From a virus (taxonomy: Duplodnaviria > Heunggongvirae > Uroviricota > Caudoviricetes): a stretch of DNA of 64,000 bases. The notes under the pieces are model-generated. The model was not told the origin of the DNA. It did not search any database and was given only the letters and a program-made list of their open reading frames with translations. Positions 1 to 64,000 of the stretch are shown piece after piece. The stretch lies in IMG/VR virus record IMGVR_UViG_3300012942_000033, positions 35,512-99,511 of that record. One strand, given 5' to 3'. The translations under genes were made by a program, and so were the position numbers. Within the stretch, counting starts at the first letter, position 1. Each line of letters begins with the position of its first letter.

Positions 1-1
1 T

Positions 2-469
2 CAGGTTCACCTGGAGGGCGTCTTCGAGACGCAGGATCTCTATGATAAATCTGACCGTAGCCGCCCAGAAACTTATGATCCGTCAGCTTTCAAGAAAGTT
101 CCTACAGAGCTCCTTCAGATCCGTGAAGTGATATATGAAGTTTTCAAAAGCGAAACGCCTATGCAGGTCATTGAGGAGAACCGAAAGATCCTTAACCTGA
201 TTGCCGGTGAAAAGGCCGAAAGAGGGGTGCTTGTCGATGAAGGTTTTGAAAAGGCGCCAGAGCGCGATCATAATGCTTCGGTGAAAGCGGCCAAGATCCA
301 TGCTGCCTCAATGTTGGCTGGGAATAAGCCAGAGCCTGAATTGGTTTCTGGTTTTGAGGAAACCGATGAAGAAGCTTTGGATAGGATGAAGGCAGCCCAG
401 GCCCATGCTGATTCTATGCTTGCTACTAACAAACCAGTTCCGCGATTGGTTGATGGTTTATTCGAATAA
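2..469 (+). CDS. hypothetical protein (5' partial; open frame continues to the window start)
   Basis: Frame is open from position 2 with no stop before 469. The ATG at 128 is internal, so the gene probably starts upstream of the window. Confidence 0.45.
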   Translation, partial: QVHLEGVFETQDLYDKSDRSRPETYDPSAFKKVPTELLQIREVIYEVFKSETPMQVIEENRKILNLIAGEKAERGVLVDEGFEKAPERDHNASVKAAKIHAASMLAGNKPEPELVSGFEETDEEALDRMKAAQAHADSMLATNKPVPRLVDGLFE

Positions 470-1485
470 TGACCCAGAATATCGTCTATGATACCCTGAT
501 TGGTTTGATGCCCGGAACCAGGAGGAGAACTGCCTCTGGTTGGACCGCAATGAACGGGGTGTGCTGTATCCATAATGGTGAGACACCAGATACTCGTCGG
601 AGAATGAGTATAGCAATGGGTGATGATGGCGTGAGCTGTTTGGTCTCCTGCTTCAACTGCAAGTTCAGAGCCATTTGGAAACCAGGTCAATTACTAGGAA
701 GGAAGATGACTTCCTTCCTAGGTTGGATGGGTATGTCAGATGAAGAGATCAAGAAACTAGGCTTCAAGATCTGGCAGGAACGCGAACGGCTCAAGTTGGA
801 TGCCAATTATGTGCCCCGAGAGGTCAAGCAGCTATCCTTCAATAAAACGACTCTACCAGAAGGCTCCAGGAATGTCCTGGAACTCCTCGATGAAGATTTC
901 GAGGATCCTAACTTCATTGATGTCATGGTTTACCTGATGGGTCGTGGCGAGGATATCATGAATGGCTATGACTTCTACTGGTCACCACTTAAAGATTATG
1001 ATCTGAATCGTCGCATTATCATACCGTTCAGATGGAATCATGAGATCGTTGGTTGGTCAGCTAGGGCTTCCTTCGCAACCAAATCACGTTATCATAGCAG
1101 CGTTCCTCATCACTATATCTTCAACACCGAAGTCACTGATAATGATTGGGAATATGTCTTCCTCTGTGAAGGGCCCTTTGATGCCATCGCAATAAACGGA
1201 GTGGCGAGTCTTGGTGACAAACTGAGCGAAGAGCAAATTCAATGGCTCAAGCATACTGGTAAGACCATCATTGTAGTTCCAGATATGCAGAAGGGTGGTG
1301 GCACTCTTGTGGATGTGGCAATTAGAGAAAATTGGCAGGTCAGCTTCCCCCGTTGGGATCAGGGTATCAAGGATGCAGCTGATGCGGTAAAAAGGTATGG
1401 CAAGCTCTACACCATTTGGTCCATTATTGACGCCAGAGTCTCCAACAAATTAGAAATCAATGTGCGACGACAGCGCCTACGATAA
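469..1485 (+). CDS. DNA primase (T4 gp61 / DnaG-like, zinc finger plus Toprim)
   Basis: N-terminal Cys/His zinc-binding motif (CCIHNGETPD...CLVSCFNC). C-terminal Toprim-like acidic motifs (CEGPFDAIAING...IIVVPDMQKGGG). Start overlaps the upstream stop (TAATGA). Sits next to the helicase as in T4-like replisomes. Confidence 0.7.
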   Translation: MTQNIVYDTLIGLMPGTRRRTASGWTAMNGVCCIHNGETPDTRRRMSIAMGDDGVSCLVSCFNCKFRAIWKPGQLLGRKMTSFLGWMGMSDEEIKKLGFKIWQERERLKLDANYVPREVKQLSFNKTTLPEGSRNVLELLDEDFEDPNFIDVMVYLMGRGEDIMNGYDFYWSPLKDYDLNRRIIIPFRWNHEIVGWSARASFATKSRYHSSVPHHYIFNTEVTDNDWEYVFLCEGPFDAIAINGVASLGDKLSEEQIQWLKHTGKTIIVVPDMQKGGGTLVDVAIRENWQVSFPRWDQGIKDAADAVKRYGKLYTIWSIIDARVSNKLEINVRRQRLR

Positions 1486-1505
1486 TAAGAGACCAGGAGG
1501 TCCAA

Positions 1506-3008
1506 TTGAGCCAAAGAAAAGACCAGGTAGAGCTCAAGGATTACAGTGAGGAAGTTCAAAAGGTCCTCATTCAGTTCATGCTTACCGACAACAGCGCTTT
1601 CGTGCGTTGTCAGAATATCATCAAACCAGAATACTGGAACGAGCGTCTGCGGCCCGCAGTTCGTTATATCCAGAAGTTTGCTAATGACTATCGCGCCCTA
1701 CCCACTCCAGAACAAGTGACGGCTGAGACTGGAATTGATACGCCAATCATTCCAAACGTACAACCGCAGCATACTGAGTGGTTTCTAGATACGGTCGCCG
1801 ACTTCTGTAAGCACAAAGCTATGGAAGCTCTGGTTTATGATGGGCCTACGCTCATAGCTACTGGTGATTATGCTGAATTAGAGCGTCGATCCAAAGAGAA
1901 CATGCTCATCAGTCTACAGACTGAACTGGGTACTGATTACTTTGGTGACCCCTTGGAACGCCTTGAGCGAATGAGGGATAGAACGGATACCACGCCAAGT
2001 GGTTGGCGAGACATTGATAGCAAACTCTACGGTGGTTTGAATCGTGGTGAGATCACCTTCTTCTGCGGTGGGCCTGGTACTGGTAAATCACTGTTCCTTC
2101 AGAATCTAGCACTCAACTGGGTTCAGATGGGTCTGAACGTCATCTACATCACGATGGAGCTCAGTGAGGAGCTCGTTGGTCTGCGCTTCGACGCAATGAT
2201 CACCGAGACTCCGACTAAGATGATCTTCAAGGATATCGAGGATGTCGCCATGCGCCTCGGTATGATGCGCAAATCCGGAGGTAAGGCGGCATCCTGGGGC
2301 AAACTCCAGATCAAGAAGATGCCTATGGCGGGTACGACCTCCAACATGATCCGCGCTTATCTTCAGGAGTATGAGATCCAGACAGGCCAGAAGCCAGATG
2401 CTATTCTGGTAGACTATCTCGATCTCATGATGCCTAATAGTGGCAAGATCAATATCAGTGATCAGTTCATCAAGGATAAGTTCACCTCAGAAGAGCTACG
2501 CGCACTTGCGGTGGAATGGAATATCCTTTGCGCCACGGCGTCACAGCTCAACCGTTCATCGATCCAAGAGCAAGATTTCGACGCAAGTCACATTGCTGGT
2601 GGTATCTCGAAGATCAACACCGCTGATAACGTGTTGGCTATCTTGACCACCGCGGCGATGAAAGACCGTGGTGAATACCAGATCCAATTCATGAAGACTC
2701 GATCGTCATCTGGTGTTGGCCAGAAGATCTTCCTCAAGATTGAGTCATCAACTCTGCGAATTACAGATGCGACTCAGGAGATGCTGGAAGGTAGAGGATC
2801 TGGTGTATCGGCAATTCAGGCTGGTCTACAGGCCAAGGTCAGCACAGTTGTTCCTAAGTCAATTGGCACATCATATGCGCCCGATAAGGGTCTTACAGGG
2901 CCAGCCGCGGAGAACCCCATTCTACAGCGCTCAACCATTGAGACAGCTGGTAAGATGGCCAAAGCTGGATCACAGTTGCGAGACATTGTGCTCAAGGGTC
3001 GAGACTAA
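1506..3008 (+). CDS. replicative DNA helicase (DnaB / T4 gp41-like)
   Basis: Walker A FFCGGPGTGKS. DnaB-family motifs (ITMELS, LVDYLDLM, ATASQLNRS). TTG start preceded by AGGAGG. Confidence 0.85.
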   Translation: MSQRKDQVELKDYSEEVQKVLIQFMLTDNSAFVRCQNIIKPEYWNERLRPAVRYIQKFANDYRALPTPEQVTAETGIDTPIIPNVQPQHTEWFLDTVADFCKHKAMEALVYDGPTLIATGDYAELERRSKENMLISLQTELGTDYFGDPLERLERMRDRTDTTPSGWRDIDSKLYGGLNRGEITFFCGGPGTGKSLFLQNLALNWVQMGLNVIYITMELSEELVGLRFDAMITETPTKMIFKDIEDVAMRLGMMRKSGGKAASWGKLQIKKMPMAGTTSNMIRAYLQEYEIQTGQKPDAILVDYLDLMMPNSGKINISDQFIKDKFTSEELRALAVEWNILCATASQLNRSSIQEQDFDASHIAGGISKINTADNVLAILTTAAMKDRGEYQIQFMKTRSSSGVGQKIFLKIESSTLRITDATQEMLEGRGSGVSAIQAGLQAKVSTVVPKSIGTSYAPDKGLTGPAAENPILQRSTIETAGKMAKAGSQLRDIVLKGRD

Positions 3009-3046
3009 GCAGAATTACTAAATACTCAGCTTACCAGTGAGGAGAA

Positions 3047-3331
3047 GTGTGGATGACTCGCCAACCCGACGACATCAGGAGGTACATCAGACTCACTGAA
3101 TCCTCATCCGTCGAGTTGGAAGACGATTTGGATCACATTGAAGTGCCTGATATCAATGACTCAGTTGATCTTATGCTCGAGGATATCAACGATATGGTCT
3201 TCAAGTTTCGTAGCTATAGCGAAGCAGATGTGAATCCTGATTACGCTCGTGGTATTGAGGAAGGATTGGCTCTTGCCGCCAACATGCTTGAGAGTTTGTT
3301 GGAACGCCATTCTGGTAACTCTAGCAAGTAA
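3047..3331 (+). CDS. hypothetical acidic protein
   Basis: ORF only; compact spacing; Shine-Dalgarno GAGGAGAAG upstream. Confidence 0.4.
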   Translation: MWMTRQPDDIRRYIRLTESSSVELEDDLDHIEVPDINDSVDLMLEDINDMVFKFRSYSEADVNPDYARGIEEGLALAANMLESLLERHSGNSSK

Positions 3332-3339
3332 GGGGTCCA

Positions 3340-3609
3340 ATGAAAGACGGTCGCGTAAAAAGTCTCATTGAAGAGCTCGATCTATTTGTTCCACAACGGG
3401 ATAAACACCAGATCATAGAAGCCCGTGCGAGTAATGTCATCGCCAGTGCTATGAATTTGGTCAGTTTGATCAATGAAAGTTTCACCGTTGAAGAAGCTGA
3501 GGAATTGAATCGTCGCCTTTTCAACGCTATCAAGAACCAAGATCCTGACAAGTTCAACAGGAAGGTCAGAGAGTTTCGTAAGATTGAGGAGGGCAAACGT
3601 GGCAAATAA
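3340..3609 (+). CDS. hypothetical protein
   Basis: ORF in series with its neighbours; charged helical composition. Confidence 0.4.
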   Translation: MKDGRVKSLIEELDLFVPQRDKHQIIEARASNVIASAMNLVSLINESFTVEEAEELNRRLFNAIKNQDPDKFNRKVREFRKIEEGKRGK

Positions 3610-4564
3610 TAGTGACGATATCCGCCGTCTTATGAATCTCATGGAAGGCATCCGAGAACCAACCCTCTTGGAAGGTTGGGTAGATGGTCTGAAGAATAAG
3701 ATCCATGGGCACCTGGGAAACCAGCAGCGCAAGCAGATGGCCAATGAGCTCAAGAAGGAATATTACACCTGGCTCGGTCAGACCGATCGCCGCGGAACCA
3801 TTGATGATATGGTTCGTTTCATGGCTTATCGCATTGGTTTCAAGGATGATGACATTGAGGCCGTGCTATCCAGGATCGGATATGATTCCAATGAGATCGA
3901 ATCAGCGGAAGATGATGAAGAAGAGGATCGGCCAGAACAGACGATCAGAAAGGGTTCAGAGGTTCAGGATGATCCAGAGGAAGAACCTGAATCCGATGAG
4001 CCCAAGGAACCCGAGGAAGTCACTGACGATCCTAGGAAGTACAAGGCATCCAATGGTGAATGGGATCGCAAGCGAATTAGCGCCCGTTTGGATAAGCTAC
4101 CCTTGGGTACAAAGTTGGTTTTGGGTTCAAGCAAATTCGTTCGTTCACTTGGTGATAAGGCCGAACAAACCGCTGAAAGCATCGTTGAAGATAATGGCTC
4201 GGATGAACTGATCTCCAAGGAGATGGTTAATCAGATTATGGATGCCAGTGCTACCAGGGTTAATGATCAATATCTTCTAAACGGGCCAGCTCGTGATGCT
4301 GAAGCAGCTATGATGACTCGAAGAGGTAGGAAGGGCCAAGGTCAGGCATCACCCAATATCCCCAATAAGGAAGGGTCGGGCCGCTATGACTCCAAGGAGA
4401 TGGTCAACATCCTGAAGTCAGACTTCCAGATCAATAACGCTAACTCCTTCGCCGATACGCTGACTCGCAAGGTTATGAAGGCGCCTAGTATTTCGAGCCT
4501 CAGTGATAACGACATGCATGATCTGGCTCTCCTGGGTTGGGCGTTGATTCGCGCCCGCAACTAA
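3584..4564 (+). CDS. hypothetical protein
   Basis: 326-aa ORF with an acidic central region. The internal out-of-frame ORF 3705..4211 is treated as spurious. Confidence 0.5.
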   Translation: MRRANVANNSDDIRRLMNLMEGIREPTLLEGWVDGLKNKIHGHLGNQQRKQMANELKKEYYTWLGQTDRRGTIDDMVRFMAYRIGFKDDDIEAVLSRIGYDSNEIESAEDDEEEDRPEQTIRKGSEVQDDPEEEPESDEPKEPEEVTDDPRKYKASNGEWDRKRISARLDKLPLGTKLVLGSSKFVRSLGDKAEQTAESIVEDNGSDELISKEMVNQIMDASATRVNDQYLLNGPARDAEAAMMTRRGRKGQGQASPNIPNKEGSGRYDSKEMVNILKSDFQINNANSFADTLTRKVMKAPSISSLSDNDMHDLALLGWALIRARN

Positions 4565-4572
4565 ATTGAAAT

Positions 4573-5769
4573 TTGAGCACCACATCTGCTAGATGTGGTG
4601 ACATGCCCAGCATTCCACATTTTGAAGATCTGAGTGCTCGAGAGATCTACGAGTCTCTTGACCTCAACTGGTCTGTCAGTGAAAAACTAGATGGTTCCTA
4701 CTTGGAAGCCGGTCTAGACGATGATGGATTCTTCTACAGCCACCGTAAGGGTGGTGAGCGGAATTATCATGTGAATGATTGGCCCGATGAGTGTTGGGCT
4801 GCCACCTATCGCATTGCTCATGACATGGCCGGAATGCTCATTGAGGCATTGCTCAAGGAACAAGCAATCAGCCCTGGCAACTATATGGGATTTGAGATCA
4901 TCCATGGAAATTGGCCCAATGTGGTCAGATACAATATACAGCCACCACATAACGGCGTCATGGTTATCACGACTATCTCCTGGAAGCCATCAACTACCTT
5001 CTACACCGTTATTGAGCGTTTCTCCACATTCTACAGGGCTCCAGTTCGCCGAAGTAGTGATGGTATAACGAGTCAGGTTGTGATGGAAGATCAGGATTGG
5101 GTGATCAAACCCAATCCTCAGATAGTTCCAGAATTAGTTCAAGCACGACTCAATCCATCGGCCCAGAGAGTTCGTAAGGTTCTCGATATATGGTTCCCCC
5201 AGGAGAGTAAGGTAGAAGGGTTCACGGTTGCTGAAATCCTTGATATCAATTTGGCCCGCAAGCATGAGAAATGTGGTGACCGCAATTGGAATGACCTACG
5301 CCGTGAACTCAAAAGGGAACGCGATCAACTTAGAGAATCCTTCCTGTCTTTGACTCTGCTATTCAAAGATGCCGCGTACAAGGTTCTAGTCGATGAAATG
5401 CCGAGTGTGTTGGGCGCAGGCTCCAGAAAGGAAGGAGTAGTCGTGCTGACGCCCAGAGGGCTGTTTAAGATAGTTAATCGTGACAGCTTCCTGGAGTCTA
5501 ATCTCTTCATCCACCGAATCAAATACATGCTGGTTGGTGGTCGGAGACCAGTCAGACCTTGCTTCTTGAGCCGAACCAAAGATTGGTCCTTGGAGAAGCG
5601 GTTACTGAGACTCAACACCCTCCTTTACCGGTATATGGCTCATAGGAATCGCCTGAGGCTTGTTGAGGATTATGGCTACACTCAGGAGATAGGTTACACC
5701 GGTGACCTACACCAACGCATGTTGAACCTATTCGCTGACACAAGAAAGAGAATCGAAGATGGGCGGTAA
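4573..5769 (+). CDS. ATP-dependent RNA/DNA ligase-like nucleotidyltransferase (Rnl1-like)
   Basis: Motif I-like SEKLDGSY (KxDG, compare T4 Rnl1 KEDG). Later EGVVVLTPRGLFKIVNRD resembles ligase motifs IV and V. Confidence 0.45.
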   Translation: MSTTSARCGDMPSIPHFEDLSAREIYESLDLNWSVSEKLDGSYLEAGLDDDGFFYSHRKGGERNYHVNDWPDECWAATYRIAHDMAGMLIEALLKEQAISPGNYMGFEIIHGNWPNVVRYNIQPPHNGVMVITTISWKPSTTFYTVIERFSTFYRAPVRRSSDGITSQVVMEDQDWVIKPNPQIVPELVQARLNPSAQRVRKVLDIWFPQESKVEGFTVAEILDINLARKHEKCGDRNWNDLRRELKRERDQLRESFLSLTLLFKDAAYKVLVDEMPSVLGAGSRKEGVVVLTPRGLFKIVNRDSFLESNLFIHRIKYMLVGGRRPVRPCFLSRTKDWSLEKRLLRLNTLLYRYMAHRNRLRLVEDYGYTQEIGYTGDLHQRMLNLFADTRKRIEDGR

Positions 5770-6652
5770 GGCATTCGAAGGGATAACTCGTCGAGTTACT
5801 AAGGATGAGGTAGCCTCCACGGTCACTTGGTTCATGAACGCATGGCCCGATTGGAACCTCAATCCAACACTCAACCTGCATCAGGCCCTCCTAGGTAGTG
5901 CGGGTAAGAATGAGACTTCCGGTGACATTGATTTGAACCTAGAGATTACATCATTTGATCAAACCAAGGTAGCTCAGCAAATAATTGAGCTCTTGGGTGA
6001 AGATAAGGTGAAACCAAGACCAGGCCATAACCAGATCTTTACCGCTGTTCCAATCAGTGGTGATCCAGCAAATGGTTACGTTCAGGTTGATCTGATGTTC
6101 GGTGATTATGTGTGGCAGAAGTTCAGTTACTTCTCACCTGAATACACTGACACGATTTCGTGGAGTGGTTTGAATCGCTGCGCGAGTGGCTTCAAAGGGC
6201 TTTATCGAACCGAGTTTATCAAGGCTCTAGTGGCTTTCAATTCCGATTGGGTATTGGAAGAAGGCGGCAAGATGATCGCCAGGGTTGGCCCTACCTTCTT
6301 TCATGATAAAGGCCTGGTGTGGCGCTATCGTCACCGTCCCATGCGAAAGGATGGCAAGGGCCGTATTCAGGCCCTTGTTGAGCTCAATAAGGATGACTTC
6401 CTTGCAATCTATCCAACTGCCATGCCTGCTAAGGCGAATGTGATCAATGATCCTGAGACGGTAGCAAAGCTTCTGTTTGATAACAAGGTGGCATCATCTG
6501 ACCTCAATACTTTGGAGTATATGGCGCGACTCCTTCGTCGACACTATGATCGTGACCAAATCAATAAGATCATCCAGATCTACCATGAACGGTTAAATAG
6601 CCTGAAGGTTGAGATACCTCTGAGTAAGTTTCGTCAGATTTGGTTGAGGTGA
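5759..6652 (+). CDS. Pol-beta superfamily nucleotidyltransferase
   Basis: LLGSAGKNETSGDIDLNLEI matches the hG[GS]x(9-13)DhD nucleotidyltransferase signature. Subfamily cannot be resolved from sequence alone. Confidence 0.45.
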   Translation: MGGKAFEGITRRVTKDEVASTVTWFMNAWPDWNLNPTLNLHQALLGSAGKNETSGDIDLNLEITSFDQTKVAQQIIELLGEDKVKPRPGHNQIFTAVPISGDPANGYVQVDLMFGDYVWQKFSYFSPEYTDTISWSGLNRCASGFKGLYRTEFIKALVAFNSDWVLEEGGKMIARVGPTFFHDKGLVWRYRHRPMRKDGKGRIQALVELNKDDFLAIYPTAMPAKANVINDPETVAKLLFDNKVASSDLNTLEYMARLLRRHYDRDQINKIIQIYHERLNSLKVEIPLSKFRQIWLR

Positions 6653-6656
6653 TGAT

Positions 6657-6842
6657 ATGCGTTGGAGCGAAATCGTAAATGAGACAGCTAGTGCTGGAGC
6701 AAGTTCTGCTGGAGGTGTAGCTACTTGCGTAGGTGGTCTTGGTGCTGGATTTGATCCTAATGGTCACAAGGGTATCTATGATACCGCAGAACGCAAGAAG
6801 AAGCGCAAGAAAGCCAAAACTTCCCCTATTATCCGTCGCTAA
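6657..6842 (+). CDS. small hypothetical protein (Gly/Ala-rich, basic C-terminus)
   Basis: ORF with a Shine-Dalgarno site. N-terminus MRWSEI is identical to that of ORF 14643..15008. Confidence 0.4.
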   Translation: MRWSEIVNETASAGASSAGGVATCVGGLGAGFDPNGHKGIYDTAERKKKRKKAKTSPIIRR

Positions 6843-6855
6843 ATGAACAACCTGA

Positions 6856-6863
6856 CTAAATAG
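6856..6863 (+). promoter_or_regulatory. candidate T4-type late promoter element (CTAAATAG)
   Basis: CTAAATA lies about 35 nt upstream of the ATG at 6898. The same motif precedes genes at 12334, 36260 and 37292. It resembles the TATAAATA / CTAAATA late-promoter box of T4-like phages. Confidence 0.4.
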
Positions 6864-6897
6864 AGATAACAGAAACTCTCTACTAGGAGATTTACAA

Positions 6898-7275
6898 ATG
6901 GCTTCTTACAAGATTCATGGTTGGTCCAAGGCACCTGATCAGTTCCTGACTGGTGGTCTTCCAATGTACACGGTCACCGTTACCAATGTTGACCTTACTG
7001 TAATGACCCCTGCTGATGCAGATGATGGCGAGCAGCACAATGTCGCTCTCGATAAGCTCGTTGAGCTCATCTCGACTCGTGCACAGCCTGTTGTTATTGG
7101 TACTGTTGGTCAGCATAGCTTCCGTTTTGCTGTTGAGCATGACGACGCTTTCGGTGGCACTGATTCCAGTGATAACGAGACCCTAGCTGGTTTTACGGCA
7201 AAGGTTCAGGCTGGTCTACAGGCAGCTCTAGATGACGACACCGTCACTGTTGCTATTGCTGCGTTCGTATTCTAA
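6898..7275 (+). CDS. hypothetical protein (probably highly expressed, possibly virion-associated)
   Basis: Strong Shine-Dalgarno site (TAGGAGA), late-promoter-like motif upstream and a strong terminator immediately downstream. Confidence 0.6.
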   Translation: MASYKIHGWSKAPDQFLTGGLPMYTVTVTNVDLTVMTPADADDGEQHNVALDKLVELISTRAQPVVIGTVGQHSFRFAVEHDDAFGGTDSSDNETLAGFTAKVQAGLQAALDDDTVTVAIAAFVF

Positions 7276-7298
7276 TCCTCGATTAGAACCGAAGACAG

Positions 7299-7336
7299 AA
7301 AAGCCCGCTAGCCGTAAAGACTAGCGGGCTTTTTGC
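7299..7336. terminator. bidirectional rho-independent terminator
   Basis: AAAAGCCCGCTAG-loop-CTAGCGGGCTTTTT lies between the convergent genes 6898..7275 (+) and 7349..7657 (-). It is A-rich on one side and T-rich on the other. Confidence 0.75.
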
Positions 7337-7348
7337 TGACTGGATGAA

Positions 7349-7657
7349 TTAGGCTGCGATGATCTCGAGCTTCGGCGCCTTGCGGGCCGGCTTGGTCTCC
7401 GGCGTATTCGCGGCATCGAAACGAGCGATCTGGGCCGTGGTCGGAATCTTGATGCCGTTGCCGAACCGATCAGCAAACCGATCACGATCCGCTGGCATTT
7501 CGAAATCGGCAACCACGTTGGCTGCTTCCTTGTTATCGTAGGCGAAGACCGAAACCTTCAGGCCCTTGAGGTAGCTGTAGATGCGCTGACGCTCGTTCTC
7601 GTTGGAGAAACGGGCGATACCCCGGTGACGATGAGTCGTATGATTACCATTGAGCAT
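7349..7657 (-). CDS. hypothetical protein
   Basis: 102-aa ORF ending at the bidirectional terminator. Confidence 0.5.
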   Translation of the reverse strand: MLNGNHTTHRHRGIARFSNENERQRIYSYLKGLKVSVFAYDNKEAANVVADFEMPADRDRFADRFGNGIKIPTTAQIARFDAANTPETKPARKAPKLEIIAA

Positions 7658-7714
7658 TTGTTGATCTCCTTTCTGTCTCCAGTAATAACAGAGAACTGGA
7701 AAGGGTCAACCTGT

Positions 7715-9376
7715 TTATTGGTCTGATATCAGGTGTGTGACATCTCGAACAACACTTTGAATTTCAATGAGTTTACCTTCTTCATCAAAGATGCCCCGAT
7801 CGATCCAATCCTGCCAACGGATCTCATCATGGCGTTGAATGCGATGAACGCCCCGTCTAACTTCATGCTCGGGCCGAATAGCTAACATGTAATCTTTGAA
7901 CTTCTGGTGATCACTCGGTGGTATCACCTCAAAGAGTGAGAAGCCGTTGATATCCTCGAGTTCTACATCAAAGTAGTCTCGAAAGGTCTGGTTGCTGAAG
8001 GTGATCTCGAAATTACTGTTGAAGCAGACCACCATATCAATGGTGTTATCGATGATCGTCTTGTAACGCTCTCGAGCTGTCTTGAGTTGGGTCTCGATAT
8101 CCTTGAACTCTGTGACATCACGCACGATCGCGATACGAGCCTCTGCGTTATCCCACTCAATAGCTCTACTGTTTACTGCGACCTCCTTGACATCACCCTC
8201 TTTAGTCAGGAACAGAGTCTCGTAGGATTTATCACTAACCAGGTCGGCGTCAGCGATGATCTTCTCGCGTTCCAAAGGATGAAGAAGATCGAAAGGATTG
8301 AGTTTCTCCAATTCAGTGTCATTGTAACCAGTCAGATTATAGGCTCGCTCGTTCCAATCCATGAGCTTCTTATAGTTGTGGATGAACATGGATTCCGATG
8401 ATGCGTCACTGAATGCTCTGAAATGTGATTCGCTCCGACTCAAATCCGTGTAGGCTTTCTTGAGCTCAGTGGTATCGTAGAAAACCAGAATCCATTGAAC
8501 TGCCTGATAGCCTTTGAAAATTGGTGTGATATGAACGTCAAACCACAGCTTCTTAGTGTCTTTGAATTCCAACTGAACCTCGTGGCGGGCGGTGATTTCC
8601 TCTCCTAGCGTTCGGCGCACCTTCCAGTAGGATTGGTCAATACCCAGGATATCTCGGAGATTCCTCTTACTAAGTTCGGCTCGGGTGGTATTGGTGATAC
8701 GCGCAAAGCCTTCATTGACGAATGTGATTTTATAGTCAGGGTCGTTCTTCTCAAGAATCACGAAACCAGTATTCGATGAATCAATCGTCGTAAGTAGCTC
8801 TTGATTCTTCTCGGCTAGCTCTTTCATGATCTTCGAGCTGCGAACTCTGTGAGTCACATTGCGGATCAGAATGATGTAATAGGTCTTGCTGTTGCTACGG
8901 GTGAATTTGCTCGCGCCGACATCAACGTAAATCTTGGCACCATCCTGGCAGATACCCATGAACTCTTCATAATGAACTGTCGCAAAGTCGTCTTCTTCAT
9001 TGACCTGCCCCATCATGTTTTCCATGAAGTCAGAATTAACGACCACTCCATCATCGAAATGAAAGAGGAGTGAGATGCTCTTGCCAATGACCTGGCGTTT
9101 CTTCCAGCCAAACATCGTTTCAGCAGCTGGGTTGAAGCTCTCAATGTTGCCATTGGTATCGACGAGTAGAAGGGCGTCACTTAGGAGTCTGGATGTTTGG
9201 TCGATCTGGTTCGCGTAGTCATCAATTCGGGCCTGGAGTGCGGTTGTGACATCCTGAGCTAGATCCATTGTGCCCTTGGCGGCCTTCTCTAGAGCTTCGC
9301 TACTATCGAGGGCCGCCTGTAGACTTGCTGATCTTGCTTTCTTCCGATCTTCCTTGGATTGCCCGAACCACTTCAT
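7715..9376 (-). CDS. multi-PAS domain protein (about four PAS/PAC repeats, no recognisable output domain)
   Basis: PAS-like segments recur, for example LLLVDTNGNIESFNPAAETMFGW, FVILEKNDPDYKITFVNEGFARITN, MFIHNYKKLMDWNERAYNLTGY and MVVCFNSNFEITFSNQTFRDYF. No HisKA, GGDEF or HTH domain is seen. Confidence 0.7.
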   Translation of the reverse strand: MKWFGQSKEDRKKARSASLQAALDSSEALEKAAKGTMDLAQDVTTALQARIDDYANQIDQTSRLLSDALLLVDTNGNIESFNPAAETMFGWKKRQVIGKSISLLFHFDDGVVVNSDFMENMMGQVNEEDDFATVHYEEFMGICQDGAKIYVDVGASKFTRSNSKTYYIILIRNVTHRVRSSKIMKELAEKNQELLTTIDSSNTGFVILEKNDPDYKITFVNEGFARITNTTRAELSKRNLRDILGIDQSYWKVRRTLGEEITARHEVQLEFKDTKKLWFDVHITPIFKGYQAVQWILVFYDTTELKKAYTDLSRSESHFRAFSDASSESMFIHNYKKLMDWNERAYNLTGYNDTELEKLNPFDLLHPLEREKIIADADLVSDKSYETLFLTKEGDVKEVAVNSRAIEWDNAEARIAIVRDVTEFKDIETQLKTARERYKTIIDNTIDMVVCFNSNFEITFSNQTFRDYFDVELEDINGFSLFEVIPPSDHQKFKDYMLAIRPEHEVRRGVHRIQRHDEIRWQDWIDRGIFDEEGKLIEIQSVVRDVTHLISDQ

Positions 9377-9377
9377 T

Positions 9378-9623
9378 TTACAGCTTCGACTTGATCTCTA
9401 TGAGAACCATTTTGAGGCCGTTTAGGGCCTCAGTGATCGTGATGTTGTTTTTGGAGTAATCGTCAATGATCTTGTAGATTTTCTCATCCTTCTTCTCGAG
9501 CTGCTTCATCAACCTGAAGCAATACCACCCGAGAGCCATGATGATGCCAAGGAGAATAGCCGTCAAAGCACCGGCCTCACCCTTGGCGATGAGAGAGACA
9601 ATGCTTTGAATCAAATCACCCAT
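9378..9623 (-). CDS. small membrane protein
   Basis: 81 aa with one hydrophobic transmembrane-like segment. Stop and start abut the PAS gene. Confidence 0.5.
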   Translation of the reverse strand: MGDLIQSIVSLIAKGEAGALTAILLGIIMALGWYCFRLMKQLEKKDEKIYKIIDDYSKNNITITEALNGLKMVLIEIKSKL

Positions 9624-9745
9624 GCGTTGTCTCCTTAATGCGACCTTATACCATATTTACCCAAAACGCTTTGCGGCCAGGTTGTTATCTGCTTACATTT
9701 CATTGGCCTTTTGAGTGATATGGTAAATATCACGTATTCCACTTT

Positions 9746-9934
9746 GTGAGTAGCCTGATGACTCTTTCTGAGCTCTTTGGGGACAACCCCCTACAAATGT
9801 CTATCGAAGAACGCCAATTCTTCGAGACAGCTAAACACCTGTGGGCCAACCAGTTCAATGCTATCATTCGAGAAAATCGAGGCCCGAAGATCAAGACGAG
9901 AATCGTAGTCAGGAAGGCCAAGAAGAATGGATAA
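9746..9934 (+). CDS. small hypothetical protein
   Basis: 62-aa ORF with a basic C-terminus; overlaps the next gene by 8 nt. Confidence 0.3.
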   Translation: MSSLMTLSELFGDNPLQMSIEERQFFETAKHLWANQFNAIIRENRGPKIKTRIVVRKAKKNG

Positions 9935-11276
9935 GTTCGATCTAGCTGATACTTTGGTTCAATATGGCGTCTCGGATAGCGATGCTCAGGCTTTGAAGGG
10001 TAGGATCTCGGGTGATGACCTGATGGATTTGATCTCCTATCTCAAGGATAATGGCCAAGGTGTACAGTTGGCTAAGGCTTCGGCTATCCTTGGTAAATAT
10101 GGCATTACGCTCAGGAGCAAGAAGGATATGACCAATTATCTAGACGCGAAATACGAGAGTCTCAGGCATGGTAAAGACCTAGATGAAACTTTCGGGTCTA
10201 TGACGCGGCTCGCCGAAGCATTTACCTATGCTGTTGAGGTTAATGAGCAAACCCGAGACCAAGTTCTTGACTGGTTGGATGAGAATCAGGTAAGCTACCA
10301 GGCTACCAGCCCCACAAACTACCGCATTGAATGTGGTGATCGTGATGTGGCTTACCGCACCGGTCGAGCGCTTTCAGAGATCCTCAGGAAGCCAACGGTG
10401 CGTGATGCCGTTGAAGTTGAGGAGAAGATGAGTAAGAATCCGAAGAAGCGTGTCAAAGACGCGAAGGCAAAGATGGCTGACATGAAGCCTCGTAATCCAG
10501 TGGTTGCTGCGGTCAAGACCCGTAGCGGTGCTGGAGCCCATGATGGTGGCAAGGATCCACGTAAGGTGGATAAGTTTGGCCGTGATGCCAAGCACAAGCC
10601 TCGTTTCGACGAGGAGATCGATAATGATAACCTGAACGAGGGAGTGATGGGTATGAAGCCAGTGAATCCACTTTTCCGCCTGCGCGAACTCGCAGGTCTT
10701 CCAATGAACGGCCTGGATGAAGATGACTTTGATGGCATCGAGATTCCAGAAGTTCCACAGAGTGATCCAGAGGGGCCACTGGCACCAGGGCCAGTTGGAG
10801 CCGATGAGGGCGCGCCAATGGATAGAGATCTAGCAGGTGGTATGGATGACCTGACACCTGATGCGACCGCAGAAGATGCACCCGTTGACATGGATGTACC
10901 AGCCGATGATATGACTGATATGGATGATGGCACGGTCGATGGCATGGGTGATGCCGATGACATCAATAATGTCGATGACATGGGCGATCTAGCAGATAGC
11001 GATATTGGTGCTCTTCCTCCACAGGATGCTGGAGTTCCTGGAGAGCTTGGTAGCGACCCCATTGAAGCAGTTCCTGGTATGGATCCAATGGCGCCAACTC
11101 AGAGTGAGGCAATGGCGCAGATTGAGGATGCCCTCAATAGCATTCAGACTGGTCTAGCTGATATCCGCCTCTCGGAGTACAAGAGCCTGATTCAGAAGTT
11201 ACAGGATCTTACCAATCAGGCCCAGATGATGGGTCGAGATTACCTGGGTGAGCGATTCGAGCGCCGCAAGAAGTAA
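9927..11276 (+). CDS. highly acidic Asp/Met/Gly-rich protein
   Basis: The C-terminal half is low-complexity (DDMTDMDDGTVDGMGDADDINNVDDMGDLADSD). The antisense ORF 10352..11062 is a shadow ORF. Confidence 0.6.
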   Translation: MDKFDLADTLVQYGVSDSDAQALKGRISGDDLMDLISYLKDNGQGVQLAKASAILGKYGITLRSKKDMTNYLDAKYESLRHGKDLDETFGSMTRLAEAFTYAVEVNEQTRDQVLDWLDENQVSYQATSPTNYRIECGDRDVAYRTGRALSEILRKPTVRDAVEVEEKMSKNPKKRVKDAKAKMADMKPRNPVVAAVKTRSGAGAHDGGKDPRKVDKFGRDAKHKPRFDEEIDNDNLNEGVMGMKPVNPLFRLRELAGLPMNGLDEDDFDGIEIPEVPQSDPEGPLAPGPVGADEGAPMDRDLAGGMDDLTPDATAEDAPVDMDVPADDMTDMDDGTVDGMGDADDINNVDDMGDLADSDIGALPPQDAGVPGELGSDPIEAVPGMDPMAPTQSEAMAQIEDALNSIQTGLADIRLSEYKSLIQKLQDLTNQAQMMGRDYLGERFERRKK

Positions 11277-11278
11277 TC

Positions 11279-11518
11279 ATGCGCTTTCTTGAGATTCGTG
11301 GTGGTATCCAGATTCCTGTTTCTCTTGAGGAACAGGATCTGATCGACCTGATTGAATCCAATGATAACGCGATAATCAAACGTAGTGATCTTGATGAGCG
11401 ACAGAAGGAAGTTGCTCGTAAAATGGTGAGTAGAGGTGTTCTTGAAAGAACCCAACACAATGGATCGCTCTACTACGTTGTAAGCAATCTAGACGATCTA
11501 TGGAGACACAATGACTAA
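11279..11518 (+). CDS. hypothetical protein
   Basis: ORF in an operon-like series; ATG overlaps the upstream stop. Confidence 0.4.
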   Translation: MRFLEIRGGIQIPVSLEEQDLIDLIESNDNAIIKRSDLDERQKEVARKMVSRGVLERTQHNGSLYYVVSNLDDLWRHND

Positions 11519-12227
11519 CTCACTAATTCCGATGGGGCCAAGCAACGCCGATAAGAGCGAAATGGCCCGCCTTCTTAAGATCATGAATGGTGGCGAAGGT
11601 GGTGGAGCAAATGTTCCTGCCGTTCGTGATGAGACAATTCATGGTTCCTACAGCGGTGGTTATGCTGGAACCCAGCGACCACTCCGTGAGAATGTTGCTC
11701 CACCGGTCTACTATCCAGGTGGAGGCACAAGCCGCGAAGAAGTCGATGCCATGAAGGTTCTGCTGGAGAAGATGAACGCCCTGGAGGGTAATGATGCTCC
11801 GGCTGCTCGCCAGGCACTAACTGAGACTAGCAATTATGCCGCTCCATCGGCTGGTGGCCAATACCAGGTTCTGGTTACTATCCAGGAGAGCAATGGTAAG
11901 GAAGTCAATCGTTACAATGTGGTTGATTCCAATCGTAATGATGTAGTTCCAGGGCTAGTGGTGAAGGAAGCTGCTACTGCGATCATGAAGCTGATGAATA
12001 AGGGTCATGCTTTGGCATCAACTAAGGTTCAGGAAGTCATCGAGCTTGAGGAGACCTTCAATCGTAACCGCATTGCTACTTCTCAGAATAAGTCTCGGTA
12101 TAACCGTTCGGTAGAGCTGGGTGAGACTGCCGCTGCCAAGGTTTTCAAAGAAAGATTCTCGACATCAAGAGCTAATGCCCTTGCGGCCCAGGATGATATC
12201 AAGAATATCCTAGAATCCATCCGTTAA
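11511..12227 (+). CDS. hypothetical protein
   Basis: 238-aa ORF followed by a stem-loop. Confidence 0.55.
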   Translation: MTNSLIPMGPSNADKSEMARLLKIMNGGEGGGANVPAVRDETIHGSYSGGYAGTQRPLRENVAPPVYYPGGGTSREEVDAMKVLLEKMNALEGNDAPAARQALTETSNYAAPSAGGQYQVLVTIQESNGKEVNRYNVVDSNRNDVVPGLVVKEAATAIMKLMNKGHALASTKVQEVIELEETFNRNRIATSQNKSRYNRSVELGETAAAKVFKERFSTSRANALAAQDDIKNILESIR

Positions 12228-12237
12228 TCAAAGAGCA

Positions 12238-12264
12238 AACGACCAGTTGGCCCAACTGGTCGTT
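12238..12264 (+). terminator. stem-loop, possible terminator
   Basis: AACGACCAGTTGG / CCAACTGGTCGTT perfect inverted repeat. There is no clear U-tract. Confidence 0.35.
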
Positions 12265-12289
12265 CCGTGCTGACTGAATGCCCTACAGA

Positions 12290-12297
12290 CTAAATAT
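12290..12297 (+). promoter_or_regulatory. candidate late promoter element (CTAAATAT)
   Basis: Lies about 37 nt upstream of the ATG at 12334. Confidence 0.35.
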
Positions 12298-12333
12298 ACA
12301 GAATATCGCAGCTTACTAGTCTGGAAGGATGCT

Positions 12334-12633
12334 ATGGTCATTGATGAACTCAACACCAGTTCAAACTACCGCTTGACTCGGATCCTCAATTTGTTGGAAT
12401 CGCTATTTGGTCTAACGATTGACTTCGATGCCGCCAAAAGTTTGGCAGAACTCCGGAGCCTTTATGAAGCGTATGGATTGGAACGTAGCAGGATTGTGAA
12501 GGAATCATCATTCAACTCCTGTAACACGGATCCCCAATACACAAAGGCTGTTCTGATCCAGGAAGCCATTCATATCTTCCTAAGTGAAGTTGCGCCAAAG
12601 CGTATCAAGCGAACCAAAAAGACTTCCTCTTAA
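12334..12633 (+). CDS. hypothetical protein
   Basis: 99-aa ORF. Confidence 0.45.
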   Translation: MVIDELNTSSNYRLTRILNLLESLFGLTIDFDAAKSLAELRSLYEAYGLERSRIVKESSFNSCNTDPQYTKAVLIQEAIHIFLSEVAPKRIKRTKKTSS

Positions 12634-12645
12634 GGAGCAAACCAC

Positions 12646-14598
12646 ATGACCAAGACCAAAATTGAAAAGCTCATGGCTATCAAAGAGGAGTTTGCTCGCA
12701 CGCAGGCTCGTCTTATGGCTGCCCGTAAGCTAGAGGAGAGTGCCAAGCCTCAAGGCATGTCAGCGCTTCTCGAGAATGACCTAGAGCAGGCAGAGCTAGT
12801 GCTAGCCGCTCAGGATATCATGCACAAGCTTCAGGATATGGCCGAAGACCTGGCCAAGATGAATGCCCAGGATCTCTTCCCCCTAGTTGACAAGATGAAG
12901 GCAGCTTTCGGTCAGGATGCTGCTCATTCCTTCGAAGAGAGCGCACAGGATGTCATCACCAACGCGATGAATACCGTTCGTCATGCGAAAGATGAGCTGG
13001 GTAACTCCATTATGCGTCTTGAAGGCAAGCTACCTGCCAGTGATATGGCTGCTGATGCCAACATGGATACTGGCGCGGATATGACTGCTCCTGCCGATAA
13101 TATGGGTGATGATTCGCAAGCCAGCGATGGTGATGTAGACGCAGCTTTCGATAATTTCGGAAGCGCCGATGCTGCCGCGGGCCCAGATGATGAACCACTT
13201 GGTCGTGCCAAGAAGGAGAGTGTTGAGTCGACTCGTGCTCCACTCCGCGAAAGCATTATCCTAGAGGCCGCTGGTAAGAAGCTCATCGAGACTGAAGGTC
13301 TTGATAACCTGATCGCGTGGGTGCTTAAGGAAGCCGCTGCTGGCATGCCAGAGGAGCACTTCCGCAGCTTTGCAACCAGCATTGCTACCAAGGCAGCTAA
13401 GGATCCAGTAAAGCTAGCCGGTTGGATTGGTAAGAAGAAGCATGGCATGGCCGCAATGGCCCAGTTGGCTCAGCCAACCTATACCCAGTCTCCAAACCTA
13501 GAAATCGTCGAATCCATTGAGGAAGGTAAGACCTTCCGCAAGGGTAATGATGACGATTCCGAGAAGGCCGAGAAGTTCTCCGCTCGTAGGAACGCCCGTA
13601 AGGCCAAGCAGAAGGGTGATGATCTAGAGGAAGGCAAGACCTTCCGTCACAATGATGATGAGGATTACGAGAAAGCCGATCGCATGAAGGCCCGCCGGGC
13701 TGCTCGTAAGGAGAAGCACAAAGGCGACGACCAGATTGATGAAGCTCGTCTAGCAGCGCGTCAGGTGGCCAAGATGATCGAGGCTTCGATTGCACAGACT
13801 GGCAAGGGTAACGCTGCCAAGTATGTGCGTGAATTTGCGAACCTCATGGCAAGCAAGGCTGGTCTGATGGAAGGTTCTGCTGATTATCAGAAGCAGATCA
13901 TCGAAGGCTTCGAGGCTGAGTTCGGTATGAAGCCAGCCGTCTACAGTGTTGTAAAGGTCAAAGAAGCAACACCTCCAATGAGTTCGATGGATCAGAAGAA
14001 TGCTAGCAGCGCAATGGCTAAGATGGCTAGCAAACTAGCAGGTGATTCGTCGGCTTCCGGCCAAAGTGTTCAGAGTGCGATGTCAGGCATGGATGGTTCG
14101 GAGCGTAGCATCGCAACTAAGATGCTGAATAAGATGAAAGCTCAGGGACAGAATCCAACCAATGCTGGTGAGTTCGTTCAGGGTGCCGCATCGATGATTG
14201 ATGGTGATGATCAGAACCAAGACACAAATGGTGAAAATGATTCGGCGACAACTGGTACGACTGGAACTAGCGGAACGGTAAAGGGTCCAGCAGAAATGGG
14301 TGAGAGCCTGGATGAGAATATCAACGCGGCTCATTGGCCCATTGATACAGCTGGCCAGTACAAGGGTGAGCCCTTCCAGACTGATTATGGTAAGCTGAAG
14401 CCAAATCCAAAGGGTGCTGGTAAGACCGAAGGCGGTGAAAAGGCTCCTGAACCAAAGGCTGATGAGGTCAAGGGTTCTAAGGCTCCAGAAGCCGAGAAAC
14501 CAAAGGCAAAGAAAGGCAATCCATTTGCCAAGAAGGCCGAGAAGACTGCTGAACCAGCTGAGGAGAAGGCTGAGGAAGCTGACGACTCCGAGAAGTAA
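12646..14598 (+). CDS. large charged low-complexity protein (possible scaffold or internal virion protein)
   Basis: 650 aa, rich in Ala/Lys/Glu/Asp and predicted helical. Contains the duplicated segment EEGKTFRKGNDDDSEKAEKFSARRNARKAKQKGDD / EEGKTFRHNDDEDYEKADRMKARRAARKEKHKGDD and a Lys-rich C-terminus. Several antisense ORFs are shadows. Confidence 0.6.
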   Translation: MTKTKIEKLMAIKEEFARTQARLMAARKLEESAKPQGMSALLENDLEQAELVLAAQDIMHKLQDMAEDLAKMNAQDLFPLVDKMKAAFGQDAAHSFEESAQDVITNAMNTVRHAKDELGNSIMRLEGKLPASDMAADANMDTGADMTAPADNMGDDSQASDGDVDAAFDNFGSADAAAGPDDEPLGRAKKESVESTRAPLRESIILEAAGKKLIETEGLDNLIAWVLKEAAAGMPEEHFRSFATSIATKAAKDPVKLAGWIGKKKHGMAAMAQLAQPTYTQSPNLEIVESIEEGKTFRKGNDDDSEKAEKFSARRNARKAKQKGDDLEEGKTFRHNDDEDYEKADRMKARRAARKEKHKGDDQIDEARLAARQVAKMIEASIAQTGKGNAAKYVREFANLMASKAGLMEGSADYQKQIIEGFEAEFGMKPAVYSVVKVKEATPPMSSMDQKNASSAMAKMASKLAGDSSASGQSVQSAMSGMDGSERSIATKMLNKMKAQGQNPTNAGEFVQGAASMIDGDDQNQDTNGENDSATTGTTGTSGTVKGPAEMGESLDENINAAHWPIDTAGQYKGEPFQTDYGKLKPNPKGAGKTEGGEKAPEPKADEVKGSKAPEAEKPKAKKGNPFAKKAEKTAEPAEEKAEEADDSEK

Positions 14599-14601
14599 AT
14601 A

Positions 14602-14630
14602 GGTTGGGGAGGCCACCCTCCCCAACACTT
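14602..14630 (+). terminator. rho-independent terminator
   Basis: GGTTGGGGAGG-CCAC-CCTCCCCAAC followed by a T-containing tract. Confidence 0.6.
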
Positions 14631-14642
14631 TAGGAGAATGTC

Positions 14643-15008
14643 ATGCGCTGGTCTGAAATTATTGATGAGGATCTCACACCAATCCAGATGGCCAAGAGTG
14701 CCATCATGGATATCATCTCGTCGCTAAAAGCGCAAGGTGTCACATCAATCACAGTTCAACAGATCATCGACCAACTCAAAGAAGATCCAGATTTTGAGGG
14801 TATGGAGATTGAAGGAGACCTGGTAAATCAGGCTCTTCAAGGAGTTCAAGGCCTTAAGATTGAAGCTGATCCTCAGACCAATCAAATGAGCGTCTTCATT
14901 GATAATCCAACTGCTGGTCGTCAGGTCGATCAAAAGCAAGCCGAGAAGGATGCCAACAATATCCATTCCGCTGCGATGCGTTCTATTGAAAGGAAGGATA
15001 AGGAATGA
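14643..15008 (+). CDS. hypothetical protein
   Basis: Shine-Dalgarno TAGGAGAA upstream. N-terminus MRWSEI is shared with 6657..6842. Confidence 0.5.
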   Translation: MRWSEIIDEDLTPIQMAKSAIMDIISSLKAQGVTSITVQQIIDQLKEDPDFEGMEIEGDLVNQALQGVQGLKIEADPQTNQMSVFIDNPTAGRQVDQKQAEKDANNIHSAAMRSIERKDKE

Positions 15009-15379
15009 ATACCTTCCCCACAGCCTCTGATGCACGAGCAGGTTCTCGCAATAACATAGCGATCCATAACGAGATCCGAGCAATAGAATCGGATATCTAT
15101 AACGCCATTGCTCAGGGTAAGATGAACGCAGATGTCAAGGATAGCCCATTTACTGTGACACCGACCGAGGGTGCACCCGACTCAGATATCAACGCCTATG
15201 ACTATTACGGAGCTCTATTCCAGGATACGCCTGGAAGCTCTGATGTTGATCTACTCTACCGCTCACTCAAGGAGCAAATTGACATCGTTCAACAGAACTT
15301 CACCAGTCTAGGCTATCAAGTTCAACCCCTTCAGAATACTGATACGGGTAACACGTTCTTCTGGAGGATCTTATGGTAA
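15005..15379 (+). CDS. hypothetical protein
   Basis: ATGA overlap with the upstream gene. Confidence 0.5.
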   Translation: MNTFPTASDARAGSRNNIAIHNEIRAIESDIYNAIAQGKMNADVKDSPFTVTPTEGAPDSDINAYDYYGALFQDTPGSSDVDLLYRSLKEQIDIVQQNFTSLGYQVQPLQNTDTGNTFFWRILW

Positions 15380-16998
15380 TGGAATTACTCAAGATGCTCA
15401 ACGAGACTAAGCTTCATTCACGCACTCATTATGATGGCCTTGACATCAGTGTTGAGGTTCCTGCTAATGGTTATCGCCGTGGTATCAACAAGAAGACTGG
15501 TGAGGAATGGTCTTACAAGATTCCAGCCAGCTACGGTTACATCAAAGGCACGCATAGCCCTGATGGCGAACACTTGGATTGCTATCTGAGGAAGAACCCC
15601 AAGAAGGGCGCTCAGGTTTATGTCATGCACCAGTTGACACCTGATGGTTCTCGCTTTGATGAGGATAAGGTAATGCTTGGTTATTCAAGCAAGAGCGAAG
15701 CTATCAAAGCATTCAAGGGCATGACTTTCAAGCCGGGTACGATGTACGGCGGTTGTACTGAATTTGATATGGAGCACTTCCAGGTGATCGCATTCAGTGC
15801 CTCAAATAGTCACGCCATGTTGACTAAGAATGCCACCTATGATGAATTCAAACGCAAGGGCCTGCTACCCAGGAACATCAAGAGCCCACTCATGGTTGCT
15901 CGGAAGGTTTGTGAGGGTCTAGCAGAAGGTCTTAACGAGATTGGCCAGACTCTAAGTCGTGGTGATCTCGAAGAATGTCTAGATTGGTCAGGTTACCATG
16001 AAGGCAGTTCAATCGAAGCAGTTCTTACTCGTGCCTATGGTCATTACTCAGGCACACCGTACATGCATGACTTTGGAACCCTATCAGAGGAAGAGTTCAA
16101 AGCCAAAGTGCTCAACCATATCATGGAGCAGGATGCTCTTCTGACTGATACCGAGGATCATTATGGATTGGAAGAAGCTATCGAGGAACTTGAACCTATC
16201 AGTGAAGATATTGGTGATATTGAAAGCGGTGACCGACATTCACCTGATCTTGAAATCGAAGAAGTAACGGAGGAAGCCATGGAAGCCAATAACTTTGCCG
16301 TAGTGGTTCATACCCAGATGATGGAAAACATTGGCTCGGCCGAGAATCCAAGTTGGGCAACTGCTGGAACTAAGGTTCTGCTGGTTCAGGAGGGTTTTGC
16401 TACTTGGGGTGAGGCACGCTCGGTCGCTGCCAAGGTTGCTGCGGGGCAGATCTCCGTTGAGCTATCGGAGAATGCTCATGTGCTTGGTATTGATGTCATG
16501 CCAACTGCTGATTACCACTACCTACATGAAGAGGTAGTAGAAGATGAGCCAGTTGAAGAAGACATGACCGATGATGTCTTCTTCCAACAGCAGGTCATGG
16601 AGATGAAAGCAAAGGCTGGTATCCGTGATGGCTCCTATGAAAACCAGGGCACACCTAGCGTTCATGAAACTCGCGAACGTCTCGCTAAGTTGACCCAAGA
16701 CTTTTACAAGGGTCTGGAAGCTCAGGAGCTCGAGGAAGCTACTGCCAAGTTGAGTGATGGTAAGATTGCTCATGCTCTTCGAGTAGTCAAGGAGACGCTG
16801 AAGGCAAATCCACATGCCAATGTCAATCAGGCAATCAGAGCTGTTTGTAAGAGGCTCTTTGGTGATCCAAACCTCGATGAAGAAGTGATCAAATATGCCG
16901 AATTTGAATATGGCACTCTAGATGAGTTCGATGATCAGATCCGTGGTCGGAAGGCACCTGAGAAGATCTCAAGAGTTATCACCAAATACGAGAACTAA
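15373..16998 (+). CDS. hypothetical protein
   Basis: 541-aa ORF. Confidence 0.6.
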   Translation: MVMELLKMLNETKLHSRTHYDGLDISVEVPANGYRRGINKKTGEEWSYKIPASYGYIKGTHSPDGEHLDCYLRKNPKKGAQVYVMHQLTPDGSRFDEDKVMLGYSSKSEAIKAFKGMTFKPGTMYGGCTEFDMEHFQVIAFSASNSHAMLTKNATYDEFKRKGLLPRNIKSPLMVARKVCEGLAEGLNEIGQTLSRGDLEECLDWSGYHEGSSIEAVLTRAYGHYSGTPYMHDFGTLSEEEFKAKVLNHIMEQDALLTDTEDHYGLEEAIEELEPISEDIGDIESGDRHSPDLEIEEVTEEAMEANNFAVVVHTQMMENIGSAENPSWATAGTKVLLVQEGFATWGEARSVAAKVAAGQISVELSENAHVLGIDVMPTADYHYLHEEVVEDEPVEEDMTDDVFFQQQVMEMKAKAGIRDGSYENQGTPSVHETRERLAKLTQDFYKGLEAQELEEATAKLSDGKIAHALRVVKETLKANPHANVNQAIRAVCKRLFGDPNLDEEVIKYAEFEYGTLDEFDDQIRGRKAPEKISRVITKYEN

Positions 16999-17000
16999 AT

Positions 17001-17027
17001 ATGGAGCGGGGCAAGACCCCGCTCCAT
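17001..17027 (+). terminator. rho-independent terminator-like hairpin
   Basis: ATGGAGCGGGG-CAAGA-CCCCGCTCCAT. Confidence 0.5.
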
Positions 17028-17091
17028 CCATGTCTAGGCTAGATCGGAAATAGACAAGATAACCAGAATTCCGTATAGCTAAGAGAAAGAC

Positions 17092-17790
17092 ATGATTCCA
17101 CAAAACAAGCAATTCACCTACCCCACTCTTGAGCGTATAACTCAAGAGGATGGAACCCGTCATTACATCTGTGATAAAGGCATACCTCACGCGAGCGTTA
17201 CTACCATATTGAGTGCAACTGAGGATAAGACTGGTCTGTTGGAATGGCGTGCCTGGGTTGGTGACAAGAAAGCCGACCAGATCCGAGATGAGGCCACCGG
17301 TCTGGGTTCTCTGATGCACACGCATTTGGAGAACTACATGATGGGTGAAGAACGGCCTGGTGGTTCCAATTTGGTTCGGCAGATGGCCAAGAATATGGCC
17401 GATACCATCATTGAGCGTGGCCTTGTAAACGTCAATGAAGTTTGGGCTATGGAGGAGATGCTCTACTTCCCCGGTCTTTATGCTGGAACGGCCGACCTAA
17501 TTGGTCTGCATCAAGGTGAACCGGCAATCATGGATTACAAGACCACCAAGGCCATGAAATCGAAGGATAAGATCAACAACTATGCGTGTCAGTTGGCCGC
17601 ATACGCATTAGCCCATAATGAGCTCTTTGGAACTCAAATCAAGAAGGGCGTGATCTTCATGGTAGCTCGAGACCTAAGCTTCTCTGAGTATGTCTTCGAG
17701 GGTGAGGAATTCGAGAAAGCAATCAACGAATGGTTGGATCGCCTAGATGTCTTCTTCAAGAGCCAGCCATCTGCTCTCGAGCCATCTTAA
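17092..17790 (+). CDS. PD-(D/E)XK family nuclease (RecB/Cas4-like exonuclease)
   Basis: A D...E.K-type motif occurs in ADLIGLHQGEPAIMDYKTTK. Size and layout are typical of phage PD-(D/E)XK exonucleases. Confidence 0.55.
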   Translation: MIPQNKQFTYPTLERITQEDGTRHYICDKGIPHASVTTILSATEDKTGLLEWRAWVGDKKADQIRDEATGLGSLMHTHLENYMMGEERPGGSNLVRQMAKNMADTIIERGLVNVNEVWAMEEMLYFPGLYAGTADLIGLHQGEPAIMDYKTTKAMKSKDKINNYACQLAAYALAHNELFGTQIKKGVIFMVARDLSFSEYVFEGEEFEKAINEWLDRLDVFFKSQPSALEPS

Positions 17791-18226
17791 CATGTTTACA
17801 GGCTCGACCATGTGTTCCAGCGGGGCAAGTGCAGGATGATTTATCACCATCCAAAGTGACCACGTAGATGTCACCCTTGCTGCCTTGGATCTCGAAGCTT
17901 TGAATCTTTGGTGATGGCGTATCGGCATCCCCGGATAACTCCTTGGATCCTAACACCTTGAGATATTCCACGTAATCAAGGTCAATGACTGATTCACCGA
18001 TATGATTGTTTGGCGTCTCCACACCAATCAATCTGAAGGTACCAGGTTTGTCCCATGGGTTGCTGTGAGCCACGATACCGATGGTAGGCAGACGATATTC
18101 ATTCATCCAAGCAAAGGTAAAACGAGTCAAGACCTCGACCCTGGTGCCAATCTTTGGAATCTTAATATCGCTCATAACGCCTTGTAGCAAAACAGGAACC
18201 AAAGTCAAGCCAGCAAATAAATACAA
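17756..18226 (-). CDS. SWIM zinc-finger protein
   Basis: C-terminal CTCPAGTHGRACKH fits the CxCxnCxH SWIM signature. The 3' end overlaps gene 17092..17790 convergently. Confidence 0.5.
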   Translation of the reverse strand: MYLFAGLTLVPVLLQGVMSDIKIPKIGTRVEVLTRFTFAWMNEYRLPTIGIVAHSNPWDKPGTFRLIGVETPNNHIGESVIDLDYVEYLKVLGSKELSGDADTPSPKIQSFEIQGSKGDIYVVTLDGDKSSCTCPAGTHGRACKHVKMAREQMAGS

Positions 18227-18231
18227 AGAAA

Positions 18232-18846
18232 TTGGAGGCGCCTATGTCAGTAATCCAGATCTCTCGGGTACAGCATCGTCGGGGCACAAGTGGTGAACTA
18301 CCTGACTCACTTGCCGATGGTGAGATTGGCATGACGACTGATACAGGCGAGGTCTTCATTGGAGCGCCTAACAATCCTAAAGTTCAAGGCCGCCACAGTT
18401 ACCCTTATCAGAATATCAAGATTCTAACTGAGCTTGACGTTCAGTATGGAGTCAGGGGTGATGTCTATTATCACGGAGCCCTGGAGAGCGCATTAAGCCC
18501 GGCCAATGGGCAATGGGTTTCTCTAGTAGGTCTATTCCCCACCAACTTGTCTCGCGATTTTGCGGTTCTGGATTTCTCACTCAGTAACAGTGCAGGCACG
18601 GTGAAGGTTCTTGGCGAGATCAGTGCTTGTATAGCAAGTGATGCTGATCTCAGTACAGTCAATGCTACTGTTAAGACCTCGGTTGGCTGGAGCGGTGATC
18701 TTAGTGATGCGTTCAAGCTGACCAAGGTAGATAATGAAGGCACTAGCACCTCAGGTATCACCTGGCTTGCTATGAAGAATACCTCAGGCATCCAGCTTAC
18801 GCTTTGTGTGTCAGGGCGGATTTGGACCACTCCTTCGGTTAGCTAA
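18232..18846 (+). CDS. hypothetical protein
   Basis: 204-aa ORF. Confidence 0.5.
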   Translation: MEAPMSVIQISRVQHRRGTSGELPDSLADGEIGMTTDTGEVFIGAPNNPKVQGRHSYPYQNIKILTELDVQYGVRGDVYYHGALESALSPANGQWVSLVGLFPTNLSRDFAVLDFSLSNSAGTVKVLGEISACIASDADLSTVNATVKTSVGWSGDLSDAFKLTKVDNEGTSTSGITWLAMKNTSGIQLTLCVSGRIWTTPSVS

Positions 18847-18861
18847 AAGCAGGAATCTGCC

Positions 18862-19314
18862 ATGAACCCCTTCTTATTGCCTCCTGCTGAGCGTCTTGCT
18901 GAGTGGAGAGAATTCCGCCTCAGCTTGAACCAGATGGATGAACTAGAGCAACTCAAACAGGTCGCCATCTGGGTAGCACAGGCACCTACCTCGACCTATG
19001 TTTTGGATTACAACGATGCCACGACATGGCCAGGCCCATGGGAACTTTTGAATCAAGGTGACTTTGACGATACTGCAAAAGCCTACCTTATGGAACAGAC
19101 TCTGATTATGATTGGATGGCAGGCCGATCGTCTTCGCCTACGGTATGTAAGGAACCGTAGTGCCTCGATGGAGACTATGATTTTGCTCGTTGATGGCAAA
19201 TGGGCTCTGAATTATTTCCACGCCGAGGTAATCAATTTTGACACGGAGCACCAGAATTGTGCATATTTGGTAAGCTACCGTGTAAACCCAGAGGGTGGGC
19301 ATCTAGAGGTCTAA
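18862..19314 (+). CDS. hypothetical protein
   Basis: 150-aa ORF. Confidence 0.5.
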   Translation: MNPFLLPPAERLAEWREFRLSLNQMDELEQLKQVAIWVAQAPTSTYVLDYNDATTWPGPWELLNQGDFDDTAKAYLMEQTLIMIGWQADRLRLRYVRNRSASMETMILLVDGKWALNYFHAEVINFDTEHQNCAYLVSYRVNPEGGHLEV

Positions 19315-19404
19315 TTAGCATTCCAGGATGGCGTCTAACGCCCTGGAGAATGCCAAATTGGGCTCACTAAATATCTGCCCTACGATAAAGAGAACAGGAA
19401 GTAA

Positions 19405-21717
19405 ATGGGCAGCACACCAATTCTGGTCGTCAAGCGTGACGGCCGTCAAGAGGCTCTTGACCTCGAAAAGATCCACAAAGTCGTCTTCTGGTCTTGTGAA
19501 GGCCTTACTGGTGTTTCACCAAGTGAAGTCGAACTCCGAGCCAAACTCCAACTCGAGGATGGCACTCCAAGCACTAAGATTCATGAGCTACTCATCAAGA
19601 GTGCCAGCGAACTCATCAGTGAAGAAACTCCAAATTACCAATACGTGGCGAGTCGGTTGGCTTCCTACCAATTACGTAAGGAAGTCTATGGTCGATATGA
19701 ACCATGGACCGTCAAGCAGGTCGTCGAGGCTAATGTAAAGGCTGGTCACTACACGAGTGAGCTCCTGGAGAACTTCGACGATGATGATTGGCGAAAGATG
19801 GAGAAGATCGTCAAACATTCGCGCGATGACCTGATTGCCTTCGCGGGTATGGAGCAATGGCGAGGCAAGTATCTGGTCAAGGATAGGGTTACTGGTCAGT
19901 TCTTTGAAACCCCACAAATTGCGATCGTGCTGATTGCTGCGATTGGGTTCATGGCTTACCCCAAAGAGAACCGCATGGAGTATATCAAGGATTTCTACGA
20001 TGCGGTCAGCCAGTTTGATATCAGTCTGCCTACGCCCATTATGGCCGGTCTTCGAACTCCACAGAAACAGTTCAGTTCATGCGTCACTATCGCGACTGAT
20101 GACTCTTTGGATTCTCTACTCGCGACCAATGGTGCAGTGGTCAAATACATCAGCCAGAAAGCAGGCCTAGGCATCGATATGTCAAGGGTTCGCGCTCACG
20201 GTTCCAAGATCCGTAATGGTGACGCAGAACATACTGGCATGATTCCATTCGTGCGCTGGTTCCAGAGCGCTGTGAAGAGCTGTTCACAGGGTGGCGTTCG
20301 TGGTGGTGCAGCTACGGTTCACTTCCCCCTATGGCACTATGAGTTTGAAGACCTGGTTGTGCTCAAAAACAACAAGGGCACCGAATTCAATCGTATTCGC
20401 CAATTGGATTACTCCTTCCTCTTCAATCGTATGATGTACAAGCGTTTGGTCGAGGGTGGTGACATTACGTTCTTCTCACCACGTGATGTACCAGGATTGC
20501 TTGATGCGTTCTACGCTGACCAGGATGAGTTTGACCGTCTTTACGTTCAGTATGAAGGTGATCCATCGATCCGTAAGAAGTCAATGAAAGCCCTCGATGT
20601 CTTCGTCATGTTTCTCACGGAGCGCAAGGAGACTGGCCGGATTTACCTCATGAACATTGATCATGCGAATACGCATGGCAGTTACATTCCTGAACTCGCA
20701 CCAATCACTCAGAGTAACCTTTGCCAGGAGATCACTCTGCCGACCTCACCACTTCAATCTTATGATTGTGATGAGGGTCGTATCTCACTTTGCACCTTGA
20801 GTGCTCTCAATTGGGGAAGAGTCAAGACTCCACATGATTTCGAGAAGCCAGCCAGATTGGTAGTGCGCTTCCTTGATGAGATCCTCAGCTATCAGAACTA
20901 TCCAGTTAAGGCGGCCGAACTGGCAACTAAGGAACTCCGCCCTCTTGGTGTGGGTATTGTGAATCTAGCCTACTTCCTCGCCAAGAATGGTTTGAAGTAT
21001 GATGATAATGCCTTGGCTCTTGTTGATGAATACATGGAAGGTATGTCATACTACCTGATCAAGGCTTCGGCGGATCTAGCTGTCGAGAAGGGGGCCTGTC
21101 AGGCTGTTTACAAATCCAAATATAGCAATGGCATCCTACCCATTGACACATACAAGCGTGATATTGATGCTTTGGTTGAGCCTCAATTCCGTATGGCTTG
21201 GGAGGATCTTCGAGCCCAGTTGCTCAAAACGGGTATTCGCAACACAACACTGATGGCTCTCATGCCAGCCGAAACATCGGCTCAGCTGAGTAACTCGACC
21301 AACGGCATTGAGCCAGTGCGAGCCCTAGTGAGTGAAAAGGTCAGTAAGCATGGCGTGTTGAAGCAGGTTGTGCCTGAGATCCAGAAGCTCAAGAATAAAT
21401 ATGAGCTCCTATGGGATCAGAAGAATCCACGTGGTTACATCAAGGTATGCGGAGTTCTCCAGAAGTATATCGACCAAGCTATCTCGGCAAACACCTCCTA
21501 TAACCCTGACCACTATGTTGATCGTGAGATTTCAATGAGGGAAATGATCACTGATCTACTGACGATGTACAAATACGGAATCAAGACTGCTTACTACTTC
21601 AATACGTATGATGGCCAGGAAGATGTCACCGTTATCAAGGAGACCACCTCGGAAGATGCTGAGAATGAGCTACTTGAAGACCTTCCTGAGGATGATTGCG
21701 AGGCATGCAAATTGTGA
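19405..21717 (+). CDS. nrdA: ribonucleoside-diphosphate reductase alpha subunit (class I) with N-terminal ATP-cone
   Basis: ATP-cone (VVKRDGRQEALDLEKIHKVV). Catalytic-core motifs (NLCQEI, PAETSAQLSN). C-terminal CxxC tail (CEACKL). Confidence 0.9.
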   Translation: MGSTPILVVKRDGRQEALDLEKIHKVVFWSCEGLTGVSPSEVELRAKLQLEDGTPSTKIHELLIKSASELISEETPNYQYVASRLASYQLRKEVYGRYEPWTVKQVVEANVKAGHYTSELLENFDDDDWRKMEKIVKHSRDDLIAFAGMEQWRGKYLVKDRVTGQFFETPQIAIVLIAAIGFMAYPKENRMEYIKDFYDAVSQFDISLPTPIMAGLRTPQKQFSSCVTIATDDSLDSLLATNGAVVKYISQKAGLGIDMSRVRAHGSKIRNGDAEHTGMIPFVRWFQSAVKSCSQGGVRGGAATVHFPLWHYEFEDLVVLKNNKGTEFNRIRQLDYSFLFNRMMYKRLVEGGDITFFSPRDVPGLLDAFYADQDEFDRLYVQYEGDPSIRKKSMKALDVFVMFLTERKETGRIYLMNIDHANTHGSYIPELAPITQSNLCQEITLPTSPLQSYDCDEGRISLCTLSALNWGRVKTPHDFEKPARLVVRFLDEILSYQNYPVKAAELATKELRPLGVGIVNLAYFLAKNGLKYDDNALALVDEYMEGMSYYLIKASADLAVEKGACQAVYKSKYSNGILPIDTYKRDIDALVEPQFRMAWEDLRAQLLKTGIRNTTLMALMPAETSAQLSNSTNGIEPVRALVSEKVSKHGVLKQVVPEIQKLKNKYELLWDQKNPRGYIKVCGVLQKYIDQAISANTSYNPDHYVDREISMREMITDLLTMYKYGIKTAYYFNTYDGQEDVTVIKETTSEDAENELLEDLPEDDCEACKL

Positions 21718-21792
21718 CGCGTTGAGCTCATCCTTTATAGACATGTAAGCAACCAGTACCGTATTCTGGTTGAAAGATAAGAGAGGCAGTAA

Positions 21793-22923
21793 ATGTCCGT
21801 TTTTAACCTCAACAAGGTCGATCACCTCACAGCGAAGATGTTCTTCGATCCAAGTGGGCCAGTTGATATCCAGCGGTTCGATCAGGTCAAATATCCTGAG
21901 TTGGAGCACCTGACCAACCAACAGCTTGGTTTCTTCTGGCGACCTGAAGAGATTGATTTGAATACTGATCGCGGCGACTTTGCGAAGCTTACTGATCACG
22001 AAAAGCACATCTTCACTAGTAACCTGAAGCGACAGATCCTACTTGATTCGGTTCAAGGAAGATCACCAACAGCGGCTTTTGGTTCAATCACCAGTCTACC
22101 AGAGATGGAGACTTGGGCGCAGACATGGGCTTTCTTTGAGACCATTCACTCACGCAGTTACACTCATATCATTCGGAACGTCTATCCTCATCCAGGTTCG
22201 GTCTTCGATGCCATGAAATCGATCCAGGAGATCGTGGATTGCGCCAAGGATATCTCTGCCAATTATGACGACCTCATCGAGGCCAGCAAGTGGTATGAAC
22301 TCCTTGGTGAGGGTGACCATAGGGTGAATGGCAAGAAGCTCAAGGTCGACATCTACGAGTTGAAGAAGAAGCTCTGGCTGACCATGATGAGCGTCAACAT
22401 CCTTGAAGGTGTGCGCTTCTATGTCAGCTTTGCCTGTTCCTGGGCATTCGCTGAGAACAAGCGAATGGAGGGCAATGCGAAGATCATCAAATTGATCGCT
22501 CGCGATGAGAATCTTCACCTAGCTGGAACGCAGAACCTCCTCCGCAATATCCTGAAAGCTGATGATCCCCATTACATCAAGATAGCCCAGGAGACTGAGG
22601 AGCAATGTATCGCGATGTATCTGTCAGCGATCCGACAGGAGAAGGAATGGGCTCGCTATCTCTTCAAAGATGGTTCCTTGATTGGTTTGAATGAAGCGCT
22701 CCTGAATGAGTATGTGGATTACATCGCAGGTACTCGAATGAGGGGTGTGGGTCTGAAGGCTCCATTCACTATTCCAGCTCGTAACCCTCTACCATGGACA
22801 AGTAGCTGGATTGCATCGAAGAGCGTTCAAGTAGCCCCCCAGGAGACAGAAATCTCATCATACGTCGTTGGTGGTGTGAAGCAGGATGCTAGTGCCGATG
22901 ACTTCAACACATTTGAGCTCTAA
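21793..22923 (+). CDS. nrdB: ribonucleoside-diphosphate reductase beta subunit
   Basis: Di-iron and tyrosyl-radical ligand context (ETIHSRSYTHII, EGVRFYVSFA, ARDENLHL). Lies immediately downstream of nrdA. Confidence 0.9.
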   Translation: MSVFNLNKVDHLTAKMFFDPSGPVDIQRFDQVKYPELEHLTNQQLGFFWRPEEIDLNTDRGDFAKLTDHEKHIFTSNLKRQILLDSVQGRSPTAAFGSITSLPEMETWAQTWAFFETIHSRSYTHIIRNVYPHPGSVFDAMKSIQEIVDCAKDISANYDDLIEASKWYELLGEGDHRVNGKKLKVDIYELKKKLWLTMMSVNILEGVRFYVSFACSWAFAENKRMEGNAKIIKLIARDENLHLAGTQNLLRNILKADDPHYIKIAQETEEQCIAMYLSAIRQEKEWARYLFKDGSLIGLNEALLNEYVDYIAGTRMRGVGLKAPFTIPARNPLPWTSSWIASKSVQVAPQETEISSYVVGGVKQDASADDFNTFEL

Positions 22924-23050
22924 TGTGTTGACCAAGAGAGCTTACGACATAGCTCGTCAACGAGCTGAGTTGATTCGGCAAGGTCTTGATCCAGATAACT
23001 GGCCAGAGATTACCAGCTATTACTTTGAAACTACCTACAGGAGATAGCCT

Positions 23051-23290
23051 ATGAACGCTACCATTTACAGCAAACCACATTGCCCCTTCTGTGACCAAGC
23101 GAAGATGCTTCTGAAGAATCGCGGTGTCAATTACACCGAGGTGAGTGCGGTTGAGAATCGTGACGCCCTAATTGAAAAGGTCACCGAGGCTACTGGTGCG
23201 GCACCTCGCACGGTTCCTCAGATCTGGCTCGATGAAACCTACATCGGTGGCTTCACTGAACTGAAAGCATGGTTCACAAACCAGCCATGA
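23051..23290 (+). CDS. glutaredoxin (NrdC/NrdH-like redoxin)
   Basis: CPFC active site in the first 12 residues; 79 aa; follows nrdAB. Confidence 0.8.
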   Translation: MNATIYSKPHCPFCDQAKMLLKNRGVNYTEVSAVENRDALIEKVTEATGAAPRTVPQIWLDETYIGGFTELKAWFTNQP

Positions 23291-23805
23291 GATCCTGTTA
23301 CTCCAAGGATGAGATGTTGATGGCCGTGGCTAAGAAAAAGCCACGGCTACAAGCCCTTATCGACAGGGTAACCGAGATGTCAGAAGAGGAGATAAAGGCC
23401 CTACAAGAGCCCCTGTGGGTAAGAGAGGCACTAGAAATCCTCAGACAGGCGAATGGCAGATCGCAGAAGATTAGGATCGCCGAAATCATCGAGCGAGCCG
23501 AAGAGCAAGAAGCACTGATTAGATCACAACCCCAAATGACCTACGAGGTTCGGATCTGGGATTGTGAACCTGATTTTGTGGGTTACGAGGGCATAGATCG
23601 CAGTTGGAAGATCCAGGTTGAAACCGGTGACACTTTCGTGATTATAACGGAGCACCAGGTCAAATTTGGAGACCAGTTGGTAACTGTTGGTCATGAAGAT
23701 CAATTCAATCTCTACCACAAGAGCAAGATGGTGGGTTATATGACCCTAGCCAATTACAACGGCTTTTATCGAGAGTTGATCAACCAGAAGCACAAGAACC
23801 TATAA
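23269..23805 (+). CDS. hypothetical protein
   Basis: 178-aa ORF. Confidence 0.5.
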   Translation: MVHKPAMRSCYSKDEMLMAVAKKKPRLQALIDRVTEMSEEEIKALQEPLWVREALEILRQANGRSQKIRIAEIIERAEEQEALIRSQPQMTYEVRIWDCEPDFVGYEGIDRSWKIQVETGDTFVIITEHQVKFGDQLVTVGHEDQFNLYHKSKMVGYMTLANYNGFYRELINQKHKNL

Positions 23806-23826
23806 ACTACGTGGATAAATACGGGT

Positions 23827-24123
23827 ATGCTAGTTGAAAAGAAGAGCCAGGGAACCGCAGTAGTAGCAATCAAGCTCATTACTGGTGAGGAGATCATCGC
23901 ACGTCGCCTCAGTGATGATGACAATCACATCATCGTCAGTCGCCCACTCGCGATGGTGATGGCGGAGAACCCCGACAACCCAACCCAGACCAGAGTGATG
24001 TTTACCCCTTGGATGGTTGCCGCTGGTAAGGAGACGGTGACGATCAAGAACCAACACGTCATTGCGGTCACACCAGCAAGAACGGATGCTGTTGATCAGT
24101 ATGAGCAGGCCATTTCTAACTAA
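23827..24123 (+). CDS. hypothetical protein
   Basis: 98-aa ORF. Confidence 0.5.
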   Translation: MLVEKKSQGTAVVAIKLITGEEIIARRLSDDDNHIIVSRPLAMVMAENPDNPTQTRVMFTPWMVAAGKETVTIKNQHVIAVTPARTDAVDQYEQAISN

Positions 24124-24124
24124 A

Positions 24125-24532
24125 TTGGTTGACCGGCTGAGGTTGGCGTCTTTGATTCTGACCAAGCCAGACCATTTAGTTCAATATCAAGCCAACTTAC
24201 CAATTGTCTATGATCCAGTGAATCGCCGCCTGGTCATTGAGGGGGATTTTGAGATCCAAGCTAAGGGCAATCTTTATCTGAACTCTGATCAGCACGTGGT
24301 GGTTCATAGCGGTAATACTGGCGGTCATTACACTCATGCGATCTGGCTCAATCCAGATCTGGAGGATGAATATGCTATCCATGTCGAAGATTGTGAACCA
24401 GGAAGCTCTCGACAGCCAGATTTACAATCCAACCACCAAGCCGTCTGTTTTGATGCTACAGCAGATCATGCAGACCACTCCGAGACCTGCTCCTTCTGCG
24501 ACTCAGCAAAATCCTCCCCCACCGCTGATTAA
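24125..24532 (+). CDS. hypothetical protein (start uncertain; TTG or GTG)
   Basis: This frame-2 ORF gives a plausible protein (QYQANLPIVYDPVNRRLVIEGDFEIQAKG). It overlaps the next ORF in another frame, so gene boundaries here are ambiguous. Confidence 0.3.
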   Translation: MVDRLRLASLILTKPDHLVQYQANLPIVYDPVNRRLVIEGDFEIQAKGNLYLNSDQHVVVHSGNTGGHYTHAIWLNPDLEDEYAIHVEDCEPGSSRQPDLQSNHQAVCFDATADHADHSETCSFCDSAKSSPTAD

Positions 24533-25295
24533 TTCCAGCGATACAAGCGTTGTGCCTCCTGAGCTGAAGGAGCACGTTGATGCCTTCTTCGCCCTACCAA
24601 CCACAAACCCCTACTATGGAGTTTTGGTCAATCCAGCATCATGTCTAATCGATGACATCAGGAATAACTTCACTGATTTGAATCAAGCAGGGCAGGATCT
24701 TGATGCCGCCTCTGGTCAAACTGATTGGGCTGATTACCAGGATGAATACGACCAAGACACGCAGGATATCGCTTCGGATCTCGATTCGATCCAAGATCAC
24801 ACAGATCGCCTAACGAGCAATCTACCAAGCCTGGCAGGAGTAGCACAAGGCGCCCTAGCCCTCGCTACTGTGATGAACCTTTTGAGTAATCCGTGTCTTG
24901 GTCTGGATGGCATGTTGGGGAGTGTCATGGATTCAGGTAAGCAACTCCTCAATGATGTGGCTAATCAGGTTAAGGCTGGTATTGGTCAGATCACAAGTGC
25001 TATAGGAGATGTGACATCTGCAATCCAATCCGGAGTACAGAGTGCAATCACCGCTGCTAAGGCGGCTATTGGACCACTCATGGATCAGATCAAAGATGGT
25101 ATCGCGGTAGCCAAGCAACAGGTTAGTGCTTTCATTGATAAGGCAAAGACCGAGATCATGAACTTTGCCAAAGCGGCTTTGGCACAACTACGTCAAGGTT
25201 TGGCTGAATTGATGGCTAACCTACCACAAGATCCTTGTCTGCGTGGTCTCCTAACCAGCGCGGCAACTGGCGCGGCCGCAGCAATCATCAAATGA
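24456..25295 (+). CDS. hypothetical protein (Gln/Ala-rich helical, possibly structural)
   Basis: The long open frame begins at 24336. Internal ATGs at 24369 and 24456 are alternative starts. The C-terminal half is coiled-coil-like. Confidence 0.45.
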   Translation, partial: LQQIMQTTPRPAPSATQQNPPPPLINSSDTSVVPPELKEHVDAFFALPTTNPYYGVLVNPASCLIDDIRNNFTDLNQAGQDLDAASGQTDWADYQDEYDQDTQDIASDLDSIQDHTDRLTSNLPSLAGVAQGALALATVMNLLSNPCLGLDGMLGSVMDSGKQLLNDVANQVKAGIGQITSAIGDVTSAIQSGVQSAITAAKAAIGPLMDQIKDGIAVAKQQVSAFIDKAKTEIMNFAKAALAQLRQGLAELMANLPQDPCLRGLLTSAATGAAAAIIK

Positions 25296-26269
25296 CCAAA
25301 CCAGCAGTAAGAAAGGGTGATAAGTGTACGGGTCATGGCGACGCAAAGCCAAGACCTTGTGACCAGGGTTCACCTGATACTTTCATCAATGGTAAGGCAG
25401 CCCACCGCCAGGGTGACCATTGGGCAGTTCATAAAAATCATGACAGTCACCTCGCAAAAGGTTCTGATTGCGTCTTTGTGAATGGTAAGGGTCAGGGTAG
25501 GGTTGGTGATCCTATCCTTTGTGGAAGTCGGTGCCAACAAGGTAGCCCGAACGTCTTCGTAGGTGATAATTCGAGTAGTGGCGGATCAAGTCAGTCAGGC
25601 CAAGGAGCAGCTTCTGCACCAATTGATTACACCAACCCATACCGCTTTGAAGGTGGTGCTGGTGCGGATGGTTATTCGGGTTCAGGCACCATTGAGACTG
25701 AAGGCGGCGTTACTGGTGCTAGTGATTCCGATACACCAGCCTCTGATCCTGATTCACAGGAGCCACTAGACGCAAGTGATGATGACGTTGATTGGCTCAC
25801 CACGTGTATGATTGATGAGGCGGGTAATCAGAGCCAGAAGGATGCTTGGGCAGCGGTAGCCGCTGTGGTAGTAGATCGACTACAGACTGGTAGAGCGACC
25901 GGAACGGTTAATCCGGCCTGGCACGGAACTATCAAGGGTATCGTTCTAGCTAATGGTCAATTCTCGGGCTTCTACTTTGAGATGATCAACCGTCACTACA
26001 CTAGAGTCGTAGCAAGCAAGGATTGGGCGGCTGCTGAAAAACGTGGCAAACAGAAGATGGCACGATATCGTCAGCGTTCTCAATGGAATGCCTTCCATGA
26101 GGTGGCCCAACAGGTCGTCAATGGATCCTACCAGGGCGGTGCAGGCTGGAGATTAGTTAAGAGTCGCCCTGCGCTCATGTACTGTAATCTGGCCATCTCA
26201 AATCCGCCCTGGGCCACCCAGAGCAAATATGTCACTAAAATCGAGGATCACACCTTTTTCGTGGCTTGA
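25292..26269 (+). CDS. PAAR-like domain protein fused to a SleB-type cell-wall hydrolase
   Basis: N-terminus has PAAR/gp5.4-like Cys/His/Gly repeats (KGDKCTGHGD...GSPDTFINGKAAHRQGDHWAVH...VFVNGKGQGRVGDPILCGSRC...SPNVFVGDN). C-terminus has a SleB/Hydrolase_2-like segment (CMIDEAGNQS...VVVDRL...GIVLANGQFSGF). ATGA overlap with the upstream gene. Confidence 0.6.
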   Translation: MTKPAVRKGDKCTGHGDAKPRPCDQGSPDTFINGKAAHRQGDHWAVHKNHDSHLAKGSDCVFVNGKGQGRVGDPILCGSRCQQGSPNVFVGDNSSSGGSSQSGQGAASAPIDYTNPYRFEGGAGADGYSGSGTIETEGGVTGASDSDTPASDPDSQEPLDASDDDVDWLTTCMIDEAGNQSQKDAWAAVAAVVVDRLQTGRATGTVNPAWHGTIKGIVLANGQFSGFYFEMINRHYTRVVASKDWAAAEKRGKQKMARYRQRSQWNAFHEVAQQVVNGSYQGGAGWRLVKSRPALMYCNLAISNPPWATQSKYVTKIEDHTFFVA

Positions 26270-26294
26270 CATCTTGGTGTCACGTTGCTATATA
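26266..26294 (+). promoter_or_regulatory. sigma70-type promoter driving the tmRNA gene
   Basis: TTGACA (26266-26271), a 17-nt spacer, then TATATA (26289-26294). This places the transcription start near 26301, just ahead of the tmRNA acceptor piece. Confidence 0.55.
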
Positions 26295-26300
26295 GGATGG

Positions 26301-26760
26301 GCTATTGAAGACCGACGCCAAGTATCGACTAGCGGACGCGGGGGCAGTACCCGCCAGGTCCACCATAGCAAGTGACCTAGGAGCACTCGGAGCAATCCGG
26401 GCGGCGCCAACACCACCGAGGGAATCGAAGGATCTCAACCGGATCTGGGTCTTGAGGATGGTATGAGGAAGGGTGGATGAAAGTGAGGCACCGCGGAAGG
26501 CCTCATGAGTAAGGTAAGTCACTTGCTTTGCTGGGCCTGAACTTAGGATCGACGTGGAAGAGAACGGCCGAGAGAAGATCCGGGAAACCGGTGAAGCGAT
26601 GGTAGGGGTGGCACCCTGGGGAAACCCGCAAAGCCACGCATGTAAATGCAAACGACAACACTGTCGAGGTCGCTCTCGCCGCTTAATTGTGGCGCGGGTA
26701 ACCGCCTAAAGTCTTAGGGCTTCGACTCCTTAAGCGCGGTATGGTTCCACCGGGCAACAG
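26301..26760 (+). ncRNA. ssrA: circularly permuted (two-piece) tmRNA gene (ssrA); acceptor piece precedes coding piece
   Basis: The acceptor 3' end GGACGCGGGGGCAGUACCCGCCAGGUCCACCA (CCA at 26363-26365) matches the E. coli tmRNA 3' end GGACGCGGGUUCAACUCCCGCCAGCUCCACCA. Downstream, GGGCCUGAACUUAGGAUCGACGUGG (from 26533) matches the tmRNA 5' end GGGGCUGAUUCUGGAUUCGACGGG. The tag frame GCA AAC GAC AAC ACT GTC GAG GTC GCT CTC GCC GCT TAA (26648-26686) encodes ANDNTVEVALAA followed by stop. The 3' boundary is approximate. Confidence 0.8.
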
Positions 26761-26827
26761 AAAGGGCCAACCTTCCTATTACTCTTGACCTATTGGTAAA
26801 CTCCATTATTCTGCCGGGTAATGGGGT

Positions 26828-28615
26828 ATGTGGATAGATCAGGGAGACCACAGAAACCTTTATAACGGGTCGCATCCAAGGCTTACATCTCCGGAGCGGG
26901 GGTTTGCTATGTCGGATGAGCCAGTTAATTTTTCATGGATTGACCAAGCGTTGGTCTATGATCAAGACAAAGAGGAACGAGTGGATAAAGCAATCAAATC
27001 CGACATCAACATCAAGATGCTTACCGAACTCGCTCCTACTATCATATGGACGCGGAATCCTAAGTGGGATTTGACCTATATCAACTCATTCTGGTTTGAA
27101 TTCACTGGATGTCAGGATAGGCCAGTCAGTGAGATTGATTGGCAGGTCTTCATCCATCCTGATGATCTACCTACCATTACAGCTTATTGGAAGACCGCTC
27201 TTGAGCTCAACTTGGAGTTCAAGGTTGATTTTCGCCTTCGCCGCCGAGACGGTGAATATAGGTGGTTCCAATCAGTAAGCCGGCCAGTCACCAACAAAGC
27301 CGGTGAAGTCATTCAGTGGCTCGGTGTTTCGTCGATCATCCAAGACCTCAAAGAGGCACAGGAGGAGACCGAACGTCTTCGTCAGGAACTTGAGGAGAAA
27401 GTTCTCCAAAGAACCCAGGCCCTTGAGGAAGCACAGGCACAGGTTCTAGCCGAAATAAGCGCACGTCAGGCCACCCAGGATGCTCTTCGTCAAGCTCAGA
27501 AGATGGAGAGCGTGGGCCAATTAACTGGTGGCATTGCGCATGATTTCAACAACATGCTCACGGTGATCATTGGTAACCTTGAGTTACTCAAAATGAGTGC
27601 GCCCAAGTTGGGGGATAATCCAGTCGCGAAACGCATGGAACGCAATGTCAGTATGGCGATCGAAGCCTCGATTAAAGCCGAGAAGCTTACTGCTCAGTTG
27701 CTAGCGTTCTCGAGAAAAGCCCGTCTTCAGCTTGAACGTCTTGATGCCAATGCGGTCGTTGTTGGTGTCAGAGAAATGGTTGAACGAGCTGTTGGTATCG
27801 CTGTTAGTTGTGAGATCGACATACAGGATGATCTCTGGCTTTGCCTTTCGGATAAGACCCAGCTCGAGAGCGCAATCATTAACCTGGCTATCAATGCTCG
27901 CGATGCAATGCCTCTGGGTGGTAAGTTGTGTATCTCCACGGCCAACAAGGAAGTTGGTGATCTACGCTTCGTTAGTGTTTCGGTCAGCGATACCGGTCAG
28001 GGTATGAACCTAGAAACCCTGGAGAAGGCTTGCGAACCATTCTTCACCACCAAGGACGTTGGTAAGGGAAGCGGTCTTGGGCTCTCGATGGTTTATGGAT
28101 TCTGCCAGCAAAGCAATGGCAAGTTGATTCTTGAGAGCGAGGAAGGCCATGGCACTACTGTTGAAATGCTCTTCCCCTATACGGCTGGCGAAACCATTGA
28201 GGCCACCCAAGCGGAGGAAGACTTCAACTTTGATGCCAACAAACAAAGCATCCTAGTTGTTGATGATGAACCAGCGGTCAGAGAATTAGCGTGTCAGCTA
28301 TTGACTGATGCGGGGTTCAATGTCGTTAGCGCTCAAGATGGTCAGACGGCCATCAATATAGTCAAAGACCTCACCATACCACTCGACCTTCTATTCACTG
28401 ATATCGTGATGCCAGGCGGCATTGACGGATTTAGTCTAGCCAAGGTGGCCAATCAGGTACGCCCCACTCTACCTGTTATCTTTACGACTGGCCACGCGGA
28501 AGTTGCCCTCAAGGAATTGAGGAAGGATCTGTCGCAGAAGCTCAAAGTCATCGGCAAACCTTACCGGTTGAACGAGTTGAAGCAAATGATCCTTCATGAA
28601 CTGGCTATCCAGTAA
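26828..28615 (+). CDS. hybrid sensor histidine kinase (PAS, HisKA, HATPase_c and C-terminal receiver)
   Basis: PAS-like N-terminus. H-box [20 protein letters not shown]-boxes DTGQGMN and [14 protein letters not shown]. Receiver domain [12 protein letters not shown]...[14 protein letters not shown]...TTGH. The true start may be the downstream ATG (MSDEPVNF). Confidence 0.8.
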
Positions 28616-28672
28616 TATTGATTTCAGGTAGCTGATCAGTTAGTAGATGGGTTCTACCAAACAAAAGGAAGA

Positions 28673-28861
28673 GTGGTCGTGAGTGTATGGAACCTACGGG
28701 CTGATCCCCAGTCTACAGAAATCATCGAAACGTGGCTCAAGGAAGAAGCCATCGAAGGCTATGTGATCAATGTAAAGCCCGAGGTTGTTCAAATTGACTT
28801 CTCGAGCATTGACGATGCGTTCCGCTTCCGCCTTCAATTTGATGAAGTGCTGGTCGATTGA
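28673..28861 (+). CDS. small hypothetical protein
   Basis: 62-aa ORF followed by a hairpin. Confidence 0.3.
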   Translation: MVVSVWNLRADPQSTEIIETWLKEEAIEGYVINVKPEVVQIDFSSIDDAFRFRLQFDEVLVD

Positions 28862-28871
28862 CCACAATGTG

Positions 28872-28899
28872 TGGGCTGGAATGATTCCAGCCCATATTT
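28872..28899 (+). terminator. terminator-like hairpin
   Basis: TGGGCTGGAA-TGA-TTCCAGCCCA followed by TATTTC. Confidence 0.45.
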
Positions 28900-29088
28900 C
28901 AAAGGCTTACAGCTTTGTGTAGCGACGCCAAAGTCTAGACTAGACTGGCGTCGTAATCTTCAATAGCTTGTGCGAACTACGTGTAACGCGCGTTGTGCAA
29001 TTTAGTTGCACAGGGCGTCTAAGTTTTTATGGAGCCACATAGCCCTAAGTCGTCACAGAGATCGATTCCTCAAGTTGCGTAGGTTACC

Positions 29089-29613
29089 ATGAGCCTGAAT
29101 GACTTTAAGACTGCGACGACCCTGATGAAGGCTATGGAAGAAGGTCCCCAATATGTAAGAGTTACTGCTGGATCACGCATTGGGACTATAGGTAGGGTGA
29201 TGATCATACGCACCAAATACTACAGCGCTCATGAGTATCAGCTAGCTGTCAAAGGCCGCCGTAGTTTTTGGATGAAAGGTAGTGACCTAGAGCACCTTCC
29301 AAACCATCGTGGCGGCACCCATTATGTCGTGAACCATGAGACGCCAACGTATAATGACCTAATGGGTCGTCGTATCGAGGTAGGCCAAACAATCCTCTTC
29401 CCCCGAGGCTGCGAAGGAGCAAGGGTGGATATGGTCATGGGCACAGTTCGCAGGATCAGCAATAAGGGCACCATCTACGCCAAACTCTTCAAGAGTGGCC
29501 ACAGTAACGATCTGGCTGGTAGGTTGGTCAGGGTTGGCAAGCCAGGCAGCGCTATGATAATCGATAAGGGAACCACCGACCAAGTGATGCTAGCCAAGTT
29601 GGCTGCGTTCTAA
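29089..29613 (+). CDS. hypothetical protein
   Basis: 174-aa ORF. Confidence 0.5.
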   Translation: MSLNDFKTATTLMKAMEEGPQYVRVTAGSRIGTIGRVMIIRTKYYSAHEYQLAVKGRRSFWMKGSDLEHLPNHRGGTHYVVNHETPTYNDLMGRRIEVGQTILFPRGCEGARVDMVMGTVRRISNKGTIYAKLFKSGHSNDLAGRLVRVGKPGSAMIIDKGTTDQVMLAKLAAF

Positions 29614-29625
29614 GAAAGGGAGTCT

Positions 29626-30000
29626 ATGTCGAATGGTCGTATTCTTCTAGTTGAGGATGAGCCAATGCTCCATTTCCTCTGGGAGGATATATGCGCGATC
29701 AACGATTTCGAAGTTGCCTTCACGGCCATGACCTGCCAGGAGGCGCTGGCTTACCTGGAAGAGAATAGTGATGACCTCTCGGGTGTTATCCTTGATGTGA
29801 ACCTACACGGTGAGATGTCTAATAGGGTAGCCGCCTATCTTAGAACCCTTGCCTTGCCAGTGGTAGTATCAACGGGTAGTCATCCAGATACGCTACCTCT
29901 GGAATTCAAGGGATGGCCCACACTTTGTAAACCTTACCGCCCTCACGACATTGTGAGCATTTTGCCAACCCTGGCTTTTAGCAAGCAGACAGTTAGGTAA
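29626..30000 (+). CDS. stand-alone response-regulator receiver (CheY-like) domain protein
   Basis: ILLVEDEP acidic pocket, VILDVNLHG with a candidate phospho-acceptor Asp, and VVVSTGSH. 124 aa with no output domain. Confidence 0.5.
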   Translation: MSNGRILLVEDEPMLHFLWEDICAINDFEVAFTAMTCQEALAYLEENSDDLSGVILDVNLHGEMSNRVAAYLRTLALPVVVSTGSHPDTLPLEFKGWPTLCKPYRPHDIVSILPTLAFSKQTVR

Positions 30001-30151
30001 CCAATCCTACATCTTCACTTGCAAGACCAGTTGATAGTCTGCATATAGTGCGAACGTGAACTGCCCCTCAACAGTTCACGCCGGGGTCTGGTGATGAGCC
30101 GGGGCTAACTTCTTCATTATCCAGACCCCATAGCCCGACTAAGTAGATCGT

Positions 30152-30454
30152 ATGGTAGACGATCTATTTCAGTGGCCTCGACCCCAAACAACCGTGGTGA
30201 ACCTCAAAGAGGAACACTATGATGTTCGTATTGATCGTAAGACCAAATGGGGCAATCCATTCGTCGTTGGCCGTGACGGCACTCGCGAGGAATGTATCCA
30301 ACAATTCGCCGATTGGGTTGTGGAGCAATCTCACCTAATGGAAGCGTTGCATGAACTCAAAGGTAAACGTCTGGGTTGTTGGTGTCACCCCCAAGCATGT
30401 CATGGTAACGTGCTTGCCAAACTTGCAGATGCGAGCAGACCTCCTACCAAATAA
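30152..30454 (+). CDS. DUF4326-like protein
   Basis: WGNPF...GKRLGCWCHPQACHG pattern recalled from the DUF4326 family. Confidence 0.45.
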   Translation: MVDDLFQWPRPQTTVVNLKEEHYDVRIDRKTKWGNPFVVGRDGTREECIQQFADWVVEQSHLMEALHELKGKRLGCWCHPQACHGNVLAKLADASRPPTK

Positions 30455-30464
30455 GATTTGACAG

Positions 30465-31127
30465 GTGACTCACCGTTCGCTTAGAGCGGTTCACATGGAT
30501 TTCATGGCCTTCCTCACCGCAACGCAGAATCTGGCTTTCCTTATTGCTGGCATTCTCGTAGCAGCAATCTTCGTCGTCGAGTTCCTAGGAACTATGATCG
30601 GGTTCTCCTTAAGTCATCTAGGACCTGACTTCCACATTGACCTAGATCATGATGGCACACCTGATCACCTTGAGGGTGCGGGCCTTATGGCTTGGCTCAA
30701 TCCTGGTGGCGTGCCGTTTATGATCTTCCTCACGTTGGGGACCACTATCTTCGCGATAGTGGGTTATGCGATTCAGGCTGTGAGTTGGTCTAACACCGCT
30801 TACCTTCTGCCTGGATTGGTCATTTGGCCAATTTCATTCCTATTGACGCTCATATGCGTTCGACCTTGGACCCGCTGGATCAACCGGGTTCTACCAAGGG
30901 AAGAAAGTAGCGATGTCAGCCTTAGCAGCCTTGTTGGTGAGTCTGGCGTAGTGACTGTGGGCCCTGTAACCAAAGAGCAATTTGGTTTCATCAGGGTTCG
31001 CGACAAGTTTGGCACTGATCATTCGATCCAGGTCGCAGCAAACAATGATGAGGTGTTTGCGATTGGTGCCGAAGTTCAACTAGTCGGACCTCACCCTACT
31101 AACCTGTATGCGTATCTAATCCGCTAA
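30465..31127 (+). CDS. NfeD-like membrane protein (partner of the SPFH/flotillin protein)
   Basis: Several N-terminal transmembrane helices. C-terminal OB-fold-like segment (GESGVVTVGPVTKEQFGFIRVRDKFGTDHSIQVAANNDEVFAIGAEVQLVG). Lies directly upstream of the flotillin gene, as in NfeD–SPFH operons. Confidence 0.6.
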   Translation: MTHRSLRAVHMDFMAFLTATQNLAFLIAGILVAAIFVVEFLGTMIGFSLSHLGPDFHIDLDHDGTPDHLEGAGLMAWLNPGGVPFMIFLTLGTTIFAIVGYAIQAVSWSNTAYLLPGLVIWPISFLLTLICVRPWTRWINRVLPREESSDVSLSSLVGESGVVTVGPVTKEQFGFIRVRDKFGTDHSIQVAANNDEVFAIGAEVQLVGPHPTNLYAYLIR

Positions 31128-31139
31128 CTGGAGAAAACC

Positions 31140-32876
31140 ATGTCTATCAAGTTCATTGGCTTGCTAGTCGGGCTGGCGGTCGTAGGATTCCTGATCCTCG
31201 GCATGATCATCACCCGGCTATATAAGCGAGCTTCCAAAGAGACTGCCTTCGTTCGCACCGGTATGGGCGGCCAGAAGGTGATCAAGGATGGCGGTGCGCT
31301 CGTCATTCCAGTCGTTCATGAAACCCTCGATATCAATATGCAGACCCTTCGTCTGTCGGTAAATCGCGGTGGTCAGAACGATTCGCTTATCACAAAGGAT
31401 CGCTTGCGCGTTGACGTGAATGCTGAATTCTACGTTCGGGTTGCTCCAGATACGGAGAGCATTGCTACGGCGGCTCAGACGCTTGGTCGGCGAACAATGG
31501 ATCCTAGCCAGCTAAGCACCCTCGTTGAGGGCAAGTTCGTTGACGCCCTGCGCGCTGCCGCTGCTTCGATGGATATGCAGGATCTGCATGAGAAGCGCAC
31601 CGAGTTCGTTCAGAAGGTCAAGACGACTGTTGCGGAGGATCTGAAGCAGAACGGTCTTGAACTTGAGTCGGTCTCGCTGACCAACTTGAACCAGACTGAC
31701 ATCAGTCACTTTGACGCCAACAACGCCTTCGACGCCGAGGGTCTTGCGGTCATTGCCAAGGTCACTAGTGCGCGCCGCAAGGAGCGCAATGACATCGAGA
31801 AGCAGACCGAGGTCGAAATCGAGACCAAAAATCTCGAGTCAACCAAGCGCACCTTGGAGCTCAAGCAAGAGGGTGAATTTGCTCGCCTGGATCAGGAGAA
31901 GCAGGTTCAGACTCGTGCGGCAGAGCAGGAATCGCAGCTTGCTATCGCTCGTGCGGAACGTGAACGTGAGGCGGCTGTCGCTGCTGAAGCGGCGAAGCAG
32001 GCGTCGGAACAGGCTCGTATTGAGCGTGAACGTGGCGTGAAGGTGTCTCAGACGGAAGCTGACCAGGCCACTGAACTGGCGGCTCAGGCCTCGCGTATTG
32101 CGGTTGCGGAGAAGTCAGAGGCAGAATCCAAGGCGAAGGCCAAGGCTGATGAGGCGCGAGCCGAAGCAACCAAGGCTGCTGAAAACGTGACGACCGTTTC
32201 GGCCACCGCACGAGCTGATCGTGAGGCGCAGATTGCGGTTATCGCTGCCGAGGGTGAAGCGAAGCAGAAAGCCGCGAGCATCACGGTTCAGGCCGAGGCT
32301 GAGCTCAAGGCTGCTGATTCACAGGCCAAGGCCAAGGAACGTCTCATCGAGGCTGACGCCAAGCGTTACGAGGTCGAATCCACGGGTCAGCGTTCGCTCC
32401 ATGAGGCTGGCAACGTGATCAGCCCCGAGAGCATGAACTTCCAGCTTCGGAAGGCCATGGTCGAGCGTCTGCCTGAGATCATCGAATCGATGACTAAGCC
32501 CATCGAGAAGATTGACAGCTTCCGTGTCGTTCATATGAACGGAGGCCTCAACATGGGCCATGGTGCTGCCAATGACGGCGCACCGGCTCTCGATAAGGGT
32601 AGCCTGTCGAATCAGATGACTGACGCTCTGCTGAACTATCGTATGCAGGTGCCATTCGTCGACGCGCTGGGCAAGGAACTCGGTATCGATTTCACTCAGG
32701 GCATGAATGGCATGGTGACTTCGGCGGGTCTCCCCGTTGAGGTTTCGGATCTGCCGGAAGAGCCCAAGCCCTCGATTCCGACCGAAGCACCTCGGTCTGC
32801 CACTACTCGTGAAGCCCCGCTGGCTCCTGAGGATAAGGCAGAGATCCAGAAGCTTGCTGGGATCGCCAACGGCTGA
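31140..32876 (+). CDS. flotillin-like SPFH/band-7 protein (FloT/YqiK-like)
   Basis: N-terminal transmembrane helix plus SPFH core, then a long Ala/Glu/Lys/Arg-rich coiled coil (EREAAVAAEAAKQASEQARIERE...). Confidence 0.8.
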   Translation: MSIKFIGLLVGLAVVGFLILGMIITRLYKRASKETAFVRTGMGGQKVIKDGGALVIPVVHETLDINMQTLRLSVNRGGQNDSLITKDRLRVDVNAEFYVRVAPDTESIATAAQTLGRRTMDPSQLSTLVEGKFVDALRAAAASMDMQDLHEKRTEFVQKVKTTVAEDLKQNGLELESVSLTNLNQTDISHFDANNAFDAEGLAVIAKVTSARRKERNDIEKQTEVEIETKNLESTKRTLELKQEGEFARLDQEKQVQTRAAEQESQLAIARAEREREAAVAAEAAKQASEQARIERERGVKVSQTEADQATELAAQASRIAVAEKSEAESKAKAKADEARAEATKAAENVTTVSATARADREAQIAVIAAEGEAKQKAASITVQAEAELKAADSQAKAKERLIEADAKRYEVESTGQRSLHEAGNVISPESMNFQLRKAMVERLPEIIESMTKPIEKIDSFRVVHMNGGLNMGHGAANDGAPALDKGSLSNQMTDALLNYRMQVPFVDALGKELGIDFTQGMNGMVTSAGLPVEVSDLPEEPKPSIPTEAPRSATTREAPLAPEDKAEIQKLAGIANG

Positions 32877-32906
32877 TCCTACCCTAGCAGGGCTTTGTAG
32901 GGAGGG

Positions 32907-33647
32907 GTGGCAGAAGTGCCACCCCTTTCCTATCTGAGTCTTTCTGTTGTAGACATTTCGGTAGCGAGCGCTAATACTGACTCTGACATGAGGAATAGCA
33001 TGACATTACGTATCGGAGGCATCGCAGCTTTGTGTGGTGCAGTTTGTGTCTTTGTGGGTGGTATGGCTGCGTTCCCCTTACATCTTATCGGTGACCTCAT
33101 GGTCAGCACTCCACTATCTGTGGCAACGGGTGTGGGTATTTGGTATTTCTGGCCTGGCCGCAAACCAGCCAATGATATCGAGACTCTGCTGAACGATCAG
33201 GAACTCCTCAAGAATGCGACCGGTCTGAGTAAGCGAGACATCGTCGAGACAATCAGGCTAGTAAGTGATAAGTTGGATCGCATCCTCATGAGTGCTGCTC
33301 AGATAAATGAGCCTAAGGTCACACGTCGTATCCAACATCTTGATGCGATTGGTCGGAAGATCATCGACGAGTTCAGGGTGCGACCCATTGGAATCCAGAG
33401 GTCACAAACATGGATCCATGCCTACTTGGATCAAGCCATTGAGTGCGTCGACCAATATGCTCAATTACATGGATCGAAGATCCGCAATGACGAGGTGCGA
33501 CGTCAGATGGTAGAGTTTGACGATATGTTGGTCGAACTCCAGGAGAAGTCGCAGGAATTGCTTGATCTGCTACTGACCCATGATACGACGACCTTCGATG
33601 TCAATGTTTCAGTATTTCGTGATATGATGAAGAACGAGGGAATCTAA
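32907..33647 (+). CDS. membrane protein (possibly XpaC-like); start likely downstream at MRNSMTLRIGG
   Basis: Two N-terminal transmembrane segments then a helical domain. Its position directly upstream of a TelA-like gene mirrors the Bacillus xpaC–yaaN pair. Confidence 0.35.
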   Translation: MAEVPPLSYLSLSVVDISVASANTDSDMRNSMTLRIGGIAALCGAVCVFVGGMAAFPLHLIGDLMVSTPLSVATGVGIWYFWPGRKPANDIETLLNDQELLKNATGLSKRDIVETIRLVSDKLDRILMSAAQINEPKVTRRIQHLDAIGRKIIDEFRVRPIGIQRSQTWIHAYLDQAIECVDQYAQLHGSKIRNDEVRRQMVEFDDMLVELQEKSQELLDLLLTHDTTTFDVNVSVFRDMMKNEGI

Positions 33648-34810
33648 TGACCGAGGCAACTATGACGCAGACCACCCTACCAGCTCTGACTCCTGAGGCA
33701 TCTCAGGTCTTGGATTCAACCTCGCTGGTTAGTTTGGCGCCGGCAGGCTCAGCGATTCAGATCACGAGTGTTTCTGAAGAGCGAGCCAAGGAGTTGGCTC
33801 AGAAGATCAACATCCACGACACACAGAGCATTATCGGCTTCGGTGTTGAAGCCCAGAAGGGTGTGACCCAGCTGAGTGAACAGATGCTTGAGGGTGTGCG
33901 AACCAAGGATACTGGCCCGGCTGGTGAAGCCCTCAACCTTATGGTTCATGAGATGCGTGGGCTGGATTTCAGCAAGCTCACATCCAAGCAAGGTTTGGTG
34001 GCGAGGATCCTCCACAAGGCCAGCAAGGTCACGCTATTCCTCGAGCAGTATGAAACGGTTCAATCGAAGATCAACAAGACCCAAGCGGTTCTTGATAGTC
34101 ACCGTATCCAGATGCTTCGTGGAGTGAAGGTGCTTGATCTGCTCTACAAGAAGACCCTCGAACTCCTGTATAACCTGGATGAGCAGATCGCAGCCGTTCA
34201 ATATAAACTCAACGAGGTCAACGCTAAGGATATCCCCGAGGCAAATGAGAAGGCCCAGCAGACCAAGGATATGGCTGACACCCAAGCGGCTGCTGATTTG
34301 ATCCAAGCTCGTGATGCCTTGGAGCGAAAGCTTCATGATCTACAGCTGAACCGCCAGATCACCATCCAGGCCCTACCTAGCATTCGTATCGTTCAATCCA
34401 ACGAAGTCGGTCTTTCGGAGAAGATCCAAGGCCAGATCCTCAACGCTTTGCCTCTTTGGAAGCGTAATATCGCACTAGCAGTCGAAATGGCGAAGACGCA
34501 GAATGCTGCCAAGGCCACCAAAGCAGCTAGTGATTTTACCAATGAACAGCTTCGTATTGGTGCGCAGATGCTTCAGCAATCCAACCTAGCGGTTCGAACT
34601 GAAATCGAGCGCGGTATGGTTGACATTGACAGCGTCAAGTTTGCCAACGATCAGTTGATCCAGACTATTGAGGATACGATCACGATCGCTCAGGAGGGTA
34701 AGAATATGCGAGCCCAGGCGGAACAGGAGCTCGCCCAGGCCGAGCAGAAGCTCAAGGAAACGCTTCTGAGCGCTGCTAATCGACAGGCGAATATGAAGGC
34801 TCTCGCGTAA
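33647..34810 (+). CDS. TelA-like (toxic anion resistance) family protein
   Basis: 387 aa, helical, with TelA-like conserved segments (IGFGVEAQKGVTQLSEQML, LNLMVHEMRGLDFSKL). ATGA overlap with the upstream gene. Confidence 0.55.
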   Translation: MTEATMTQTTLPALTPEASQVLDSTSLVSLAPAGSAIQITSVSEERAKELAQKINIHDTQSIIGFGVEAQKGVTQLSEQMLEGVRTKDTGPAGEALNLMVHEMRGLDFSKLTSKQGLVARILHKASKVTLFLEQYETVQSKINKTQAVLDSHRIQMLRGVKVLDLLYKKTLELLYNLDEQIAAVQYKLNEVNAKDIPEANEKAQQTKDMADTQAAADLIQARDALERKLHDLQLNRQITIQALPSIRIVQSNEVGLSEKIQGQILNALPLWKRNIALAVEMAKTQNAAKATKAASDFTNEQLRIGAQMLQQSNLAVRTEIERGMVDIDSVKFANDQLIQTIEDTITIAQEGKNMRAQAEQELAQAEQKLKETLLSAANRQANMKALA

Positions 34811-35259
34811 TGCGAAAAGCCACCCTTATCCTGGGTTGGTTGTGTCTTATCGGCGCGGTGGAGGGGCCAGGGCTCATAGCTAGCCCACCTGATAAGTTTG
34901 GATCACACGTAATCCAAATCGATCACGTCTATGATGGTGATACCTTCTACTTCAGGATGCCCGGTGCTTGGTCAGAGATCAGCATGGTAGGTGTTAGGGT
35001 GTTGGGTATTGACGCTCCTGAGAAGCGTGGTCGATGCCCTGCTGAACGCGCCTTGGCAAAAGAAGCCACTATTATGGCTCAACGCTTCTTAAGCCGTGGC
35101 CCGGTCACATTACAGCACGTTCGTTGGGACAAATACGGTGGTAGGATTGAGGCTGATGTTCTGGTTGACGGTCAGAGCCTCTCCGAGTATATGATCGACC
35201 AGAAGATGGCTCGACCCTATATGGGTGGTCATCGAGACAAAATGGAGTGGTGTCGTTGA
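34810..35259 (+). CDS. thermonuclease (staphylococcal nuclease-like) with an N-terminal signal or transmembrane segment
   Basis: SNase motifs GDTFYF and VRVLGIDAPE plus conserved Arg residues; hydrophobic N-terminus. Confidence 0.7.
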   Translation: MRKATLILGWLCLIGAVEGPGLIASPPDKFGSHVIQIDHVYDGDTFYFRMPGAWSEISMVGVRVLGIDAPEKRGRCPAERALAKEATIMAQRFLSRGPVTLQHVRWDKYGGRIEADVLVDGQSLSEYMIDQKMARPYMGGHRDKMEWCR

Positions 35260-35762
35260 CTGAGCAGTTTACTCTTTTCTACGGTGGGCCGGCAAGCCAA
35301 TGGTATGCCAGTGAGTTCACTGTTGATGGAGTGACCTACAACACCGCTGAGCAATACATGATGGCGCAGAAAGCCATCCTTTTTGATGATGCCGATGCCC
35401 TAGACATCATCATGAATACCGATAATCCGAAGATCCAGAAAGCCGCAGGTCGCCAGGTTCGAGGTTTCGATAAGGCACTCTGGGAGCAGAACGCCAAACT
35501 CTTCGTCTACCGCGCCAATTTCGCCAAGTTCACTCAGAACGCCGACCTTTTGGAATGGCTCATAGCAACTGTCGGTACAGCCCTTGTAGAAGCAAGCCCC
35601 TGGGACACCATCTGGGGGATAGGATTGGCAGCTAGTGATCCTCGAGCGCTAGATCGAAAGACCTGGAAGGGCACTAACTGGCTCGGTGAGATTATTACCA
35701 AGGTGCGCGCTGACATCATTGCGATGTCGATGATTCTCTTGGAACACCCGTTGGTATCCTAA
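35247..35762 (+). CDS. NADAR domain protein (YbiA/RibX-like N-glycosidase)
   Basis: FYGGPASQWYASEF..DGVTYNTAEQYMMAQKA...FTQN...LLAT...LVEASPWDTIWGIG aligns with E. coli YbiA. Confidence 0.7.
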   Translation: MVSLTEQFTLFYGGPASQWYASEFTVDGVTYNTAEQYMMAQKAILFDDADALDIIMNTDNPKIQKAAGRQVRGFDKALWEQNAKLFVYRANFAKFTQNADLLEWLIATVGTALVEASPWDTIWGIGLAASDPRALDRKTWKGTNWLGEIITKVRADIIAMSMILLEHPLVS

Positions 35763-36202
35763 TGGATCTACCTGATCTTTACAAGGATATCGTGAAGCAC
35801 CTGAGGGTGGTGCGTAATGTGGCCCGAGGTCACAAGGAAGCTCTCGGCACCAATGAGATCCAACACGATTGTATGACACCCTATGAGCGTGGTCGTATGA
35901 CTCGTTCATGTACCAGGCTCGGAGATAGGATTCATGACCTGATCGGTGAGCCAAGTCAGGCGAAGATTGCCTTCTCGTTCATGACCTATATGGTTGGCCT
36001 GGGCATCAATGGCTCCGCTTTCAGCAAGCCGGGCATCGGCACCTGGTCCAAATTGTGGCAGCTAGGCCAGCAATACATCCTGGATGAGAACATCACACAT
36101 GACCATTTCATCACTATGGTCAGCCACGTGGGTGGAATGTTGGATCAGCCATTAGCTGATGTTCCGGATCGTGTGATGCTCATGAAGCTCTCCATATCAT
36201 AA
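35762..36202 (+). CDS. hypothetical protein
   Basis: 146-aa ORF. Confidence 0.5.
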   Translation: MDLPDLYKDIVKHLRVVRNVARGHKEALGTNEIQHDCMTPYERGRMTRSCTRLGDRIHDLIGEPSQAKIAFSFMTYMVGLGINGSAFSKPGIGTWSKLWQLGQQYILDENITHDHFITMVSHVGGMLDQPLADVPDRVMLMKLSIS

Positions 36203-36226
36203 GCAAGTGATTTGCCCCGAGTATCG

Positions 36227-36234
36227 CTAAATAG
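36227..36234 (+). promoter_or_regulatory. candidate late promoter element (CTAAATAG)
   Basis: Lies about 26 nt upstream of the ATG at 36260. Confidence 0.4.
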
Positions 36235-36259
36235 GCTATACCCCTATAAGGAGAGATAC

Positions 36260-37210
36260 ATGGGACGTCCTCTTAACAAGAAGTTCTTCGGGGCCGGTTC
36301 GGGCGACCATTTCGTCGTTCTAGCTAAGGTCGGTGAAGACGATGTAGCTACCGCAGAGATTATCGAACAGACCGGCACCAAGCGTTTCGTAGTAGAAACC
36401 GAGAATGCTACCGGCGTTTGCGTTCTAGTTGACAAAGATTCTGATGATCTAGCGGCCGGTGAAATGCTTATCCAGGCCACTAACGCAGATGATGAGACTC
36501 AGAACGTCAAGGTTATCAAGGGTCGCACAGCCGTTCTAGCTGATGGCACGATCCACGCATGGTCGTTTGATGCTGCGGCAAATGCTCGAGTTCAAGTTAT
36601 TGCTGGTGAGGTTGAATCCGCTCCAGTCATCACCATCACTAACCAGCCCGGAGATGTCTCTGATGTTACCATTGGTGCATCGGTTCACTTCTACATCACG
36701 GCTACCGCAACTGAAGATGCCACCCCAACCTATCAGTGGCAGTCGGCTCCTTCGGGTTCTTCGACATTCACTGACATCGACGGCGCAACTGGCACGGAGT
36801 ATGACACTCCAGCGGTTAGCGAGGATGACAGCGGCCTGCAGGTTCGTTGTGTGGTTAGCGCAACCGGAGCTGAATCGGTTATCTCGAATGTCGCTACCTT
36901 GACAGTCAGAGCCCTTCCAGTGATCACGATCACATCGCAGCCAGAAAGCCAGACGGTCAATGATGGTGAGTCGGTAGACTTCACAGTTGAAGCCTCCGTT
37001 ACCGAGGATGCAACTCTTAGCTACGAGTGGCAATCGAGGATCGGTGAAGGTGCTTGGCAGCCAAACATTGGCAATGAAGCAACCTATCACATCGCAGGCG
37101 CATCGTCTTTGACTACTGGCACGGTCTTCCATTGTATTGTAAGTGCTACCGGTGGAGCAGAGCCAGTTACTTCCGATGAAGCTACCCTCACGGTCAACAA
37201 TCCAGGCTAA
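36260..37210 (+). CDS. Ig-like repeat structural protein (Hoc-like decoration or fibre protein)
   Basis: Start set at MGRPLNKKFFG, with Shine-Dalgarno AAGGAGAG. Three tandem Ig-like repeats (ITITNQPGDVSDVTIGASVHFYITATATEDATPTYQWQS / ITITSQPESQTVNDGESVDFTVEASVTEDATLSYEWQS). Paralogous to 37292..38263. Confidence 0.65.
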   Translation: MGRPLNKKFFGAGSGDHFVVLAKVGEDDVATAEIIEQTGTKRFVVETENATGVCVLVDKDSDDLAAGEMLIQATNADDETQNVKVIKGRTAVLADGTIHAWSFDAAANARVQVIAGEVESAPVITITNQPGDVSDVTIGASVHFYITATATEDATPTYQWQSAPSGSSTFTDIDGATGTEYDTPAVSEDDSGLQVRCVVSATGAESVISNVATLTVRALPVITITSQPESQTVNDGESVDFTVEASVTEDATLSYEWQSRIGEGAWQPNIGNEATYHIAGASSLTTGTVFHCIVSATGGAEPVTSDEATLTVNNPG

Positions 37211-37216
37211 TGATGA

Positions 37217-37251
37217 GCATGGCCTCGAGGATTACTCGAGGCCATGCTTTG
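37217..37251 (+). terminator. rho-independent terminator
   Basis: GCATGGCCTCGAG-GATTA-CTCGAGGCCATGC followed by TTTG. Confidence 0.65.
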
Positions 37252-37252
37252 A

Positions 37253-37260
37253 CTAAATAG
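37253..37260 (+). promoter_or_regulatory. candidate late promoter element (CTAAATAG)
   Basis: Lies immediately after the terminator and about 32 nt upstream of the ATG at 37292. Confidence 0.4.
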
Positions 37261-37291
37261 CAGACTTTGGGATTAACAGGAGGAGATCATT

Positions 37292-38263
37292 ATGGGTCGT
37301 CCAGTAGACAAGCAATTCTTTGGCCCAGATGCCATCCAATGTATTGCCAACGTGGGCAATGGTGAGGCAGCTGGATATATTGTTAAGCAGACCGCTTCTA
37401 GTGAGTTCCTCGTGAATGCCGGTGGTACCGAGAAGAAGTGTCACCTGGTTAACAAGGCCCCTGCTGATCTCCTGGTCGGCGAGATGGTGATTACCGTTCA
37501 GCTCGCTGATGATACTGTAGCCACGGTAACCACACTTAAGGGTCACAAGCTCACGACATCGCAGGGAAATCAGGTTGTCTGGAATACTGGTGTTCCAAGC
37601 AATCCAGCACCTGTCGCGGTGAGCACAAATGACGACGTGGTTCCTTTCCCCGATGCCACTCCGGTCGCTCCAACTGTTACTGAGAATGGCTCGATTTCGA
37701 CCAAATTCACGGCCGATAACCGTATGCTCGTAGGCACGGGAAACCCAATCAACAACATGATGATTGCTACTGACGGAGTGATCGAGGTTGCCATCGGCGC
37801 TCACTTGTACAATGATAGCAATGTGCCTGCCTCAGTTGATTCCAAGTACACCATGCAGTTGGCAACTGGTATCCAGGATAGCCTGGGCAATCCTAAGGAT
37901 AACAAGTGGGTCTATGCTTACAGCATTGGCCTGAAGCAGAACCCAAACCTCAAGGCTATCACTGACCTCTACGATGTGACGGCAAGCCTTAAGAAGGATG
38001 ATGCTGAGGTAGCTACCTTGACTCTAGAGAAGGCTGATGATAGCCTGCAGTTCGTCTTTGGTATCGCGGATAACGATCCAATCACTGATAGCTATGTGGG
38101 TACGCACCTAGAAGTCATCCAGAATACAGAGCGTTTCGACTTCATTGATTCCTCGTACACCGATGGTAGCTATTCGGTTTCGTTCACCGCAACCCCAAAG
38201 GGTGTTGGTGATCCAGTAACTGCGGCATTTACCGTAGAAGTCGCTGCTCCTGTAGCACCGTAA
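37292..38263 (+). CDS. structural protein, paralog of 36260..37210
   Basis: Shares the N-terminal MGRPVDKQFFG...VGNGEAAGYIVKQT...C.LVNK...DLLVGEM module. Strong Shine-Dalgarno AGGAGGAG. A terminator follows. Confidence 0.65.
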   Translation: MGRPVDKQFFGPDAIQCIANVGNGEAAGYIVKQTASSEFLVNAGGTEKKCHLVNKAPADLLVGEMVITVQLADDTVATVTTLKGHKLTTSQGNQVVWNTGVPSNPAPVAVSTNDDVVPFPDATPVAPTVTENGSISTKFTADNRMLVGTGNPINNMMIATDGVIEVAIGAHLYNDSNVPASVDSKYTMQLATGIQDSLGNPKDNKWVYAYSIGLKQNPNLKAITDLYDVTASLKKDDAEVATLTLEKADDSLQFVFGIADNDPITDSYVGTHLEVIQNTERFDFIDSSYTDGSYSVSFTATPKGVGDPVTAAFTVEVAAPVAP

Positions 38264-38268
38264 TTGAG

Positions 38269-38294
38269 AATGGCGGGGAGATCTCCCCGCCATT
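38269..38294 (+). terminator. rho-independent terminator
   Basis: AATGGCGGGGAG-ATCT-CTCCCCGCCATT followed by GTCTTG. Confidence 0.6.
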
Positions 38295-38310
38295 GTCTTG
38301 AGTGAAATTC

Positions 38311-38373
38311 TGGTTGACACCTGCCACTCCTATGTTAGTTCTGGTTTATCGGAAGACAAGGAGATCGAAAATG
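38311..38373 (+). promoter_or_regulatory. conserved promoter/leader cassette (TGGTTGACAC-N11-TATGTT ... AAGGAGATCGA-start)
   Basis: TTGACA at 38314-38319, an 11-nt spacer, TATGTT at 38331-38336, and an AAGGAGATCGA Shine-Dalgarno site before the ATG at 38371. Near-identical cassettes occur at 41057-41117 and 62271-62327. The GTTGACAC box also occurs at 43441 and 47144. Confidence 0.45.
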
Positions 38374-39507
38374 GCCGAGGGCAGAACCTACAATATCCCC
38401 GCAGTTCGTTTCGATTGGTTCAAGGCCAAGCTAGAGACTCTTGGTCGTAAGGCCAAGAAACTCAACGGTGATCGTCTGTTCTGTACGGTTGTTGGCTTCC
38501 ACAACGAGGAGGATACTGCCTCGCGTTGGCACGGTCAGAAGATCATGGAGGTCTTCGTAGCCTGCCCCGAACCCAAGCTCGAGGGTTGGGAATTTGTCGC
38601 CCGGATCGATCACGCACATGAAGTTGGCAACATCGTGCGCACCACTGGCTTGCGTAACCTTCCGGAGATTTACCGAGATCGTGGCCCCGTTTGTGATCAT
38701 TGTGGTCACAAGCGTCAGCGGCGCGATACCTTTGTGGTATTCAAGGAAGACGAGGGATTCAAGCAGGTTGGCAGCTCATGCCTTAAGGATTTCTTGGGTC
38801 ATGGTGATGCTGATCGTATAGCGAAGCTGGCTGAACTCCTGGCCAACATTCACGGTTTCATGCGTGGTTCCTATGATGGCGATATTGGCCTCCAGGATCG
38901 CCGCTACATTGACCTCGAGGATTACCTCGCCTACGTGGCTCAAGAGGTTCTCTACTACGGCTTCGTGAGTAAGAAGCTGGCCTACGAGACTGGTAAGGAA
39001 TCAACGGCTGAGCTGGCCCTGAGGAACTACCATAGCACCAAGGTTAAGCGCCCCACACAACAGCATCATGATATTGCGGCAGCGGCGCTCAATTGGGCAC
39101 AGAATCTCGACGAGACCGAGACCCAACCGCTGAACGATTACCTCCACAACGCCTGGGTGATCGCCAATACGGTAGCCATTGAAGATCGCAGCACTGGCAT
39201 TGCGGCCAGCATTGTGGGCGTATATATGCGGAACCAGCAGCCCAAGTCGACTGTAGTGAGCCAGCATATCGGCACGGTCGGTCAGAAGTTGGAGATCGAG
39301 TTGAAGGTCATCGATGCGCGCATCCTCGACAGCGGTTCCATCCTTCATACCTTCCACGATGTGGCGGGGAATGTCGTGAAGTGGTTCGCGAGCAACGCTC
39401 AGCTGGAGCGTAATCGGGTCTATAAGATCCAAGCAACCGTGAAGGCCCATAATGTCTACAAGGGCAAGAACGAGACGCTGTTGACGCGTTGTAAGGAAGC
39501 CCGGTGA
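38371..39507 (+). CDS. hypothetical protein
   Basis: Start placed at MAEGRTYNIP behind the conserved Shine-Dalgarno site. Confidence 0.55.
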   Translation: MAEGRTYNIPAVRFDWFKAKLETLGRKAKKLNGDRLFCTVVGFHNEEDTASRWHGQKIMEVFVACPEPKLEGWEFVARIDHAHEVGNIVRTTGLRNLPEIYRDRGPVCDHCGHKRQRRDTFVVFKEDEGFKQVGSSCLKDFLGHGDADRIAKLAELLANIHGFMRGSYDGDIGLQDRRYIDLEDYLAYVAQEVLYYGFVSKKLAYETGKESTAELALRNYHSTKVKRPTQQHHDIAAAALNWAQNLDETETQPLNDYLHNAWVIANTVAIEDRSTGIAASIVGVYMRNQQPKSTVVSQHIGTVGQKLEIELKVIDARILDSGSILHTFHDVAGNVVKWFASNAQLERNRVYKIQATVKAHNVYKGKNETLLTRCKEAR

Positions 39508-40247
39508 TTCACAATCGGCTCTGGAACGAGCACACCGAGTCATGGGCCTACATGCGGGAGCTCTACAACATCTTCTTTGAACATACCAAGGATATGAACT
39601 ACCTGACCAATGGTAATGCCTGGCAGGGTATGAAGCTGATCTCGGATCAATACACCAGGAACCGTGCCGAGTTCCAGTCGCTCAGTGATCCTAATCAAAT
39701 CCCCGCATGGTTGAAGGTAAACCAACATCGCCTCTTCAATGTGCCACTGATCCAATGCGAGAAAGACCGTAAGCCCACCAAGTTTGATCGCTTCGAGTTC
39801 GTGACCTTCAAGGAAGAAGAGCAGCTAGATCACCGGTTCTATTTCGGCAACTCCTCGATAGAGGAAGACATCAAAGGGCCAGGATACCAGGGCGATCTGA
39901 GGGTCTACATTCCATACAAGACTCTGAGATACGATGATACAGCGGTCAAGTGGGCCCTGGCTAGCATGGGCATCTACACCTTTGAAATGGTCTACGGTTC
40001 GAATGATCAGGGCCGTTACCTAGATGCACTATTTGTCATGCTGGCCAGGGATTGGCACTTCAAGGTTGATTTCGCTGATTGGCAGATCCGAGGTAGTCGG
40101 GCTGGTAAACCAAACCCTCTTTTCGATGATCTGACCGATGAAGAATATGATCAGCTCTCCGAAGAGGAGAAGGATCAGGTCGACTTACACGAGCGACTCT
40201 GGGAAATTGAAGAAGGCTATCATGATGACGAGGATGATCGGTTATGA
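39504..40247 (+). CDS. hypothetical protein
   Basis: 247-aa ORF with an acidic C-terminus. Confidence 0.5.
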   Translation: MIHNRLWNEHTESWAYMRELYNIFFEHTKDMNYLTNGNAWQGMKLISDQYTRNRAEFQSLSDPNQIPAWLKVNQHRLFNVPLIQCEKDRKPTKFDRFEFVTFKEEEQLDHRFYFGNSSIEEDIKGPGYQGDLRVYIPYKTLRYDDTAVKWALASMGIYTFEMVYGSNDQGRYLDALFVMLARDWHFKVDFADWQIRGSRAGKPNPLFDDLTDEEYDQLSEEEKDQVDLHERLWEIEEGYHDDEDDRL

Positions 40248-40456
40248 TTGATCAGATGTCGCCTCATATCGTGGTAAGGATATCATCGACCAAACGGATT
40301 GCCAATCTCCGTCGTTGGCTCACGGATAAGAATCTCCGTCTTGGTGAGGATTACGAGTATTATGGCAAGTCAGGTAAAGAGACGATTGCCTTTGGCTTTC
40401 CGGAAGCCAGGAAGCAGATGGCTTTCATGTTCAAGTTGACCTTCGGTGGCCAATAG
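40244..40456 (+). CDS. FKL-WG family small protein (C-terminal AFMFKLTFGGQ)
   Basis: 70 aa; the C-terminus carries the family motif. Confidence 0.5.
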   Translation: MIDQMSPHIVVRISSTKRIANLRRWLTDKNLRLGEDYEYYGKSGKETIAFGFPEARKQMAFMFKLTFGGQ

Positions 40457-40470
40457 AGTAGAGCCATCCT

Positions 40471-41055
40471 ATGGATCGAATTACTACAGGTGAGCCTTAC
40501 GGTAAGTTGATTCATCGCCATGTCAGTCGTAAATGGCAGACACCTGAACTCAAGGAATGGTGGTATTCAAAGTTCACTATGAGCCTGCGCAAGAAACTAG
40601 CCAAACTACATCATCGCCAGAATGGTCTTTGTATCTTCTGTGGCTGTGAAACCTGGCTCGCCATTGAGGGCGTAAAGAAACAGAACCCACCACCTGGAAT
40701 GCTATTAAAACAAATGGCTACTGCGGATCACAAGATTCCTCAGAGTCTCGGTGGCACTAACCGGATGACCAACCTGGCCATGGCGTGTATCCGTTGTAAC
40801 AATGATCGACAGACCACGCCATTTGAGGAATTTCTTGAAGTTCGTCAGGATCCAGTGAAATGGAAGGCTCGCAATCGTAAGCTCACCGCCAAGTATCAAC
40901 AGAATGCGGCCAAGCGTAAGAAGAATTCAGAGGCTCGCCGTAATGCTTTGGTCTGGAAGCTGGCGGTGTTATTCTACCTTCGGCCCGATCTTATACCAAC
41001 CGAAGAAGATATGGCAAGAGAATACGAACGACGAGCACGATACCGACGCCGATAA
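40471..41055 (+). CDS. HNH endonuclease
   Basis: CIFCGC...ADHKIPQSLGG...NLAMACIRCNNDRQ matches the HNH motif with a zinc-binding Cys pair. Confidence 0.7.
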   Translation: MDRITTGEPYGKLIHRHVSRKWQTPELKEWWYSKFTMSLRKKLAKLHHRQNGLCIFCGCETWLAIEGVKKQNPPPGMLLKQMATADHKIPQSLGGTNRMTNLAMACIRCNNDRQTTPFEEFLEVRQDPVKWKARNRKLTAKYQQNAAKRKKNSEARRNALVWKLAVLFYLRPDLIPTEEDMAREYERRARYRRR

Positions 41056-41056
41056 C

Positions 41057-41117
41057 TGGTTGACACTCACCAGTCTGGTGCTAGATCTAGCCTTGAGACA
41101 ACAAGGAGATCGACGTG
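41057..41117 (+). promoter_or_regulatory. conserved promoter/leader cassette (second copy)
   Basis: TGGTTGACAC...ACAAGGAGATCGAC-GTG. The -10-like element is weaker here (GGTGCT). Confidence 0.35.
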
Positions 41118-42242
41118 CTGAATAAGCTGATGACACCGGAGACGAAGAAGCTGAGCAAGGCCTTTGACATGGCCGGCTTCGAAATCCGTTTCGTCGGCGG
41201 CTGCGTTCGGGACGTTCTGCTGGGTGTTGAACCCAAGGATGTGGATTTCTGCACTGACGCCACTCCTGACGAGATGCGCGATATCGCGGTAATCAACAAG
41301 TTCAAGTTCCTGCCCACTGGCATCGATCACGGCACCGCAACCATCGTAGTTGATGGTGAGCCCTTTGAGGTCACCACCCTGCGCGTTGATGCGGAGACTG
41401 ATGGTCGTCATGCCAAGGTCGAGTTCACCAGGGATTTTGAACTGGATGCCGAGAGGCGTGACCTGACCATCAACGCAATGTCGATGGATACAAAGGGCAA
41501 TCTCTTCGACTATTTCGGTGGCCAGGAGGATCTGAAGAACAAGGTCGTGCGGTTCGTCGGTGATGCGAAGACGCGCATCGAGGAGGATTACCTGCGTATC
41601 CTGCGTTACTTCCGTTTCGCGGCTCGGTTCGATGCACAGATGGATCAGGAGACGCTGGATATCTTCAGCGATCCTGAAGTGCTGGCTGGTCTGAATCGAG
41701 TTAGTGTTGAGCGGTTCTGGTTGGAGATGTCAAAGCTGCTGACCTATAGCGCTCGGGTGCGAGTCATGGAGGCTATCTTTGGCACTGGCGTCAATGCTTC
41801 GTTGAATCTGTTTCGGTTCGAGCCCAATGAGCTGAGCCGGGCCGATGATGCGGTGGCCGCATTGGCAACGCTGATCTCGAGCGACGACGAGGAGCGGTTC
41901 TTCCAAATCTGGAAGATGAGCTCTCCGGAGGAGGCAAAGGTTCGCAACATGATCCGTAACCGCGGTGGGTTCCTGGATGAAGTGCGCGTTGAGGTCATGC
42001 TGACCCGCGATAAGTTCCCCAGGGATCACGTGGTGAGCCTGGCTCTGGTCGCCAGTGAGCCCACGCTGGCTCAACATGCTAGGGATTTTGTTGTTCCGAC
42101 CTTCCCCATTACGGGTAAGGATCTGATGGGTGTTGGTATGGCTCCAGGCCCACAGATGGGTCAGCGCCTGCGTCGGATGGAAGCAGCCTGGGTTGATAGC
42201 CGGTGGAACCTGGCCAAGGAAGCCCTGATGGAGATCGAGTAA
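41115..42242 (+). CDS. CCA-adding tRNA nucleotidyltransferase / poly(A) polymerase family protein
   Basis: Class II nucleotidyltransferase head motifs: FVGGCVRDVLLG, DVDFCTDATPDE, GIDHGTATIV, RRDLTINAMS. GTG start. Confidence 0.8.
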   Translation: MLNKLMTPETKKLSKAFDMAGFEIRFVGGCVRDVLLGVEPKDVDFCTDATPDEMRDIAVINKFKFLPTGIDHGTATIVVDGEPFEVTTLRVDAETDGRHAKVEFTRDFELDAERRDLTINAMSMDTKGNLFDYFGGQEDLKNKVVRFVGDAKTRIEEDYLRILRYFRFAARFDAQMDQETLDIFSDPEVLAGLNRVSVERFWLEMSKLLTYSARVRVMEAIFGTGVNASLNLFRFEPNELSRADDAVAALATLISSDDEERFFQIWKMSSPEEAKVRNMIRNRGGFLDEVRVEVMLTRDKFPRDHVVSLALVASEPTLAQHARDFVVPTFPITGKDLMGVGMAPGPQMGQRLRRMEAAWVDSRWNLAKEALMEIE

Positions 42243-42526
42243 TGGCTCGAATCACCTTCGAGGAATATCAGGCCCAACTGGAAGAGCGCACACGCGAAAG
42301 CATCTGCGTCATTCTGGTTGGGTTTGATCATATGATCAAACAGACTGATCCTCAATGGCCCGATACCTTCCGTTGGATAGCGGGACCTGAGATTGAGGCG
42401 TTCTTCAAGCGGCACGGGATCAAGAAGCTCGTGATTCGCAATTCCGATGAGCCCAACGAGACGAGCTACTATTTCTCCAAAGATCACGCGGATATCGCCA
42501 CGCTTTTTAAACTAACCTTTGGCTGA
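42242..42526 (+). CDS. FKL-WG family small protein (ATLFKLTFG)
   Basis: TAATG overlap with the CCA-enzyme gene; C-terminal family motif. Confidence 0.5.
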   Translation: MARITFEEYQAQLEERTRESICVILVGFDHMIKQTDPQWPDTFRWIAGPEIEAFFKRHGIKKLVIRNSDEPNETSYYFSKDHADIATLFKLTFG

Positions 42527-42529
42527 ACA

Positions 42530-42826
42530 ATGAGTGAGGTTCAATTCATCATTAGGGTTGATGATTCGACCCTCCTCGACCACAATGCGACTCTTCGCAC
42601 TGAAGTAGTGGAGTGGCTGAACGATGTGGCAGGCCAGGTGAAATGCGATCGCCGGCACGTTCATTTCATAACCAGCCCACCCAATTGGTGGTATGAACGT
42701 CATCCTAGAACTGATATCGGATTTACCACGCTCACTAGGATGGCTATTCAAGCGGAGCAGACCTGGGACGTATTCACGTTCATCGATCCGAAGCTCGCCC
42801 TCTTATTCAAACTGGCCTGGTTATGA
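42530..42826 (+). CDS. FKL-WG family small protein (ALLFKLAWL)
   Basis: C-terminal motif; tandem array member. Confidence 0.5.
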   Translation: MSEVQFIIRVDDSTLLDHNATLRTEVVEWLNDVAGQVKCDRRHVHFITSPPNWWYERHPRTDIGFTTLTRMAIQAEQTWDVFTFIDPKLALLFKLAWL

Positions 42827-43149
42827 CATTCAATAGCAAGATGGAACCTGGTCCTTGGTATGCTGATGGTATTGAAGTTGGTGTGGATGATGTGCCAGAG
42901 GATGACCTCCTCTACACTGTTACCCTACGAGCTAATAACAGGGCTATACGGCGTGATGATGTCTACAACATGCCTGTGCCTAGCTTGGCCCTTACAACCT
43001 GGCTTAAAGCTAGGAATCGTGCGGATGAACGGATTCGCATGTCGCAATATGAGTTGATCGATGATCAACAAGGTGAGCCTTATTTCGTAGTTCACTTCCA
43101 CTTTGAGGATAAGGATCTCGCTATGCTCTTCAAGCTGGTATGGGCATGA
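42823..43149 (+). CDS. FKL-WG family small protein (AMLFKLVWA)
   Basis: C-terminal motif; ATGA overlap. Confidence 0.5.
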   Translation: MTFNSKMEPGPWYADGIEVGVDDVPEDDLLYTVTLRANNRAIRRDDVYNMPVPSLALTTWLKARNRADERIRMSQYELIDDQQGEPYFVVHFHFEDKDLAMLFKLVWA

Positions 43150-43445
43150 TTAGGGGATATCATACACTCACTGAACTTGAGAACCAGGTTCGATCTCTCG
43201 TAGATAGGCTCGCTCTAACCAAGGATACCAAATACCATCGAGGAGCTCGCTTTGATTACAAGATCCAGCCAGACTGGAAGGCCATGTATAAGTTCAGGAG
43301 AGCCAACACGGCCAGACGCACATGTCTGCTGATCAATTGGTGTGACAAGCATTGCCAGGGTGATTACTCATATGATGGCCTGCCCGTAGGATTTAGCTTC
43401 AAGGTCAAGAGCGATGCCATGCTATTCAAGCTAGCTTGGGGTTGA
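43140..43445 (+). CDS. FKL-WG family small protein (WCDKHCQGDY plus AMLFKLAWG)
   Basis: Carries both the central W-C-x-x-H-C-x-G-D-Y motif and the C-terminal motif. Confidence 0.6.
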   Translation: MGMIRGYHTLTELENQVRSLVDRLALTKDTKYHRGARFDYKIQPDWKAMYKFRRANTARRTCLLINWCDKHCQGDYSYDGLPVGFSFKVKSDAMLFKLAWG

Positions 43446-43475
43446 CACTTAACAGGAATATGGTAGACACCTGGT

Positions 43476-43835
43476 ATGTATGATATTGAAGTGATCGACG
43501 GCCACAATTACGCGATAATCAACGAGGGGTCACCCTCGTATGAATTCCTGAAGGCCATGAACGCCAAGCTGGTCATGAAAAAGCTGGCAAGTGAACCAGG
43601 CGAGAAGATCTACCTGACCGCCAGTGAAGTCGGCCAACTTTGCCGAGGCTTCCAACGCAAAGACCTCAAGCGCCTGATGGATGTGGATCTGATTGAATAT
43701 GATCGTGAGCGGGTCTTTGAGGTATCAACCTCGACCTCCTACTATGAGGAATCCTACACCTTCACAGATTACGGCCTCGAGGTGATGAAGTTTATCAAGG
43801 CCGAAGGTGGTGATGTGGAGATCCGCCTCAACTAG
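43476..43835 (+). CDS. hypothetical protein
   Basis: 119-aa ORF preceded by a TTGACAC-N11-TATGGT motif (43443-43465). Confidence 0.5.
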   Translation: MYDIEVIDGHNYAIINEGSPSYEFLKAMNAKLVMKKLASEPGEKIYLTASEVGQLCRGFQRKDLKRLMDVDLIEYDRERVFEVSTSTSYYEESYTFTDYGLEVMKFIKAEGGDVEIRLN

Positions 43836-44104
43836 CGATTATCCCCAAGAGGGTGATCTGGCACTACATCACAATCGCGTTGGATACAAAGCATACAAGC
43901 GTTGTAAGGCCGGGCCGCACTGGTAATGGCTTGGATCAGACTTTCTCTGAAGTCAACGAAAGCGGAATACAGACTGGTGTTGATCATCTGACTAATGATT
44001 GGTTCGAGTTGACCATTGTAGTAACCTGAACCAGAGGGTATAGCCATAGACCTGATCACATCAGCAAGTGCATCAGCGTCTACGTATCTCTTTTCTTCAA
44101 CCAT
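43832..44104 (-). CDS. hypothetical protein
   Basis: 90-aa ORF. Confidence 0.4.
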   Translation of the reverse strand: MVEEKRYVDADALADVIRSMAIPSGSGYYNGQLEPIISQMINTSLYSAFVDFRESLIQAITSAARPYNACMLCIQRDCDVVPDHPLGDNR

Positions 44105-44460
44105 ACTTCCCAGGCTCCTCCGCCCCTTAAACTGTTGATCGATCTAACATGGGGATGATCAGCAAACCATCGGGGAAATTCATCATGAATCTGGCCACTA
44201 AGGCCAGTGATCACAATGACGTATTTGAAACCCTTCAGATACGCATCCTCGACATGTGACTTAGCTCTGACATACGCATCGTGTAAGAATGCCCCGTGGA
44301 GGTCCAAGACGGGCCTAAACGAGCTATTAAGTGGTTGGGGCTGTTGAACTCTGGATAGGGTCTCTACGGGGCTCACAGGGGAAGAGTCGAGGGGGCGAAT
44401 AGTCTTGGTGACCCTCCTCCAAAGTTCACTCTCCTCCTTAGTGAGCTTCCGCATTAGCAA
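44080..44460 (-). CDS. Smr domain protein
   Basis: LDLHGAFLHDAYVRAKSHVEDAYLKGFKYVIVITGLSGQ resembles the Smr (small MutS-related) domain, LDLHG...ItGkG. Confidence 0.5.
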   Translation of the reverse strand: MLMRKLTKEESELWRRVTKTIRPLDSSPVSPVETLSRVQQPQPLNSSFRPVLDLHGAFLHDAYVRAKSHVEDAYLKGFKYVIVITGLSGQIHDEFPRWFADHPHVRSINSLRGGGAWEVWLKKRDT

Positions 44461-45002
44461 CCCGCATCCCCGCGATAGATTTCATCCTCGACTTCTGTAA
44501 CATCAGGGTTAGGGTCTGTCAGCTTTGATATTGCTTCATCGACTGACATGAAGCCTGGCGTGGGTTCAGGGGCTGGTTCATCAGCCTTTGCCGGTGTCAC
44601 AACGTCAATGCTGTTGAAGGCCCATTCCATATCATGAACCACAAAACTACTATCTCCATAATCCAGAGTTAGATCATACTTTGTGAGCTCCAAGCCATTT
44701 GGTAGAAGGCCGAAATACACTCCATCTTGGCCACCATCCATCATCTCAAGGATGAAGGTCTTGGATAGGCCGAACCTTTGAGCAGCGATGAATGCCTCGC
44801 CCTGGATGGTAGCGCGTATCTTCGTCTTGATCTTCTGGTTCACAAAGTCAATGTCAATGCGGTAGATGTTCTGGGTCACCAATGGATCACATTGAGCAAT
44901 CCGAAAACGGTATCTGTAGAGTGGCGCTATAATGCCACTCATCTTACCTCCACCCAGGGGCACACCATATTTGGATAGGTTGGTCATAAGAGTCTCCTTC
45001 AA
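44454..45002 (-). CDS. hypothetical protein
   Basis: 182-aa ORF. Confidence 0.5.
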   Translation of the reverse strand: MKETLMTNLSKYGVPLGGGKMSGIIAPLYRYRFRIAQCDPLVTQNIYRIDIDFVNQKIKTKIRATIQGEAFIAAQRFGLSKTFILEMMDGGQDGVYFGLLPNGLELTKYDLTLDYGDSSFVVHDMEWAFNSIDVVTPAKADEPAPEPTPGFMSVDEAISKLTDPNPDVTEVEDEIYRGDAGC

Positions 45003-45132
45003 TATACACCCTATTTAACTGGCCTATAAACCACGCATTTATTGACTCTGGCTCACCAGTTCTGTAGATAAGCATATATAGAGGCCACCGACTCACCCCT
45101 CTCAAAAGATTCTGCGTCGCAAGAAGAGCCAA

Positions 45133-45810
45133 ATGGCCAAGAGAGCAGAAATGCCTAAATATCAATCGACAAAGACCTACGGCACTGATCGTGGTCTCTC
45201 CTGTTGCTTTCGCCAGTGGAAAGCAGATCATTCCCATTGTTCCACTCTTCATGGATACAGCCTGGGCTTTAAGTTCACCTTTGAGTCTGAGACACTTGAT
45301 GAAAAGAACTGGTGTTTTGATTTCGGAGGTATGAAGCCGATCAAAGCCTACTTGGATTACATGTTTGACCATACCATTCTGGTAGCGGAGGATGATCCAG
45401 CTCTTGAAGTTTTCAAGACTCTGGCGGCATTCTCGACAAAGGAAGAATTCAACGGAACAACCGATCATATTGGCTACCAGGAACCAACCCCTTACTCTCT
45501 AGGTCGGGTTTGTGATCTCCGTATCGTTCCTGGAGTGGGTTGTGAGCTCACGGCTAAGATGGTTTATGAGAAGACCGTTGAACTGTTGGAACAGATGAAG
45601 ACTGGTGATCTAGGCCGTTATACGGTCAATCCAGATGTGCGCCTAGTCAGCGTTGAATGCTTTGAGCATTCTTCGAATAGCGCCATCTACTATGGTGAGA
45701 ATGACCGAAAGGTTTTCGCCGTTGATGTTGGTAATCAGACTACTGAAGACCTAGCTTTCTTCACCAAGAAATTGGCAGAGGGATTAGCCGTTCCACCACT
45801 TGGTGAGTAA
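45133..45810 (+). CDS. 6-pyruvoyl-tetrahydropterin synthase / QueD-like protein
   Basis: HCSTLHGYS (CxxxHG[HY]) and FDFGGMKPIKAYLDYMFDHTIL resemble PTPS/QueD motifs. Confidence 0.5.
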   Translation: MAKRAEMPKYQSTKTYGTDRGLSCCFRQWKADHSHCSTLHGYSLGFKFTFESETLDEKNWCFDFGGMKPIKAYLDYMFDHTILVAEDDPALEVFKTLAAFSTKEEFNGTTDHIGYQEPTPYSLGRVCDLRIVPGVGCELTAKMVYEKTVELLEQMKTGDLGRYTVNPDVRLVSVECFEHSSNSAIYYGENDRKVFAVDVGNQTTEDLAFFTKKLAEGLAVPPLGE

Positions 45811-45831
45811 TCCACATACACTAGAGACAAA

Positions 45832-45862
45832 GACCCCCGCCTAAGGCGGGGGTCGTCCTTTC
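45832..45862. terminator. bidirectional terminator
   Basis: AAAGACCCCCGCC-TAAG-GGCGGGGGTCGTCCTTT lies between convergent genes. Confidence 0.65.
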
Positions 45863-45885
45863 ACGTTAGAGTCTATGGGCAAACC

Positions 45886-46431
45886 CTATCTACCGCCGGG
45901 TAGACTCGCAAACACATGGGCTCCGATACGGATCTTATTAACTAAGCGTTGGGTCCAAGAAAACTTCAACCGTGCCTGGTAGAAGAACGTAGAACCATCC
46001 GTAGGGTCATTCACTTTCTCCCCACTAATGAGTAAGACCGCTTTGCGTTGGCTTTCGAGCCATGCTGCCTTCTCATGTGGAATTTGTGCTCTCAATGGCC
46101 ACCTAGTCCAAGAAAATTGCCCTGGAGACCACACGACATCGCATACAGTATTGGCATTGAATGCGTCATGGTGAGTTCTGTTTAGGGTAACAAATCCAAC
46201 TGCCCATTGATCTCGAGAAGTTCCTCCTCGGATCTCATGATAGATGTTGAGTGCCATACACAACATCTGATCCTGATCGGTCGGGTCGGCTTGCTCAATT
46301 TGTGGGTCTATATCCCCTTGAGCCCTGACCGCACTGAGTAGCGCTTGGTATCTAGGTAGTGTCTCCGCTGCGGCTTGGTTGGGCGTTAGCCATAGAGACA
46401 TGAGGAGCACCAATGCTCCTAAAAATTTCAA
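45886..46431 (-). CDS. secreted SleB-type cell-wall hydrolase (candidate endolysin or spanin-region lysin)
   Basis: N-terminal signal peptide (MKFLGALVLLMSLWLTPNQAAA). Hydrolase_2-like core (ALNIYHEIRGG...AVGFVTLNRT...VCDVVWSPGQFSW). Confidence 0.6.
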   Translation of the reverse strand: MKFLGALVLLMSLWLTPNQAAAETLPRYQALLSAVRAQGDIDPQIEQADPTDQDQMLCMALNIYHEIRGGTSRDQWAVGFVTLNRTHHDAFNANTVCDVVWSPGQFSWTRWPLRAQIPHEKAAWLESQRKAVLLISGEKVNDPTDGSTFFYQARLKFSWTQRLVNKIRIGAHVFASLPGGR

Positions 46432-46500
46432 CCATCACCTCATTCATTGTTAATCCGATCTCCCCTTATACCCTGGAGAAGGGTGGTCCGTCAACTCAGC

Positions 46501-47106
46501 TTATAGGTTATGTCTATCTTCCAAGCTGAGTAGTTGTTCTCCTACGATGAGTTTGAAGAGCAACACGTCGTTTAATTTATCCAGGTAGAGGAACGTTCTG
46601 GGGCTGGTGACGAGTTTTACGGGGCCGGATAGCTTATCCAGTTCGGTTAGATTCTGAGGATCCAACCCCCACTTTGGGTCTTTGAATCCAAAACGATAGC
46701 CATACTCTCCGTAGAACTTCCCCTTGGGGCGAGGTTTGGGGAGGCCGAGATGCCAACATGTACGATCAACGATACGCACATGATTGAAGGTGAACATGAC
46801 CTGATGGCGGATGAACCAGCGAAGAACCTCAGGATCGTTGGAGAAGACGTTGAACTGATAGATTCGCTGATTGGATTGTAGGGCGATATCCTTGGCCATC
46901 AGATCGCTAAGGATGAGATCCTTGACCTGTTGCCAATCACCCCAATGAGTGATTTTCAATGATATGCCAAGGCCATAGGCGTACTGACCGAAGAATAGCG
47001 GTCTGCGCACTGTTTCGATCTGTGAATCCTCTACAAGATAACGTGCCATCAGTGCATCGCACGCCTTTTGGATTCTTTGTTCAAACGTCCAAGGCATACC
47101 CACCAT
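46501..47106 (-). CDS. hypothetical protein with an FKL-like motif (NDVLLFKLIVGEQ)
   Basis: 201 aa. The motif near the C-terminus resembles SDVLMFKLTWGGEQ of ORF 50883..51260. Confidence 0.45.
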   Translation of the reverse strand: MVGMPWTFEQRIQKACDALMARYLVEDSQIETVRRPLFFGQYAYGLGISLKITHWGDWQQVKDLILSDLMAKDIALQSNQRIYQFNVFSNDPEVLRWFIRHQVMFTFNHVRIVDRTCWHLGLPKPRPKGKFYGEYGYRFGFKDPKWGLDPQNLTELDKLSGPVKLVTSPRTFLYLDKLNDVLLFKLIVGEQLLSLEDRHNL

Positions 47107-47193
47107 GTAGCATTAGGTTGGGTTAAGGGCAAGGTATTTACCGCGTTGACACCTGGCTCATAGGTGTTAAAGCGGAGAGAATAAGGAGTTACG

Positions 47194-47646
47194 ATGGCTT
47201 TGGTTGATCCAGAACGACCGGAAGATCAGATGGCTTTACTCGATGAAGCCAGCATCTACTTCCTGCGAGCAATCAAGCAGCATTATACCCGAGATACATC
47301 ACTTGATGTAATGGAAGCCCTTACGCCCATTCTGGGTAAGGATTGGAAGGGGCGGATCATCTTTGGTCTGATGGCGAATAAGCACCAGGCCATTAGGGCT
47401 ATCAGTATTAACCGTATGACTGCCCCTGCACTTGTGAATAAGATCAAGGCAATCAAGGAAGTTCGAGCAATCAGTCGGTTGGGTCTCGTTGAAGCTAAGA
47501 CTCTTGTTGAGGCGGCGTATGAGCGCTCACAGGTTGTTAAGGTGGCTGAGCAGCCCGAAACCATGTCTCAGGATAGTTGGAATCTGATCCTAAGCAATAG
47601 TATCAACGCCATCAAGGATGCTGGCTTTAGAGTGGAGATCTCATGA
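47194..47646 (+). CDS. hypothetical protein
   Basis: 150-aa ORF with a GTTGACAC box upstream (47144-47152). Confidence 0.5.
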   Translation: MALVDPERPEDQMALLDEASIYFLRAIKQHYTRDTSLDVMEALTPILGKDWKGRIIFGLMANKHQAIRAISINRMTAPALVNKIKAIKEVRAISRLGLVEAKTLVEAAYERSQVVKVAEQPETMSQDSWNLILSNSINAIKDAGFRVEIS

Positions 47647-47888
47647 GCATATTGGCTAAGGTTCGTTCCGACCTCATGAAATCAGGTCTGAGCGAGGCTG
47701 AAGTTCTCGCGAATAGCGGTGGCATTCAGGGTATGTTTCAAGAGCTTCAGGATCTCAAACGCGAGATGAACGAGGCCAAGAAGAAGGCGGCCGATGAAGC
47801 CGCCAAACCATATCTCGAGGCCTTGGAAGCGCTCGAGAAGCGTTACTCAATTTTCGTGAAACTATCGGCCAGAGATTCGAGGAAGTAA
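47643..47888 (+). CDS. small coiled-coil protein
   Basis: 81 aa; ATGA overlap. Confidence 0.45.
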   Translation: MSILAKVRSDLMKSGLSEAEVLANSGGIQGMFQELQDLKREMNEAKKKAADEAAKPYLEALEALEKRYSIFVKLSARDSRK

Positions 47889-47897
47889 GGCAAGATC

Positions 47898-49238
47898 ATG
47901 GATAACAAGAGCATCAAATTCCCCGCCCGCCATTACGTGGGCTTCCAAGCCAGACCAAGTCAGGATGAACTCCCCCTGGGCTTCATGACTCCTGATGGTA
48001 CGGATAAAGCCGCGGAAAAGCGCAAGGCAACGGTGGATAATTGGGCAAAGGGCGGTGGCTATTATGCTCGGAACGAGGCAGAGGATAAACTCCCCGCCCA
48101 ATCCTACGAAAACAAGCCGATGATCGGCTTCAAGATGGGTCGCAATGTGCGACACGGATATGGCTGGGGTCAGGGCAACGTCAAGTGGCGTATCGAGGAT
48201 CCTCGGGGCTTTGAGCTCGAGATTACGAGCCCCAACTTGGCCCAGATCATGGCCTTCAGCACAATCGAAAAGGGTGAGATCCTCGAGGAATGTATCTGGG
48301 CACGCCTTGGTGCGGAGAATATCCTCGTCCCCGTGGATAGCGATGTCTATAAGAATACCGTTCGCAATACCGAACGCATGGCGAAGACTGCCAGTATGCG
48401 TGACATCAAGATTGGTGATTCTGCGGTGCTTCAGAACGGTGATGAGGGCGTCTATTACGGTGCCTTCTACATTGCGAATACCGACAAATACGGTTCCAAT
48501 TATTCGCACCAGCTGAGCTTCAGCGGCAAAAAGCGGCACGTTTTTCTCATGCAACATCCTGGTGCCGATGGTCACGAGTCGGTGAAATTCTTCAAGGCGG
48601 TCAGCGCTCCAAAACTCTCGGAGCTCTTCGAGGGTAAGGCTATGACCCATGAGGAAGCGGAGAAAGAGGTCAATCGGCTAGTTCAGAAGGGCGTGGCTCT
48701 TAACGAGGCCGGTCAGAGCTACCAGGAAGCCATTGGTGTCTCCATTGATCCAATCACTAAGGATGACTTCGTAATGACCGAAGAAGCCATCACGTATGAC
48801 GAGTTGATCAAGGAAGCCGAGGAGATGGAAGGTGCGGAGGCCTATATCCGCCAGGGCAATCTCTCCTACGCTCTTCGCTACCTAATACCTGGCAATTCAT
48901 TCGCAGACTTCCGAGGGCATTTGGTCTACGTTCCGGTCGAGGAGTGGGAAGCCAAGAAGTCAATGATGCCAGGTGGATCGAATCATAATCCACAGTATCA
49001 CAGTAACCCCAAGCATTGGCTCTTCAATTGTGTGGTCATGAATCCAGGTGCGTGGAGTCGTGGAAGCCTCACACCAGTGACCAAAACATCCACCCACGGT
49101 AGTGGATATTGGGCTTCCTCTCGACAGGAACCAGTTACAGAAACCATCGACCCGATGGTGGAGGATCTACCGACCTTGAAGCGCTTCCGAATGACTGCAA
49201 AGACCAAAACTGGTTGTGAGGTCGTCTTCTACCGCTGA
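47898..49238 (+). CDS. hypothetical protein
   Basis: 446-aa ORF. Confidence 0.55.
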   Translation: MDNKSIKFPARHYVGFQARPSQDELPLGFMTPDGTDKAAEKRKATVDNWAKGGGYYARNEAEDKLPAQSYENKPMIGFKMGRNVRHGYGWGQGNVKWRIEDPRGFELEITSPNLAQIMAFSTIEKGEILEECIWARLGAENILVPVDSDVYKNTVRNTERMAKTASMRDIKIGDSAVLQNGDEGVYYGAFYIANTDKYGSNYSHQLSFSGKKRHVFLMQHPGADGHESVKFFKAVSAPKLSELFEGKAMTHEEAEKEVNRLVQKGVALNEAGQSYQEAIGVSIDPITKDDFVMTEEAITYDELIKEAEEMEGAEAYIRQGNLSYALRYLIPGNSFADFRGHLVYVPVEEWEAKKSMMPGGSNHNPQYHSNPKHWLFNCVVMNPGAWSRGSLTPVTKTSTHGSGYWASSRQEPVTETIDPMVEDLPTLKRFRMTAKTKTGCEVVFYR

Positions 49239-49242
49239 TGAA

Positions 49243-49268
49243 AATGGGTGGCATTGCTGCCACCCATT
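49243..49268. terminator. bidirectional terminator
   Basis: AATGGGTGGCA-TTGC-TGCCACCCATT lies between convergent genes. Confidence 0.6.
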
Positions 49269-49270
49269 CC

Positions 49271-50620
49271 TTAGAACTTGACCTTCTTCAAGGCCTCTAC
49301 CTCTTCACGATAGATGGCCTTGCGGCGTTCGGGGTCTTTGAGGATCGCCTTGTATTCCTTGATGTCAGCTTCAAGCAATTTGATCTTAGCCAACACATCA
49401 GCGTAGGCGTCTTTGGTCCAACGATGAGCTGGTAGATTGACTATGCGGTCAATACGCTTCTCATCTAGCTTCAACTTGGTTGTGACCTTGCTGACATCTA
49501 GATCCAATGAAGCACGGTCCTTGATACCGCCCAGGCGTGCTGGTAGCTTATCATCAAAACACAGTTTGACGCCCTTCCAGAAGCCCAGTTCATAGTCGTT
49601 CTTGGCTACTAGGTTCTCATATCGCACCTTATACCAGCCAAGCCGCCATTCGACGAAATCCTGAATGAGCTTCTCGGCGCTATCATACTGACGAATTGAT
49701 GAACCGTTCCAATCAATGACCACGATACGCTCGCTCTTCTTCTGCTTGAGCTTGAAGTAGTCAATGGCCCGATTCACATTCCAACCTCTGGCTGACCCTC
49801 TGGGTAGCTTGATCGTAATATCAATGGCATCAGTGGAGCGATCCGTGTACATCGAGATACGATTCTCATCCTCATACGTGTTGAGTCGTTCTTTGAACTT
49901 CTCGAGAGTCAGATCAGGTGGAAGCTCAGTGATCTTGATCGTGCTGGTGTCTAGGATCTCGAGCTTACCAGTAAATTCCCATGAGTTCTCCTCAAGGTGT
50001 TTCACACCAATGTCATAGAGCTCATATGATGGAGCGATCCTCTTGAGCTTCTTACCATCCAAGACATCGAGAGTGGCCTGAACTAGGTTCTTGAAAGAGC
50101 GGGGAAGGATCTCCGTACTCCAGCCCACTGCGATACCCGAGACGCCATTGAGCAATACCGTTGGTATAAGAGGAAGGAAGTGTTGTGGCTCGATGGTTGA
50201 CCCGTCATAGTTCTCCTTGACTGGCACGATATCCATATCAGGAAACATCAACTCCTGAGCGGCCTTGCCCCGCTTAACATAGGTATAACGGGGGGCTCCA
50301 ATTCCATCAACAGGAGCAACACGGGTTCCGAATGACCCAATACCATCTAGGAGTGGCACGTTGTTGACATAGGGTGCGGCGAGCATCGAGATCGAACCAG
50401 CAGCACTCTGGTCACCATGCAAATAGAGCCCACTCGATATCATTTCTCCGGCCAATGAAACGGTCTTGATCTTATCCTGGCGGCTCTTGACCAACCATAA
50501 TGCTTTACGTTGGGCGTCTTTGAGCCCATCAGCAACCTTTGGAATGGCGCGTGACTCACAAACGTAGATCGAATATTCTCGAGAGGTGTCTAGGATATAG
50601 TTTGAGCTATTCTGGGTCAT
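49271..50620 (-). CDS. DNA topoisomerase II medium subunit (T4 gp52-like, GyrA-like catalytic domain)
   Basis: IPKVADGLKDAQRKALW aligns with GyrA LPDVRDGLKPVHRRVLY. Active-site Tyr context GAPRYTYVKR. Confidence 0.8.
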   Translation of the reverse strand: MTQNSSNYILDTSREYSIYVCESRAIPKVADGLKDAQRKALWLVKSRQDKIKTVSLAGEMISSGLYLHGDQSAAGSISMLAAPYVNNVPLLDGIGSFGTRVAPVDGIGAPRYTYVKRGKAAQELMFPDMDIVPVKENYDGSTIEPQHFLPLIPTVLLNGVSGIAVGWSTEILPRSFKNLVQATLDVLDGKKLKRIAPSYELYDIGVKHLEENSWEFTGKLEILDTSTIKITELPPDLTLEKFKERLNTYEDENRISMYTDRSTDAIDITIKLPRGSARGWNVNRAIDYFKLKQKKSERIVVIDWNGSSIRQYDSAEKLIQDFVEWRLGWYKVRYENLVAKNDYELGFWKGVKLCFDDKLPARLGGIKDRASLDLDVSKVTTKLKLDEKRIDRIVNLPAHRWTKDAYADVLAKIKLLEADIKEYKAILKDPERRKAIYREEVEALKKVKF

Positions 50621-50682
50621 TGAGTTGGCCTCTGTTTATCTGTGCAGTTTACTTAGCACACCAGAGTCAAGTCAATATCTGG

Positions 50683-50892
50683 TTATGACCATCTCGCCTT
50701 AAACAAAAGGGCTTCCTTGACATCCTCGAAATCCAGATAAGCTCTCCAGCCATCGCTGACCTCAATGACTGGATAGAACTGACGACCGAAAGCCAATTTG
50801 CACCATTCCATGAACTGAGGGGATGGTCTGTAGATTTCTTTATCATCTAGAGCGATGATATTATGAGCGGGTACACTGACTCTTATGGCCAC
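50683..50892 (-). CDS. FKL-WG family small protein (ALLFKARWS)
   Basis: C-terminal motif; first gene of the minus-strand array. Confidence 0.5.
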   Translation of the reverse strand: MAIRVSVPAHNIIALDDKEIYRPSPQFMEWCKLAFGRQFYPVIEVSDGWRAYLDFEDVKEALLFKARWS

Positions 50893-51260
50893 CTTGAACT
50901 GCCCCAGAAATTGGGCTGTTCACCACCCCAAGTGAGCTTAAACATCAAGACGTCTGATTTCCTCGCGAACCAAAGAGCTGGCGGCTTCTTACCCCCAACC
51001 TTGATCCGGCCCATATCGGCAATGAATTCTGGCCTGAAACGCTTGGTGCGGATCATATAGCTAACCGCCGCTATTTCGCGACCCATGACCTTCTTAGGAG
51101 TGAGACTACCCAGCCAAACGGCTATCCTTGTATCGAACTCATACCAGGGCCAATCAGGATCTATTCCAAATCGACTGGTCGTACAATACCGGTAGAATTC
51201 AGGTACATCTACCCGCCAGGGTCTTAGGGGATTACGCCACCATTGCCTACGAATTTTCAT
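50883..51260 (-). CDS. FKL-WG family small protein (DVLMFKLTWGGEQ plus 14-aa tail)
   Basis: The motif is followed by an unusual extension that overlaps the next gene; possible frameshift or genuine variant. Confidence 0.45.
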   Translation of the reverse strand: MKIRRQWWRNPLRPWRVDVPEFYRYCTTSRFGIDPDWPWYEFDTRIAVWLGSLTPKKVMGREIAAVSYMIRTKRFRPEFIADMGRIKVGGKKPPALWFARKSDVLMFKLTWGGEQPNFWGSSRWP

Positions 51261-51499
51261 CGGCCACCAAAGGTCATCTTGAACAGCACCGCCTCGCTCA
51301 CTTTATCAAACCAAAACAAGCCATCAATGTGGCTCCAGTGATGCTTACAATGTTCCTCACACCAATCCTCCAGATCATTAACCCAGAGCCAGTAGGTGTT
51401 GCGATTCCACGGATCATTGGGTGCGAAAACTTTGACCTTAACGGCATGGCGATAACCCGTGCGAAGGCCCTTATACCCTCGAGGGGGATTCCAAGACAT
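51257..51499 (-). CDS. FKL-WG family small protein (WCEEHCKHHW plus AVLFKMTFGGR)
   Basis: Both motifs present. Confidence 0.55.
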   Translation of the reverse strand: MSWNPPRGYKGLRTGYRHAVKVKVFAPNDPWNRNTYWLWVNDLEDWCEEHCKHHWSHIDGLFWFDKVSEAVLFKMTFGGR

Positions 51500-51581
51500 A
51501 GCGATACTCCAGGAAGCGTGATTGCTTCCTAGTGTTCGCTGTGAAGGGCCTTACGATCAATCATAAACCTCGAATAGCACC

Positions 51582-51773
51582 TTATCCAATAAGTTCAACC
51601 TTGAGTATGGTGATTCGACTACCAGGCTTTTGCTTTTCGCCCCATCTAAGAGCGGCATTCCGAGCCTGACCCTCGCTCATATGATATCCCCAGAATACCA
51701 GATCGGTATCCTCATTCACGGTATCATGCATCAAGGTGATCTTCCAGAGCTTACACTGATTCATATCATCCAT
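51582..51773 (-). CDS. small hypothetical protein (no family motif)
   Basis: 63-aa ORF inside the array. Confidence 0.35.
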   Translation of the reverse strand: MDDMNQCKLWKITLMHDTVNEDTDLVFWGYHMSEGQARNAALRWGEKQKPGSRITILKVELIG

Positions 51774-52029
51774 TCGCTAATTTGAAAAGCATTGCGTCAT
51801 TGGCATCGGTAAAAAGAACCTGCGTGATGTTGAAAGGGTTAATCCTGAACTCACCTTGACAATTACCAGAACACCAGGCTTTAGCAAACTCGGTCATTTC
51901 CACTACCAAGTCAGTCATCCCCATTGGGCATTTACCCCTAGCCATCGCATCATCCAGGATATGACGACACATTGAACTTCTGAGGCCTAGATCAACCTGA
52001 TAGGTAAAACGGTAAAGGTCATCCATCAT
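51766..52029 (-). CDS. FKL-WG family small protein (WCSGNCQGEF plus AMLFKLANG)
   Basis: Both motifs present. Confidence 0.55.
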   Translation of the reverse strand: MMDDLYRFTYQVDLGLRSSMCRHILDDAMARGKCPMGMTDLVVEMTEFAKAWCSGNCQGEFRINPFNITQVLFTDANDAMLFKLANG

Positions 52030-52340
52030 AGGCTTCCACCCCAGACTAATTTGAATGCTGCGGCATCTTGGTCACTTTGGAAGTAGACCTTATACTGGTT
52101 TCGCTGGATGCTATTGAGTAAGGAATGATAGGGGTGATCCTCCGTACCAATCCTTGGCATCACACCTTGGCCCGAGATAACGACTGATTCTTGGGTCATC
52201 CTCTCTAGCCAGTCTCGGAGGTCATGATGGTTATCCTCCTTCATCTGGATGTGGAAGCTCGTAGCTCCCTTGATGTCAAGGTACCATTTGACCTGATCCT
52301 CTCGATCAACGATATAGATGCGTTGGTTCAGATCTGCCAT
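52026..52340 (-). CDS. FKL-WG family small protein (AAAFKLVWGGSL)
   Basis: C-terminal motif. Confidence 0.5.
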   Translation of the reverse strand: MADLNQRIYIVDREDQVKWYLDIKGATSFHIQMKEDNHHDLRDWLERMTQESVVISGQGVMPRIGTEDHPYHSLLNSIQRNQYKVYFQSDQDAAAFKLVWGGSL

Positions 52341-52579
52341 TGGTTTTCAAATGCTTCCGCGTCATCATGATTCTTGAACCATGCGGTAACTTCATAGGAT
52401 CGACCAATGCCGATTCGTTCTGGTTGAAACTCAACTACCCTATACTGCATGGGGCCCTTTAGGTGCTCTCTACACCAATGAACTATGAACTCCTCATCAA
52501 ACACACCACGCTCGAATTCCTTGATACGCTTATGTGGCATGTGCTTAGGTGGTGTTCCGTTTCTATGTACTGTCCCCAT
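52328..52579 (-). CDS. divergent FKL-WG family member (HWCREHLKG plus DAEAFENQWQI)
   Basis: Central WC motif is retained; the C-terminal motif is degenerate. Confidence 0.4.
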   Translation of the reverse strand: MGTVHRNGTPPKHMPHKRIKEFERGVFDEEFIVHWCREHLKGPMQYRVVEFQPERIGIGRSYEVTAWFKNHDDAEAFENQWQI

Positions 52580-52792
52580 CTAATGCCTCAACTTGAAGAT
52601 GATCGCCTGCTCCTTCGTCTCGAAGGATAAGCCCTTAATTTCGTGATTACCCACATAGTGAAAAGCTACCGTATGGGTGATTCGCATCTCCATGAGTATT
52701 TCCCAGGCCCGATTGAAAGCATCACTCTTAAAGGCAAGTGGTGGATTGAACTCTATGTACTTTCTAGTGGCCCGCTCGGGCATGAATGCCAC
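52580..52792 (-). CDS. FKL-WG family small protein (AIIFKLRH)
   Basis: Truncated C-terminal motif. Confidence 0.45.
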   Translation of the reverse strand: MAFMPERATRKYIEFNPPLAFKSDAFNRAWEILMEMRITHTVAFHYVGNHEIKGLSFETKEQAIIFKLRH

Positions 52793-53040
52793 CTCAATTT
52801 GAACATCATCGCATCCTGCGGTTCCGCGAATGTGATATTGATTGCGATCTGGGTGTGGCCCATGCCGTAGGCCTTTATTCCACTAGAGTGACACCACTCC
52901 TCTAGTGCGTCAATAATTCTGGTGGCAAAGACCTCCCAGGATTTCTCCACGTCATTATCGATCAACCTGAACTGCAGACCAATTGAATTGCCGATAGCTT
53001 TGATCTGTCTGTCATACCTCATGAAGGAGAACGTAATCAC
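52753..53040 (-). CDS. FKL-WG family small protein (EWCHSSG plus AMMFKLRWHS with tail)
   Basis: Both motifs present; the tail overlaps the next gene. Confidence 0.5.
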   Translation of the reverse strand: MITFSFMRYDRQIKAIGNSIGLQFRLIDNDVEKSWEVFATRIIDALEEWCHSSGIKAYGMGHTQIAINITFAEPQDAMMFKLRWHSCPSGPLEST

Positions 53041-53330
53041 ACGCCACCGAAGGCCAATTTGAAAGCCATAGCATCGGCCTTATTCTTGAATCTCCAGCTG
53101 TAGCGAATGCTGGTGTAGTGAAGGCGAACCCTCACAGGGTTGAGGCCCTGTGGTGCATTGGTCTCAACTTTGCGTTCATAACCCCAAGTCTGGCCCAGGT
53201 CACCAAGTTGATCTCCACACCATTGATTGACATCCATCATCTGCATGAAGTCATCTTCAACAGGCGTAGTCTGGTATTCAATCCAATGGGGGAACTGGTA
53301 GTCGGGTAATTCCTGATAGGTCAGCTTCAT
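53037..53330 (-). CDS. FKL-WG family small protein (QWCGDQLGD plus AMAFKLAFGGV)
   Basis: Both motifs present. Confidence 0.55.
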   Translation of the reverse strand: MKLTYQELPDYQFPHWIEYQTTPVEDDFMQMMDVNQWCGDQLGDLGQTWGYERKVETNAPQGLNPVRVRLHYTSIRYSWRFKNKADAMAFKLAFGGV

Positions 53331-53338
53331 TTACCTAC

Positions 53339-53629
53339 TTATCTGTCCCAACTGAGCTTAAACATCAAAGCATCATTGGCATTCTTGAATGTCAAAGCGT
53401 AGGTAAGATGGAGATAATGGGTAGTTGGGTCATGAGCCTTACCATTGAAGCACCAACCAAATTGGTCATTATCCAGATTCGCTATGAATTCCATGTAGGT
53501 TGGCGCCTGCTTACCTACATTCTCTTCAAGCCATCCGACGGCTTCTTGGCTCAGGATATCGCTGTAACGATTCAACCAACCCAGACTGTCAGATACTGGT
53601 ATGTAGATCGTAGTCGTTTCGTAGGTCAT
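53339..53629 (-). CDS. FKL-WG family small protein (GWCFNGKAHD plus ALMFKLSWDR)
   Basis: Both motifs present. Confidence 0.55.
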   Translation of the reverse strand: MTYETTTIYIPVSDSLGWLNRYSDILSQEAVGWLEENVGKQAPTYMEFIANLDNDQFGWCFNGKAHDPTTHYLHLTYALTFKNANDALMFKLSWDR

Positions 53630-54048
53630 TCACCACCCCACGTTAGCTTAAAGAGCATAGCATCATTGTGGTTTTCAAACCAGAACCACATGCTTGGTGT
53701 GGTCACTCCAAGGGTGTCGAGGATCTCACGATCAATTTCTCTTTGAAGGTCGCGCGCCAAAGCATCAGTAATCATCGCTTCTAACCAATTCGAATCATTG
53801 GCTTTGCGTGGATTGGGTATCAGACCATCAGCTATATCAATACTGCGTTGATAGACATCATCATCGATCAAGACCTTATCATGAGATCTCGCGTAATCGC
53901 CTTGGCAGTTTTCTCGGCACCATGTATCAACCTCCGTAACATCGTCATGATAGACTGACACTCGAACACCTTGACGTTCGAGTTTAAGCCATCTCTCGGC
54001 TGTTGCTCTGTCATGGAACTCGGCGTTGATCATTGGAATCTGGCTCAT
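53626..54048 (-). CDS. FKL-WG family small protein (TWCRENCQGDY plus AMLFKLTWGGE)
   Basis: Both motifs present; the longest typical member. Confidence 0.55.
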   Translation of the reverse strand: MSQIPMINAEFHDRATAERWLKLERQGVRVSVYHDDVTEVDTWCRENCQGDYARSHDKVLIDDDVYQRSIDIADGLIPNPRKANDSNWLEAMITDALARDLQREIDREILDTLGVTTPSMWFWFENHNDAMLFKLTWGGE

Positions 54049-54049
54049 A

Positions 54050-54340
54050 TTAGCACCACGTTAATTTGAAAATTACGGCCGCATCTGGATTTCTGATCTC
54101 CACGCAAGCAGACCAGCTATAAAGAAGGGGTGGCATGTGATTGTCGCCGAGGTGATGGAAGGTTACCATGTAATCCCTGGTGAGCTTATAACCTCTATCA
54201 TCAAACCAACTACCAAACAGATGGCGGATTGCTTTGCGACGATCATTCGCTTTAGGATAATGGTAGTGAAGATCAGGATACCTTCCATCTTCACCACATT
54301 CAATCTGAAACAGTTTCTCCAGGTAGACCATCATCCCCAC
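54050..54340 (-). CDS. FKL-WG family small protein (AVIFKLTWC)
   Basis: C-terminal motif. Confidence 0.5.
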   Translation of the reverse strand: MGMMVYLEKLFQIECGEDGRYPDLHYHYPKANDRRKAIRHLFGSWFDDRGYKLTRDYMVTFHHLGDNHMPPLLYSWSACVEIRNPDAAVIFKLTWC

Positions 54341-54612
54341 GTGAGTTTGAATAGCAGAGCATCGGCCTCATTGAGGAAGGCGAAACCCGTTCTCCCCATC
54401 ACATTAACGGGTTTGGGTGGAGAAGAGCAATTTACTCGGCACCATCGCATAAGCACCGCCATACCCTGGTTGATTTCATTGGTAGTGTATCTGGTAAACA
54501 TGGCAGGATGGATCACACCACCAATTTCAACAATGCGATCCACACTGATATAGGCAACGATGTCAGTTTCACTTGGAGTGTACCAGATGGTCAACCAATC
54601 TCGATATGGCAC
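54331..54612 (-). CDS. FKL-WG family small protein (RWCRVNCSS plus ALLFKLTWG)
   Basis: Both motifs present. Confidence 0.55.
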   Translation of the reverse strand: MPYRDWLTIWYTPSETDIVAYISVDRIVEIGGVIHPAMFTRYTTNEINQGMAVLMRWCRVNCSSPPKPVNVMGRTGFAFLNEADALLFKLTWG

Positions 54613-55026
54613 TTAGAGGCCACCAAACTTCAATTTGAGGAACATAGCCATCTTGGGGTCTCGAACGCAGACTTGTATCGCACCCTTGCCTTTGTGGGTC
54701 GTTTCACCCCTCACATACCAATCATAATCCTGAGGTCTTTGATACCAATCCAGGCCAAATGCACGGCGTTCTCCCGCGTTCCTGTCTAGCCATTCCTTGA
54801 TGCCAGGTTTGATCTGAGTGACCCATTTGTCTTCTGGATCAGGTTCGTAGAAGTCATCCTTCGGTATATAGACATTAGCATAACCATCGGCCTTATCTGG
54901 TTCATCCTTCCAGAATTCCTCTGGGTCAACTGGCTCAGTTGGAGTCAGATCCAGATGAGTATTCCAGTTCTTGGGGGTCTTTGACCAAGACCAGAGGTAT
55001 GGAATGTCTTCTTCATTCTCTTCCAT
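54613..55026 (-). CDS. FKL-WG family small protein (AMFLKLKFGGL)
   Basis: C-terminal motif; abuts the topoisomerase large-subunit gene. Confidence 0.5.
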   Translation of the reverse strand: MEENEEDIPYLWSWSKTPKNWNTHLDLTPTEPVDPEEFWKDEPDKADGYANVYIPKDDFYEPDPEDKWVTQIKPGIKEWLDRNAGERRAFGLDWYQRPQDYDWYVRGETTHKGKGAIQVCVRDPKMAMFLKLKFGGL

Positions 55027-56898
55027 TTAGAGCCCGATCCAGGCCTTTCGATCATCTGACCGCTTACTGTTGAAGATCAAATCCAGTGTCTCCTCCATCT
55101 TGCCATCATCGACTACTGGATAGACCTCTGGGTTCTTGAGTGAATATTCCCAATCCTCACGAGTCAAAGTGCCAAGACCTTTAGCTCTGGTAATGGTCCA
55201 ACCGCTATAGGCTTCAGGGCTGAAATCCTGGTAGTTATGAGCATACCAGTATTTGCGCGTCTTACCCCTCTCCGCGATGATGAAGGGCGTGCGGAAGATG
55301 TGAACGAATGGGTGCTTTGGATCCTGAAAGAGTTCTGGCCAATAGGTGTGGAAGAAGTTGATCAGCAGGGCACCGATGTTGAGGCCGTCTGGGTCCATAT
55401 CATGGGCCACATAGACCTTGCCATAGCGAAGATCATCCAATTTGGCCTTCTGGCCAATTACCAAACCCAGGCAATTCATGATGTCACCGAGTTCCTTGTT
55501 ATCGATGACCTTCTTGGGTGATTCTCCATTCACATTGAGCACCTTACCCTTCATGCCTAGACCACCATGAAGATCAGGATCTCGGCAACTCCCCATACCC
55601 GAGATAGCGCTCTCACCTTCGGCTAGGAAGAGGATACACTTGGAACGATCCTTACCAGTGGCATCCATGAGCCTTGGAACCTTATTGCGGAGGTTCTTCT
55701 TCGCCGCCTTCGCGATATCAGCGGCATCTTTCTTCATCGTGCGCTCAGCACAACGCTTGTAGATATCCTCAATCCAGTCTCGGTTCTTACGGATGAACTC
55801 CTTGTAGAGATCTGGATTTTCGAGATGAGCCTTGATGATCCTGCTGACTTCCTCGTTAATCAGGCGGGTTTTGCTTTGACTATCGAAGTTAGGGCCATGC
55901 ATGTTGGTGATGTTGTAGATGAGTACACCTTCGGTGACATCTGAGCGGTTGGGTTGGAGGCGACGTTTCTTTGATTCACGTTCAAGAGCGGTAAGGAGAT
56001 TACCATAGAAGAGACGGCGGAAGGTCTCGATGTGAACACCACCATTGAATGCTGGAATGTTGTTGACGATCGTATGAACGTGTTCTCCTGATTCGATCCA
56101 GTTGGGCACAATCCAGAAGCGACTACGGAAGGTGTCTTCCTTGATCTCAATGGCCATTGGCTTCATACCGGGGAATAAGGTCTGCTCAGGTCGGGGCTTA
56201 ACCTTGATCTGCTCACCATTGTAGTAGATCTTGATCAGAGGGTTACAGATAGCAACCTCAGTAACTCGAGAGCGGATGAATTCCTCAGGAAGGATCAGAT
56301 CGGAGAAGACTTCACTGGATAGCTTGAATGTGATCTTCGTGCCATTCTGGCCTTGCCTCTTCGTCAGCTTGACCTTACCAAACTGAAGCGAGTCACCAAA
56401 TACCGCATTACCCTCGGTGAATTCCTGTTGGAACCTCTCGCCATCCTTCTGGATATCTAGCTTGAAATACTCGGAGCAGAAGTTCACGACACTGGCGCCA
56501 ATACCATTGGTACCCGCAACTTCGCCTCGTTCTTCAAAGTTACGACCAGCTCTCGCCTCTGTCATAACCAACGTGGCTAGGTGCATCTTATGCGCGTCAT
56601 CATAGGCGATTGGAATACCCCTACCATCATCCTCAACGCTCATTTCTCGAGTCGTTGGATCATAGGTCACTCTGATCTTACTACCAAAGCCATGACCCAC
56701 AAGTTCGTCGAGTGAGTTATCGAGGATCTCTCGGAAACCCGTATAGAGGGCTGGAACCCAAGTGGTTTCGACAGGAGTGGGCTTACCATCCACAAATTCC
56801 AAAATGGTCTGGGTATGTGGCGCGCGGCTACCCAGATACATTTCCGTTCGCAATCTCGCGTGCGAGTAATCAGAAAGTTTCTTAATGTTGTTTGACAT
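55027..56898 (-). CDS. DNA topoisomerase II large subunit (T4 gp39-like; GyrB-like ATPase plus Toprim)
   Basis: GHKL ATPase N-terminus (LRTEMYLGS...ILDNSLDE...DDGRGIP). Toprim segment CILFLAEGESA aligns with GyrB LyLVEGDSAGG. 623 aa. Confidence 0.85.
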   Translation of the reverse strand: MSNNIKKLSDYSHARLRTEMYLGSRAPHTQTILEFVDGKPTPVETTWVPALYTGFREILDNSLDELVGHGFGSKIRVTYDPTTREMSVEDDGRGIPIAYDDAHKMHLATLVMTEARAGRNFEERGEVAGTNGIGASVVNFCSEYFKLDIQKDGERFQQEFTEGNAVFGDSLQFGKVKLTKRQGQNGTKITFKLSSEVFSDLILPEEFIRSRVTEVAICNPLIKIYYNGEQIKVKPRPEQTLFPGMKPMAIEIKEDTFRSRFWIVPNWIESGEHVHTIVNNIPAFNGGVHIETFRRLFYGNLLTALERESKKRRLQPNRSDVTEGVLIYNITNMHGPNFDSQSKTRLINEEVSRIIKAHLENPDLYKEFIRKNRDWIEDIYKRCAERTMKKDAADIAKAAKKNLRNKVPRLMDATGKDRSKCILFLAEGESAISGMGSCRDPDLHGGLGMKGKVLNVNGESPKKVIDNKELGDIMNCLGLVIGQKAKLDDLRYGKVYVAHDMDPDGLNIGALLINFFHTYWPELFQDPKHPFVHIFRTPFIIAERGKTRKYWYAHNYQDFSPEAYSGWTITRAKGLGTLTREDWEYSLKNPEVYPVVDDGKMEETLDLIFNSKRSDDRKAWIGL

Positions 56899-57038
56899 GA
56901 ACGACCCTTATTCTTTGGTGTAATCTACGGTTTCACCCTCCTGAACGTCAATCTCCAGCTCAGGCACAAATTGATTTATCTTTCTTGCGCTTTGGGGAGA
57001 ATGAGCCTAATAATTCCTGCTTAGGATGGAGGTGCTCT

Positions 57039-57452
57039 GTGAAAGCCTATGAGATCATTGAAACCGATGAAAAGCCGCGGCGCGGTTATCAGGCCTTTGA
57101 GCTCGATGCGGCAAGTCGAAGCCATTTGGCCAAGATCTTCCCTCCTAAGTTCCCCGAGTTCATTGGTCATCACATCACCTATGCCTTTGGCGTGATGTCT
57201 AGTGATCCCCTGCCGGAGGCTTCAAGGATTCAGGTTGTAGGATATGCCTGTGATCCAGAAGGTATTGAAGCCTTGGTCGTATCCATTGATGGTACGACAG
57301 AACGGCCCGATGGTAAGACTTTTCATATCACTTGGTCTTTGGATCGTAGCGCGGGTTTCAAGCCAGTGAATTCCAATGATCTTATTGCGAAAAGGGGTTG
57401 GTCAAGGATGCGTGGATCGATAAATATTGTCGCCACCGCTAGGTTTTTCTAG
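57039..57452 (+). CDS. 2H phosphoesterase (LigT / cyclic phosphodiesterase-like)
   Basis: Two H-x-T-x motifs (GHHITYAFG and TFHITWSLD) at the spacing expected for the 2H superfamily. GTG start behind GGAGG. Confidence 0.45.
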   Translation: MKAYEIIETDEKPRRGYQAFELDAASRSHLAKIFPPKFPEFIGHHITYAFGVMSSDPLPEASRIQVVGYACDPEGIEALVVSIDGTTERPDGKTFHITWSLDRSAGFKPVNSNDLIAKRGWSRMRGSINIVATARFF

Positions 57453-57545
57453 GGCATATTACATCAAAGGGTTGAAGCGGTTCTCCTAATCACCCTTTTG
57501 GATTCGCTTATCGCACGGCGCGATCTTTTTGGTTAGGAGTTAAGA

Positions 57546-57932
57546 ATGGCAAAGCTTCACAAGCACCTTATCGTTCATGCAGAAGTTGACCGCCCTCCCC
57601 TGAAGGAGGATGAACGATTTGTTGAACAATGGCTCACACAGATCGTTCACAATATGGGTATGGAGGTGCTCAAAGAGGCTTCAGCTGAATATTGTGAGCA
57701 GGTGGGTAACCGCGGCATGACTGCTGGAGTTTACATCACCACCTCACACATGATCCTCCACACCTGGGATGAATGTGAACAGCCCTTCATCGAGTTCGAC
57801 ATCTATACCTGTAGCGATCTCGATCCGGAGATGGCATTCAAGGCTCTTGAGGTCTTTGGTGCCAAGAACATCTCTTACAAGTTCATCGACCGTTACAATG
57901 GTCTGACTGACTTGGATGCCGGCAAGCGCTAA
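57546..57932 (+). CDS. S-adenosylmethionine decarboxylase-like protein (SpeD/SpeH class)
   Basis: YITTSHMILHTWDE aligns with the AdoMetDC self-cleavage and active-site segment (ESHisiHTWPE); about 128 aa. Confidence 0.55.
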   Translation: MAKLHKHLIVHAEVDRPPLKEDERFVEQWLTQIVHNMGMEVLKEASAEYCEQVGNRGMTAGVYITTSHMILHTWDECEQPFIEFDIYTCSDLDPEMAFKALEVFGAKNISYKFIDRYNGLTDLDAGKR

Positions 57933-58010
57933 AACGGTTATCCAGCGTGATAAGTAGACAGTCCGCTTCGGCGGTCTTTATCACACTGAATATCTCTTAA
58001 AGGCACACGT

Positions 58011-59276
58011 ATGGCATTCATTCTTTTCACCTTCCTCATCGCGATGGCTATCAGTAGTGTCGCGGCATATTTCTCACTTGTTGGTATGGGCACCCTGTTT
58101 GCGGCAACATTCTGGGGTGTAGTCATCATGGCTGGCACTCTAGAAGTGGGCAAGATCGTAGCGACCAAATGGGTTCATGCCAATTGGCGCAATCCGAGAG
58201 CTCCTTGGTATTTCAGAGGTCTATTCTGTGTTTTCATCGCAGCTCTGATGATCATTACCAGTCTTGGTATCTACGGCTATCTCAGTAAGGGCCATTTGGA
58301 GCAGAAAGCACCAATCGCTGGTCTGGAAATTCAAGTCAATCAGCTCGAGGTTCAGATCCAGCAGAAGCAGGCTGAAAATCAGCAACTTCAGACACGCCTG
58401 GATCAGATCAGCAGGATCACTGATAAGAGCTTGGAGAAGTCTGGCACTAGAGCCCTTTGGGTTGCGAATAGCCAGAAGAAGGAAGCAGCGAATATCCAGG
58501 ATCGTATCAACGATAATTTTGATGCTATCAACGCCCTGAATACCAAGTTGGTTCCACTCAAGACTCAAGGTGCGGAGGTGGAGGCCAAGTTAGGCCCAGT
58601 CAAGTACGTGGCTGAGCTATTTGGTCTTAAGGATCCAGAATACGCCGTCAGGATCGTGATCTGTATTATCATGGTGGCCTTCGATCCATTGGCTCTGAGC
58701 CTCTTCATCGCAGGTAGCATTTCACTTACAGATTGGCGTGAGAAGCGTCAGGCTGAAAAAGCAAACTCTGGTCAGGTGTTACCAAAGGAAGAACTTCAAA
58801 CCTCCTTACCAATGGTGGATGAGCCTCAGCCCGCTGATTCCATTTTGGAGCAACTCGATCCTATAGAGGGCGAGGGTCACTCGGTTGATATCCAGGATTT
58901 CAACAAGGCATTCGATGATGAACGTCGCGAATTTGAGACGGTTCGTTCGGATCTAGAACAGCAATTCATCCAGCAAGCTGCTGATCTGGATAAGCGAGCC
59001 ACCACCATTCAGCAGGATGAAGAAGCTCTTCAGACGGCTCACCAACAACTCCTTGAAATGGAAGCCCGTCTTACTGATGAGCGTGACCTCCTGAAACAGT
59101 GGGAAGATCAGCTAACCCAGCAACAGACGGTCATCAATAATTGGGTACCGCCCTCGGAAGATACCCGGAGTGACAAAGAGAAGATCATCGAGATGCTCGA
59201 GCGGAATCCGCAGGTGGTGAATGAAATAGTGAGCGTGGTTGATGCCATGCGCCCACCCTTTAGACCAGGTCTATAA
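58011..59276 (+). CDS. membrane-anchored coiled-coil protein
   Basis: Three N-terminal transmembrane helices, then a long Gln/Glu-rich coiled coil, and a further hydrophobic segment near residue 200. Confidence 0.55.
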   Translation: MAFILFTFLIAMAISSVAAYFSLVGMGTLFAATFWGVVIMAGTLEVGKIVATKWVHANWRNPRAPWYFRGLFCVFIAALMIITSLGIYGYLSKGHLEQKAPIAGLEIQVNQLEVQIQQKQAENQQLQTRLDQISRITDKSLEKSGTRALWVANSQKKEAANIQDRINDNFDAINALNTKLVPLKTQGAEVEAKLGPVKYVAELFGLKDPEYAVRIVICIIMVAFDPLALSLFIAGSISLTDWREKRQAEKANSGQVLPKEELQTSLPMVDEPQPADSILEQLDPIEGEGHSVDIQDFNKAFDDERREFETVRSDLEQQFIQQAADLDKRATTIQQDEEALQTAHQQLLEMEARLTDERDLLKQWEDQLTQQQTVINNWVPPSEDTRSDKEKIIEMLERNPQVVNEIVSVVDAMRPPFRPGL

Positions 59277-59361
59277 TGCGAACTGCTGATCAAGGCTATA
59301 CGATAATAGGTGGTATCCAGCATACCACTAAATATCGGTAAGCAGAGTTCGAGGTCGCGTA

Positions 59362-60618
59362 ATGAGTGAAACCAAAAAGAATCTGAGCTGCTCTTTCTGT
59401 AGCAAGCGACAGGAAGACGTTCAGAAGCTAATTGCTGGCCCTGATGTTTTCATCTGTAATGATTGCGTTCAGCTTTGCGCAGATATCCTCAAAGAGGATG
59501 AGGGCGCGATTGCTTCCTTGGGTTTCAAAGACGGTATTCCTAGCCCTCGCCAGATCAAGGAGTTCCTGGATCAGTATGTGATTGGGCAGGATGAGGCCAA
59601 AATGGTCATGGGTGTTGCGGTTCATAATCATTACAAGCGTCTGGCCAATCCAGTCGTTGATGATGTTGAACTCGAGAAATCCAATATCCTCCTACTTGGC
59701 CCCACCGGCTCCGGTAAGACCCTGATGGCTCGAAGCATTGCGAAGCTTCTTGATGTGCCTTTCACGATTGCTGATGCGACCAGCCTCACTGAAGCAGGTT
59801 ATGTGGGTGATGATGTCGAGACGATCATCACACGCCTACTCCAAGTCTGTGATAATGATGTATCGAAGGCAGAGCGTGGTATCATCTACCTGGATGAGGT
59901 GGATAAGAAGGCTAAGAGGGGTGATTCTGCTTCCATTAGTCGTGATGTCTCGGGTGAAGGCGTCCAACAAGCCCTCCTCAAGATCATTGAGGGTAGTGAA
60001 GTTCGAGTTCCAGTAACGGGTAACCGCAAACATCCTAATGCCGAAATGGCGGTCGTAAACACCAAGAATATCCTCTTCATTGTTGGTGGGGCCTTCGTGG
60101 GTCTCGACGATATTGTGGCCAAACGCCTCAACAAGAATCGAAGCGGCATTGGTTTTGGGGCGGCGATCCAAATGGCTTCTGATCCAAAGAAAGCAGCTAG
60201 CGAGGCTTTCCTCAAAATGGTCGAACCAGAGGATCTAACCAAGTTCGGTCTGATACCTGAACTAGTGGGCCGTCTTCCGGTTATTACCAATCTAGAAGAG
60301 CTAGATCAGGATCAAATGGTTAAGGTACTCACTGAACCCAAGAACGCGCTAGTGAAGCAATTCCAGAAGCAGTTCCAACTCGCTGGGGTTCAATTGGAAT
60401 TCGATGAGGATGCCTTGAGGGCAATCGCCAAGGATGCGATTATCCGTAAGACTGGAGCACGTGGTCTTCGAAGCGTTATCGAAAAGCGCTTGATCAAGGT
60501 CCAATTTGATCTACCTGATCTCAAGGCTCAAGGGGCCCATGCGGTTCGAGTAAGTCAGGATGTCATTACTGGTTCGGCCGAACCACTCGTCGTTTATGAG
60601 AAAGCGGCCAATGAATGA
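59362..60618 (+). CDS. clpX: ATP-dependent Clp protease ATP-binding subunit ClpX
   Basis: N-terminal C4 zinc-binding domain (CSFCSKRQEDVQKLIAGPDVFICNDCVQLC). Walker A LLLGPTGSGKTLMA. ClpX-type IGF-loop region and sensor motifs. Confidence 0.85.
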   Translation: MSETKKNLSCSFCSKRQEDVQKLIAGPDVFICNDCVQLCADILKEDEGAIASLGFKDGIPSPRQIKEFLDQYVIGQDEAKMVMGVAVHNHYKRLANPVVDDVELEKSNILLLGPTGSGKTLMARSIAKLLDVPFTIADATSLTEAGYVGDDVETIITRLLQVCDNDVSKAERGIIYLDEVDKKAKRGDSASISRDVSGEGVQQALLKIIEGSEVRVPVTGNRKHPNAEMAVVNTKNILFIVGGAFVGLDDIVAKRLNKNRSGIGFGAAIQMASDPKKAASEAFLKMVEPEDLTKFGLIPELVGRLPVITNLEELDQDQMVKVLTEPKNALVKQFQKQFQLAGVQLEFDEDALRAIAKDAIIRKTGARGLRSVIEKRLIKVQFDLPDLKAQGAHAVRVSQDVITGSAEPLVVYEKAANE

Positions 60619-60678
60619 TTGACACCAATTACGCTCGTGTTAATCTCCCCGTTATCTATAGGAAAGGAAGTACTGCCT

Positions 60679-61197
60679 GTGAGTTCTAATTATGCGGTGA
60701 ATGACCAAATCCGAGCAAGGGAGGTCAGACTCATCGCCGACAATGGTGAGCAAGTTGGAGTCATTTCAACCATTGAGGCTCGCCGCCGGGCTAATGATGC
60801 CGGCTTGGATCTAGTAGCCATCAATATCAGCAACGGGGTTCCGATCTGTAAGATCCTCGATTATGGCAAGTTCAAATATGATCAGAGCCGTAAGGATCGC
60901 GAGAATGCGAAAAAGAATCGCGAATCACGAGTAGAGCTCAAAGAGATCCAGCTCAGGCCCACCACAGACAGTAATGATATAGCGATCAAAGCCAAAAGAG
61001 CTCAAGGCTTCCTCGAGGATGGCAATAAGGTCAAAGTCATCCTGAAATTCAAAGGGCGTGAGATCACTCACATGGATGTTGGCGCACAGGTAATGCAGAC
61101 CTTCCTTGCCAGCCTGAGTGACTACAAACTGGAACGCCCGGTAAGCCGCAGCGAACGGCAACTTTTTACGATCTTGGTGCCTCTCCCCAAGAAGTAA
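60679..61197 (+). CDS. infC: translation initiation factor IF-3
   Basis: Aligns along its length with E. coli IF3: IRAREVRLI vs IRAQEVRLT, GLDLVAIN...PICKILDYGKFKYDQSRK vs GVDLVEIS...PVCRIMDYGKFLYEKSK, and KEIQLRPTTD...KFKGREITHMDVG vs KEIKFRPGTD...RFRGREMAHQQIG. The start is probably non-ATG (GTG at 60679 behind GGAAAGGAAG); the TTG at 60619 is the alternative. Confidence 0.8.
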   Translation: MSSNYAVNDQIRAREVRLIADNGEQVGVISTIEARRRANDAGLDLVAINISNGVPICKILDYGKFKYDQSRKDRENAKKNRESRVELKEIQLRPTTDSNDIAIKAKRAQGFLEDGNKVKVILKFKGREITHMDVGAQVMQTFLASLSDYKLERPVSRSERQLFTILVPLPKK

Positions 61198-61220
61198 ACC
61201 CTAGGAATAAACCAGAAGAT

Positions 61221-61246
61221 TGATCACAAGGGCGGCCTTGTGATCA
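61221..61246 (+). terminator. rho-independent terminator-like hairpin
   Basis: TGATCACAAGG-GCGG-CCTTGTGATCA lies downstream of infC. Confidence 0.5.
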
Positions 61247-61561
61247 ACTCTGTCTTGGCCTATTGTGAATTCCAATCTGATTGACTGTTCATCGCCCGTT
61301 AAGATTCCTAAACAAGGCATCTTGGATGGTAGATTCTGATAAAGCATTGATATTCAATGACGTAAGCCAGATGATCAAAAGGTTCTGGAGGTTTCGTTGC
61401 ACCGCAGTAACTATTTTTCGTAACTTTTAGGCTTGTGTGGATTAAGCTCTTAGCATAGCTTGATCACACAGCACGACACAGTTGAGGGGGTGACGGGTTG
61501 TAAGGTGTAGCCGGGTCGCGCCAGCAACCACCTTTACCGAAAAACAAATTGTATAGGAGCG

Positions 61562-61951
61562 GTGGCTTCGATGGGCGTCGTGCGTTTATTCGGTCAAACG
61601 GATGCTGATAAAGCTTCATCCAACCTACCAGTTAATGATGATCTTGAGTCAGCTCAAATCATCAACTTGGCTTCTCATCCTAAGGCTCTGAAGAATGTAC
61701 CACCAAGTACGGTACAACATCAAATGAAAACCGTTTTGGCTTCTCATGGGGTTGATTTCTCATGTCGCGATACCAAAAAGGATTTTCAGATCATCATCTT
61801 CCTGGTTCAGGGTATCTTTGATAGACAGGATGGTGCAGTTATGTCACAAGAATCACTTCTTGGTGAGACTTTGCGCCATGTATTCAAAGGAGATGATAAC
61901 GATGCCAGGGACACAGATGAGCTCTTTGGAGACCTGCTTAATCAGCTGTAG
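61562..61951 (+). CDS. hypothetical protein
   Basis: 129-aa ORF after a roughly 300-nt non-coding stretch. Confidence 0.4.
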   Translation: MASMGVVRLFGQTDADKASSNLPVNDDLESAQIINLASHPKALKNVPPSTVQHQMKTVLASHGVDFSCRDTKKDFQIIIFLVQGIFDRQDGAVMSQESLLGETLRHVFKGDDNDARDTDELFGDLLNQL

Positions 61952-62270
61952 TGAGACCCAGAAGAGCCAAAAGGCAGACATTCTGAAGAAGACCGACAAA
62001 ATGATCCGGGTTGCCATCCAGGGCACCAGCATCACATTCAATCTTACTCGGAGTGATACCCGTCGGCCATACGTTGGAAGTCTACATGGCCTCGAGTTCA
62101 CAACAAACGGCTGATCCAAAGGCGTCACAGACGCTCAAAGAAGCTCATCACAAGGGTTGGCTCGCCGGTGTAGCCTTGCGTCTAGGATGCGGCGGAGCCC
62201 CTCGAAACCCCTATCACAGGGATGATGAAGAGTATCTCTATTGGGAGATTGGCTTCGAGGAAGGTATCGC

Positions 62271-62327
62271 TGGTTGACACCCTGGCTTCCTATGTTAGTC
62301 TGAGCCTAAACATAGGAGATCGACTTG
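62271..62327 (+). promoter_or_regulatory. conserved promoter/leader cassette (third copy)
   Basis: TTGACA at 62274-62279, an 11-nt spacer, TATGTT at 62291-62296, then CATAGGAGATCGAC-TTG. The leader can form the TCCTATGTT/AACATAGGA hairpin. Confidence 0.45.
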
Positions 62328-63098
62328 AAACTGCTCTTACAACTGGATCTTACGCCGATTGTGGAATCCATCCTAAAGGGTGAGTTTCCAGATAATGATC
62401 TGACTGTTGATCAACAGGTCGCGCTTGTGAATCAAGCAGCACATGACCTGGTGGCGTTGGGTGGTGTCGATGACCCTGAAGCCATAATGGAGCAAGTCAA
62501 CAACTTGGCTCTCTGGCTGGGTGGTCTCCATGCTGATATCCAGGTTTATGCCTGGCAACTAATTCGTCGAGTCAAGCATATTGGCGTTCTGGCCGATGAT
62601 AAGACCGCAGTTCGTCTTAGGCCATTGGAGGAAAAGATCTTCCAGGATACACCCTATGAGGCCGAGAGCTTTGAGGATCTGAACCATTACGCTTGGCCCA
62701 AGACGTTCTTGGATGGTAGCACGTTTGAGGATCGTCTTGAGGCGGTCTTCAAACAACAGCTTCAAGACGATCCACCGGAGATAGTTTCACCGGATATGAT
62801 CCTCAACGGTATCGGTCACGATACCGTGCTCAATTTCAGCGATGCTTACGCACAGACCTCGGCATGTTGTCATACTCTTTCGGAGAGCAAAGACTATAAG
62901 CCCGAGAAGGGTAAACTAGCCAATATGCGATATCATGAGCGCATGGATAATTTTCTAGGCTGGCTCGCCAATCAGGAGCCCGAGATTGCGATCTTTGGTT
63001 TGAGAACCATCCTGGTTATTTTTCGCCTCCTCGTAGATCCTAGCAAGTTGACCAATTGGGAAAAGTTCAGTGATTATGCTGATCTTCTTCCTAAATAG
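62325..63098 (+). CDS. hypothetical protein (TTG start)
   Basis: 257-aa ORF behind the conserved cassette. Confidence 0.5.
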   Translation: MKLLLQLDLTPIVESILKGEFPDNDLTVDQQVALVNQAAHDLVALGGVDDPEAIMEQVNNLALWLGGLHADIQVYAWQLIRRVKHIGVLADDKTAVRLRPLEEKIFQDTPYEAESFEDLNHYAWPKTFLDGSTFEDRLEAVFKQQLQDDPPEIVSPDMILNGIGHDTVLNFSDAYAQTSACCHTLSESKDYKPEKGKLANMRYHERMDNFLGWLANQEPEIAIFGLRTILVIFRLLVDPSKLTNWEKFSDYADLLPK

Positions 63099-63684
63099 TG
63101 ACACCCAATAACTGGGTACGTTATTCAGAGTACCAATGCCTTAAATAGGCAATCATACCAGCCTCACATTACCCTTGTCCGGAAGAAGACGGAATGGATG
63201 AGCCGCTGGAGCGACTGGCTATCTTTCACCGGGCTGTGATGCTCGGCGCGTTCCGCGTAGGTTGCTGCCAGGATAAAGAATAAGCGCCAATGGTTGTGAG
63301 CTCTCGAGACCCTCGAACTCACAAGTCCAACCATGCTACTTGAAAGGTGTGATTGGGCTACCGCCACTACTCCAGGATACCTAGCTGAAAAGACGACAGG
63401 GTGACCCCGTCGCAGAGTCCACTCTGCGCTAGTTTCAAGGTGTTGCTGATAACCTCTAACTGCAAGACTGTATTCCCTTTACGGTAAGACATAATGGTGT
63501 CTTTATCGTAAGGGGGATAAAGGTGTGACTTCCTACCTACTGCAAGTTCGCCGCATTCGCTCAGTCGCTCATTTGCCATTATCGTTCAGTTATCGCTCAG
63601 TCGTCAAATCTCAAAGATTTCGCAGAGGATGATCCACCAGAGATTCGTGGAAGCGGTTCTCAGAGAATCTCAGAGATCATTGGT

Positions 63685-64000
63685 TCAACTAGAACCCCAT
63701 AGCAACCAGACATCTGGCTGTGCATTCTTCACGATATCGCGGAAGTCTTCCGAATAACTCTCATCAGCAAGGAACTCTTCAAGCTTCTCCTGATAGGCGG
63801 CACGATGGGCATCACTCGGTGTCATCTGCTGGATAATCGAGGAACCACGTTCGTTGGTACATTCATCCAGGCTACCCATTGCAATGCCGAAATAGCATGG
63901 TGCAGTGCCATTGCCACTATAGGAAGTTTCACAGGCTCCATCGAGGAATGCGTCGAGATCATCTTCGTCTGTGGTTTTATCGAAGAGTGAGCTTACATCA
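63685..64000 (-). CDS. hypothetical protein (5' partial; runs off the window end)
   Basis: The minus-strand frame stays open from 64000 down to the stop at 63685. The internal Met at 63879 is not necessarily the start. Confidence 0.35.
   Translation of the reverse strand, partial: DVSSLFDKTTDEDDLDAFLDGACETSYSGNGTAPCYFGIAMGSLDECTNERGSSIIQQMTPSDAHRAAYQEKLEEFLADESYSEDFRDIVKNAQPDVWLLWGSS

What the first reader, a model, noticed from the sequence alone, without database searches (positions are those of the whole stretch)
4573..6652. Candidate RNA-repair set: Rnl1-like ligase plus Pol-beta-type nucleotidyltransferase, with a distant CCA-adding enzyme, 2H phosphoesterase and HNH endonuclease
ORF 4573..5769 has ligase motif I (KLDG) and motif IV/V-like EGVVV...K. 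The adjacent ORF has a GS...DxD nucleotidyltransferase signature. Elsewhere the window encodes a CCA-adding enzyme (41115..42242) and a two-HxTx 2H phosphoesterase (57039..57452). Together with the tmRNA these suggest the phage repairs or maintains tRNA-like RNAs, as T4 Rnl1 and Pnk counter anticodon nucleases. The nucleotidyltransferase might instead belong to a signalling family such as the CD-NTases, which would be notable in a phage.
Basis: inference. Interest (0 to 1): 0.55.

Follow-up and report, generated by a model that had tools for sequence, protein, structure and literature searches.

The report
Phage ligase plus PolX-like nucleotidyltransferase pair
Two overlapping, unannotated genes of a giant phage encode a divergent RNA-ligase-like sealing enzyme and a DNA-polymerase-beta-like nucleotide-adding enzyme; the two are fused into one protein in other phages and usually sit just after the replication helicase, so they probably fill and seal broken nucleic acid together.

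Summary

Neither protein hits Pfam, PHROGs, NCBIfam or PDB sequences. The genes overlap by 11 nt. They are syntenic in 17 related jumbo-phage loci.

The decisive result is fusion. Ten cluster representatives are ORF-A::ORF-B single proteins. ORF-B-type domains are also fused or adjacent to DUF6267, a ligase-like relative, and once to an ATP-dependent DNA ligase domain.

ORF-B is not RlaP, not a CD-NTase and not a CCA enzyme. ORF-A is not Rnl1.

The pair lies directly downstream of primase and DnaB helicase here, in PA5oct and in several distant lineages. That position favours a fill-in-and-seal role on replicating or damaged DNA, possibly with a ribonucleotide 3' end. tRNA repair remains a serious rival.

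The distant CCA enzyme, "2H" ORF and tmRNA are unlinked. Atu_ph07 also carries LigA and Rnl1, so the pair is a separate system.

Verdict: a new variant of known polymerase-plus-ligase repair modules, of moderately high interest.

The parts
4603..5769 (+). ORF-A: a divergent polynucleotide ligase (388 aa). It has an RNA-ligase-type adenylyltransferase domain with a long helical insert (about residues 176-264) between motifs III and IV, and a conserved basic C-terminal module (NxFTHxVKYxxxGGRRPxRPxFLSRTKxW). The mechanical ORF starts at TTG 4573, but homologues start at ATG 4603.
5759..6652 (+). ORF-B: a Pol-beta-fold nucleotidyltransferase (297 aa) with a family-X-polymerase-like palm and thumb, plus a C-terminal helical domain.
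5759..5769 (+). 11-nt overlap of the ORF-B start codon with the end of ORF-A (ATCGAAGATGGGCGGTAA), in different frames. This is an arrangement typical of translational coupling.
   Evidence: In the 17 related loci the ORF-B match follows directly on ORF-A; in all but Atu_ph07 (partial ORF-A match) it begins a few nt before the end of the ORF-A match. Annotated CDS overlaps are seen in Phosso and Atu_ph07.
4578..4600 (+). Perfect 10-bp hairpin (CACCACATCT-GCT-AGATGTGGTG) in the 38-nt spacer between the upstream gene and ORF-A, ending 2 nt before ATG 4603. It could be a terminator, a stabiliser or a translational-control stem-loop.
   Evidence: Hairpins with different stem sequences occur at the same place in 13 of 14 close relatives (z from -2.0 to -6.1), often enclosing the AUG. 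They are absent in L017, Phosso and Atu_ph07.
469..3008 (+). Context: DnaG-type primase (469-1485) and DnaB-like replicative helicase (1506-3008), which head the conserved gene string that contains the pair.
   Evidence: Pfam DnaB_C and PHROG 19 (E 1e-68). Weak Toprim_2 hit. Homologues are annotated primase and helicase in Phosso, Atu_ph07 and PA5oct.
3047..4564 (+). Context: three conserved genes of unknown function between the helicase and ORF-A. They are h94 (3047-3331), h89 (3340-3609) and h326 (3584-4564, with an acidic middle).
   Evidence: Largely syntenic across the 17 related loci (h89 in 16, h94 in 15, h326 in 14; only primase, helicase and the pair in Atu_ph07). No family assignment. 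The genes at the same positions in PA5oct are labelled virion proteins by mass spectrometry.
6657..7275 (+). Context: two small conserved downstream genes, h61 (6657-6842) and h125 (6898-7275). They are followed by a bidirectional terminator-like hairpin at 7299-7333.

Best explanation
ORF-A and ORF-B form a two-enzyme 'extend-and-seal' module for broken nucleic acid.

ORF-B is a family-X-polymerase-like Pol-beta nucleotidyltransferase with catalytic carboxylates D56, D58 and D111. It adds one or a few nucleotides to a 3'-OH at a gap or break. ORF-A is a lysine-adenylylating ligase, with K28 of KxDG as the AMP acceptor. It has an Rnl2/Rnl5-type nucleotidyltransferase domain and no OB domain. 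It then seals the resulting 3'-OH/5'-phosphate nick.

The two are made together through overlapping genes, and in other phages they are literally one polypeptide.

I infer that the substrate is most likely duplex phage DNA at replication or repair intermediates. The reasons are that the module sits immediately after primase and replicative helicase in many divergent phages, that the nucleotidyltransferase resembles gap-filling DNA polymerases, and that it is alternatively fused to a genuine ATP-dependent DNA ligase domain.

The RNA-ligase-type sealing domain suggests that the 3' end being joined may carry ribonucleotides. That would be a 'ribo-patch', as in bacterial LigD Pol+Lig and the DraRnl/NgrRnl nick-sealing RNA ligases.

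Shown here: family memberships at motif and fold level, coupling, fusion and synteny. Inferred: the order of reactions, the DNA or hybrid substrate, and the use of ribonucleotides.
For: - Ligase identity: invariant motifs; RNA-ligase NTase fold; borderline PF09414 hits in family members.
- Coupling: 11-nt overlap; the ORF-B match follows directly on ORF-A in the 17 loci.
- Fusions: ten fusion proteins with ORF-A at the N-terminus and ORF-B at the C-terminus. Continuous fusion ORFs in my own standard-code calls on viral contigs: L057 and L058 with ORF-A-type ligase, L076 and L077 with DUF6267.
- Other ligase partners: about 600-aa ORF-B::DUF6267 fusions and adjacent ORF-B/DUF6267 genes. DUF6267 shares the HxED, KxDG, EGxV and KxVxR motif order with ORF-A. 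P0262 is ORF-B fused to PF01068 DNA_ligase_A_M at 36.8 bits.
- Replication context: primase-DnaB-...-pair in the window clade and in PA5oct. PHROG-confirmed primase and/or DnaB upstream in L044, L075 and L074. A DnaB-like gene lies upstream on the same strand in 31 of 59 more distant loci. The DUF6267 gene follows gp41 helicase in cyanophage S-PM2.
- A separate RNA-repair ligase exists: Atu_ph07 already has a T4-like Rnl1.
Against: - The ligase domain's nearest relatives all act on RNA 3'-OH ends, and it lacks the OB domain that, to my knowledge, known DNA ligases share (model).
- An RNA-ligase/Pol-beta NTase partnership (RlaP) is an established RNA-repair theme in jumbo phages.
- Synteny with primase and helicase could be inherited gene order within the wider T4-like lineage rather than a functional link.
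- Atu_ph07 also has an NAD-dependent DNA ligase and a Pol I-like gene, so no replication step is obviously left vacant.
- Some ORF-B relatives are fused to GNAT, cytidylyltransferase-like or NUDIX domains, which hints at other chemistry.
- No biochemistry exists for either family.
Confidence: 0.45

Rival explanations
1. RNA (tRNA) repair module, analogous to RlaP plus Rnl. ORF-B restores nucleotides lost from the 3' end of a cleaved tRNA or other RNA, and ORF-A religates it. This would counter host anticodon nucleases and is essentially the first reader's idea.
Against: ORF-B is not RlaP by Pfam or by profile comparison, with a positive control. No kinase, phosphatase, RtcB or 2H gene was found next to the pair in the loci examined. 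The context is primase and helicase instead. The related Atu_ph07 already has Rnl1 and lists no polynucleotide kinase. One ORF-B relative is fused to a DNA-ligase-type domain.
Confidence: 0.3
2. ORF-A, and its relative DUF6267, is the phage's own Okazaki-fragment or nick-sealing replicative ligase, with ORF-B as the dedicated gap-filling polymerase. That would make it a core replication function rather than a repair accessory.
For: Constant position after primase and helicase. DUF6267 is a conserved gene (T4-GC 71) of cyanomyoviruses, a group reported to lack any known DNA ligase.
Against: Atu_ph07, from the same wider clade, has an NAD-dependent DNA ligase (gp282) and a Pol I-like gene. Cyanophage S-PM2 has DUF6267 without an adjacent ORF-B. 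There is no OB domain. The phyletic complementarity with canonical ligases was not measured.
Confidence: 0.12
3. The enzymes do not act on polynucleotide breaks at all. They would make or modify a small nucleotide or a protein or cofactor adduct, for example NAD-related chemistry, signalling nucleotides or NMPylation. Alternatively, they are virion-delivered effectors.
For: ORF-B relatives are fused to GNAT, cytidylyltransferase-like and NUDIX domains. S-PM2's DUF6267 protein has an NMN-adenylyltransferase-like C-terminus. PA5oct's ORF-B-like gp253 and its neighbours are labelled virion proteins by mass spectrometry.
Against: To my knowledge, all characterised members of the KxDG covalent nucleotidyltransferase superfamily are polynucleotide ligases or capping enzymes. 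The dominant fusion partners of ORF-B are ligase-type domains. CD-NTases and small-molecule NTases rank below PolX, and there is no Pfam or NCBIfam signalling-family hit.
Confidence: 0.08

Closest known systems
RlaP (PF10127) nucleotidyltransferase with RNA ligase (Rnl/RtcB) RNA-repair operons; T4 NrdC.11 is a member
   Same: A Pol-beta-fold NTase is genetically partnered with a polynucleotide ligase and is common in jumbo phages. The proposed logic is the same: add nucleotides to a 3'-OH, then ligate.
   Different: ORF-B shows no sequence or profile similarity to RlaP, and its fold is closest to PolX. The context is the replication module rather than RtcB, PNK or phosphatase operons.
Bacterial NHEJ LigD (Pol + Lig domains) and the 'ribo-patch' idea; DraRnl/NgrRnl (Rnl5) nick-sealing RNA ligases
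   Different: The LigD polymerase has an archaeo-eukaryotic-primase fold, not a Pol-beta fold, and the LigD ligase has an OB domain. ORF-A has a large helical insert and a unique C-terminal module. No Ku partner was seen.
African swine fever virus Pol X plus viral DNA ligase (base-excision repair)
   Different: The ASFV ligase is a canonical DNA ligase with OB and DNA-binding domains. The ASFV genes are not fused or overlapping. ORF-B has an extra C-terminal helical domain.
Kinetoplastid editosome REL1 ligase plus RET2 terminal uridylyltransferase
   Different: It is a eukaryotic RNA-editing complex. TUTases rank below PolX for ORF-B, and there is no evidence of guide-RNA-type substrates.
Pfam DUF6267 (PF19782), a conserved hypothetical of T4-like cyanophages, pelagiphages and others
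   Same: The same motif order (HxED, KxDG, long insert, EGxV, KxVxR). N-terminal profile match of 92% probability. The same partnership with ORF-B-type NTases and the same position after the replicative helicase.
   Different: The window protein does not reach the DUF6267 model. DUF6267 lacks the GGRRPxRP...SRTKDW C-terminal module. The family has no published function.
T4 Rnl1 plus Pnk tRNA repair
   Same: A phage-encoded ligase of the same superfamily.

Membership tests
Covalent nucleotidyltransferase superfamily (polynucleotide ligases and capping enzymes) | Motif I KxDG with the catalytic lysine | tested here: met
   K28-L-D30-G31 is invariant in 28 of 28 aligned homologues. 72 of 73 family members have KxDG.
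Covalent nucleotidyltransferase superfamily (polynucleotide ligases and capping enzymes) | Motifs III, IV and V (acidic residue, EG, lysine) in order after motif I | tested here: met
   Invariant E98, E277-G278 and K289 in the right order. Assignment to motif numbers is by position and invariance, not by a residue-level structural superposition.
Covalent nucleotidyltransferase superfamily (polynucleotide ligases and capping enzymes) | Adenylyltransferase-domain fold | tested here: met
ATP/NAD-dependent DNA ligases and capping enzymes | OB-fold domain following the nucleotidyltransferase domain | tested here: not met
Rnl1 (PF09511, T4 RnlA type) | Sequence match to the family model, or closest fold | tested here: not met
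Rnl2/Rnl5/REL1-type RNA ligases (PF09414) | Match to the PF09414 model at the gathering score | tested here: inconclusive
   The window protein has no hit. Family members P0176 (27.7 bits) and P0174 (26.9 bits) straddle the cutoff of 27 over most or all of the model, and L081 scores 23 bits. The structural top hits are Rnl5, REL1 and Rnl2.
DUF6267 (PF19782) | Match to the family model | tested here: inconclusive
   No hit for the window protein. Weak hits for relatives (E 0.001-0.005). Profile-profile comparison gives 92% probability, E 6e-7, over the N-terminal 58 columns only.
Pol-beta-fold nucleotidyltransferase superfamily | hG[GS] motif, DxD and a third carboxylate on the palm sheet | tested here: met
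Family X DNA polymerases | Palm-plus-thumb architecture closest to PolX | tested here: met
Family X DNA polymerases | Sequence match to the PolX palm or thumb models; 8-kDa and fingers (HhH) domains | tested here: not met
   None of 34 family members hits PF14792, PF14791 or the HhH models. One distant relative (L080) gives a sub-threshold PF14792 hit (E 0.0024). Only about 45 residues precede the GS motif, too few for the 8-kDa and fingers domains.
Family X DNA polymerases | Template-directed dNTP incorporation | not testable with these tools
   Needs enzymology.
RlaP (PF10127) | Match to PF10127 or to a bona fide member | tested here: not met
   0 of 34 members hit PF10127 at E<=10. The positive control T4 NrdC.11 hits it at 46.6 bits, but gives 0.3% probability against the ORF-B profile.
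CD-NTases (cGAS/DncV-like) | Sequence or closest-fold match | tested here: not met
Class II CCA-adding enzyme (for the separate ORF 41115..42242) | PolyA_pol head domain | tested here: met
   PF01743 E 4e-34; phrog_2244 E 5e-61.
2H phosphoesterase (for ORF 57039..57452) | Two HxT/S motifs on the 2H fold | tested here: inconclusive
   HHITY and FHITW are present. There is no Pfam, NCBIfam or PDB match, only phrog_36523 of unknown function.

The most novel reading that the evidence does not exclude
ORF-A and DUF6267 would together define an unrecognised, OB-less class of phage nick-sealing ligases. With a PolX-like partner (more than 1400 sequence clusters, no annotation anywhere), this class would form a dedicated replication-fork gap-fill-and-seal machine in T4-like and jumbo phages. 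It might join ribonucleotide-terminated 3' ends, and it might be the long-missing DNA ligase of T4-like cyanophages.
Probability: 0.2. Interest if true: 0.8.

Novelty: new variant of a known kind. Interest (0 to 1): 0.6.

Why it matters
Both proteins are 'hypothetical' in every record I found and invisible to Pfam, PHROGs, NCBIfam and PDB sequence searches. Yet the nucleotidyltransferase family alone has more than 1400 clusters at 50% identity, seemingly confined to phages.

The repeated fusion to three different ligase types is strong genomic evidence for a widespread polymerase-ligase partnership that has not been characterised.

If the substrate is DNA or an RNA-DNA hybrid, this adds a PolX-type enzyme and an OB-less ligase to phage replication and repair. 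It also offers a concrete, testable candidate (DUF6267) for how cyanomyoviruses seal DNA without a recognisable ligase.

If the substrate is RNA, it is a second, non-RlaP solution to 'trim-and-fill' RNA repair. In either case the enzymes could be useful reagents, as compact end-filling and nick-sealing fusions.

Tried and rejected
- Direct sequence annotation of ORF-A and ORF-B failed in Pfam, PHROGs, NCBIfam, PDB phmmer and PDB profile hmmsearch.
- Megablast of the region against phage genomes found nothing.
- RlaP membership is rejected, with a positive control.
- CD-NTase, CCA, poly(A) and aminoglycoside-NTase readings are rejected on rank and on lack of any hit.
- Rnl1 is rejected.
- PA5oct gp255, the gene next to the ORF-A homologue, is not ORF-B-like. 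The ORF-B-like gene there is gp253, two genes further on.
- 'ORF-A is the only ligase of the clade' is rejected. The Atu_ph07 supplement lists an NAD-dependent DNA ligase and an Rnl1.
- The protein AAX44695.1, which Iyer et al. flagged as a ligase-related DNA-binding domain, is a different 207-aa gene and not DUF6267.
- hhalign of the ORF-A profile against single DUF6267 or L080 sequences was uninformative. It worked only profile against profile.
- RNAalifold on the start-site hairpin gave no consensus because the hairpins are out of register in the alignment. Single-sequence folds were used instead.
- The context of the second ORF-B paralogue (DnaJ, ClpP) was uninformative.
- A scan of 185,579 species genomes with one peptide pattern found no cellular relative. 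This is a narrow test.
- Not done: locating the HNH gene, scanning every window ORF for a polynucleotide kinase, and a structure for the '2H' ORF.
Full report
**1. What is there**

The window is part of a jumbo phage genome.
- The region has no near-identical DNA match among 50,697 phage records.
- The proteins' closest cultured relatives are Sinorhizobium phage Phosso (469 kb) and Agrobacterium phage Atu_ph07 (490 kb).
- Metagenomic homologues sit on contigs of 435-480 kb.
- A two-piece alphaproteobacterial tmRNA at 26262-26772 fits an alphaproteobacterial host.

The two ORFs exist as described. All homologues of ORF-A start at the Met encoded at 4603, not at the TTG at 4573. ORF-B's ATG at 5759 lies inside the last codons of ORF-A, with an 11-nt overlap in another frame.

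**2. ORF-A is a ligase-superfamily enzyme of the RNA-ligase type**

Evidence for ligase identity:
- In 28 homologues sharing 34-76% identity with the window protein, K28-x-D30-G31, E98, E277-G278 and K289 are invariant. So is a striking C-terminal block, N300, H304, K307, Y308, G312, G313, R315, P316 ... F321, L322, R324, T325, W328.
- The AlphaFold model is confident (pLDDT 93, pTM 0.87).
- T4 Rnl1 (7.5) and DNA ligases (6.4-7.5) rank lower. No capping enzyme is in the top 60.
- About 170-197 residues align, which is the adenylyltransferase domain.
- The region after motif V is mainly helical and not an OB fold. A roughly 90-residue helical insert separates motifs III and IV.

Sequence libraries:
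- The window protein itself matches nothing in Pfam, PHROGs, NCBIfam or PDB.
- Distant members of its family reach Pfam RNA_ligase PF09414 at or just under the gathering score: 27.7 and 26.9 bits against 27, over most or all of the model.

The label 'Rnl1-like' was not.

**3. ORF-B is a Pol-beta-fold nucleotidyltransferase closest to family X polymerases**

- G46-S47, G55-D56-x-D58 and Q109-x-D111 are invariant in 34 homologues that go down to 29% identity.
- The model is confident (pLDDT 94.3).
- Terminal uridylyltransferases and poly(A) polymerases follow (at most 8.0), then CdnE (7.2), MenT (6.7) and CCA enzymes (5.9).
- Foldseek independently gives only Pol beta and lambda in its top 50.
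- None of the 34 family members hits any Pfam model at E<=10 that is relevant, including RlaP PF10127, PolX palm or thumb, NTP_transf_2 or the CD-NTase models.
- One distant relative gives a sub-threshold PolX-palm hit.
- As a control, T4 NrdC.11 hits RlaP at 46.6 bits but shows no similarity to the ORF-B profile.

ORF-B is therefore a new sequence family. A full HMM scan of 1.84 billion cluster representatives finds 1426 members at E<=1e-3 and 1013 at E<=1e-10. A pattern scan of 185,579 species genomes found none (a narrow test), so the family looks phage-borne.

**4. The two enzymes work together**

(a) Gene arrangement.
- In the 17 related loci the ORF-B match follows directly on ORF-A.
- Wherever ORF-A aligns over its full length, the ORF-B match starts a few nt before the ORF-A match ends.

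(b) Fusions with ORF-A-type ligases.
- Among the 150 best ORF-B relatives, ten are single proteins of 640-791 aa.
- They carry an N-terminal ORF-A-type domain (E down to 1e-63) and a C-terminal ORF-B domain, in the same order as the two genes.
- L057 and L058 carry the same combination as one continuous 894-aa ORF in my own standard-code gene calls on viral contigs.

(c) Partnership with DUF6267.
- A large group of about 600-aa phage proteins are ORF-B-like at the N-terminus and Pfam DUF6267 at the C-terminus (E about 1e-44).
- L076 and L077 are longer fusion ORFs with strong DUF6267 matches.
- In other contigs the two are adjacent genes.
- DUF6267 has invariant HPED, K-W-D-G, G-x-E-G-Y-V and K-x-V-x-R in the same order as ORF-A's PHxED, KLDG, KEGVVV and FKxVDR. 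It matches the ORF-A profile at 92% probability over the N-terminus. It is a sister ligase-like family.

(d) Fusion with a DNA ligase.
- One representative, P0262, is ORF-B fused to a classical ATP-dependent DNA ligase domain (PF01068, 36.8 bits; NCBIfam DNA-ligase models).

Independent fusion of one nucleotidyltransferase family to three ligase types is strong evidence for a shared pathway. That pathway would be nucleotide addition to a 3'-OH followed by sealing.

**5. Which nucleic acid?**

For RNA:
- The ligase domain's relatives are RNA ligases.
- The RlaP/Rnl precedent predicts exactly this logic for damaged tRNA.

For DNA or a replication-linked hybrid:
- The pair is part of the conserved string primase, DnaB helicase, three small genes, ORF-A, ORF-B. 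This holds in most close-clade loci (Atu_ph07 shows only primase, helicase and the pair) and in PA5oct, where gp256 is an ORF-A homologue (99.4%) and gp253 is ORF-B-like (E 4e-19).
- In contigs whose NTase is only about 25-30% identical, PHROGs confirm primase and/or DnaB immediately upstream in L044, L075 and L074.
- 31 of 59 more distant loci have a DnaB-like gene upstream on the same strand. Many of the rest lack enough flank.
- In cyanophage S-PM2 the DUF6267 gene follows gp43, UvsX, gp41 and MazG.
- ORF-B's fold is that of gap-filling DNA polymerases.
- One fusion partner is a DNA ligase.
- No kinase, phosphatase or RtcB gene was seen beside the pair in the loci examined.
- Atu_ph07 already has a T4-like Rnl1 and, per its published table, no polynucleotide kinase.

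Against a core replication role:
- The same Atu_ph07 table lists an NAD-dependent DNA ligase and a Pol I-like gene, so nothing is obviously missing.

My preferred reconciliation is inference. It draws on established knowledge of LigD and of DraRnl/NgrRnl, which prefer or require a ribonucleotide 3'-OH at a duplex nick. On this view the PolX-like enzyme fills a gap or extends a broken 3' end, possibly with ribonucleotides, and the Rnl-type ligase seals that end to a 5'-phosphate in duplex phage DNA.

My probabilities are about 0.45 for a DNA or hybrid substrate, 0.30 for RNA repair, 0.12 for a true replicative-ligase role and 0.08 for non-polynucleotide chemistry. The last is suggested by rarer fusions to GNAT, cytidylyltransferase-like, NUDIX and NMNAT-like domains.

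**6. The rest of the finding**

- The CCA-adding enzyme is real, and so is the tmRNA.
- The '2H' ORF has the two HxT motifs but no library support.
- These genes are 35-50 kb from the pair, and no linkage to it was found. I do not regard them as one 'set'.

**7. Novelty and value**

Polymerase-plus-ligase modules are known: RlaP/Rnl, LigD, ASFV PolX/ligase and the REL1/RET2 editosome. This one differs in several ways.
- It uses a PolX-like NTase family and an OB-less ligase family that carry no annotation anywhere.
- It is widespread, repeatedly fused, and tied to the replication module.

I rate it a new variant of a known kind, with interest 0.6.

The most novel reading still open has probability about 0.2. 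ORF-A and DUF6267 would be a new class of phage nick-sealing ligases at the fork. That class would include the 'missing' ligase of cyanomyoviruses, which are reported to lack any known DNA ligase. No paper in the library mentions DUF6267.

Noticed in passing
window 4578-4600; same position in L003-L016: A perfect 10-bp hairpin ends 2 nt before the ORF-A start codon. In 13 of 14 close relatives a hairpin with a different stem sequence occupies the same spot (z from -2.0 to -6.1), and it usually encloses the AUG. An upstream TAA..ATTGA(C) motif and a GCTA-like loop are conserved. It could be a translational control element, a terminator or stabiliser, or a promoter-overlapping palindrome.
   Followed up: partly
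window, whole (e.g. 7299-7333, 12238-12264, 14603-14626, 17001-17027, 37216-37248, 38269-38294, 49243-49268): There are 19 perfect hairpins with stems of at least 9 bp, against 0-2 in shuffled sequence. Many lie between genes, so intergenic stem-loops appear to be a general punctuation feature of this phage.
   Followed up: partly
L094 5019-6794 (Synechococcus phage S-PM2 gene S-PM2d138); L044 6736-7785 and related loci: Pfam DUF6267 looks like a ligase (HPED, KWDG, GxEGYV, LKYVDR). It is a conserved gene (T4-GC 71) of T4-like cyanophages, sitting right after the gp41 helicase. That group is reported to lack any known DNA ligase. The S-PM2 protein also has an NMN-adenylyltransferase-like C-terminus.
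   Followed up: partly
L033-L038, L040 (e.g. L035 5956-6891): The same 435-465 kb jumbo-phage contigs carry a second ORF-B paralogue (about 30% identity) at another locus, next to DnaJ and ClpP genes. This 64-kb window has only one copy.
   Followed up: partly
L018 (Pseudomonas phage PA5oct) 2838-4883 and 7319-10291: In PA5oct the ORF-B-like gp253 and most genes flanking the ORF-A homologue gp256 are annotated as virion proteins from ESI-MS/MS. This raises the possibility that part of the block is packaged in the virion.
   Followed up: no
window 26262-26772: A phage-encoded two-piece (permuted) alphaproteobacterial tmRNA (Rfam RF01849, 98.8 bits), with tag peptide ANDNTVEVALAA by ARAGORN.
   Followed up: partly
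protein P0199 (1802 aa, metagenomic): A giant ORF with three ORF-B-type domains interspersed with a cytidylyltransferase-like domain and a NUDIX domain. Other relatives are fused to GNAT acetyltransferases (P0210, P0230). These are unexplained partners.
   Followed up: no
window 3584-4564: The conserved 326-aa protein just upstream of ORF-A has a long Asp/Glu-rich central segment and no family match. Its positional counterpart in PA5oct is a mass-spectrometry-detected virion protein.
   Followed up: no
window 7715-9376 (-) and 15373-16998 (+): A protein with four PAS domains is conserved opposite the block in nearly all relatives. A 541-aa protein carries an N-terminal inorganic-pyrophosphatase-type domain (PF18823). 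Both are unusual phage cargo.
   Followed up: no

Follow-up and report, generated by a model that had tools for sequence, protein, structure and literature searches.

Several phages carry standalone tips of the PF05488 family, including T4 gp5.4, P1 UpfC (9vyi), phiKZ gp163.1 (6p1z) and the proteins in entries 4ku0 and 5iv5. These tips are ~90–100 aa long and have no extension. A 2021 survey of jumbo phages described the PAAR proteins of phages as standalone, without the effector fusions seen in the T6SS (PMC7824862). Among T6SS proteins, T6EC3 of Acinetobacter rudis is a validated specialised effector that combines PAAR with a SleB-like domain; its toxicity depends on the catalytic glutamate, as the E108Q variant is non-toxic (PMC11148199). 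SleB itself is a lytic transglycosylase and not an amidase (PMC11148199; also the titles of SleB PDB entries). In phage PA5oct, gp245 was detected in virions by ESI-MS/MS, and gp368 was absent from virions and has been proposed as an endolysin. Because the PA5oct ESI-MS/MS flag also marks the ribonucleotide reductase (RNR) subunits, the detection of gp245 does not prove a structural role.

Here we analysed a viral DNA stretch of 64 kb (the window) that encodes a PAAR domain, a linker and a SleB-like domain in a single gene. This fusion is a further enzyme version of an under-described design that a few cultured giant phages already have.

Architecture of the fusion gene

The fusion gene lies at 25292..26269 on the plus strand and is complete, encoding 325 aa. 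Its ATG start sits within an ATGA and shares bases with the upstream stop codon, and its own stop is the TGA at 26267-26269. Both this ORF and a second one, 45886..46431, were found exactly where a first-pass annotation had placed them. The three-part division was read from the ORF list, Pfam, homologues and an AlphaFold2 model, in which two domains were confident (pLDDT ~90 and ~88). The same PAAR-linker-SleB architecture was present in fifteen full-length homologues with 44-73% identity, and it occurred on three IMG/VR viral contigs. ORF 25292..26269 is a real, conserved three-part gene. The Pfam matches at its two ends are not chance hits, because both the PAAR_motif and the Hydrolase_2 scores exceed the curated thresholds. 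The exact PAAR and SleB combination was found in none of 50,697 cultured phage genomes, so the first-pass description of an uncommon fusion was fair. A BFVD fold search likewise returned no viral protein with the PAAR and SleB folds together, and no nucleotide-level relatives were found among cultured phages.

The PAAR cone domain occupies residues 1-93 (25292..25570, plus strand) and was identified by Pfam, PDB profile matches and Foldseek. Pfam PAAR_motif matched in three stretches (E=3e-13, 50.2 bits, cut-off 27), and the PDB profile matches were 4jiw, 4jiv and T4 gp5.4. The domain contains five Cys and six His residues. The repeated x-V-x-G...GD segments noted earlier could be read as three PAAR-type repeats, PAVRKGD, AAHRQGD and GQGRVGD. 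The PAAR part of the model (pLDDT ~90) superposed on solved PAAR proteins in the suggested AlphaFold check for a cone, with Foldseek TM scores of 0.81-0.89 and rmsd of 1.4-2.8 Å to 4jiv, 4jiw, 9vyi and 4ku0; the Foldseek targets included 9vyi, which is P1 UpfC, as well as T4 gp5.4. Profile, fold and conserved residues therefore all agreed with the claim of a PAAR-like N-terminus, and the model confirmed the N-terminal domain as a PF05488 PAAR-repeat protein with a conical beta-structure.

Four residues, H15, H47, H50 and C77 (codons 25334, 25430, 25439 and 25520, plus strand), are candidate Zn ligands according to alignment and conservation. They aligned with the His/His/His/Cys residues of VCA0105 and were invariant in 15 homologues. 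We take a His/His/His/Cys set near the PAAR apex to be metal ligands, and their role here is a prediction from sequence. Shneider and colleagues (2013) are said to have described such a metal site in PAAR proteins.

A flexible linker spans residues 94-158 (25571..25765, plus strand), as judged from pLDDT and composition. Its 65 residues include 13 Ser, 13 Gly and 6 Asp, and AlphaFold2 modelled residues 94-154 as disordered (pLDDT <50). One motif within it, GYSG(S/A)GT, was conserved in the 15 homologues, with S129 and G130 invariant and G132 nearly so.

Residues 159-325 (25766..26266, plus strand) form a divergent SleB-type (Hydrolase_2) domain according to Pfam, Foldseek and hhalign. Pfam Hydrolase_2 matched residues 184-323 (E=2.7e-8, 34.8 bits, cut-off 27), and Foldseek placed the domain on the SleB catalytic domains 4fet and 4f55 with a probability of 1.0 (TM 0.73 and 0.61, respectively). 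An hhalign comparison with the secreted Hydrolase_2 family gave E=2e-5 and set E176 (codon 25817-25819, plus strand) on the YHE/YGE glutamate. This invariant residue is the putative catalytic residue, and it aligned in hhalign with E66 of ORF 45886..46431; both glutamates were invariant in their families. T6EC3 needs the glutamate that corresponds to E176 for its toxicity (PMC11148199). Besides the glutamate, the motifs AVAxVVxNR, FSGF and IEDHTF were invariant among the homologues with 44-73% identity. Relative to canonical Hydrolase_2, the fused domain contains an insertion of ~30 residues. Direct sequence searches against SleB structures were insignificant (E=0.26-0.32) and the Pfam score was modest, and the SleB assignment therefore rests on the fold, the profile-profile alignment and the motifs.

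The agreement of profile, fold and conserved residues, with E176 invariant, upheld the proposal of a C-terminal Hydrolase_2/SleB domain. The accompanying description of an amidase/SleB fold needs amendment: Foldseek supported the SleB part, but SleB is a lytic transglycosylase, and the amidase part does not stand. We predict from sequence that residues 159-325 constitute a lytic transglycosylase.

The fused SleB type forms its own small subfamily, with 95 cluster representatives among 1.84 billion. Metagenomic phages also have members as the C-terminal part of gp5-OB/beta-helix spike proteins, and one such gp5-like spike adjoins gp25 in a baseplate module. Both the PAAR fusion of this type and the SleB-ended gp5-like spikes came from metagenomes only, with none in the cultured collection searched, and tblastn of the C-terminal domain against cultured phages gave no match at E<=0.01.

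Phage context and module swapping at the locus

The window encodes ribonucleotide reductase, an exonuclease, virion proteins and tRNA nucleotidyltransferase. A 468-kb contig and the Sinorhizobium jumbo phage Phosso share its gene order, and the related AP-J-162 is a myovirus with a contractile tail. We identify the window as part of an Atu_ph07/Phosso-like jumbo myovirus and not as a bacterial T6SS locus. No T6SS core gene was found among the ~54 of ~100 window ORFs that were family-scanned (most of the long ones) or in the Pfam tables of syntenic loci. Gene content, shared gene order, the contractile relative and the finding of no T6SS genes support a setting in a contractile-tailed jumbo phage. 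As to the proposed look for baseplate and spike genes in the rest of the genome, no spike, sheath or baseplate gene was found within the 64-kb window.

The fusion gene is surrounded by nucleotide-metabolism genes, and five short genes separate it from RNR. Its upstream partner (24372..25295, plus strand) encodes an all-helical DUF7217 protein, which was assigned from a sub-threshold Pfam match (25.6 bits, cut-off 29), gene order and an AlphaFold2 model. The start at 24372 is preceded by a GGAGG motif, and the ATGA overlap indicates that this gene is translationally coupled to the PAAR gene. The order DUF7217 followed by PAAR was common to loci L003, L007 and L039 and to phage Phosso. The DUF7217 model was a helical bundle for which Foldseek found no PDB match at E<=1e-3, and no papers were found on the family. 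Downstream, a permuted tmRNA starts directly after the fusion stop codon, and a hybrid histidine kinase gene comes next; no immunity gene was found directly downstream of the fusion. In L003, L007, L039 and L005, the tmRNA was detected in all four loci by Rfam and in none by ARAGORN, and it is kept across the clade, Phosso included. We also considered that the tmRNA might be a host gene marking a prophage boundary. This was rejected, given that phage gene order, both in the window and in relatives, runs on beyond the tmRNA, which is itself conserved in the clade.

The syntenic locus of relatives contained a bare PAAR of 91-94 aa, a PAAR with a SleB-like domain, or a PAAR with an SLT-type lytic transglycosylase. 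The standalone 91-aa PAAR of L039 stops exactly where the linker of the fusion starts. At the same locus, another protein (P0017) joins PAAR to a domain that matched a solved lytic transglycosylase (E=6e-39) and was ~50% identical to free phage transglycosylases. The enzyme module at the PAAR locus is thus interchangeable between relatives. Since the close relatives L039 and Phosso both have a bare PAAR at this locus, the basic machine can do without the enzyme. More distantly, PAAR fusions with an M15-like peptidase were present in 25 cultured phage records of large phages, and the combination of PAAR with a peptidoglycan hydrolase is therefore not unique to this phage. The fusion locus and the related loci contradict the statement of the 2021 survey (PMC7824862): phage PAAR tips can bear peptidoglycan-degrading domains.

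A second SleB-type enzyme with a predicted signal peptide

ORF 45886..46431 (minus strand) encodes a SleB-type (Hydrolase_2) enzyme of 181 aa, as identified by Pfam, matches to SleB structures and homologues. Pfam Hydrolase_2 gave E=9e-17 and 62 bits, and a sequence match to 4f55/4fet (E=1e-4) set its YHE on the YGE of SleB. The putative catalytic residue, E66 (codon 46234-46236, minus strand), aligned with the glutamate of the latter motif. A Sec signal peptide with an AAA|E site was predicted from the N-terminal pattern at residues 1-22 (46366..46431, minus strand), and full-length homologues share an N-terminal MK, a hydrophobic stretch and TPxxAxA. The Hydrolase_2 score, the SleB match and this conserved pattern agree with the earlier proposal of a second secreted SleB-type hydrolase. 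Matches were found in 870 phage records, and the predicted product is a Sec-exported periplasmic SleB-type enzyme of an ordinary, widespread phage kind. We also asked whether the fused domain could be a duplicate of this gene. BLASTP between the two gave E=0.22, kinship appeared only at the profile level and the fused domain belongs to its own subfamily, so a duplication was rejected.

The ORF combines a muralytic-type domain with a predicted route to the periplasm through its signal-peptide pattern, and PA5oct gp368 is homologous to it (E=2e-9). By analogy with gp368, it may be the endolysin, at odds that we put somewhat below even. No holin or spanin gene was found beside it and a crude hydropathy scan found no transmembrane proteins among its neighbours, which are QueD-like, Smr-like, L12-like and topoisomerase genes. 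A related jumbo phage has been reported with a T4L-like endolysin (PMC11242549).

Proposed function and comparison with known systems

We favour, with a probability of about 0.7, the reading that the fusion is the central-spike tip protein of a jumbo myovirus and carries a single-copy peptidoglycan lytic transglycosylase for wall passage. By analogy with contractile injection machines, in which PAAR proteins sit on the tip of a gp5/VgrG beta-helix, the N-terminal cone, one per virion, would close the blunt end of a trimeric gp5/VgrG-like beta-helix. The flexible, acidic linker of ~65 residues would tie the lytic transglycosylase domain to this cone. Sheath contraction would then drive the spike through the outer membrane and bring the tethered enzyme into the periplasm, where it would cut glycan strands locally with E176 as the general acid. 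We propose that this local cleavage would in turn allow the tail tube to cross the peptidoglycan. This reading builds on the domain identities, fold, conserved residues and phage context established above, on module swapping at one locus, and on virion presence as demonstrated for the homologue PA5oct gp245 only; from these we infer spike assembly, enzymatic activity and the timing of the fusion in this phage.

The architecture itself, an N-terminal PAAR followed by a linker and a C-terminal peptidoglycan-degrading domain, is that of a T6SS specialised effector, and T6EC3 is a validated PAAR-SleB-like example (PMC11148199). Weaker PAAR homologues also carry either DUF6402 (P0021-P0025) or, at the C-terminus, a VgrG3-like domain (P0019). 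The fusion could thus be a T6SS/eCIS effector, a PAAR-toxin that rides on a bacterial or host injection machine, is aimed at neighbouring cells and is carried as phage or prophage cargo. However, neither the scanned window ORFs nor the syntenic loci contained a T6SS gene, and the tmRNA right after the stop codon leaves the gene without a downstream immunity gene. Furthermore, related jumbo myoviruses have a standalone structural PAAR in the position of the fusion gene, the PA5oct counterpart is in virions and the fusion itself is on IMG/VR viral contigs. We regard an effector role as highly improbable.

There is a slim chance that the C-terminal domain is a non-catalytic peptidoglycan binder or anchor, or a decayed enzyme, that holds the tip in the wall or acts as a plug. 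The divergence of the domain, its ~30-residue insertion, the modest Pfam score and the insignificant direct matches to SleB structures would fit this, but the glutamate and the three family motifs have stayed invariant over homologues of 44-73% identity. At the same locus, other bona fide lytic domains replace the SleB-like one, and this speaks for catalysis as the function under selection. Action at the end of infection (endolysin-like, or lysis from within) or in superinfection exclusion, with PAAR as no more than a scaffold for folding or targeting, is very unlikely. The gene does lie outside any baseplate module, and in relatives the C-terminal modules are similar to endolysin-type enzymes that phages encode as free proteins. 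However, the fusion protein has neither a signal peptide nor a transmembrane segment, and the phage has, in addition, a separate SleB-like enzyme that is predicted to be exported. The spike-facing and putative Zn-binding PAAR residues are also conserved, and in PA5oct the counterpart of the fusion is virion-associated, whereas the free SleB-like protein is not.

A broader and doubtful possibility is that the PAAR tip of large and jumbo myoviruses is a socket into which exchangeable cell-wall enzymes, seemingly drawn from the phage lysin pool, are plugged to adapt entry to the host. The versions seen are SleB-like, SLT-like, M15-like peptidase, possibly VgrG3-like, and none. Such module capture is likened to the diversification of T6SS PAAR toxins. 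Were this true, the choice of module might fit entry to host peptidoglycan chemistry or to periplasmic inhibitors of lysozyme and transglycosylase, and the spike tip would therefore be a second, post-adsorption host-range determinant. The natural series of tips with no enzyme or with SleB-like, SLT-like or M15-like modules could be used to gauge the muralytic share of the tip in wall passage and host range. It is also a source of compact lytic modules with a natural tether that engineered phage tails, tailocins or lysins could use.

Compared with the standalone phage PAAR tips, residues 1-93 of the fusion share the fold, the repeat pattern and the His/Cys positions, and the gene is the positional equivalent of the standalone PAAR in Phosso and L039. 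The fusion differs in adding a 65-residue linker and a 167-residue enzyme domain. PA5oct gp245 has a PAAR N-terminus 44% identical to that of the fusion (E=1e-20) and likewise combines PAAR with a peptidoglycan-degrading C-terminus. The gp245 gene lies immediately after the RNR genes, whereas the fusion gene lies five short genes past RNR. The gp245 C-terminus is an unrelated M15-like peptidase (phrog_894; Pfam M15 sub-threshold only), in contrast to the SleB-type domain of the fusion. As for the second enzyme, gp368 and the SleB-like "cell wall hydrolases" of the rV5/phiTE type are, like ORF 45886..46431, single-domain Hydrolase_2 proteins of ~170-190 aa. An endolysin role is putative for both gp368 and ORF 45886..46431, with no lysis cassette found beside the latter.

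T6EC3, compared by architecture, resembles the fusion in joining PAAR to a SleB-fold domain. It belongs to a T6SS-bearing bacterium, has a periplasmic immunity protein and targets other cells, whereas the fusion belongs to a phage, with neither T6SS nor immunity gene. The fused domain has its fold, conserved glutamate and family motifs in common with the Bacillus SleB catalytic domain (PF07486; 4fet, 4f55), and it differs from Bacillus SleB in its ~30-residue insertion, in having no N-terminal PG-binding domain and in having no spore-cortex context. The T4 gp5 tail lysozyme does the job that we propose for the fusion, namely virion-borne opening of the peptidoglycan on the central spike at entry. 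In T4, a T4L-type lysozyme domain lies inside the spike protein in three copies, whereas here a SleB-type domain would be carried on the single PAAR cap.

Domain structure of the PAAR-SleB protein

Both open reading frames singled out by the first-pass annotation, 25292..26269 (+) and 45886..46431 (-), were present at exactly those positions, and its interpretation of them was supported with corrections. The former encodes a 325-aa protein; its ATG start sits within an ATGA overlap with the stop codon of the upstream gene, and its TGA stop directly abuts a tmRNA gene. Pfam recovered the proposed N-terminal PAAR_motif (E=3e-13, 50.2 bits against a cut-off of 27) and the Hydrolase_2 region at residues 184-323 (E=2.7e-8, 34.8 bits against 27). 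All 15 full-length metagenomic homologues (44-73% identity) kept this architecture, with C12, H15, H47, H50 and C77 invariant, as were the block DW..CM.DEA (containing E176), FSGF, E318 and H320 in the C-terminal domain. In a profile search of PDB sequences, H15, H47, H50 and C77 aligned with the His/His/His/Cys of VCA0105.

An AlphaFold2 model, built on the alignment of the fusion with these homologues, contained two confident domains, residues 1-93 (pLDDT ~90) and ~160-325 (pLDDT ~88), with a disordered stretch (residues 94-154) between them. Foldseek searches of the PDB bore out the predicted PAAR cone, matching residues 1-93 to E. coli c1882, V. cholerae VCA0105, phage P1 UpfC, Klebsiella phage KP1 and T4 gp5.4 (TM 0.81-0.89). 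For the C-terminus, the structures matched were SleB catalytic domains (4fet/4f55; probability 1.0, TM 0.73/0.61). Direct sequence matches of this domain to SleB were not significant (E=0.26-0.32).

Phage context and module exchange at the PAAR locus

The window is phage DNA. It encodes a primase, a DnaB-like helicase, an exonuclease, ribonucleotide reductase (RNR) alpha and beta subunits, topoisomerase II subunits, a tRNA nucleotidyltransferase, QueD and virion structural proteins. No nucleotide-level relative was found among cultured phages. A 650-aa virion protein was 37% identical over 90% of its length to a protein of Sinorhizobium jumbo phage Phosso (469 kb) and also matched Atu_ph07 and PA5oct-type phages. 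The related phage AP-J-162 is a 471.5-kb myovirus (47% GC) whose tail appears to contract and which has one tmRNA (PMC11242549). No sheath, spike or baseplate genes were found within the 64-kb window, which contains a single PAAR gene; the fusion occurs on three IMG/VR viral contigs.

Related contigs, one of 468,011 bp, share the gene order InPase protein - exonuclease - RNR - glutaredoxin - Sm-like - DUF7217 - PAAR - tmRNA and, after a gap, YqiJ - flotillin - TelA - SNase - NADAR; the core Sm-like - DUF7217 - PAAR is found in Phosso too. At this locus the 468-kb contig has, after DUF7217, a bare 91-aa PAAR overlooked by the gene caller, which ends ...DVFVG*, exactly where the linker of the window protein starts. 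The Phosso PAAR (94 aa) is likewise bare. In the syntenic locus L007, the PAAR is 67-72% identical to that of the window but has a different C-terminus, which matches the solved lytic transglycosylase 9udh (E=6e-39) and is ~50% identical to free phage transglycosylases; this type of fusion was seen in no cultured phage. Another protein, P0019, joins PAAR to a VgrG3-like C-terminal domain in an uninformative genomic context.

The permuted (two-piece) alphaproteobacterial-type tmRNA gene (26262..26777 (+); Rfam RF01849, 98.8 bits; tag ANDNTVEVALAA) begins directly after the PAAR stop codon and lies downstream of PAAR across the whole phage clade (L003 11102-11416; L007 11454-11789; L009 10979-11477; L010 8183-8566; L011 10967-11364; L039 11120-11463; Phosso, L005 6796-7485). 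Four copies were missed by ARAGORN and found by Rfam, and the Phosso record has no annotated feature at this position. Directly after the tmRNA is a hybrid PAS-HisKA-HATPase-receiver histidine kinase, kept in L009, L039 and L040; the window also encodes two further signalling proteins, one bearing four PAS domains and the other consisting of a receiver domain alone (the three genes lie at 26828..28615 (+), 7715..9376 (-) and 29626..30000 (+)). Translational coupling links the DUF7217 gene (24372..25295 (+)) to the PAAR gene, and its position upstream of PAAR is kept in relatives, Phosso among them (E=7e-31). Its product was modelled by AlphaFold2 as a long helical bundle, whose most conserved segment, LLSNPCLGLDG, forms a low-confidence hydrophobic loop. 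Fold matches, all weak and non-significant, included alpha-pore-forming toxins (ClyA/Smh/Ahl/Hbl); the protein might be membrane-active and co-ejected.

A membrane-stress-like module (30465..34810 (+)) comprises YqiJ (NfeD-like), flotillin/SPFH, a Halogen_Hydrol-family protein and a TelA-like tellurite-resistance protein. All syntenic relatives keep this module, and in Phosso an SPFH-domain protein is encoded close to PAAR. The syntenic block opens with a conserved gene (15373..16998 (+)) for a 541-aa protein, whose N-terminal InPase domain (PF18823, E=3e-31) is aligned by PHROGs with parts of giant polyvalent virion and anti-restriction proteins.

The predicted secreted Hydrolase_2 enzyme

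The second ORF (181 aa), described as a signal-peptide-bearing SleB-type enzyme, matched Hydrolase_2 (E=9e-17). Its TTG start is preceded by a GAGGTG motif, and full-length homologues keep the N-terminal pattern of the predicted signal peptide. The family is widespread in phages (870 records, including rV5/phiTE-type phages) and occurs on jumbo-size contigs, some carrying the PAAR fusion. In line with the suggested endolysin role, it is homologous to PA5oct gp368 (E=2e-9), a protein missing from virions for which that function was proposed. Because no lysis partners were found flanking the gene and a T4L-like endolysin is reported for AP-J-162 (PMC11242549), it stays only a candidate.

Nearby, four consecutive small ORFs (42203..43445 (+); 98-108 aa) share the C-terminal motif ...LFKL(T/A/V)(F/W)(G/L/A) and, judged by this ending, look like a tandem paralogous family; a 201-aa ORF upstream of the hydrolase gene (46501..47106 (-)) has a similar LLFKLIVG. 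A 150-aa ORF (47194..47646 (+)) may encode a bL12-like protein, as its homologue on the 468-kb contig has a precomputed Ribosomal_L12 Pfam match.

Proposed role and comparison with other puncturing devices

Profile-profile alignment related the fused domain to the secreted Hydrolase_2 family (E=2e-5), with a ~30-residue insertion in the former. E176 fell on the YHE glutamate of that family, whose counterpart in SleB is the glutamate of YGE. The catalytic residue of SleB is a glutamate, and the enzyme is a lytic transglycosylase (PDB titles of 4fet/4f55; PMC11148199) rather than an amidase, which corrects the earlier wording "amidase/SleB fold".

The best-supported reading, to which we assign a probability of about 0.7, is that the fusion places one copy of a lytic transglycosylase in the virion, tethered to the PAAR domain that caps its tail spike. 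As the tail contracts, the enzyme would be taken into the periplasm and open the peptidoglycan locally. A type VI secretion (T6SS) effector is an improbable alternative, as no T6SS gene was found in the syntenic loci or among the window ORFs scanned (about 54 of roughly 100), there is no immunity gene and the locus is structural. We also consider it unlikely that the C-terminal domain is a non-catalytic anchor or that the fusion is an end-of-cycle lysin.

An exhaustive profile search for the fused SleB-like domain showed its subfamily to be small: of 1.84 billion cluster representatives, only 95 matched. In about ten of these, all long proteins, the domain formed the extreme C-terminus, and nine of the ten scanned had gp5-type spike domains (P0183-P0186, P0188, P0190, P0191, P0197 and P0205; loci L041 10001-11848 and L044 5021-7312). 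In these, a Phage_base_V OB domain and a DUF2345/Gp5_trimer_C beta-helix precede the SleB subfamily domain; P0188 additionally has Peptidase_M15_4 and P0191 CHAP. Cultured phages yielded no counterpart. Since the domain is C-terminal on gp5-type spikes, one of them (P0184) encoded beside a gp25 baseplate gene, this subfamily recurs as an attachment to the distal end of phage puncturing devices.

The fusion had been called uncommon. A jumbo-phage survey described phage PAAR proteins as standalone and unfused (PMC7824862), and our literature search found no paper on phage PAAR-hydrolase fusions, which is not proof of absence. The general design also occurs elsewhere. In further PAAR ORFs from IMG/VR, 317-394 aa long, the C-terminus is a phrog_894 "endolysin" domain of M15-like peptidase type; this domain matches Peptidase_M15 below threshold and has a homologue in a free protein of a baseplate module. 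The cultured Vibrio phage 207E48.1 has such a protein (329 aa; QZI90516.1; L046 3001-3987), annotated as hypothetical, at the gp5.4 position of its baseplate module. Full-length homologues occur in 25 cultured phage records, including PA5oct gp245 (L048 4980-6002). Further loci are L016, L017, L020, L021, L025, L026 and L036, the last with an RNR gene before the fusion and a Hydrolase_2-like ORF after it. Across these cultured and uncultured large phages, most are labelled "hypothetical" or "PAAR motif", with the fusion not pointed out. The underlying design of PAAR plus a cell-wall enzyme is under-described but already deposited; what is new here is the SleB-type variant and the exchange of modules seen at one locus.

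The PAAR of PA5oct gp245 is 44% identical to that of the window, whereas its C-terminus is unrelated; its gene directly follows RNR alpha and beta, while in the window five short genes, spanning ~2.4 kb, separate RNR beta from the PAAR gene downstream. ESI-MS/MS detected gp245 in PA5oct virions, with RNR subunits carrying the same flag. With T4 gp5, the parallel is functional rather than homologous.

Follow-up and report, generated by a model that had tools for sequence, protein, structure and literature searches.

A phage-encoded, circularly permuted tmRNA gene of alphaproteobacterial type and its long intervening segment

A 64-kb stretch of viral DNA, analysed here over its whole length and called the window, was originally predicted from its letters to contain a circularly permuted tmRNA gene of a phage. 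This raises the questions of whether both pieces of such an RNA are present, whether the gene belongs to the phage, and whether it could still work. We conclude that the locus is very probably a functional, phage-encoded, circularly permuted (two-piece) tmRNA gene of alphaproteobacterial type, a case carried by the anatomy of the sequence, its pairing and covariation, the match of its promoter, its phage context and the selection acting on its tag peptide. Coordinates are those of the window, and features lie on its plus strand unless stated otherwise.

Anatomy, pairing and promoter of the gene

ARAGORN reports a single permuted tmRNA, with the tag ANDNTVEVALAA, and no tRNA in the 64-kb window, and Rfam/Infernal places two models on the plus strand well over their gathering scores, namely RF01849 alpha_tmRNA at 98.8 bits (E 9e-26; threshold 50 bits) and the general RF04321 tmRNA_permuted at 70.3 bits (E 2e-11; threshold 47 bits). 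The order along the gene is a CCA ending at 26365, an intervening segment, the first acceptor nucleotide G1 at 26533, and the tag at 26648. Every element was found where the original prediction had put it, and the 167 nt between the CCA and GGGCCUG are exact in the sequence. ARAGORN nevertheless sets the 5′ tRNA half at gene positions 179-209, within the spacer, a wrong placement that leaves a U·U mismatch at pair 3, while Infernal finds it at 26533, as the original prediction did. The alternative that the region is a minus-strand protein gene (ORF 26280-26651) fails in the closest relative, viral contig L001, where this ORF is broken into fragments and is therefore not a gene.

The acceptor piece, or 3′ tRNA-like half, spans 26300-26365 as delimited by Infernal and covariation, with a 5′ end predicted from the promoter. 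It comprises the P2c (26301-07), P2b (26317-19) and P2a (26329-34) strands, a T arm (26338-42 with 26350-54) enclosing the alpha-type T-loop GGCAGUA (26343-49), the acceptor 3′ strand CAGGUCC (26355-61), and the discriminator A followed by the encoded CCA (26362-65); positions 26331-26365 are 100% identical to L001. The coding piece (26533-26772; Infernal, alpha_tmRNA model positions 1-355, the 3′ end being the end of the model match) opens with the acceptor 5′ strand GGGCCUG (26533-39) and the D-loop-like AGGAUCGAC, continues through P2a (26553-57), P2b (26566-68), a GNRA hairpin (26580-83 with 26588-91) and P2c (26597-26603), and finishes, after a pseudoknot and the tag frame, in a conserved 3′ domain that runs to 26772 and terminates in GGCAACAGAA. 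GGGCCUG pairs with CAGGUCC as a 7-bp acceptor stem in which G26535 with U26359 supplies the G3:U70 pair, invariant in five sequences; with the discriminator A and the encoded CCA, the alanine-identity set is complete in sequence.

Both the acceptor and the P2 helices expected between the two pieces form, and both covary. The acceptor stem and T arm appear in every cofold. Across the window and the relatives L001, L029 and L046, we scored six helices (acceptor stem, T arm, three-part P2 and hairpin) and found 124 of 124 cells paired, with 8 of the 31 pairs altered on both sides and at least one such pair in each helix, including compensatory changes at acceptor pair 4, at the closing pair of the T arm, and in each of P2a, P2b and P2c. 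A control in which the 3′ partners were slid left 29-44% of cells paired and 0-1 covarying pairs. The P2 model was drawn by eye from these four same-clade sequences, and its sole independent test is L079, added once the structure had been fixed, with which 155 of 155 cells are paired across five sequences. Upper P2 fits the Rfam consensus poorly, drawing non-canonical marks in the Infernal alignment.

Directly after P2c lies PK1, an H-type pseudoknot formed by S1 AGGG/CCCU (26604-07 with 26614-17) and S2 GUGGC/GCCAC (26608-12 with 26633-37), which ends 10 nt ahead of the resume codon GCA. PK1 was searched for and assessed by script; the MAFFT alignment had one sequence out of register in this element. 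It occupies the homologous place in all five sequences, ending 10-12 nt ahead of the resume codon, with compensatory changes in S2, and its strength relative to shuffles is high in three of the five and low in the other two.

The gene also has its own sigma70-type promoter directly upstream, as had been claimed. TTGACA (26266-71) and TATATA (26289-94) are separated by a 17-nt spacer, and shifting the frame one base to the left gives CTTGAC (26265-70) and CTATAT (26288-93), so that the element at 26265-26293 matches all 12 positions of the Sinorhizobium meliloti sigma-70 consensus CTTGAC-N17-CTATAT (PMC2873474). A simple promoter scanner, which demands T at position 6 of TATAAT, skipped this site, and an explicit pattern search was used, by which the motif occurs once in 64 kb where shuffles predict 0.02 occurrences. 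Both hexamers are unchanged in L001 while the spacer differs, and nearly every viral permuted tmRNA that we examined has a similar -35/-10 pair upstream, at a fixed distance. Transcription is predicted to start near 26300. The simple promoter scan found no second promoter within the intervening segment from which the pieces could be transcribed separately, and no intrinsic terminator was found downstream of the gene.

In most of these respects the gene resembles Caulobacter crescentus ssrA and the RF01849 family, which share its permuted order, the T-loop GGCRGUA, G3:U70, an encoded CCA, PK1 ahead of the resume codon, an ANDN...LAA tag and the 3′ GGCAACAGAA, and whose Rfam model includes the promoter. 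It departs from the Caulobacter type in being phage-borne and in the deviation of its upper P2 from the model consensus, and its intervening segment is 167 nt long against about 50 in the RF01849 consensus.

Phage context and likely host

In seven syntenic viral contigs, the tmRNA has a PAAR gene on one side and a histidine kinase gene on the other. The window, L001, L029 and L046 share the order RNR, two ORFs, PAAR, tmRNA, histidine kinase, with proteins 46-97% identical, and PAAR followed by the tmRNA recurs in L077, L078 and L079, the last on a contig of 435,856 bp. Tens of kb of phage genes flank the tmRNA in either direction, and collinearity of the window with the isolated Sinorhizobium jumbo phage Phosso extends through a structural gene, PAAR, SPFH, TelA, nucleotidyltransferase, PTPS, topoisomerase, ClpX and IF-3. 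Conserved synteny in seven viral contigs and an isolated jumbo phage bears out the claim that the gene is phage-encoded, and the shared gene order shows that a jumbo-phage clade has kept it stably, by vertical inheritance.

Phosso itself carries an alpha-type, permuted tmRNA beside PAAR (PV764938.1, about 349,553-350,242, minus strand; 113 and 108 bits), whose tag, ANDNVSTKVALAA, is similar to that of the window. Its proteins are 37-65% identical to those of the window, and its tmRNA, unlike the window's, lies on the strand opposite to PAAR. The related Sinorhizobium jumbo phage AP-J-162, reported to have a tmRNA and a clpX adjoining IF-3, belongs to the same phage group and shares the topoisomerase/ClpX/IF-3 gene order; the paper does not give the form of its tmRNA gene (PMC11242549).

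Could the window instead be a piece of bacterial chromosome or plasmid, and the tmRNA simply the host's own? Cellular-looking genes (ClpX, IF-3, RNR, TelA, flotillin and the histidine kinase) would fit such a reading, as would the result of DNA similarity searches of phage records, in which neither the tmRNA (distant mode) nor the surrounding 25 kb (near mode) had a match. We nevertheless hold it to be exceedingly improbable, given PHROG matches to virion structural, tail and PAAR proteins, best protein matches and a gene order that lead to the jumbo phages Phosso and Atu_ph07, relatives in IMG/VR that include a 436-kb viral contig, and a window without rRNA, a ribosomal-protein operon or tRNA genes in which nearly all genes lie on one strand.

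A phage-borne gene could still be a host-derived ssrA copy, either decaying or a passenger, that was acquired or left behind from an ssrA integration site and has no function of its own. tmRNA genes are common integration sites, ssrA fragments occur in prophages, and among the IMG/VR contigs that carry permuted tmRNAs, many are short and may represent prophage–host junctions. The gene in the window, however, is a complete one, with a consensus promoter of its own. Eight or more phage genomes have it in the same position although their proteins have drifted apart to 46-63% identity, and compensatory changes preserve its helices. No integrase family was matched among the scanned window ORFs, and the nearest isolates are jumbo phages, with AP-J-162 described as lytic. 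We accordingly regard a passenger copy as very improbable and favor a maintained phage gene.

The description of the RNA as alphaproteobacterial-like holds, with alpha_tmRNA as the best model, the T-loop GGCAGUA, the ANDN start of the tag, the alpha promoter consensus, and a TLD 3′-half pattern that is nearly confined to alphaproteobacterial MAGs (nine genome matches, all MAGs, eight of them with alphaproteobacterial titles). The tags of these nine are very different, at 20-24 aa against the shorter 12 aa of the window, and so no specific host can be named. In the comparison with host ssrA tags that the original prediction had proposed, the exact tag peptide has no match among 185,579 bacterial species genomes. 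The permuted form had further been expected to constrain the host range. An alphaproteobacterial host does seem indicated, but the type of tmRNA is insufficient by itself, as phage Melnitz has an alpha-type ssrA and infects OM43; such a host is more safely inferred from the jumbo phages of Sinorhizobium and Agrobacterium, to which the window is related in its proteins and with which it is collinear.

Phage tmRNAs had been put forward as uncommon. The present one is real and phage-borne, but its interest was overrated, since two-piece tmRNAs are already documented in OM43 phage Melnitz and in pelagimyophages (Buchholz et al. 2022, PMC9004378), and a published survey counts 53 ARAGORN-predicted two-piece types in phages. 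The element is therefore not a new kind, its long, strongly conserved spacer being the sole unusual part; it joins, as a well-supported member, the small group of two-piece tmRNAs carried by phages. Melnitz likewise encodes an ARAGORN-permuted, alphaproteobacterial-type ssrA directly downstream of a promoter, and is likewise a large T4-like or jumbo myophage with nrdA and nrdB. Melnitz and the pelagimyophages belong to another phage lineage and habitat, the host of Melnitz is not an alphaproteobacterium whereas the nearest isolates here infect Rhizobiales, and, unlike in Melnitz, no glutamine riboswitch or other Rfam element was found beside the window tmRNA. One-piece phage tmRNAs, such as those of mycobacteriophage cluster C1 (e.g. 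Bxz1) and Bacillus phage G, are also ribosome-rescue RNAs of large phages rich in translation genes, but have the standard unpermuted form and Gram-positive hosts (PMC4131195).

GenBank has no annotation for the tmRNAs of Phosso, Erythrobacter phage vB_EliS-L02 and Mesorhizobium phage Cp1R7A-A1, and ARAGORN misplaces or misses permuted phage tmRNAs with a long intervening segment, so that ARAGORN-based surveys undercount permuted phage tmRNAs.

Tag peptide, ClpX and proposed mechanism

The tag frame (26648-26686; ARAGORN) reads GCA AAC GAC AAC ACU GUC GAG GUC GCU CUC GCC GCU UAA, with the resume codon GCA at 26648, the peptide ANDNTVEVALAA, and the stop codon UAA at 26684-86. The tag is 12 aa long, with an ANDN start and a hydrophobic ALAA end. 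Relative to L001, the frame has four nucleotide differences, in 4 of its 13 codons, every one of them synonymous and without effect on the peptide; at the level of sequence comparison, this shows the tag peptide to be under selection.

A C-terminal ALAA is recognised by ClpX (review PMC3985003), and the genome encodes, as predicted, a ClpX homologue at 59362-60618 with the Pfam domains zf-C4_ClpX and AAA_2, 64.7% identical to the ClpX of Phosso. It contains CSFC..CNDC, GSGKT, GYVG at 146, RKH at 222 and IGF at 263. All motifs that ClpX biochemistry has established as required for tag recognition and ClpP docking are thereby present. The proposed link between the LAA tag and ClpX thus holds as far as sequence can carry it, and the phage ClpX is probably the unfoldase for ALAA-tagged proteins. 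Neither SmpB nor ClpP was found among the ORFs scanned in the 64-kb window, and these partners must therefore be assumed; SmpB can be carried by huge phages (PMC7162821). With ClpX, IF-3, a CCA-adding enzyme and an L7/L12-like protein all carried by the clade, its phages come equipped with a translation quality-control kit of their own.

From these features we infer transcription, cutting into two pieces, charging, tagging, the link to ClpX and a benefit to the phage. Host RNA polymerase with its housekeeping sigma factor would produce one precursor of about 470 nt starting at about 26300, in which the tRNA-like domain would fold across the intervening segment, aided by the closing stem of that segment. 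The 167-nt segment would be freed by an RNase P cut 5′ of G26533 together with trimming, through a tRNA 3′-end pathway, back to the CCA encoded at 26365; for the two-piece tmRNAs of bacteria, too, a review goes no further than calling RNase P and tRNase Z the “probable” enzymes (PMC3985003). The resulting pieces, an acceptor piece of about 66 nt and a coding piece of about 240 nt, would stay joined by the 7-bp acceptor stem, P2a, P2b and P2c. Host alanyl-tRNA synthetase would charge the RNA via G3:U70. Its delivery to ribosomes that have stalled on broken mRNAs would fall to SmpB and EF-Tu; the window encodes neither, so the host or another part of the phage genome would have to provide them. 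At GCA 26648 translation would resume and append (A)ANDNTVEVALAA, whose ALAA end would direct the product to ClpXP, with ClpX supplied by the phage. The likely benefit would be free ribosomes and recycled amino acids during infection, when mRNA breakage is high.

The RNA might instead act mainly as a modulator that titrates SmpB, out-competes host tmRNA to impose the phage tag, or senses the translational state to time lysis. There are precedents for such roles: a phage tmRNA consisting only of a tRNA-like domain, from DS6A, inhibits host tmRNA (PMC4131195; PMC11915505), and sensing has been proposed for huge phages (PMC7162821). The tag, moreover, is unlike the 20-24-aa tags of the TLD-pattern bacterial tmRNAs and the resume codon is GUC in some clade members, so the phage tag is not a simple copy of a host tag. 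A pure decoy, however, would need none of the resume context, PK1, conserved tag and ALAA end, all of which are kept under selection, with synonymous changes only in the tag, and the retention of a complete ClpX fits real tagging followed by degradation. We consider a mainly modulatory role unlikely and trans-translation the better account.

The intervening segment

Between the CCA and G1 lies an intervening segment (IVS) of 167 nt (26366-26532) whose removal on maturation is predicted. In the predicted fold it is closed by a 10-bp stem (26367-76 with 26518-27), which is followed by the leader UUGCU (26528-32). Across the clade, the IVS ranges from 53 nt through 167 nt to 410 nt, and a terminal closing stem is always kept. 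The 410-nt segment is that of Phosso; it is unrelated in sequence to that of the window, and a common origin of the two can be set aside, as their similarity does not go beyond chance. Phosso grows on S. meliloti and so offers a tractable system for the role of the phage tmRNA and for any role of the IVS itself.

Several simple identities for the segment were rejected. In neither the window IVS nor that of Phosso does any Rfam family come near its gathering score, and a known RNA within the IVS was rejected on that ground. A protein gene in or across it is excluded by plus-strand ORFs of at most 11 codons and by the fragmentation in L001 of the minus-strand ORF, which encodes 123 aa; the Phosso IVS has no long ORF. 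The IVS has no further copies in the 64-kb window.

What sets the segment apart is its conservation, as 161 of its 167 positions (96.4%) are identical in L001, with no indels, whereas codon third positions in the flanking genes are 44-63% identical, or about 55-60% in round terms. A recent recombination tract between the two phages, with no selection involved, is a substantial possibility, if short of an even one. Mosaicism does occur within these tmRNA genes, with L078 and L079 matching at every position between the resume codon and the 3′ end and differing greatly upstream; searches of IMG/VR and JGI metagenomes found this type of IVS in the window and the already known L001 and in no further carrier; and in the control pair L029/L046, the IVS is merely 65.5% identical. 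Such a tract would have to accommodate, on the other hand, a high-identity block that starts at the predicted transcription start, and diverged stretches inside the same transcript, with 26600-26649 only 71% identical and bearing an indel, and the tag frame differing synonymously in the codons noted above. All pairs of the fold predicted from the window sequence on its own survive the six IVS substitutions; the pair 26389/26398 is altered on both sides, from G-C to A-U, and two other changes give G-U or G-C.

We suggest, tentatively and with more doubt than confidence, that the IVS may be a selected, structured RNA module, either set free as a third stable product of the gene, a small RNA of the phage, or serving to control tmRNA maturation. 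Within it, GGUCUUG (26448-54) is a near-copy of the acceptor 5′ strand, the one that ARAGORN mistook for the real strand, and it could possibly pair with the acceptor 3′ strand to give an uncharged fold without G3:U70.

Anatomy and promoter of the tmRNA gene

A permuted tmRNA at 26270-26777, with the tag ANDNTVEVALAA, is the sole gene that ARAGORN reports in the 64 kb and the only tRNA-like gene there, as the same search of the whole 64-kb window returns zero tRNA genes. Covariance models from Rfam agree with this call: alpha_tmRNA (RF01849) aligns over 26262-26772 (model positions 1-355) at 98.8 bits (E 9e-26; gathering score 50), and tmRNA_permuted (RF04321) scores 70.3 bits against a gathering score of 47. 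A permissive scan of the 1.2 kb around the tmRNA found no further RNA element. In the window sequence, the ACCA at 26362-26365 closes the tRNA-like 3' half, the acceptor 5' strand GGGCCUG starts 167 nt downstream at 26533, and the tag frame runs from GCA at 26648 through ANDNTVEVALAA to UAA, each where the original prediction had placed it from the sequence alone. Judged by sequence, the gene has every feature that defines an alphaproteobacterial-type two-piece tmRNA, and its interpretation as a functional-looking, phage-encoded tmRNA of this type with its own consensus promoter is supported. Related jumbo phages are reported to carry 33-66 tRNAs, versus none in this window.

The two programs differ in where they place the 5' tRNA half. 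ARAGORN's detailed output assigns it to gene positions 179-209, where the stem is mismatched, within the intervening segment (26366-26532) that separates the CCA of the acceptor piece from G1 of the coding piece, while Infernal, like the original prediction, puts it at 26533, where a perfect 7-bp stem with G3:U70 is followed by the conserved AGGAUCGAC. ARAGORN's overall permuted-tmRNA call is right and its 5'-half detail is wrong. The error arises from a near-copy of the acceptor 5' strand at 26448-26478, GGUCUUG (GGUCCUG in L001, the viral contig most closely related to the window), which was mistaken for the real 5' half and could pair with the 3' strand of the acceptor everywhere but at pair 3, a U.U. 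This near-copy could be either a duplication that has degenerated or an alternative partner for pairing.

The sigma70-type promoter TTGACA-N17-TATATA is likewise present as originally described. With the frame moved by one base, the site is CTTGAC (26265-70), N17, CTATAT (26288-93), which has the optimal spacer and agrees with the Sinorhizobium meliloti sigma-70 consensus, CTTGAC-N17-CTATAT (PMC2873474), in all 12 of its 12 positions. This arrangement is unique in the window (0.02 expected by chance), and L001 has the same two hexamers with a different spacer and different bases downstream of the -10. Nearly all other viral permuted tmRNAs that we collected have a similar -35/-10 pair, with 40-44 nt between the -10 end and the GGAC of the tRNA-like domain, and transcription of the window gene would start at about 26300. 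Our general promoter scanner missed this promoter only because it accepts nothing but T as the final -10 base. Prediction returned no intrinsic terminator downstream of the tmRNA. A second promoter-like site, TTGACC-N16-TATTCT (26785-26812, plus strand), lies between the tmRNA 3' end and a histidine kinase gene and is mostly conserved in L001.

Phage origin, relatives and host

The window encodes a primase/DnaB-type helicase, a class I ribonucleotide reductase (RNR), virion structural and Ig-like proteins, type II topoisomerase subunits, a CCA-adding enzyme, ClpX and IF-3, and a PAAR protein fused to a cell-wall hydrolase is encoded immediately upstream of the tmRNA. The window and the related IMG/VR contigs L001, L029 and L046 share one gene order (RNR-large, RNR-small, two ORFs, PAAR, tmRNA, hybrid histidine kinase, two ORFs), with protein identities of 46%-97% across the block. 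A profile search with the PAAR protein retrieved three further contigs, L077, L078 and L079 (the last part of a contig of 435,856 bp), and in all three PAAR is followed immediately by a permuted tmRNA. Of the isolated phages, those that match best are Sinorhizobium phage Phosso (469 kb; 37% identity for a structural protein, 64.7% for ClpX) and Agrobacterium phage Atu_ph07 (490 kb). Window and Phosso are collinear for the structural gene, PAAR, SPFH, TelA, nucleotidyltransferase, PTPS, topoisomerase, ClpX and IF-3, and an unannotated 750-nt gap beside PAAR in Phosso holds a permuted alpha-type tmRNA with the tag ANDNVSTKVALAA, found by Infernal (tmRNA_permuted 113.3 bits, alpha_tmRNA 108 bits) on the minus strand at approximately 349,553-350,242 of PV764938.1 (13554-14243 of the part that we analyzed, L074). 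ARAGORN does not detect this gene, and the GenBank record has no annotation there. Gene content, synteny conserved across the six contigs and isolated jumbo-phage relatives rule out a host flank or an integration scar; they bear out the claim that the gene is phage-encoded and indicate that it has long been inherited vertically within a jumbo-phage clade whose members encode ClpX and IF-3 as well.

Knowledge of tmRNAs in phages goes back to the mycobacteriophage Bxz1 group and Bacillus phage G (PMC4131195), and the ssrA of phage Melnitz is alpha-type, in two pieces, and located downstream of an early promoter (PMC9004378). Among 18,146 phage genomes surveyed, 402 (2.3%) had tmRNAs; the 133 unique forms included 53 that ARAGORN classed as two-piece, 50 of which came from marine or aquatic phages (PMC9004378); a 2025 tmRNA database holds 79 unique phage sequences (PMC11915505). 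AP-J-162, a member of the same phage group, is reported to have one tmRNA and a clpX lying directly beside the IF-3 and topoisomerase genes (PMC11242549). Of 58 contigs from one motif scan of IMG/VR, about 38 have tmRNAs that ARAGORN calls permuted, and permuted alpha-type tmRNAs scoring 84-112 bits stand unannotated in the records of Erythrobacter phage vB_EliS-L02 (OL955261.1, L071:1440-1848), where the gene follows a block of 12 tRNA genes, and Mesorhizobium phage Cp1R7A-A1 (MT188704.1, L072:1439-1848). Since two-piece phage tmRNAs are already on record, the window gene is not a new class and adds one member to a known one.

The suggestion that a permuted tmRNA constrains the host calls for caution. 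Melnitz infects OM43 despite its alpha-type ssrA (PMC9004378), whereas an alphaproteobacterial host is likely for the window phage because its protein matches point to Rhizobiales phages and its promoter fits the alphaproteobacterial consensus. The tag ANDNTVEVALAA is encoded by no bacterial genome searched, and the tags of the bacterial tmRNAs retrieved with the TLD 3'-half pattern are 20-24 aa long.

Pairing, tag selection and the intervening segment

Whenever the coding piece was cofolded with the acceptor piece predicted at 26300-26365, the intermolecular acceptor stem and the T arm formed. Because P2 was not clear from folding energy alone, we turned to relatives, aligning the 5' part of the coding piece and the acceptor piece of the window, L001, L029 and L046 under an explicit structure. 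This comprises the acceptor stem (GGGCCUG from 26533 with the 3' half ending at 26365), the T arm, P2a (26553-57 with 26329-34), P2b (26566-68 with 26317-19), a GNRA/UUCG hairpin (26580-83 with 26588-91) and P2c (26597-26603 with 26301-07). Standard pairs fill 124/124 cells in these four syntenic sequences, a fraction inflated by drawing the structure from the same sequences, and 8 of the 31 pairs, one or more in each helix, have both bases changed; sliding the 3' partners by 1-3 columns leaves 29-44% of cells paired and 0-1 pairs covarying. L079 was therefore added afterwards as an independent test, and all 31 of its pairs are standard, with new compensatory changes, so that the whole structure, with the acceptor and P2 helices that the original prediction required, is paired in 155/155 cells across five sequences, in which G3:U70 is invariant.

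An H-type pseudoknot, PK1, occupies a homologous position in all five sequences and ends 10-12 nt before the resume codon (in the window, S1 AGGG/CCCU and S2 GUGGC/GCCAC). Its stem 2 covaries (GUGGC/GCCAC, UGGUU/GACCA, UGAUU/GAUCA), and relative to shuffles three of the five sequences give a strong PK1 and the other two a weak one. All four nucleotide differences between the tag frames of the window and L001 are synonymous, so the tag peptide itself is under selection. In L077, L078 and L079 the tag frame opens with GUC (VNDN...; for example at about 3101 in L079) instead of the usual GCA (ANDN...), which would be an unusual resume codon if the ARAGORN frame is right.

The intervening segment is by definition absent from the mature RNA (PMC11915505). 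It measures about 30-200 nt in other viral permuted tmRNAs (median near 80) and, within the clade, 53 nt in L029 and L077, 58 in L046, 63 in L079, approximately 103 in L078, 167 in the window and L001, and 410 in Phosso; the window and Phosso segments proved unrelated in sequence, and kinship between them was rejected. In the window and the metagenomic contigs, a strand 0-2 nt after the CCA pairs with a strand ending 4-6 nt before G1. The sequences of this closing stem are unrelated between them, and the stem would keep both tRNA halves joined in the precursor.

A comparison of the window with L001 shows 161 of 167 segment positions identical and no indels. Identity in the flanking genes is 44-63% at codon third positions and 87-98% at second positions; within the same transcript, the PK1 region reaches about 71-80% and has an indel, and the tag frame has synonymous differences in 4 of its 13 codons. 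At least 161 matches would arise with a probability of 5e-10 at a true identity of 80% and 1e-4 at 88%; the segment of the control pair L029/L046 is 65.5% identical. Every pair in the fold that was predicted from the window alone survives the six substitutions: the pair 26389/26398 changes on both sides from G-C to A-U, two other substitutions give G-U or G-C, and two fall in loops; C26417, a possible alternative partner of G26389, likewise changes to U. The segment matches no Rfam family, carries no conserved ORF, and has no repeat elsewhere in the 64-kb window.

This identity may mark a recent recombination tract, given that the 167-nt segment was found in only two sequences and that mosaicism occurs inside the tmRNA genes of L078 (2809-3229) and L079 (2809-3174), which share one identical stretch, starting just ahead of the resume codon and running to the 3' end, and diverge strongly in the acceptor piece, intervening segment and P2, implying recombination within the gene. 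However, the high-identity pattern begins at the inferred transcription start and is broken by diverged stretches within the same RNA, and selection, as judged from these two sequences, fits better than recombination. This long, conserved intervening segment is the unusual feature of the gene and the one lead worth following.

ClpX, proposed function and neighboring genes

The ClpX that had been linked to the tag is indeed encoded in this genome, at 59362-60618, with zinc finger and AAA+ domains and the motifs GSGKT, GYVG (pore-1), RKH and IGF. In ClpX, the pore-1 and RKH loops engage the ssrA tag and the IGF loop docks ClpP. The C-terminal ALAA of the tag is a signal recognized by ClpX (reviewed in PMC3985003), and a functional link between phage tmRNA and phage ClpX would be reasonable. 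Neither ClpP nor SmpB was found among the scanned ORFs of the 64-kb window. A full-length IF-3 homologue (60619-61197, plus strand) starts one base past the end of the clpX ORF, the same adjacency as in Phosso and AP-J-162.

The sequences show the anatomy, covariation, tag selection and genomic context; each of the following biochemical steps is inferred. The consensus promoter would yield one single precursor, whose tRNA-like domain would fold across the intervening segment, and the two pieces would be freed by RNase P and a tRNA 3'-end pathway, both only "probable" even for bacterial two-piece tmRNAs (PMC3985003). Held together by the acceptor stem and P2, the pieces would be charged with alanine via G3:U70 and act with SmpB and EF-Tu on stalled ribosomes, appending an (A)ANDNTVEVALAA tail that would direct the products to ClpXP. 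The likely benefit is that ribosomes stay available and amino acids are recycled while mRNAs break during infection; similar benefits of phage tmRNAs have been suggested in print (PMC9004378, PMC7162821).

A hybrid histidine kinase (PAS-HisKA-HATPase-receiver; 26828-28615, plus strand) lies directly downstream of the tmRNA, a position kept in L001 and L046, and together with a stand-alone receiver domain 1 kb beyond it (29626-30000, plus) and a separate protein with four PAS domains (7715-9376, minus) it constitutes phage-borne sensory signaling hardware. A membrane-stress-type cluster of YqiJ/NfeD-like, flotillin (SPFH), XpaC-like (PF10112) and TelA proteins follows at 30465-34810 (plus), SPFH and TelA being adjacent in Phosso too. 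Side by side at 34810-35762 (plus) are Staphylococcal-nuclease-like and NADAR-domain proteins, the latter possibly countering ADP-ribosylating defense. The CCA-adding enzyme (41115-42242, plus) could repair tRNA and tmRNA 3' ends, a QueD/PTPS-like enzyme (45133-45810, plus) suggests deazaguanine metabolism, and a protein with an L7/L12 C-terminal domain (47194-47646, plus) is encoded 12 kb upstream of clpX/IF-3. An ORF at 18232-18846 (plus) has a major tropism determinant N-terminal domain (Mtd_N), known from targets of diversity-generating retroelements.
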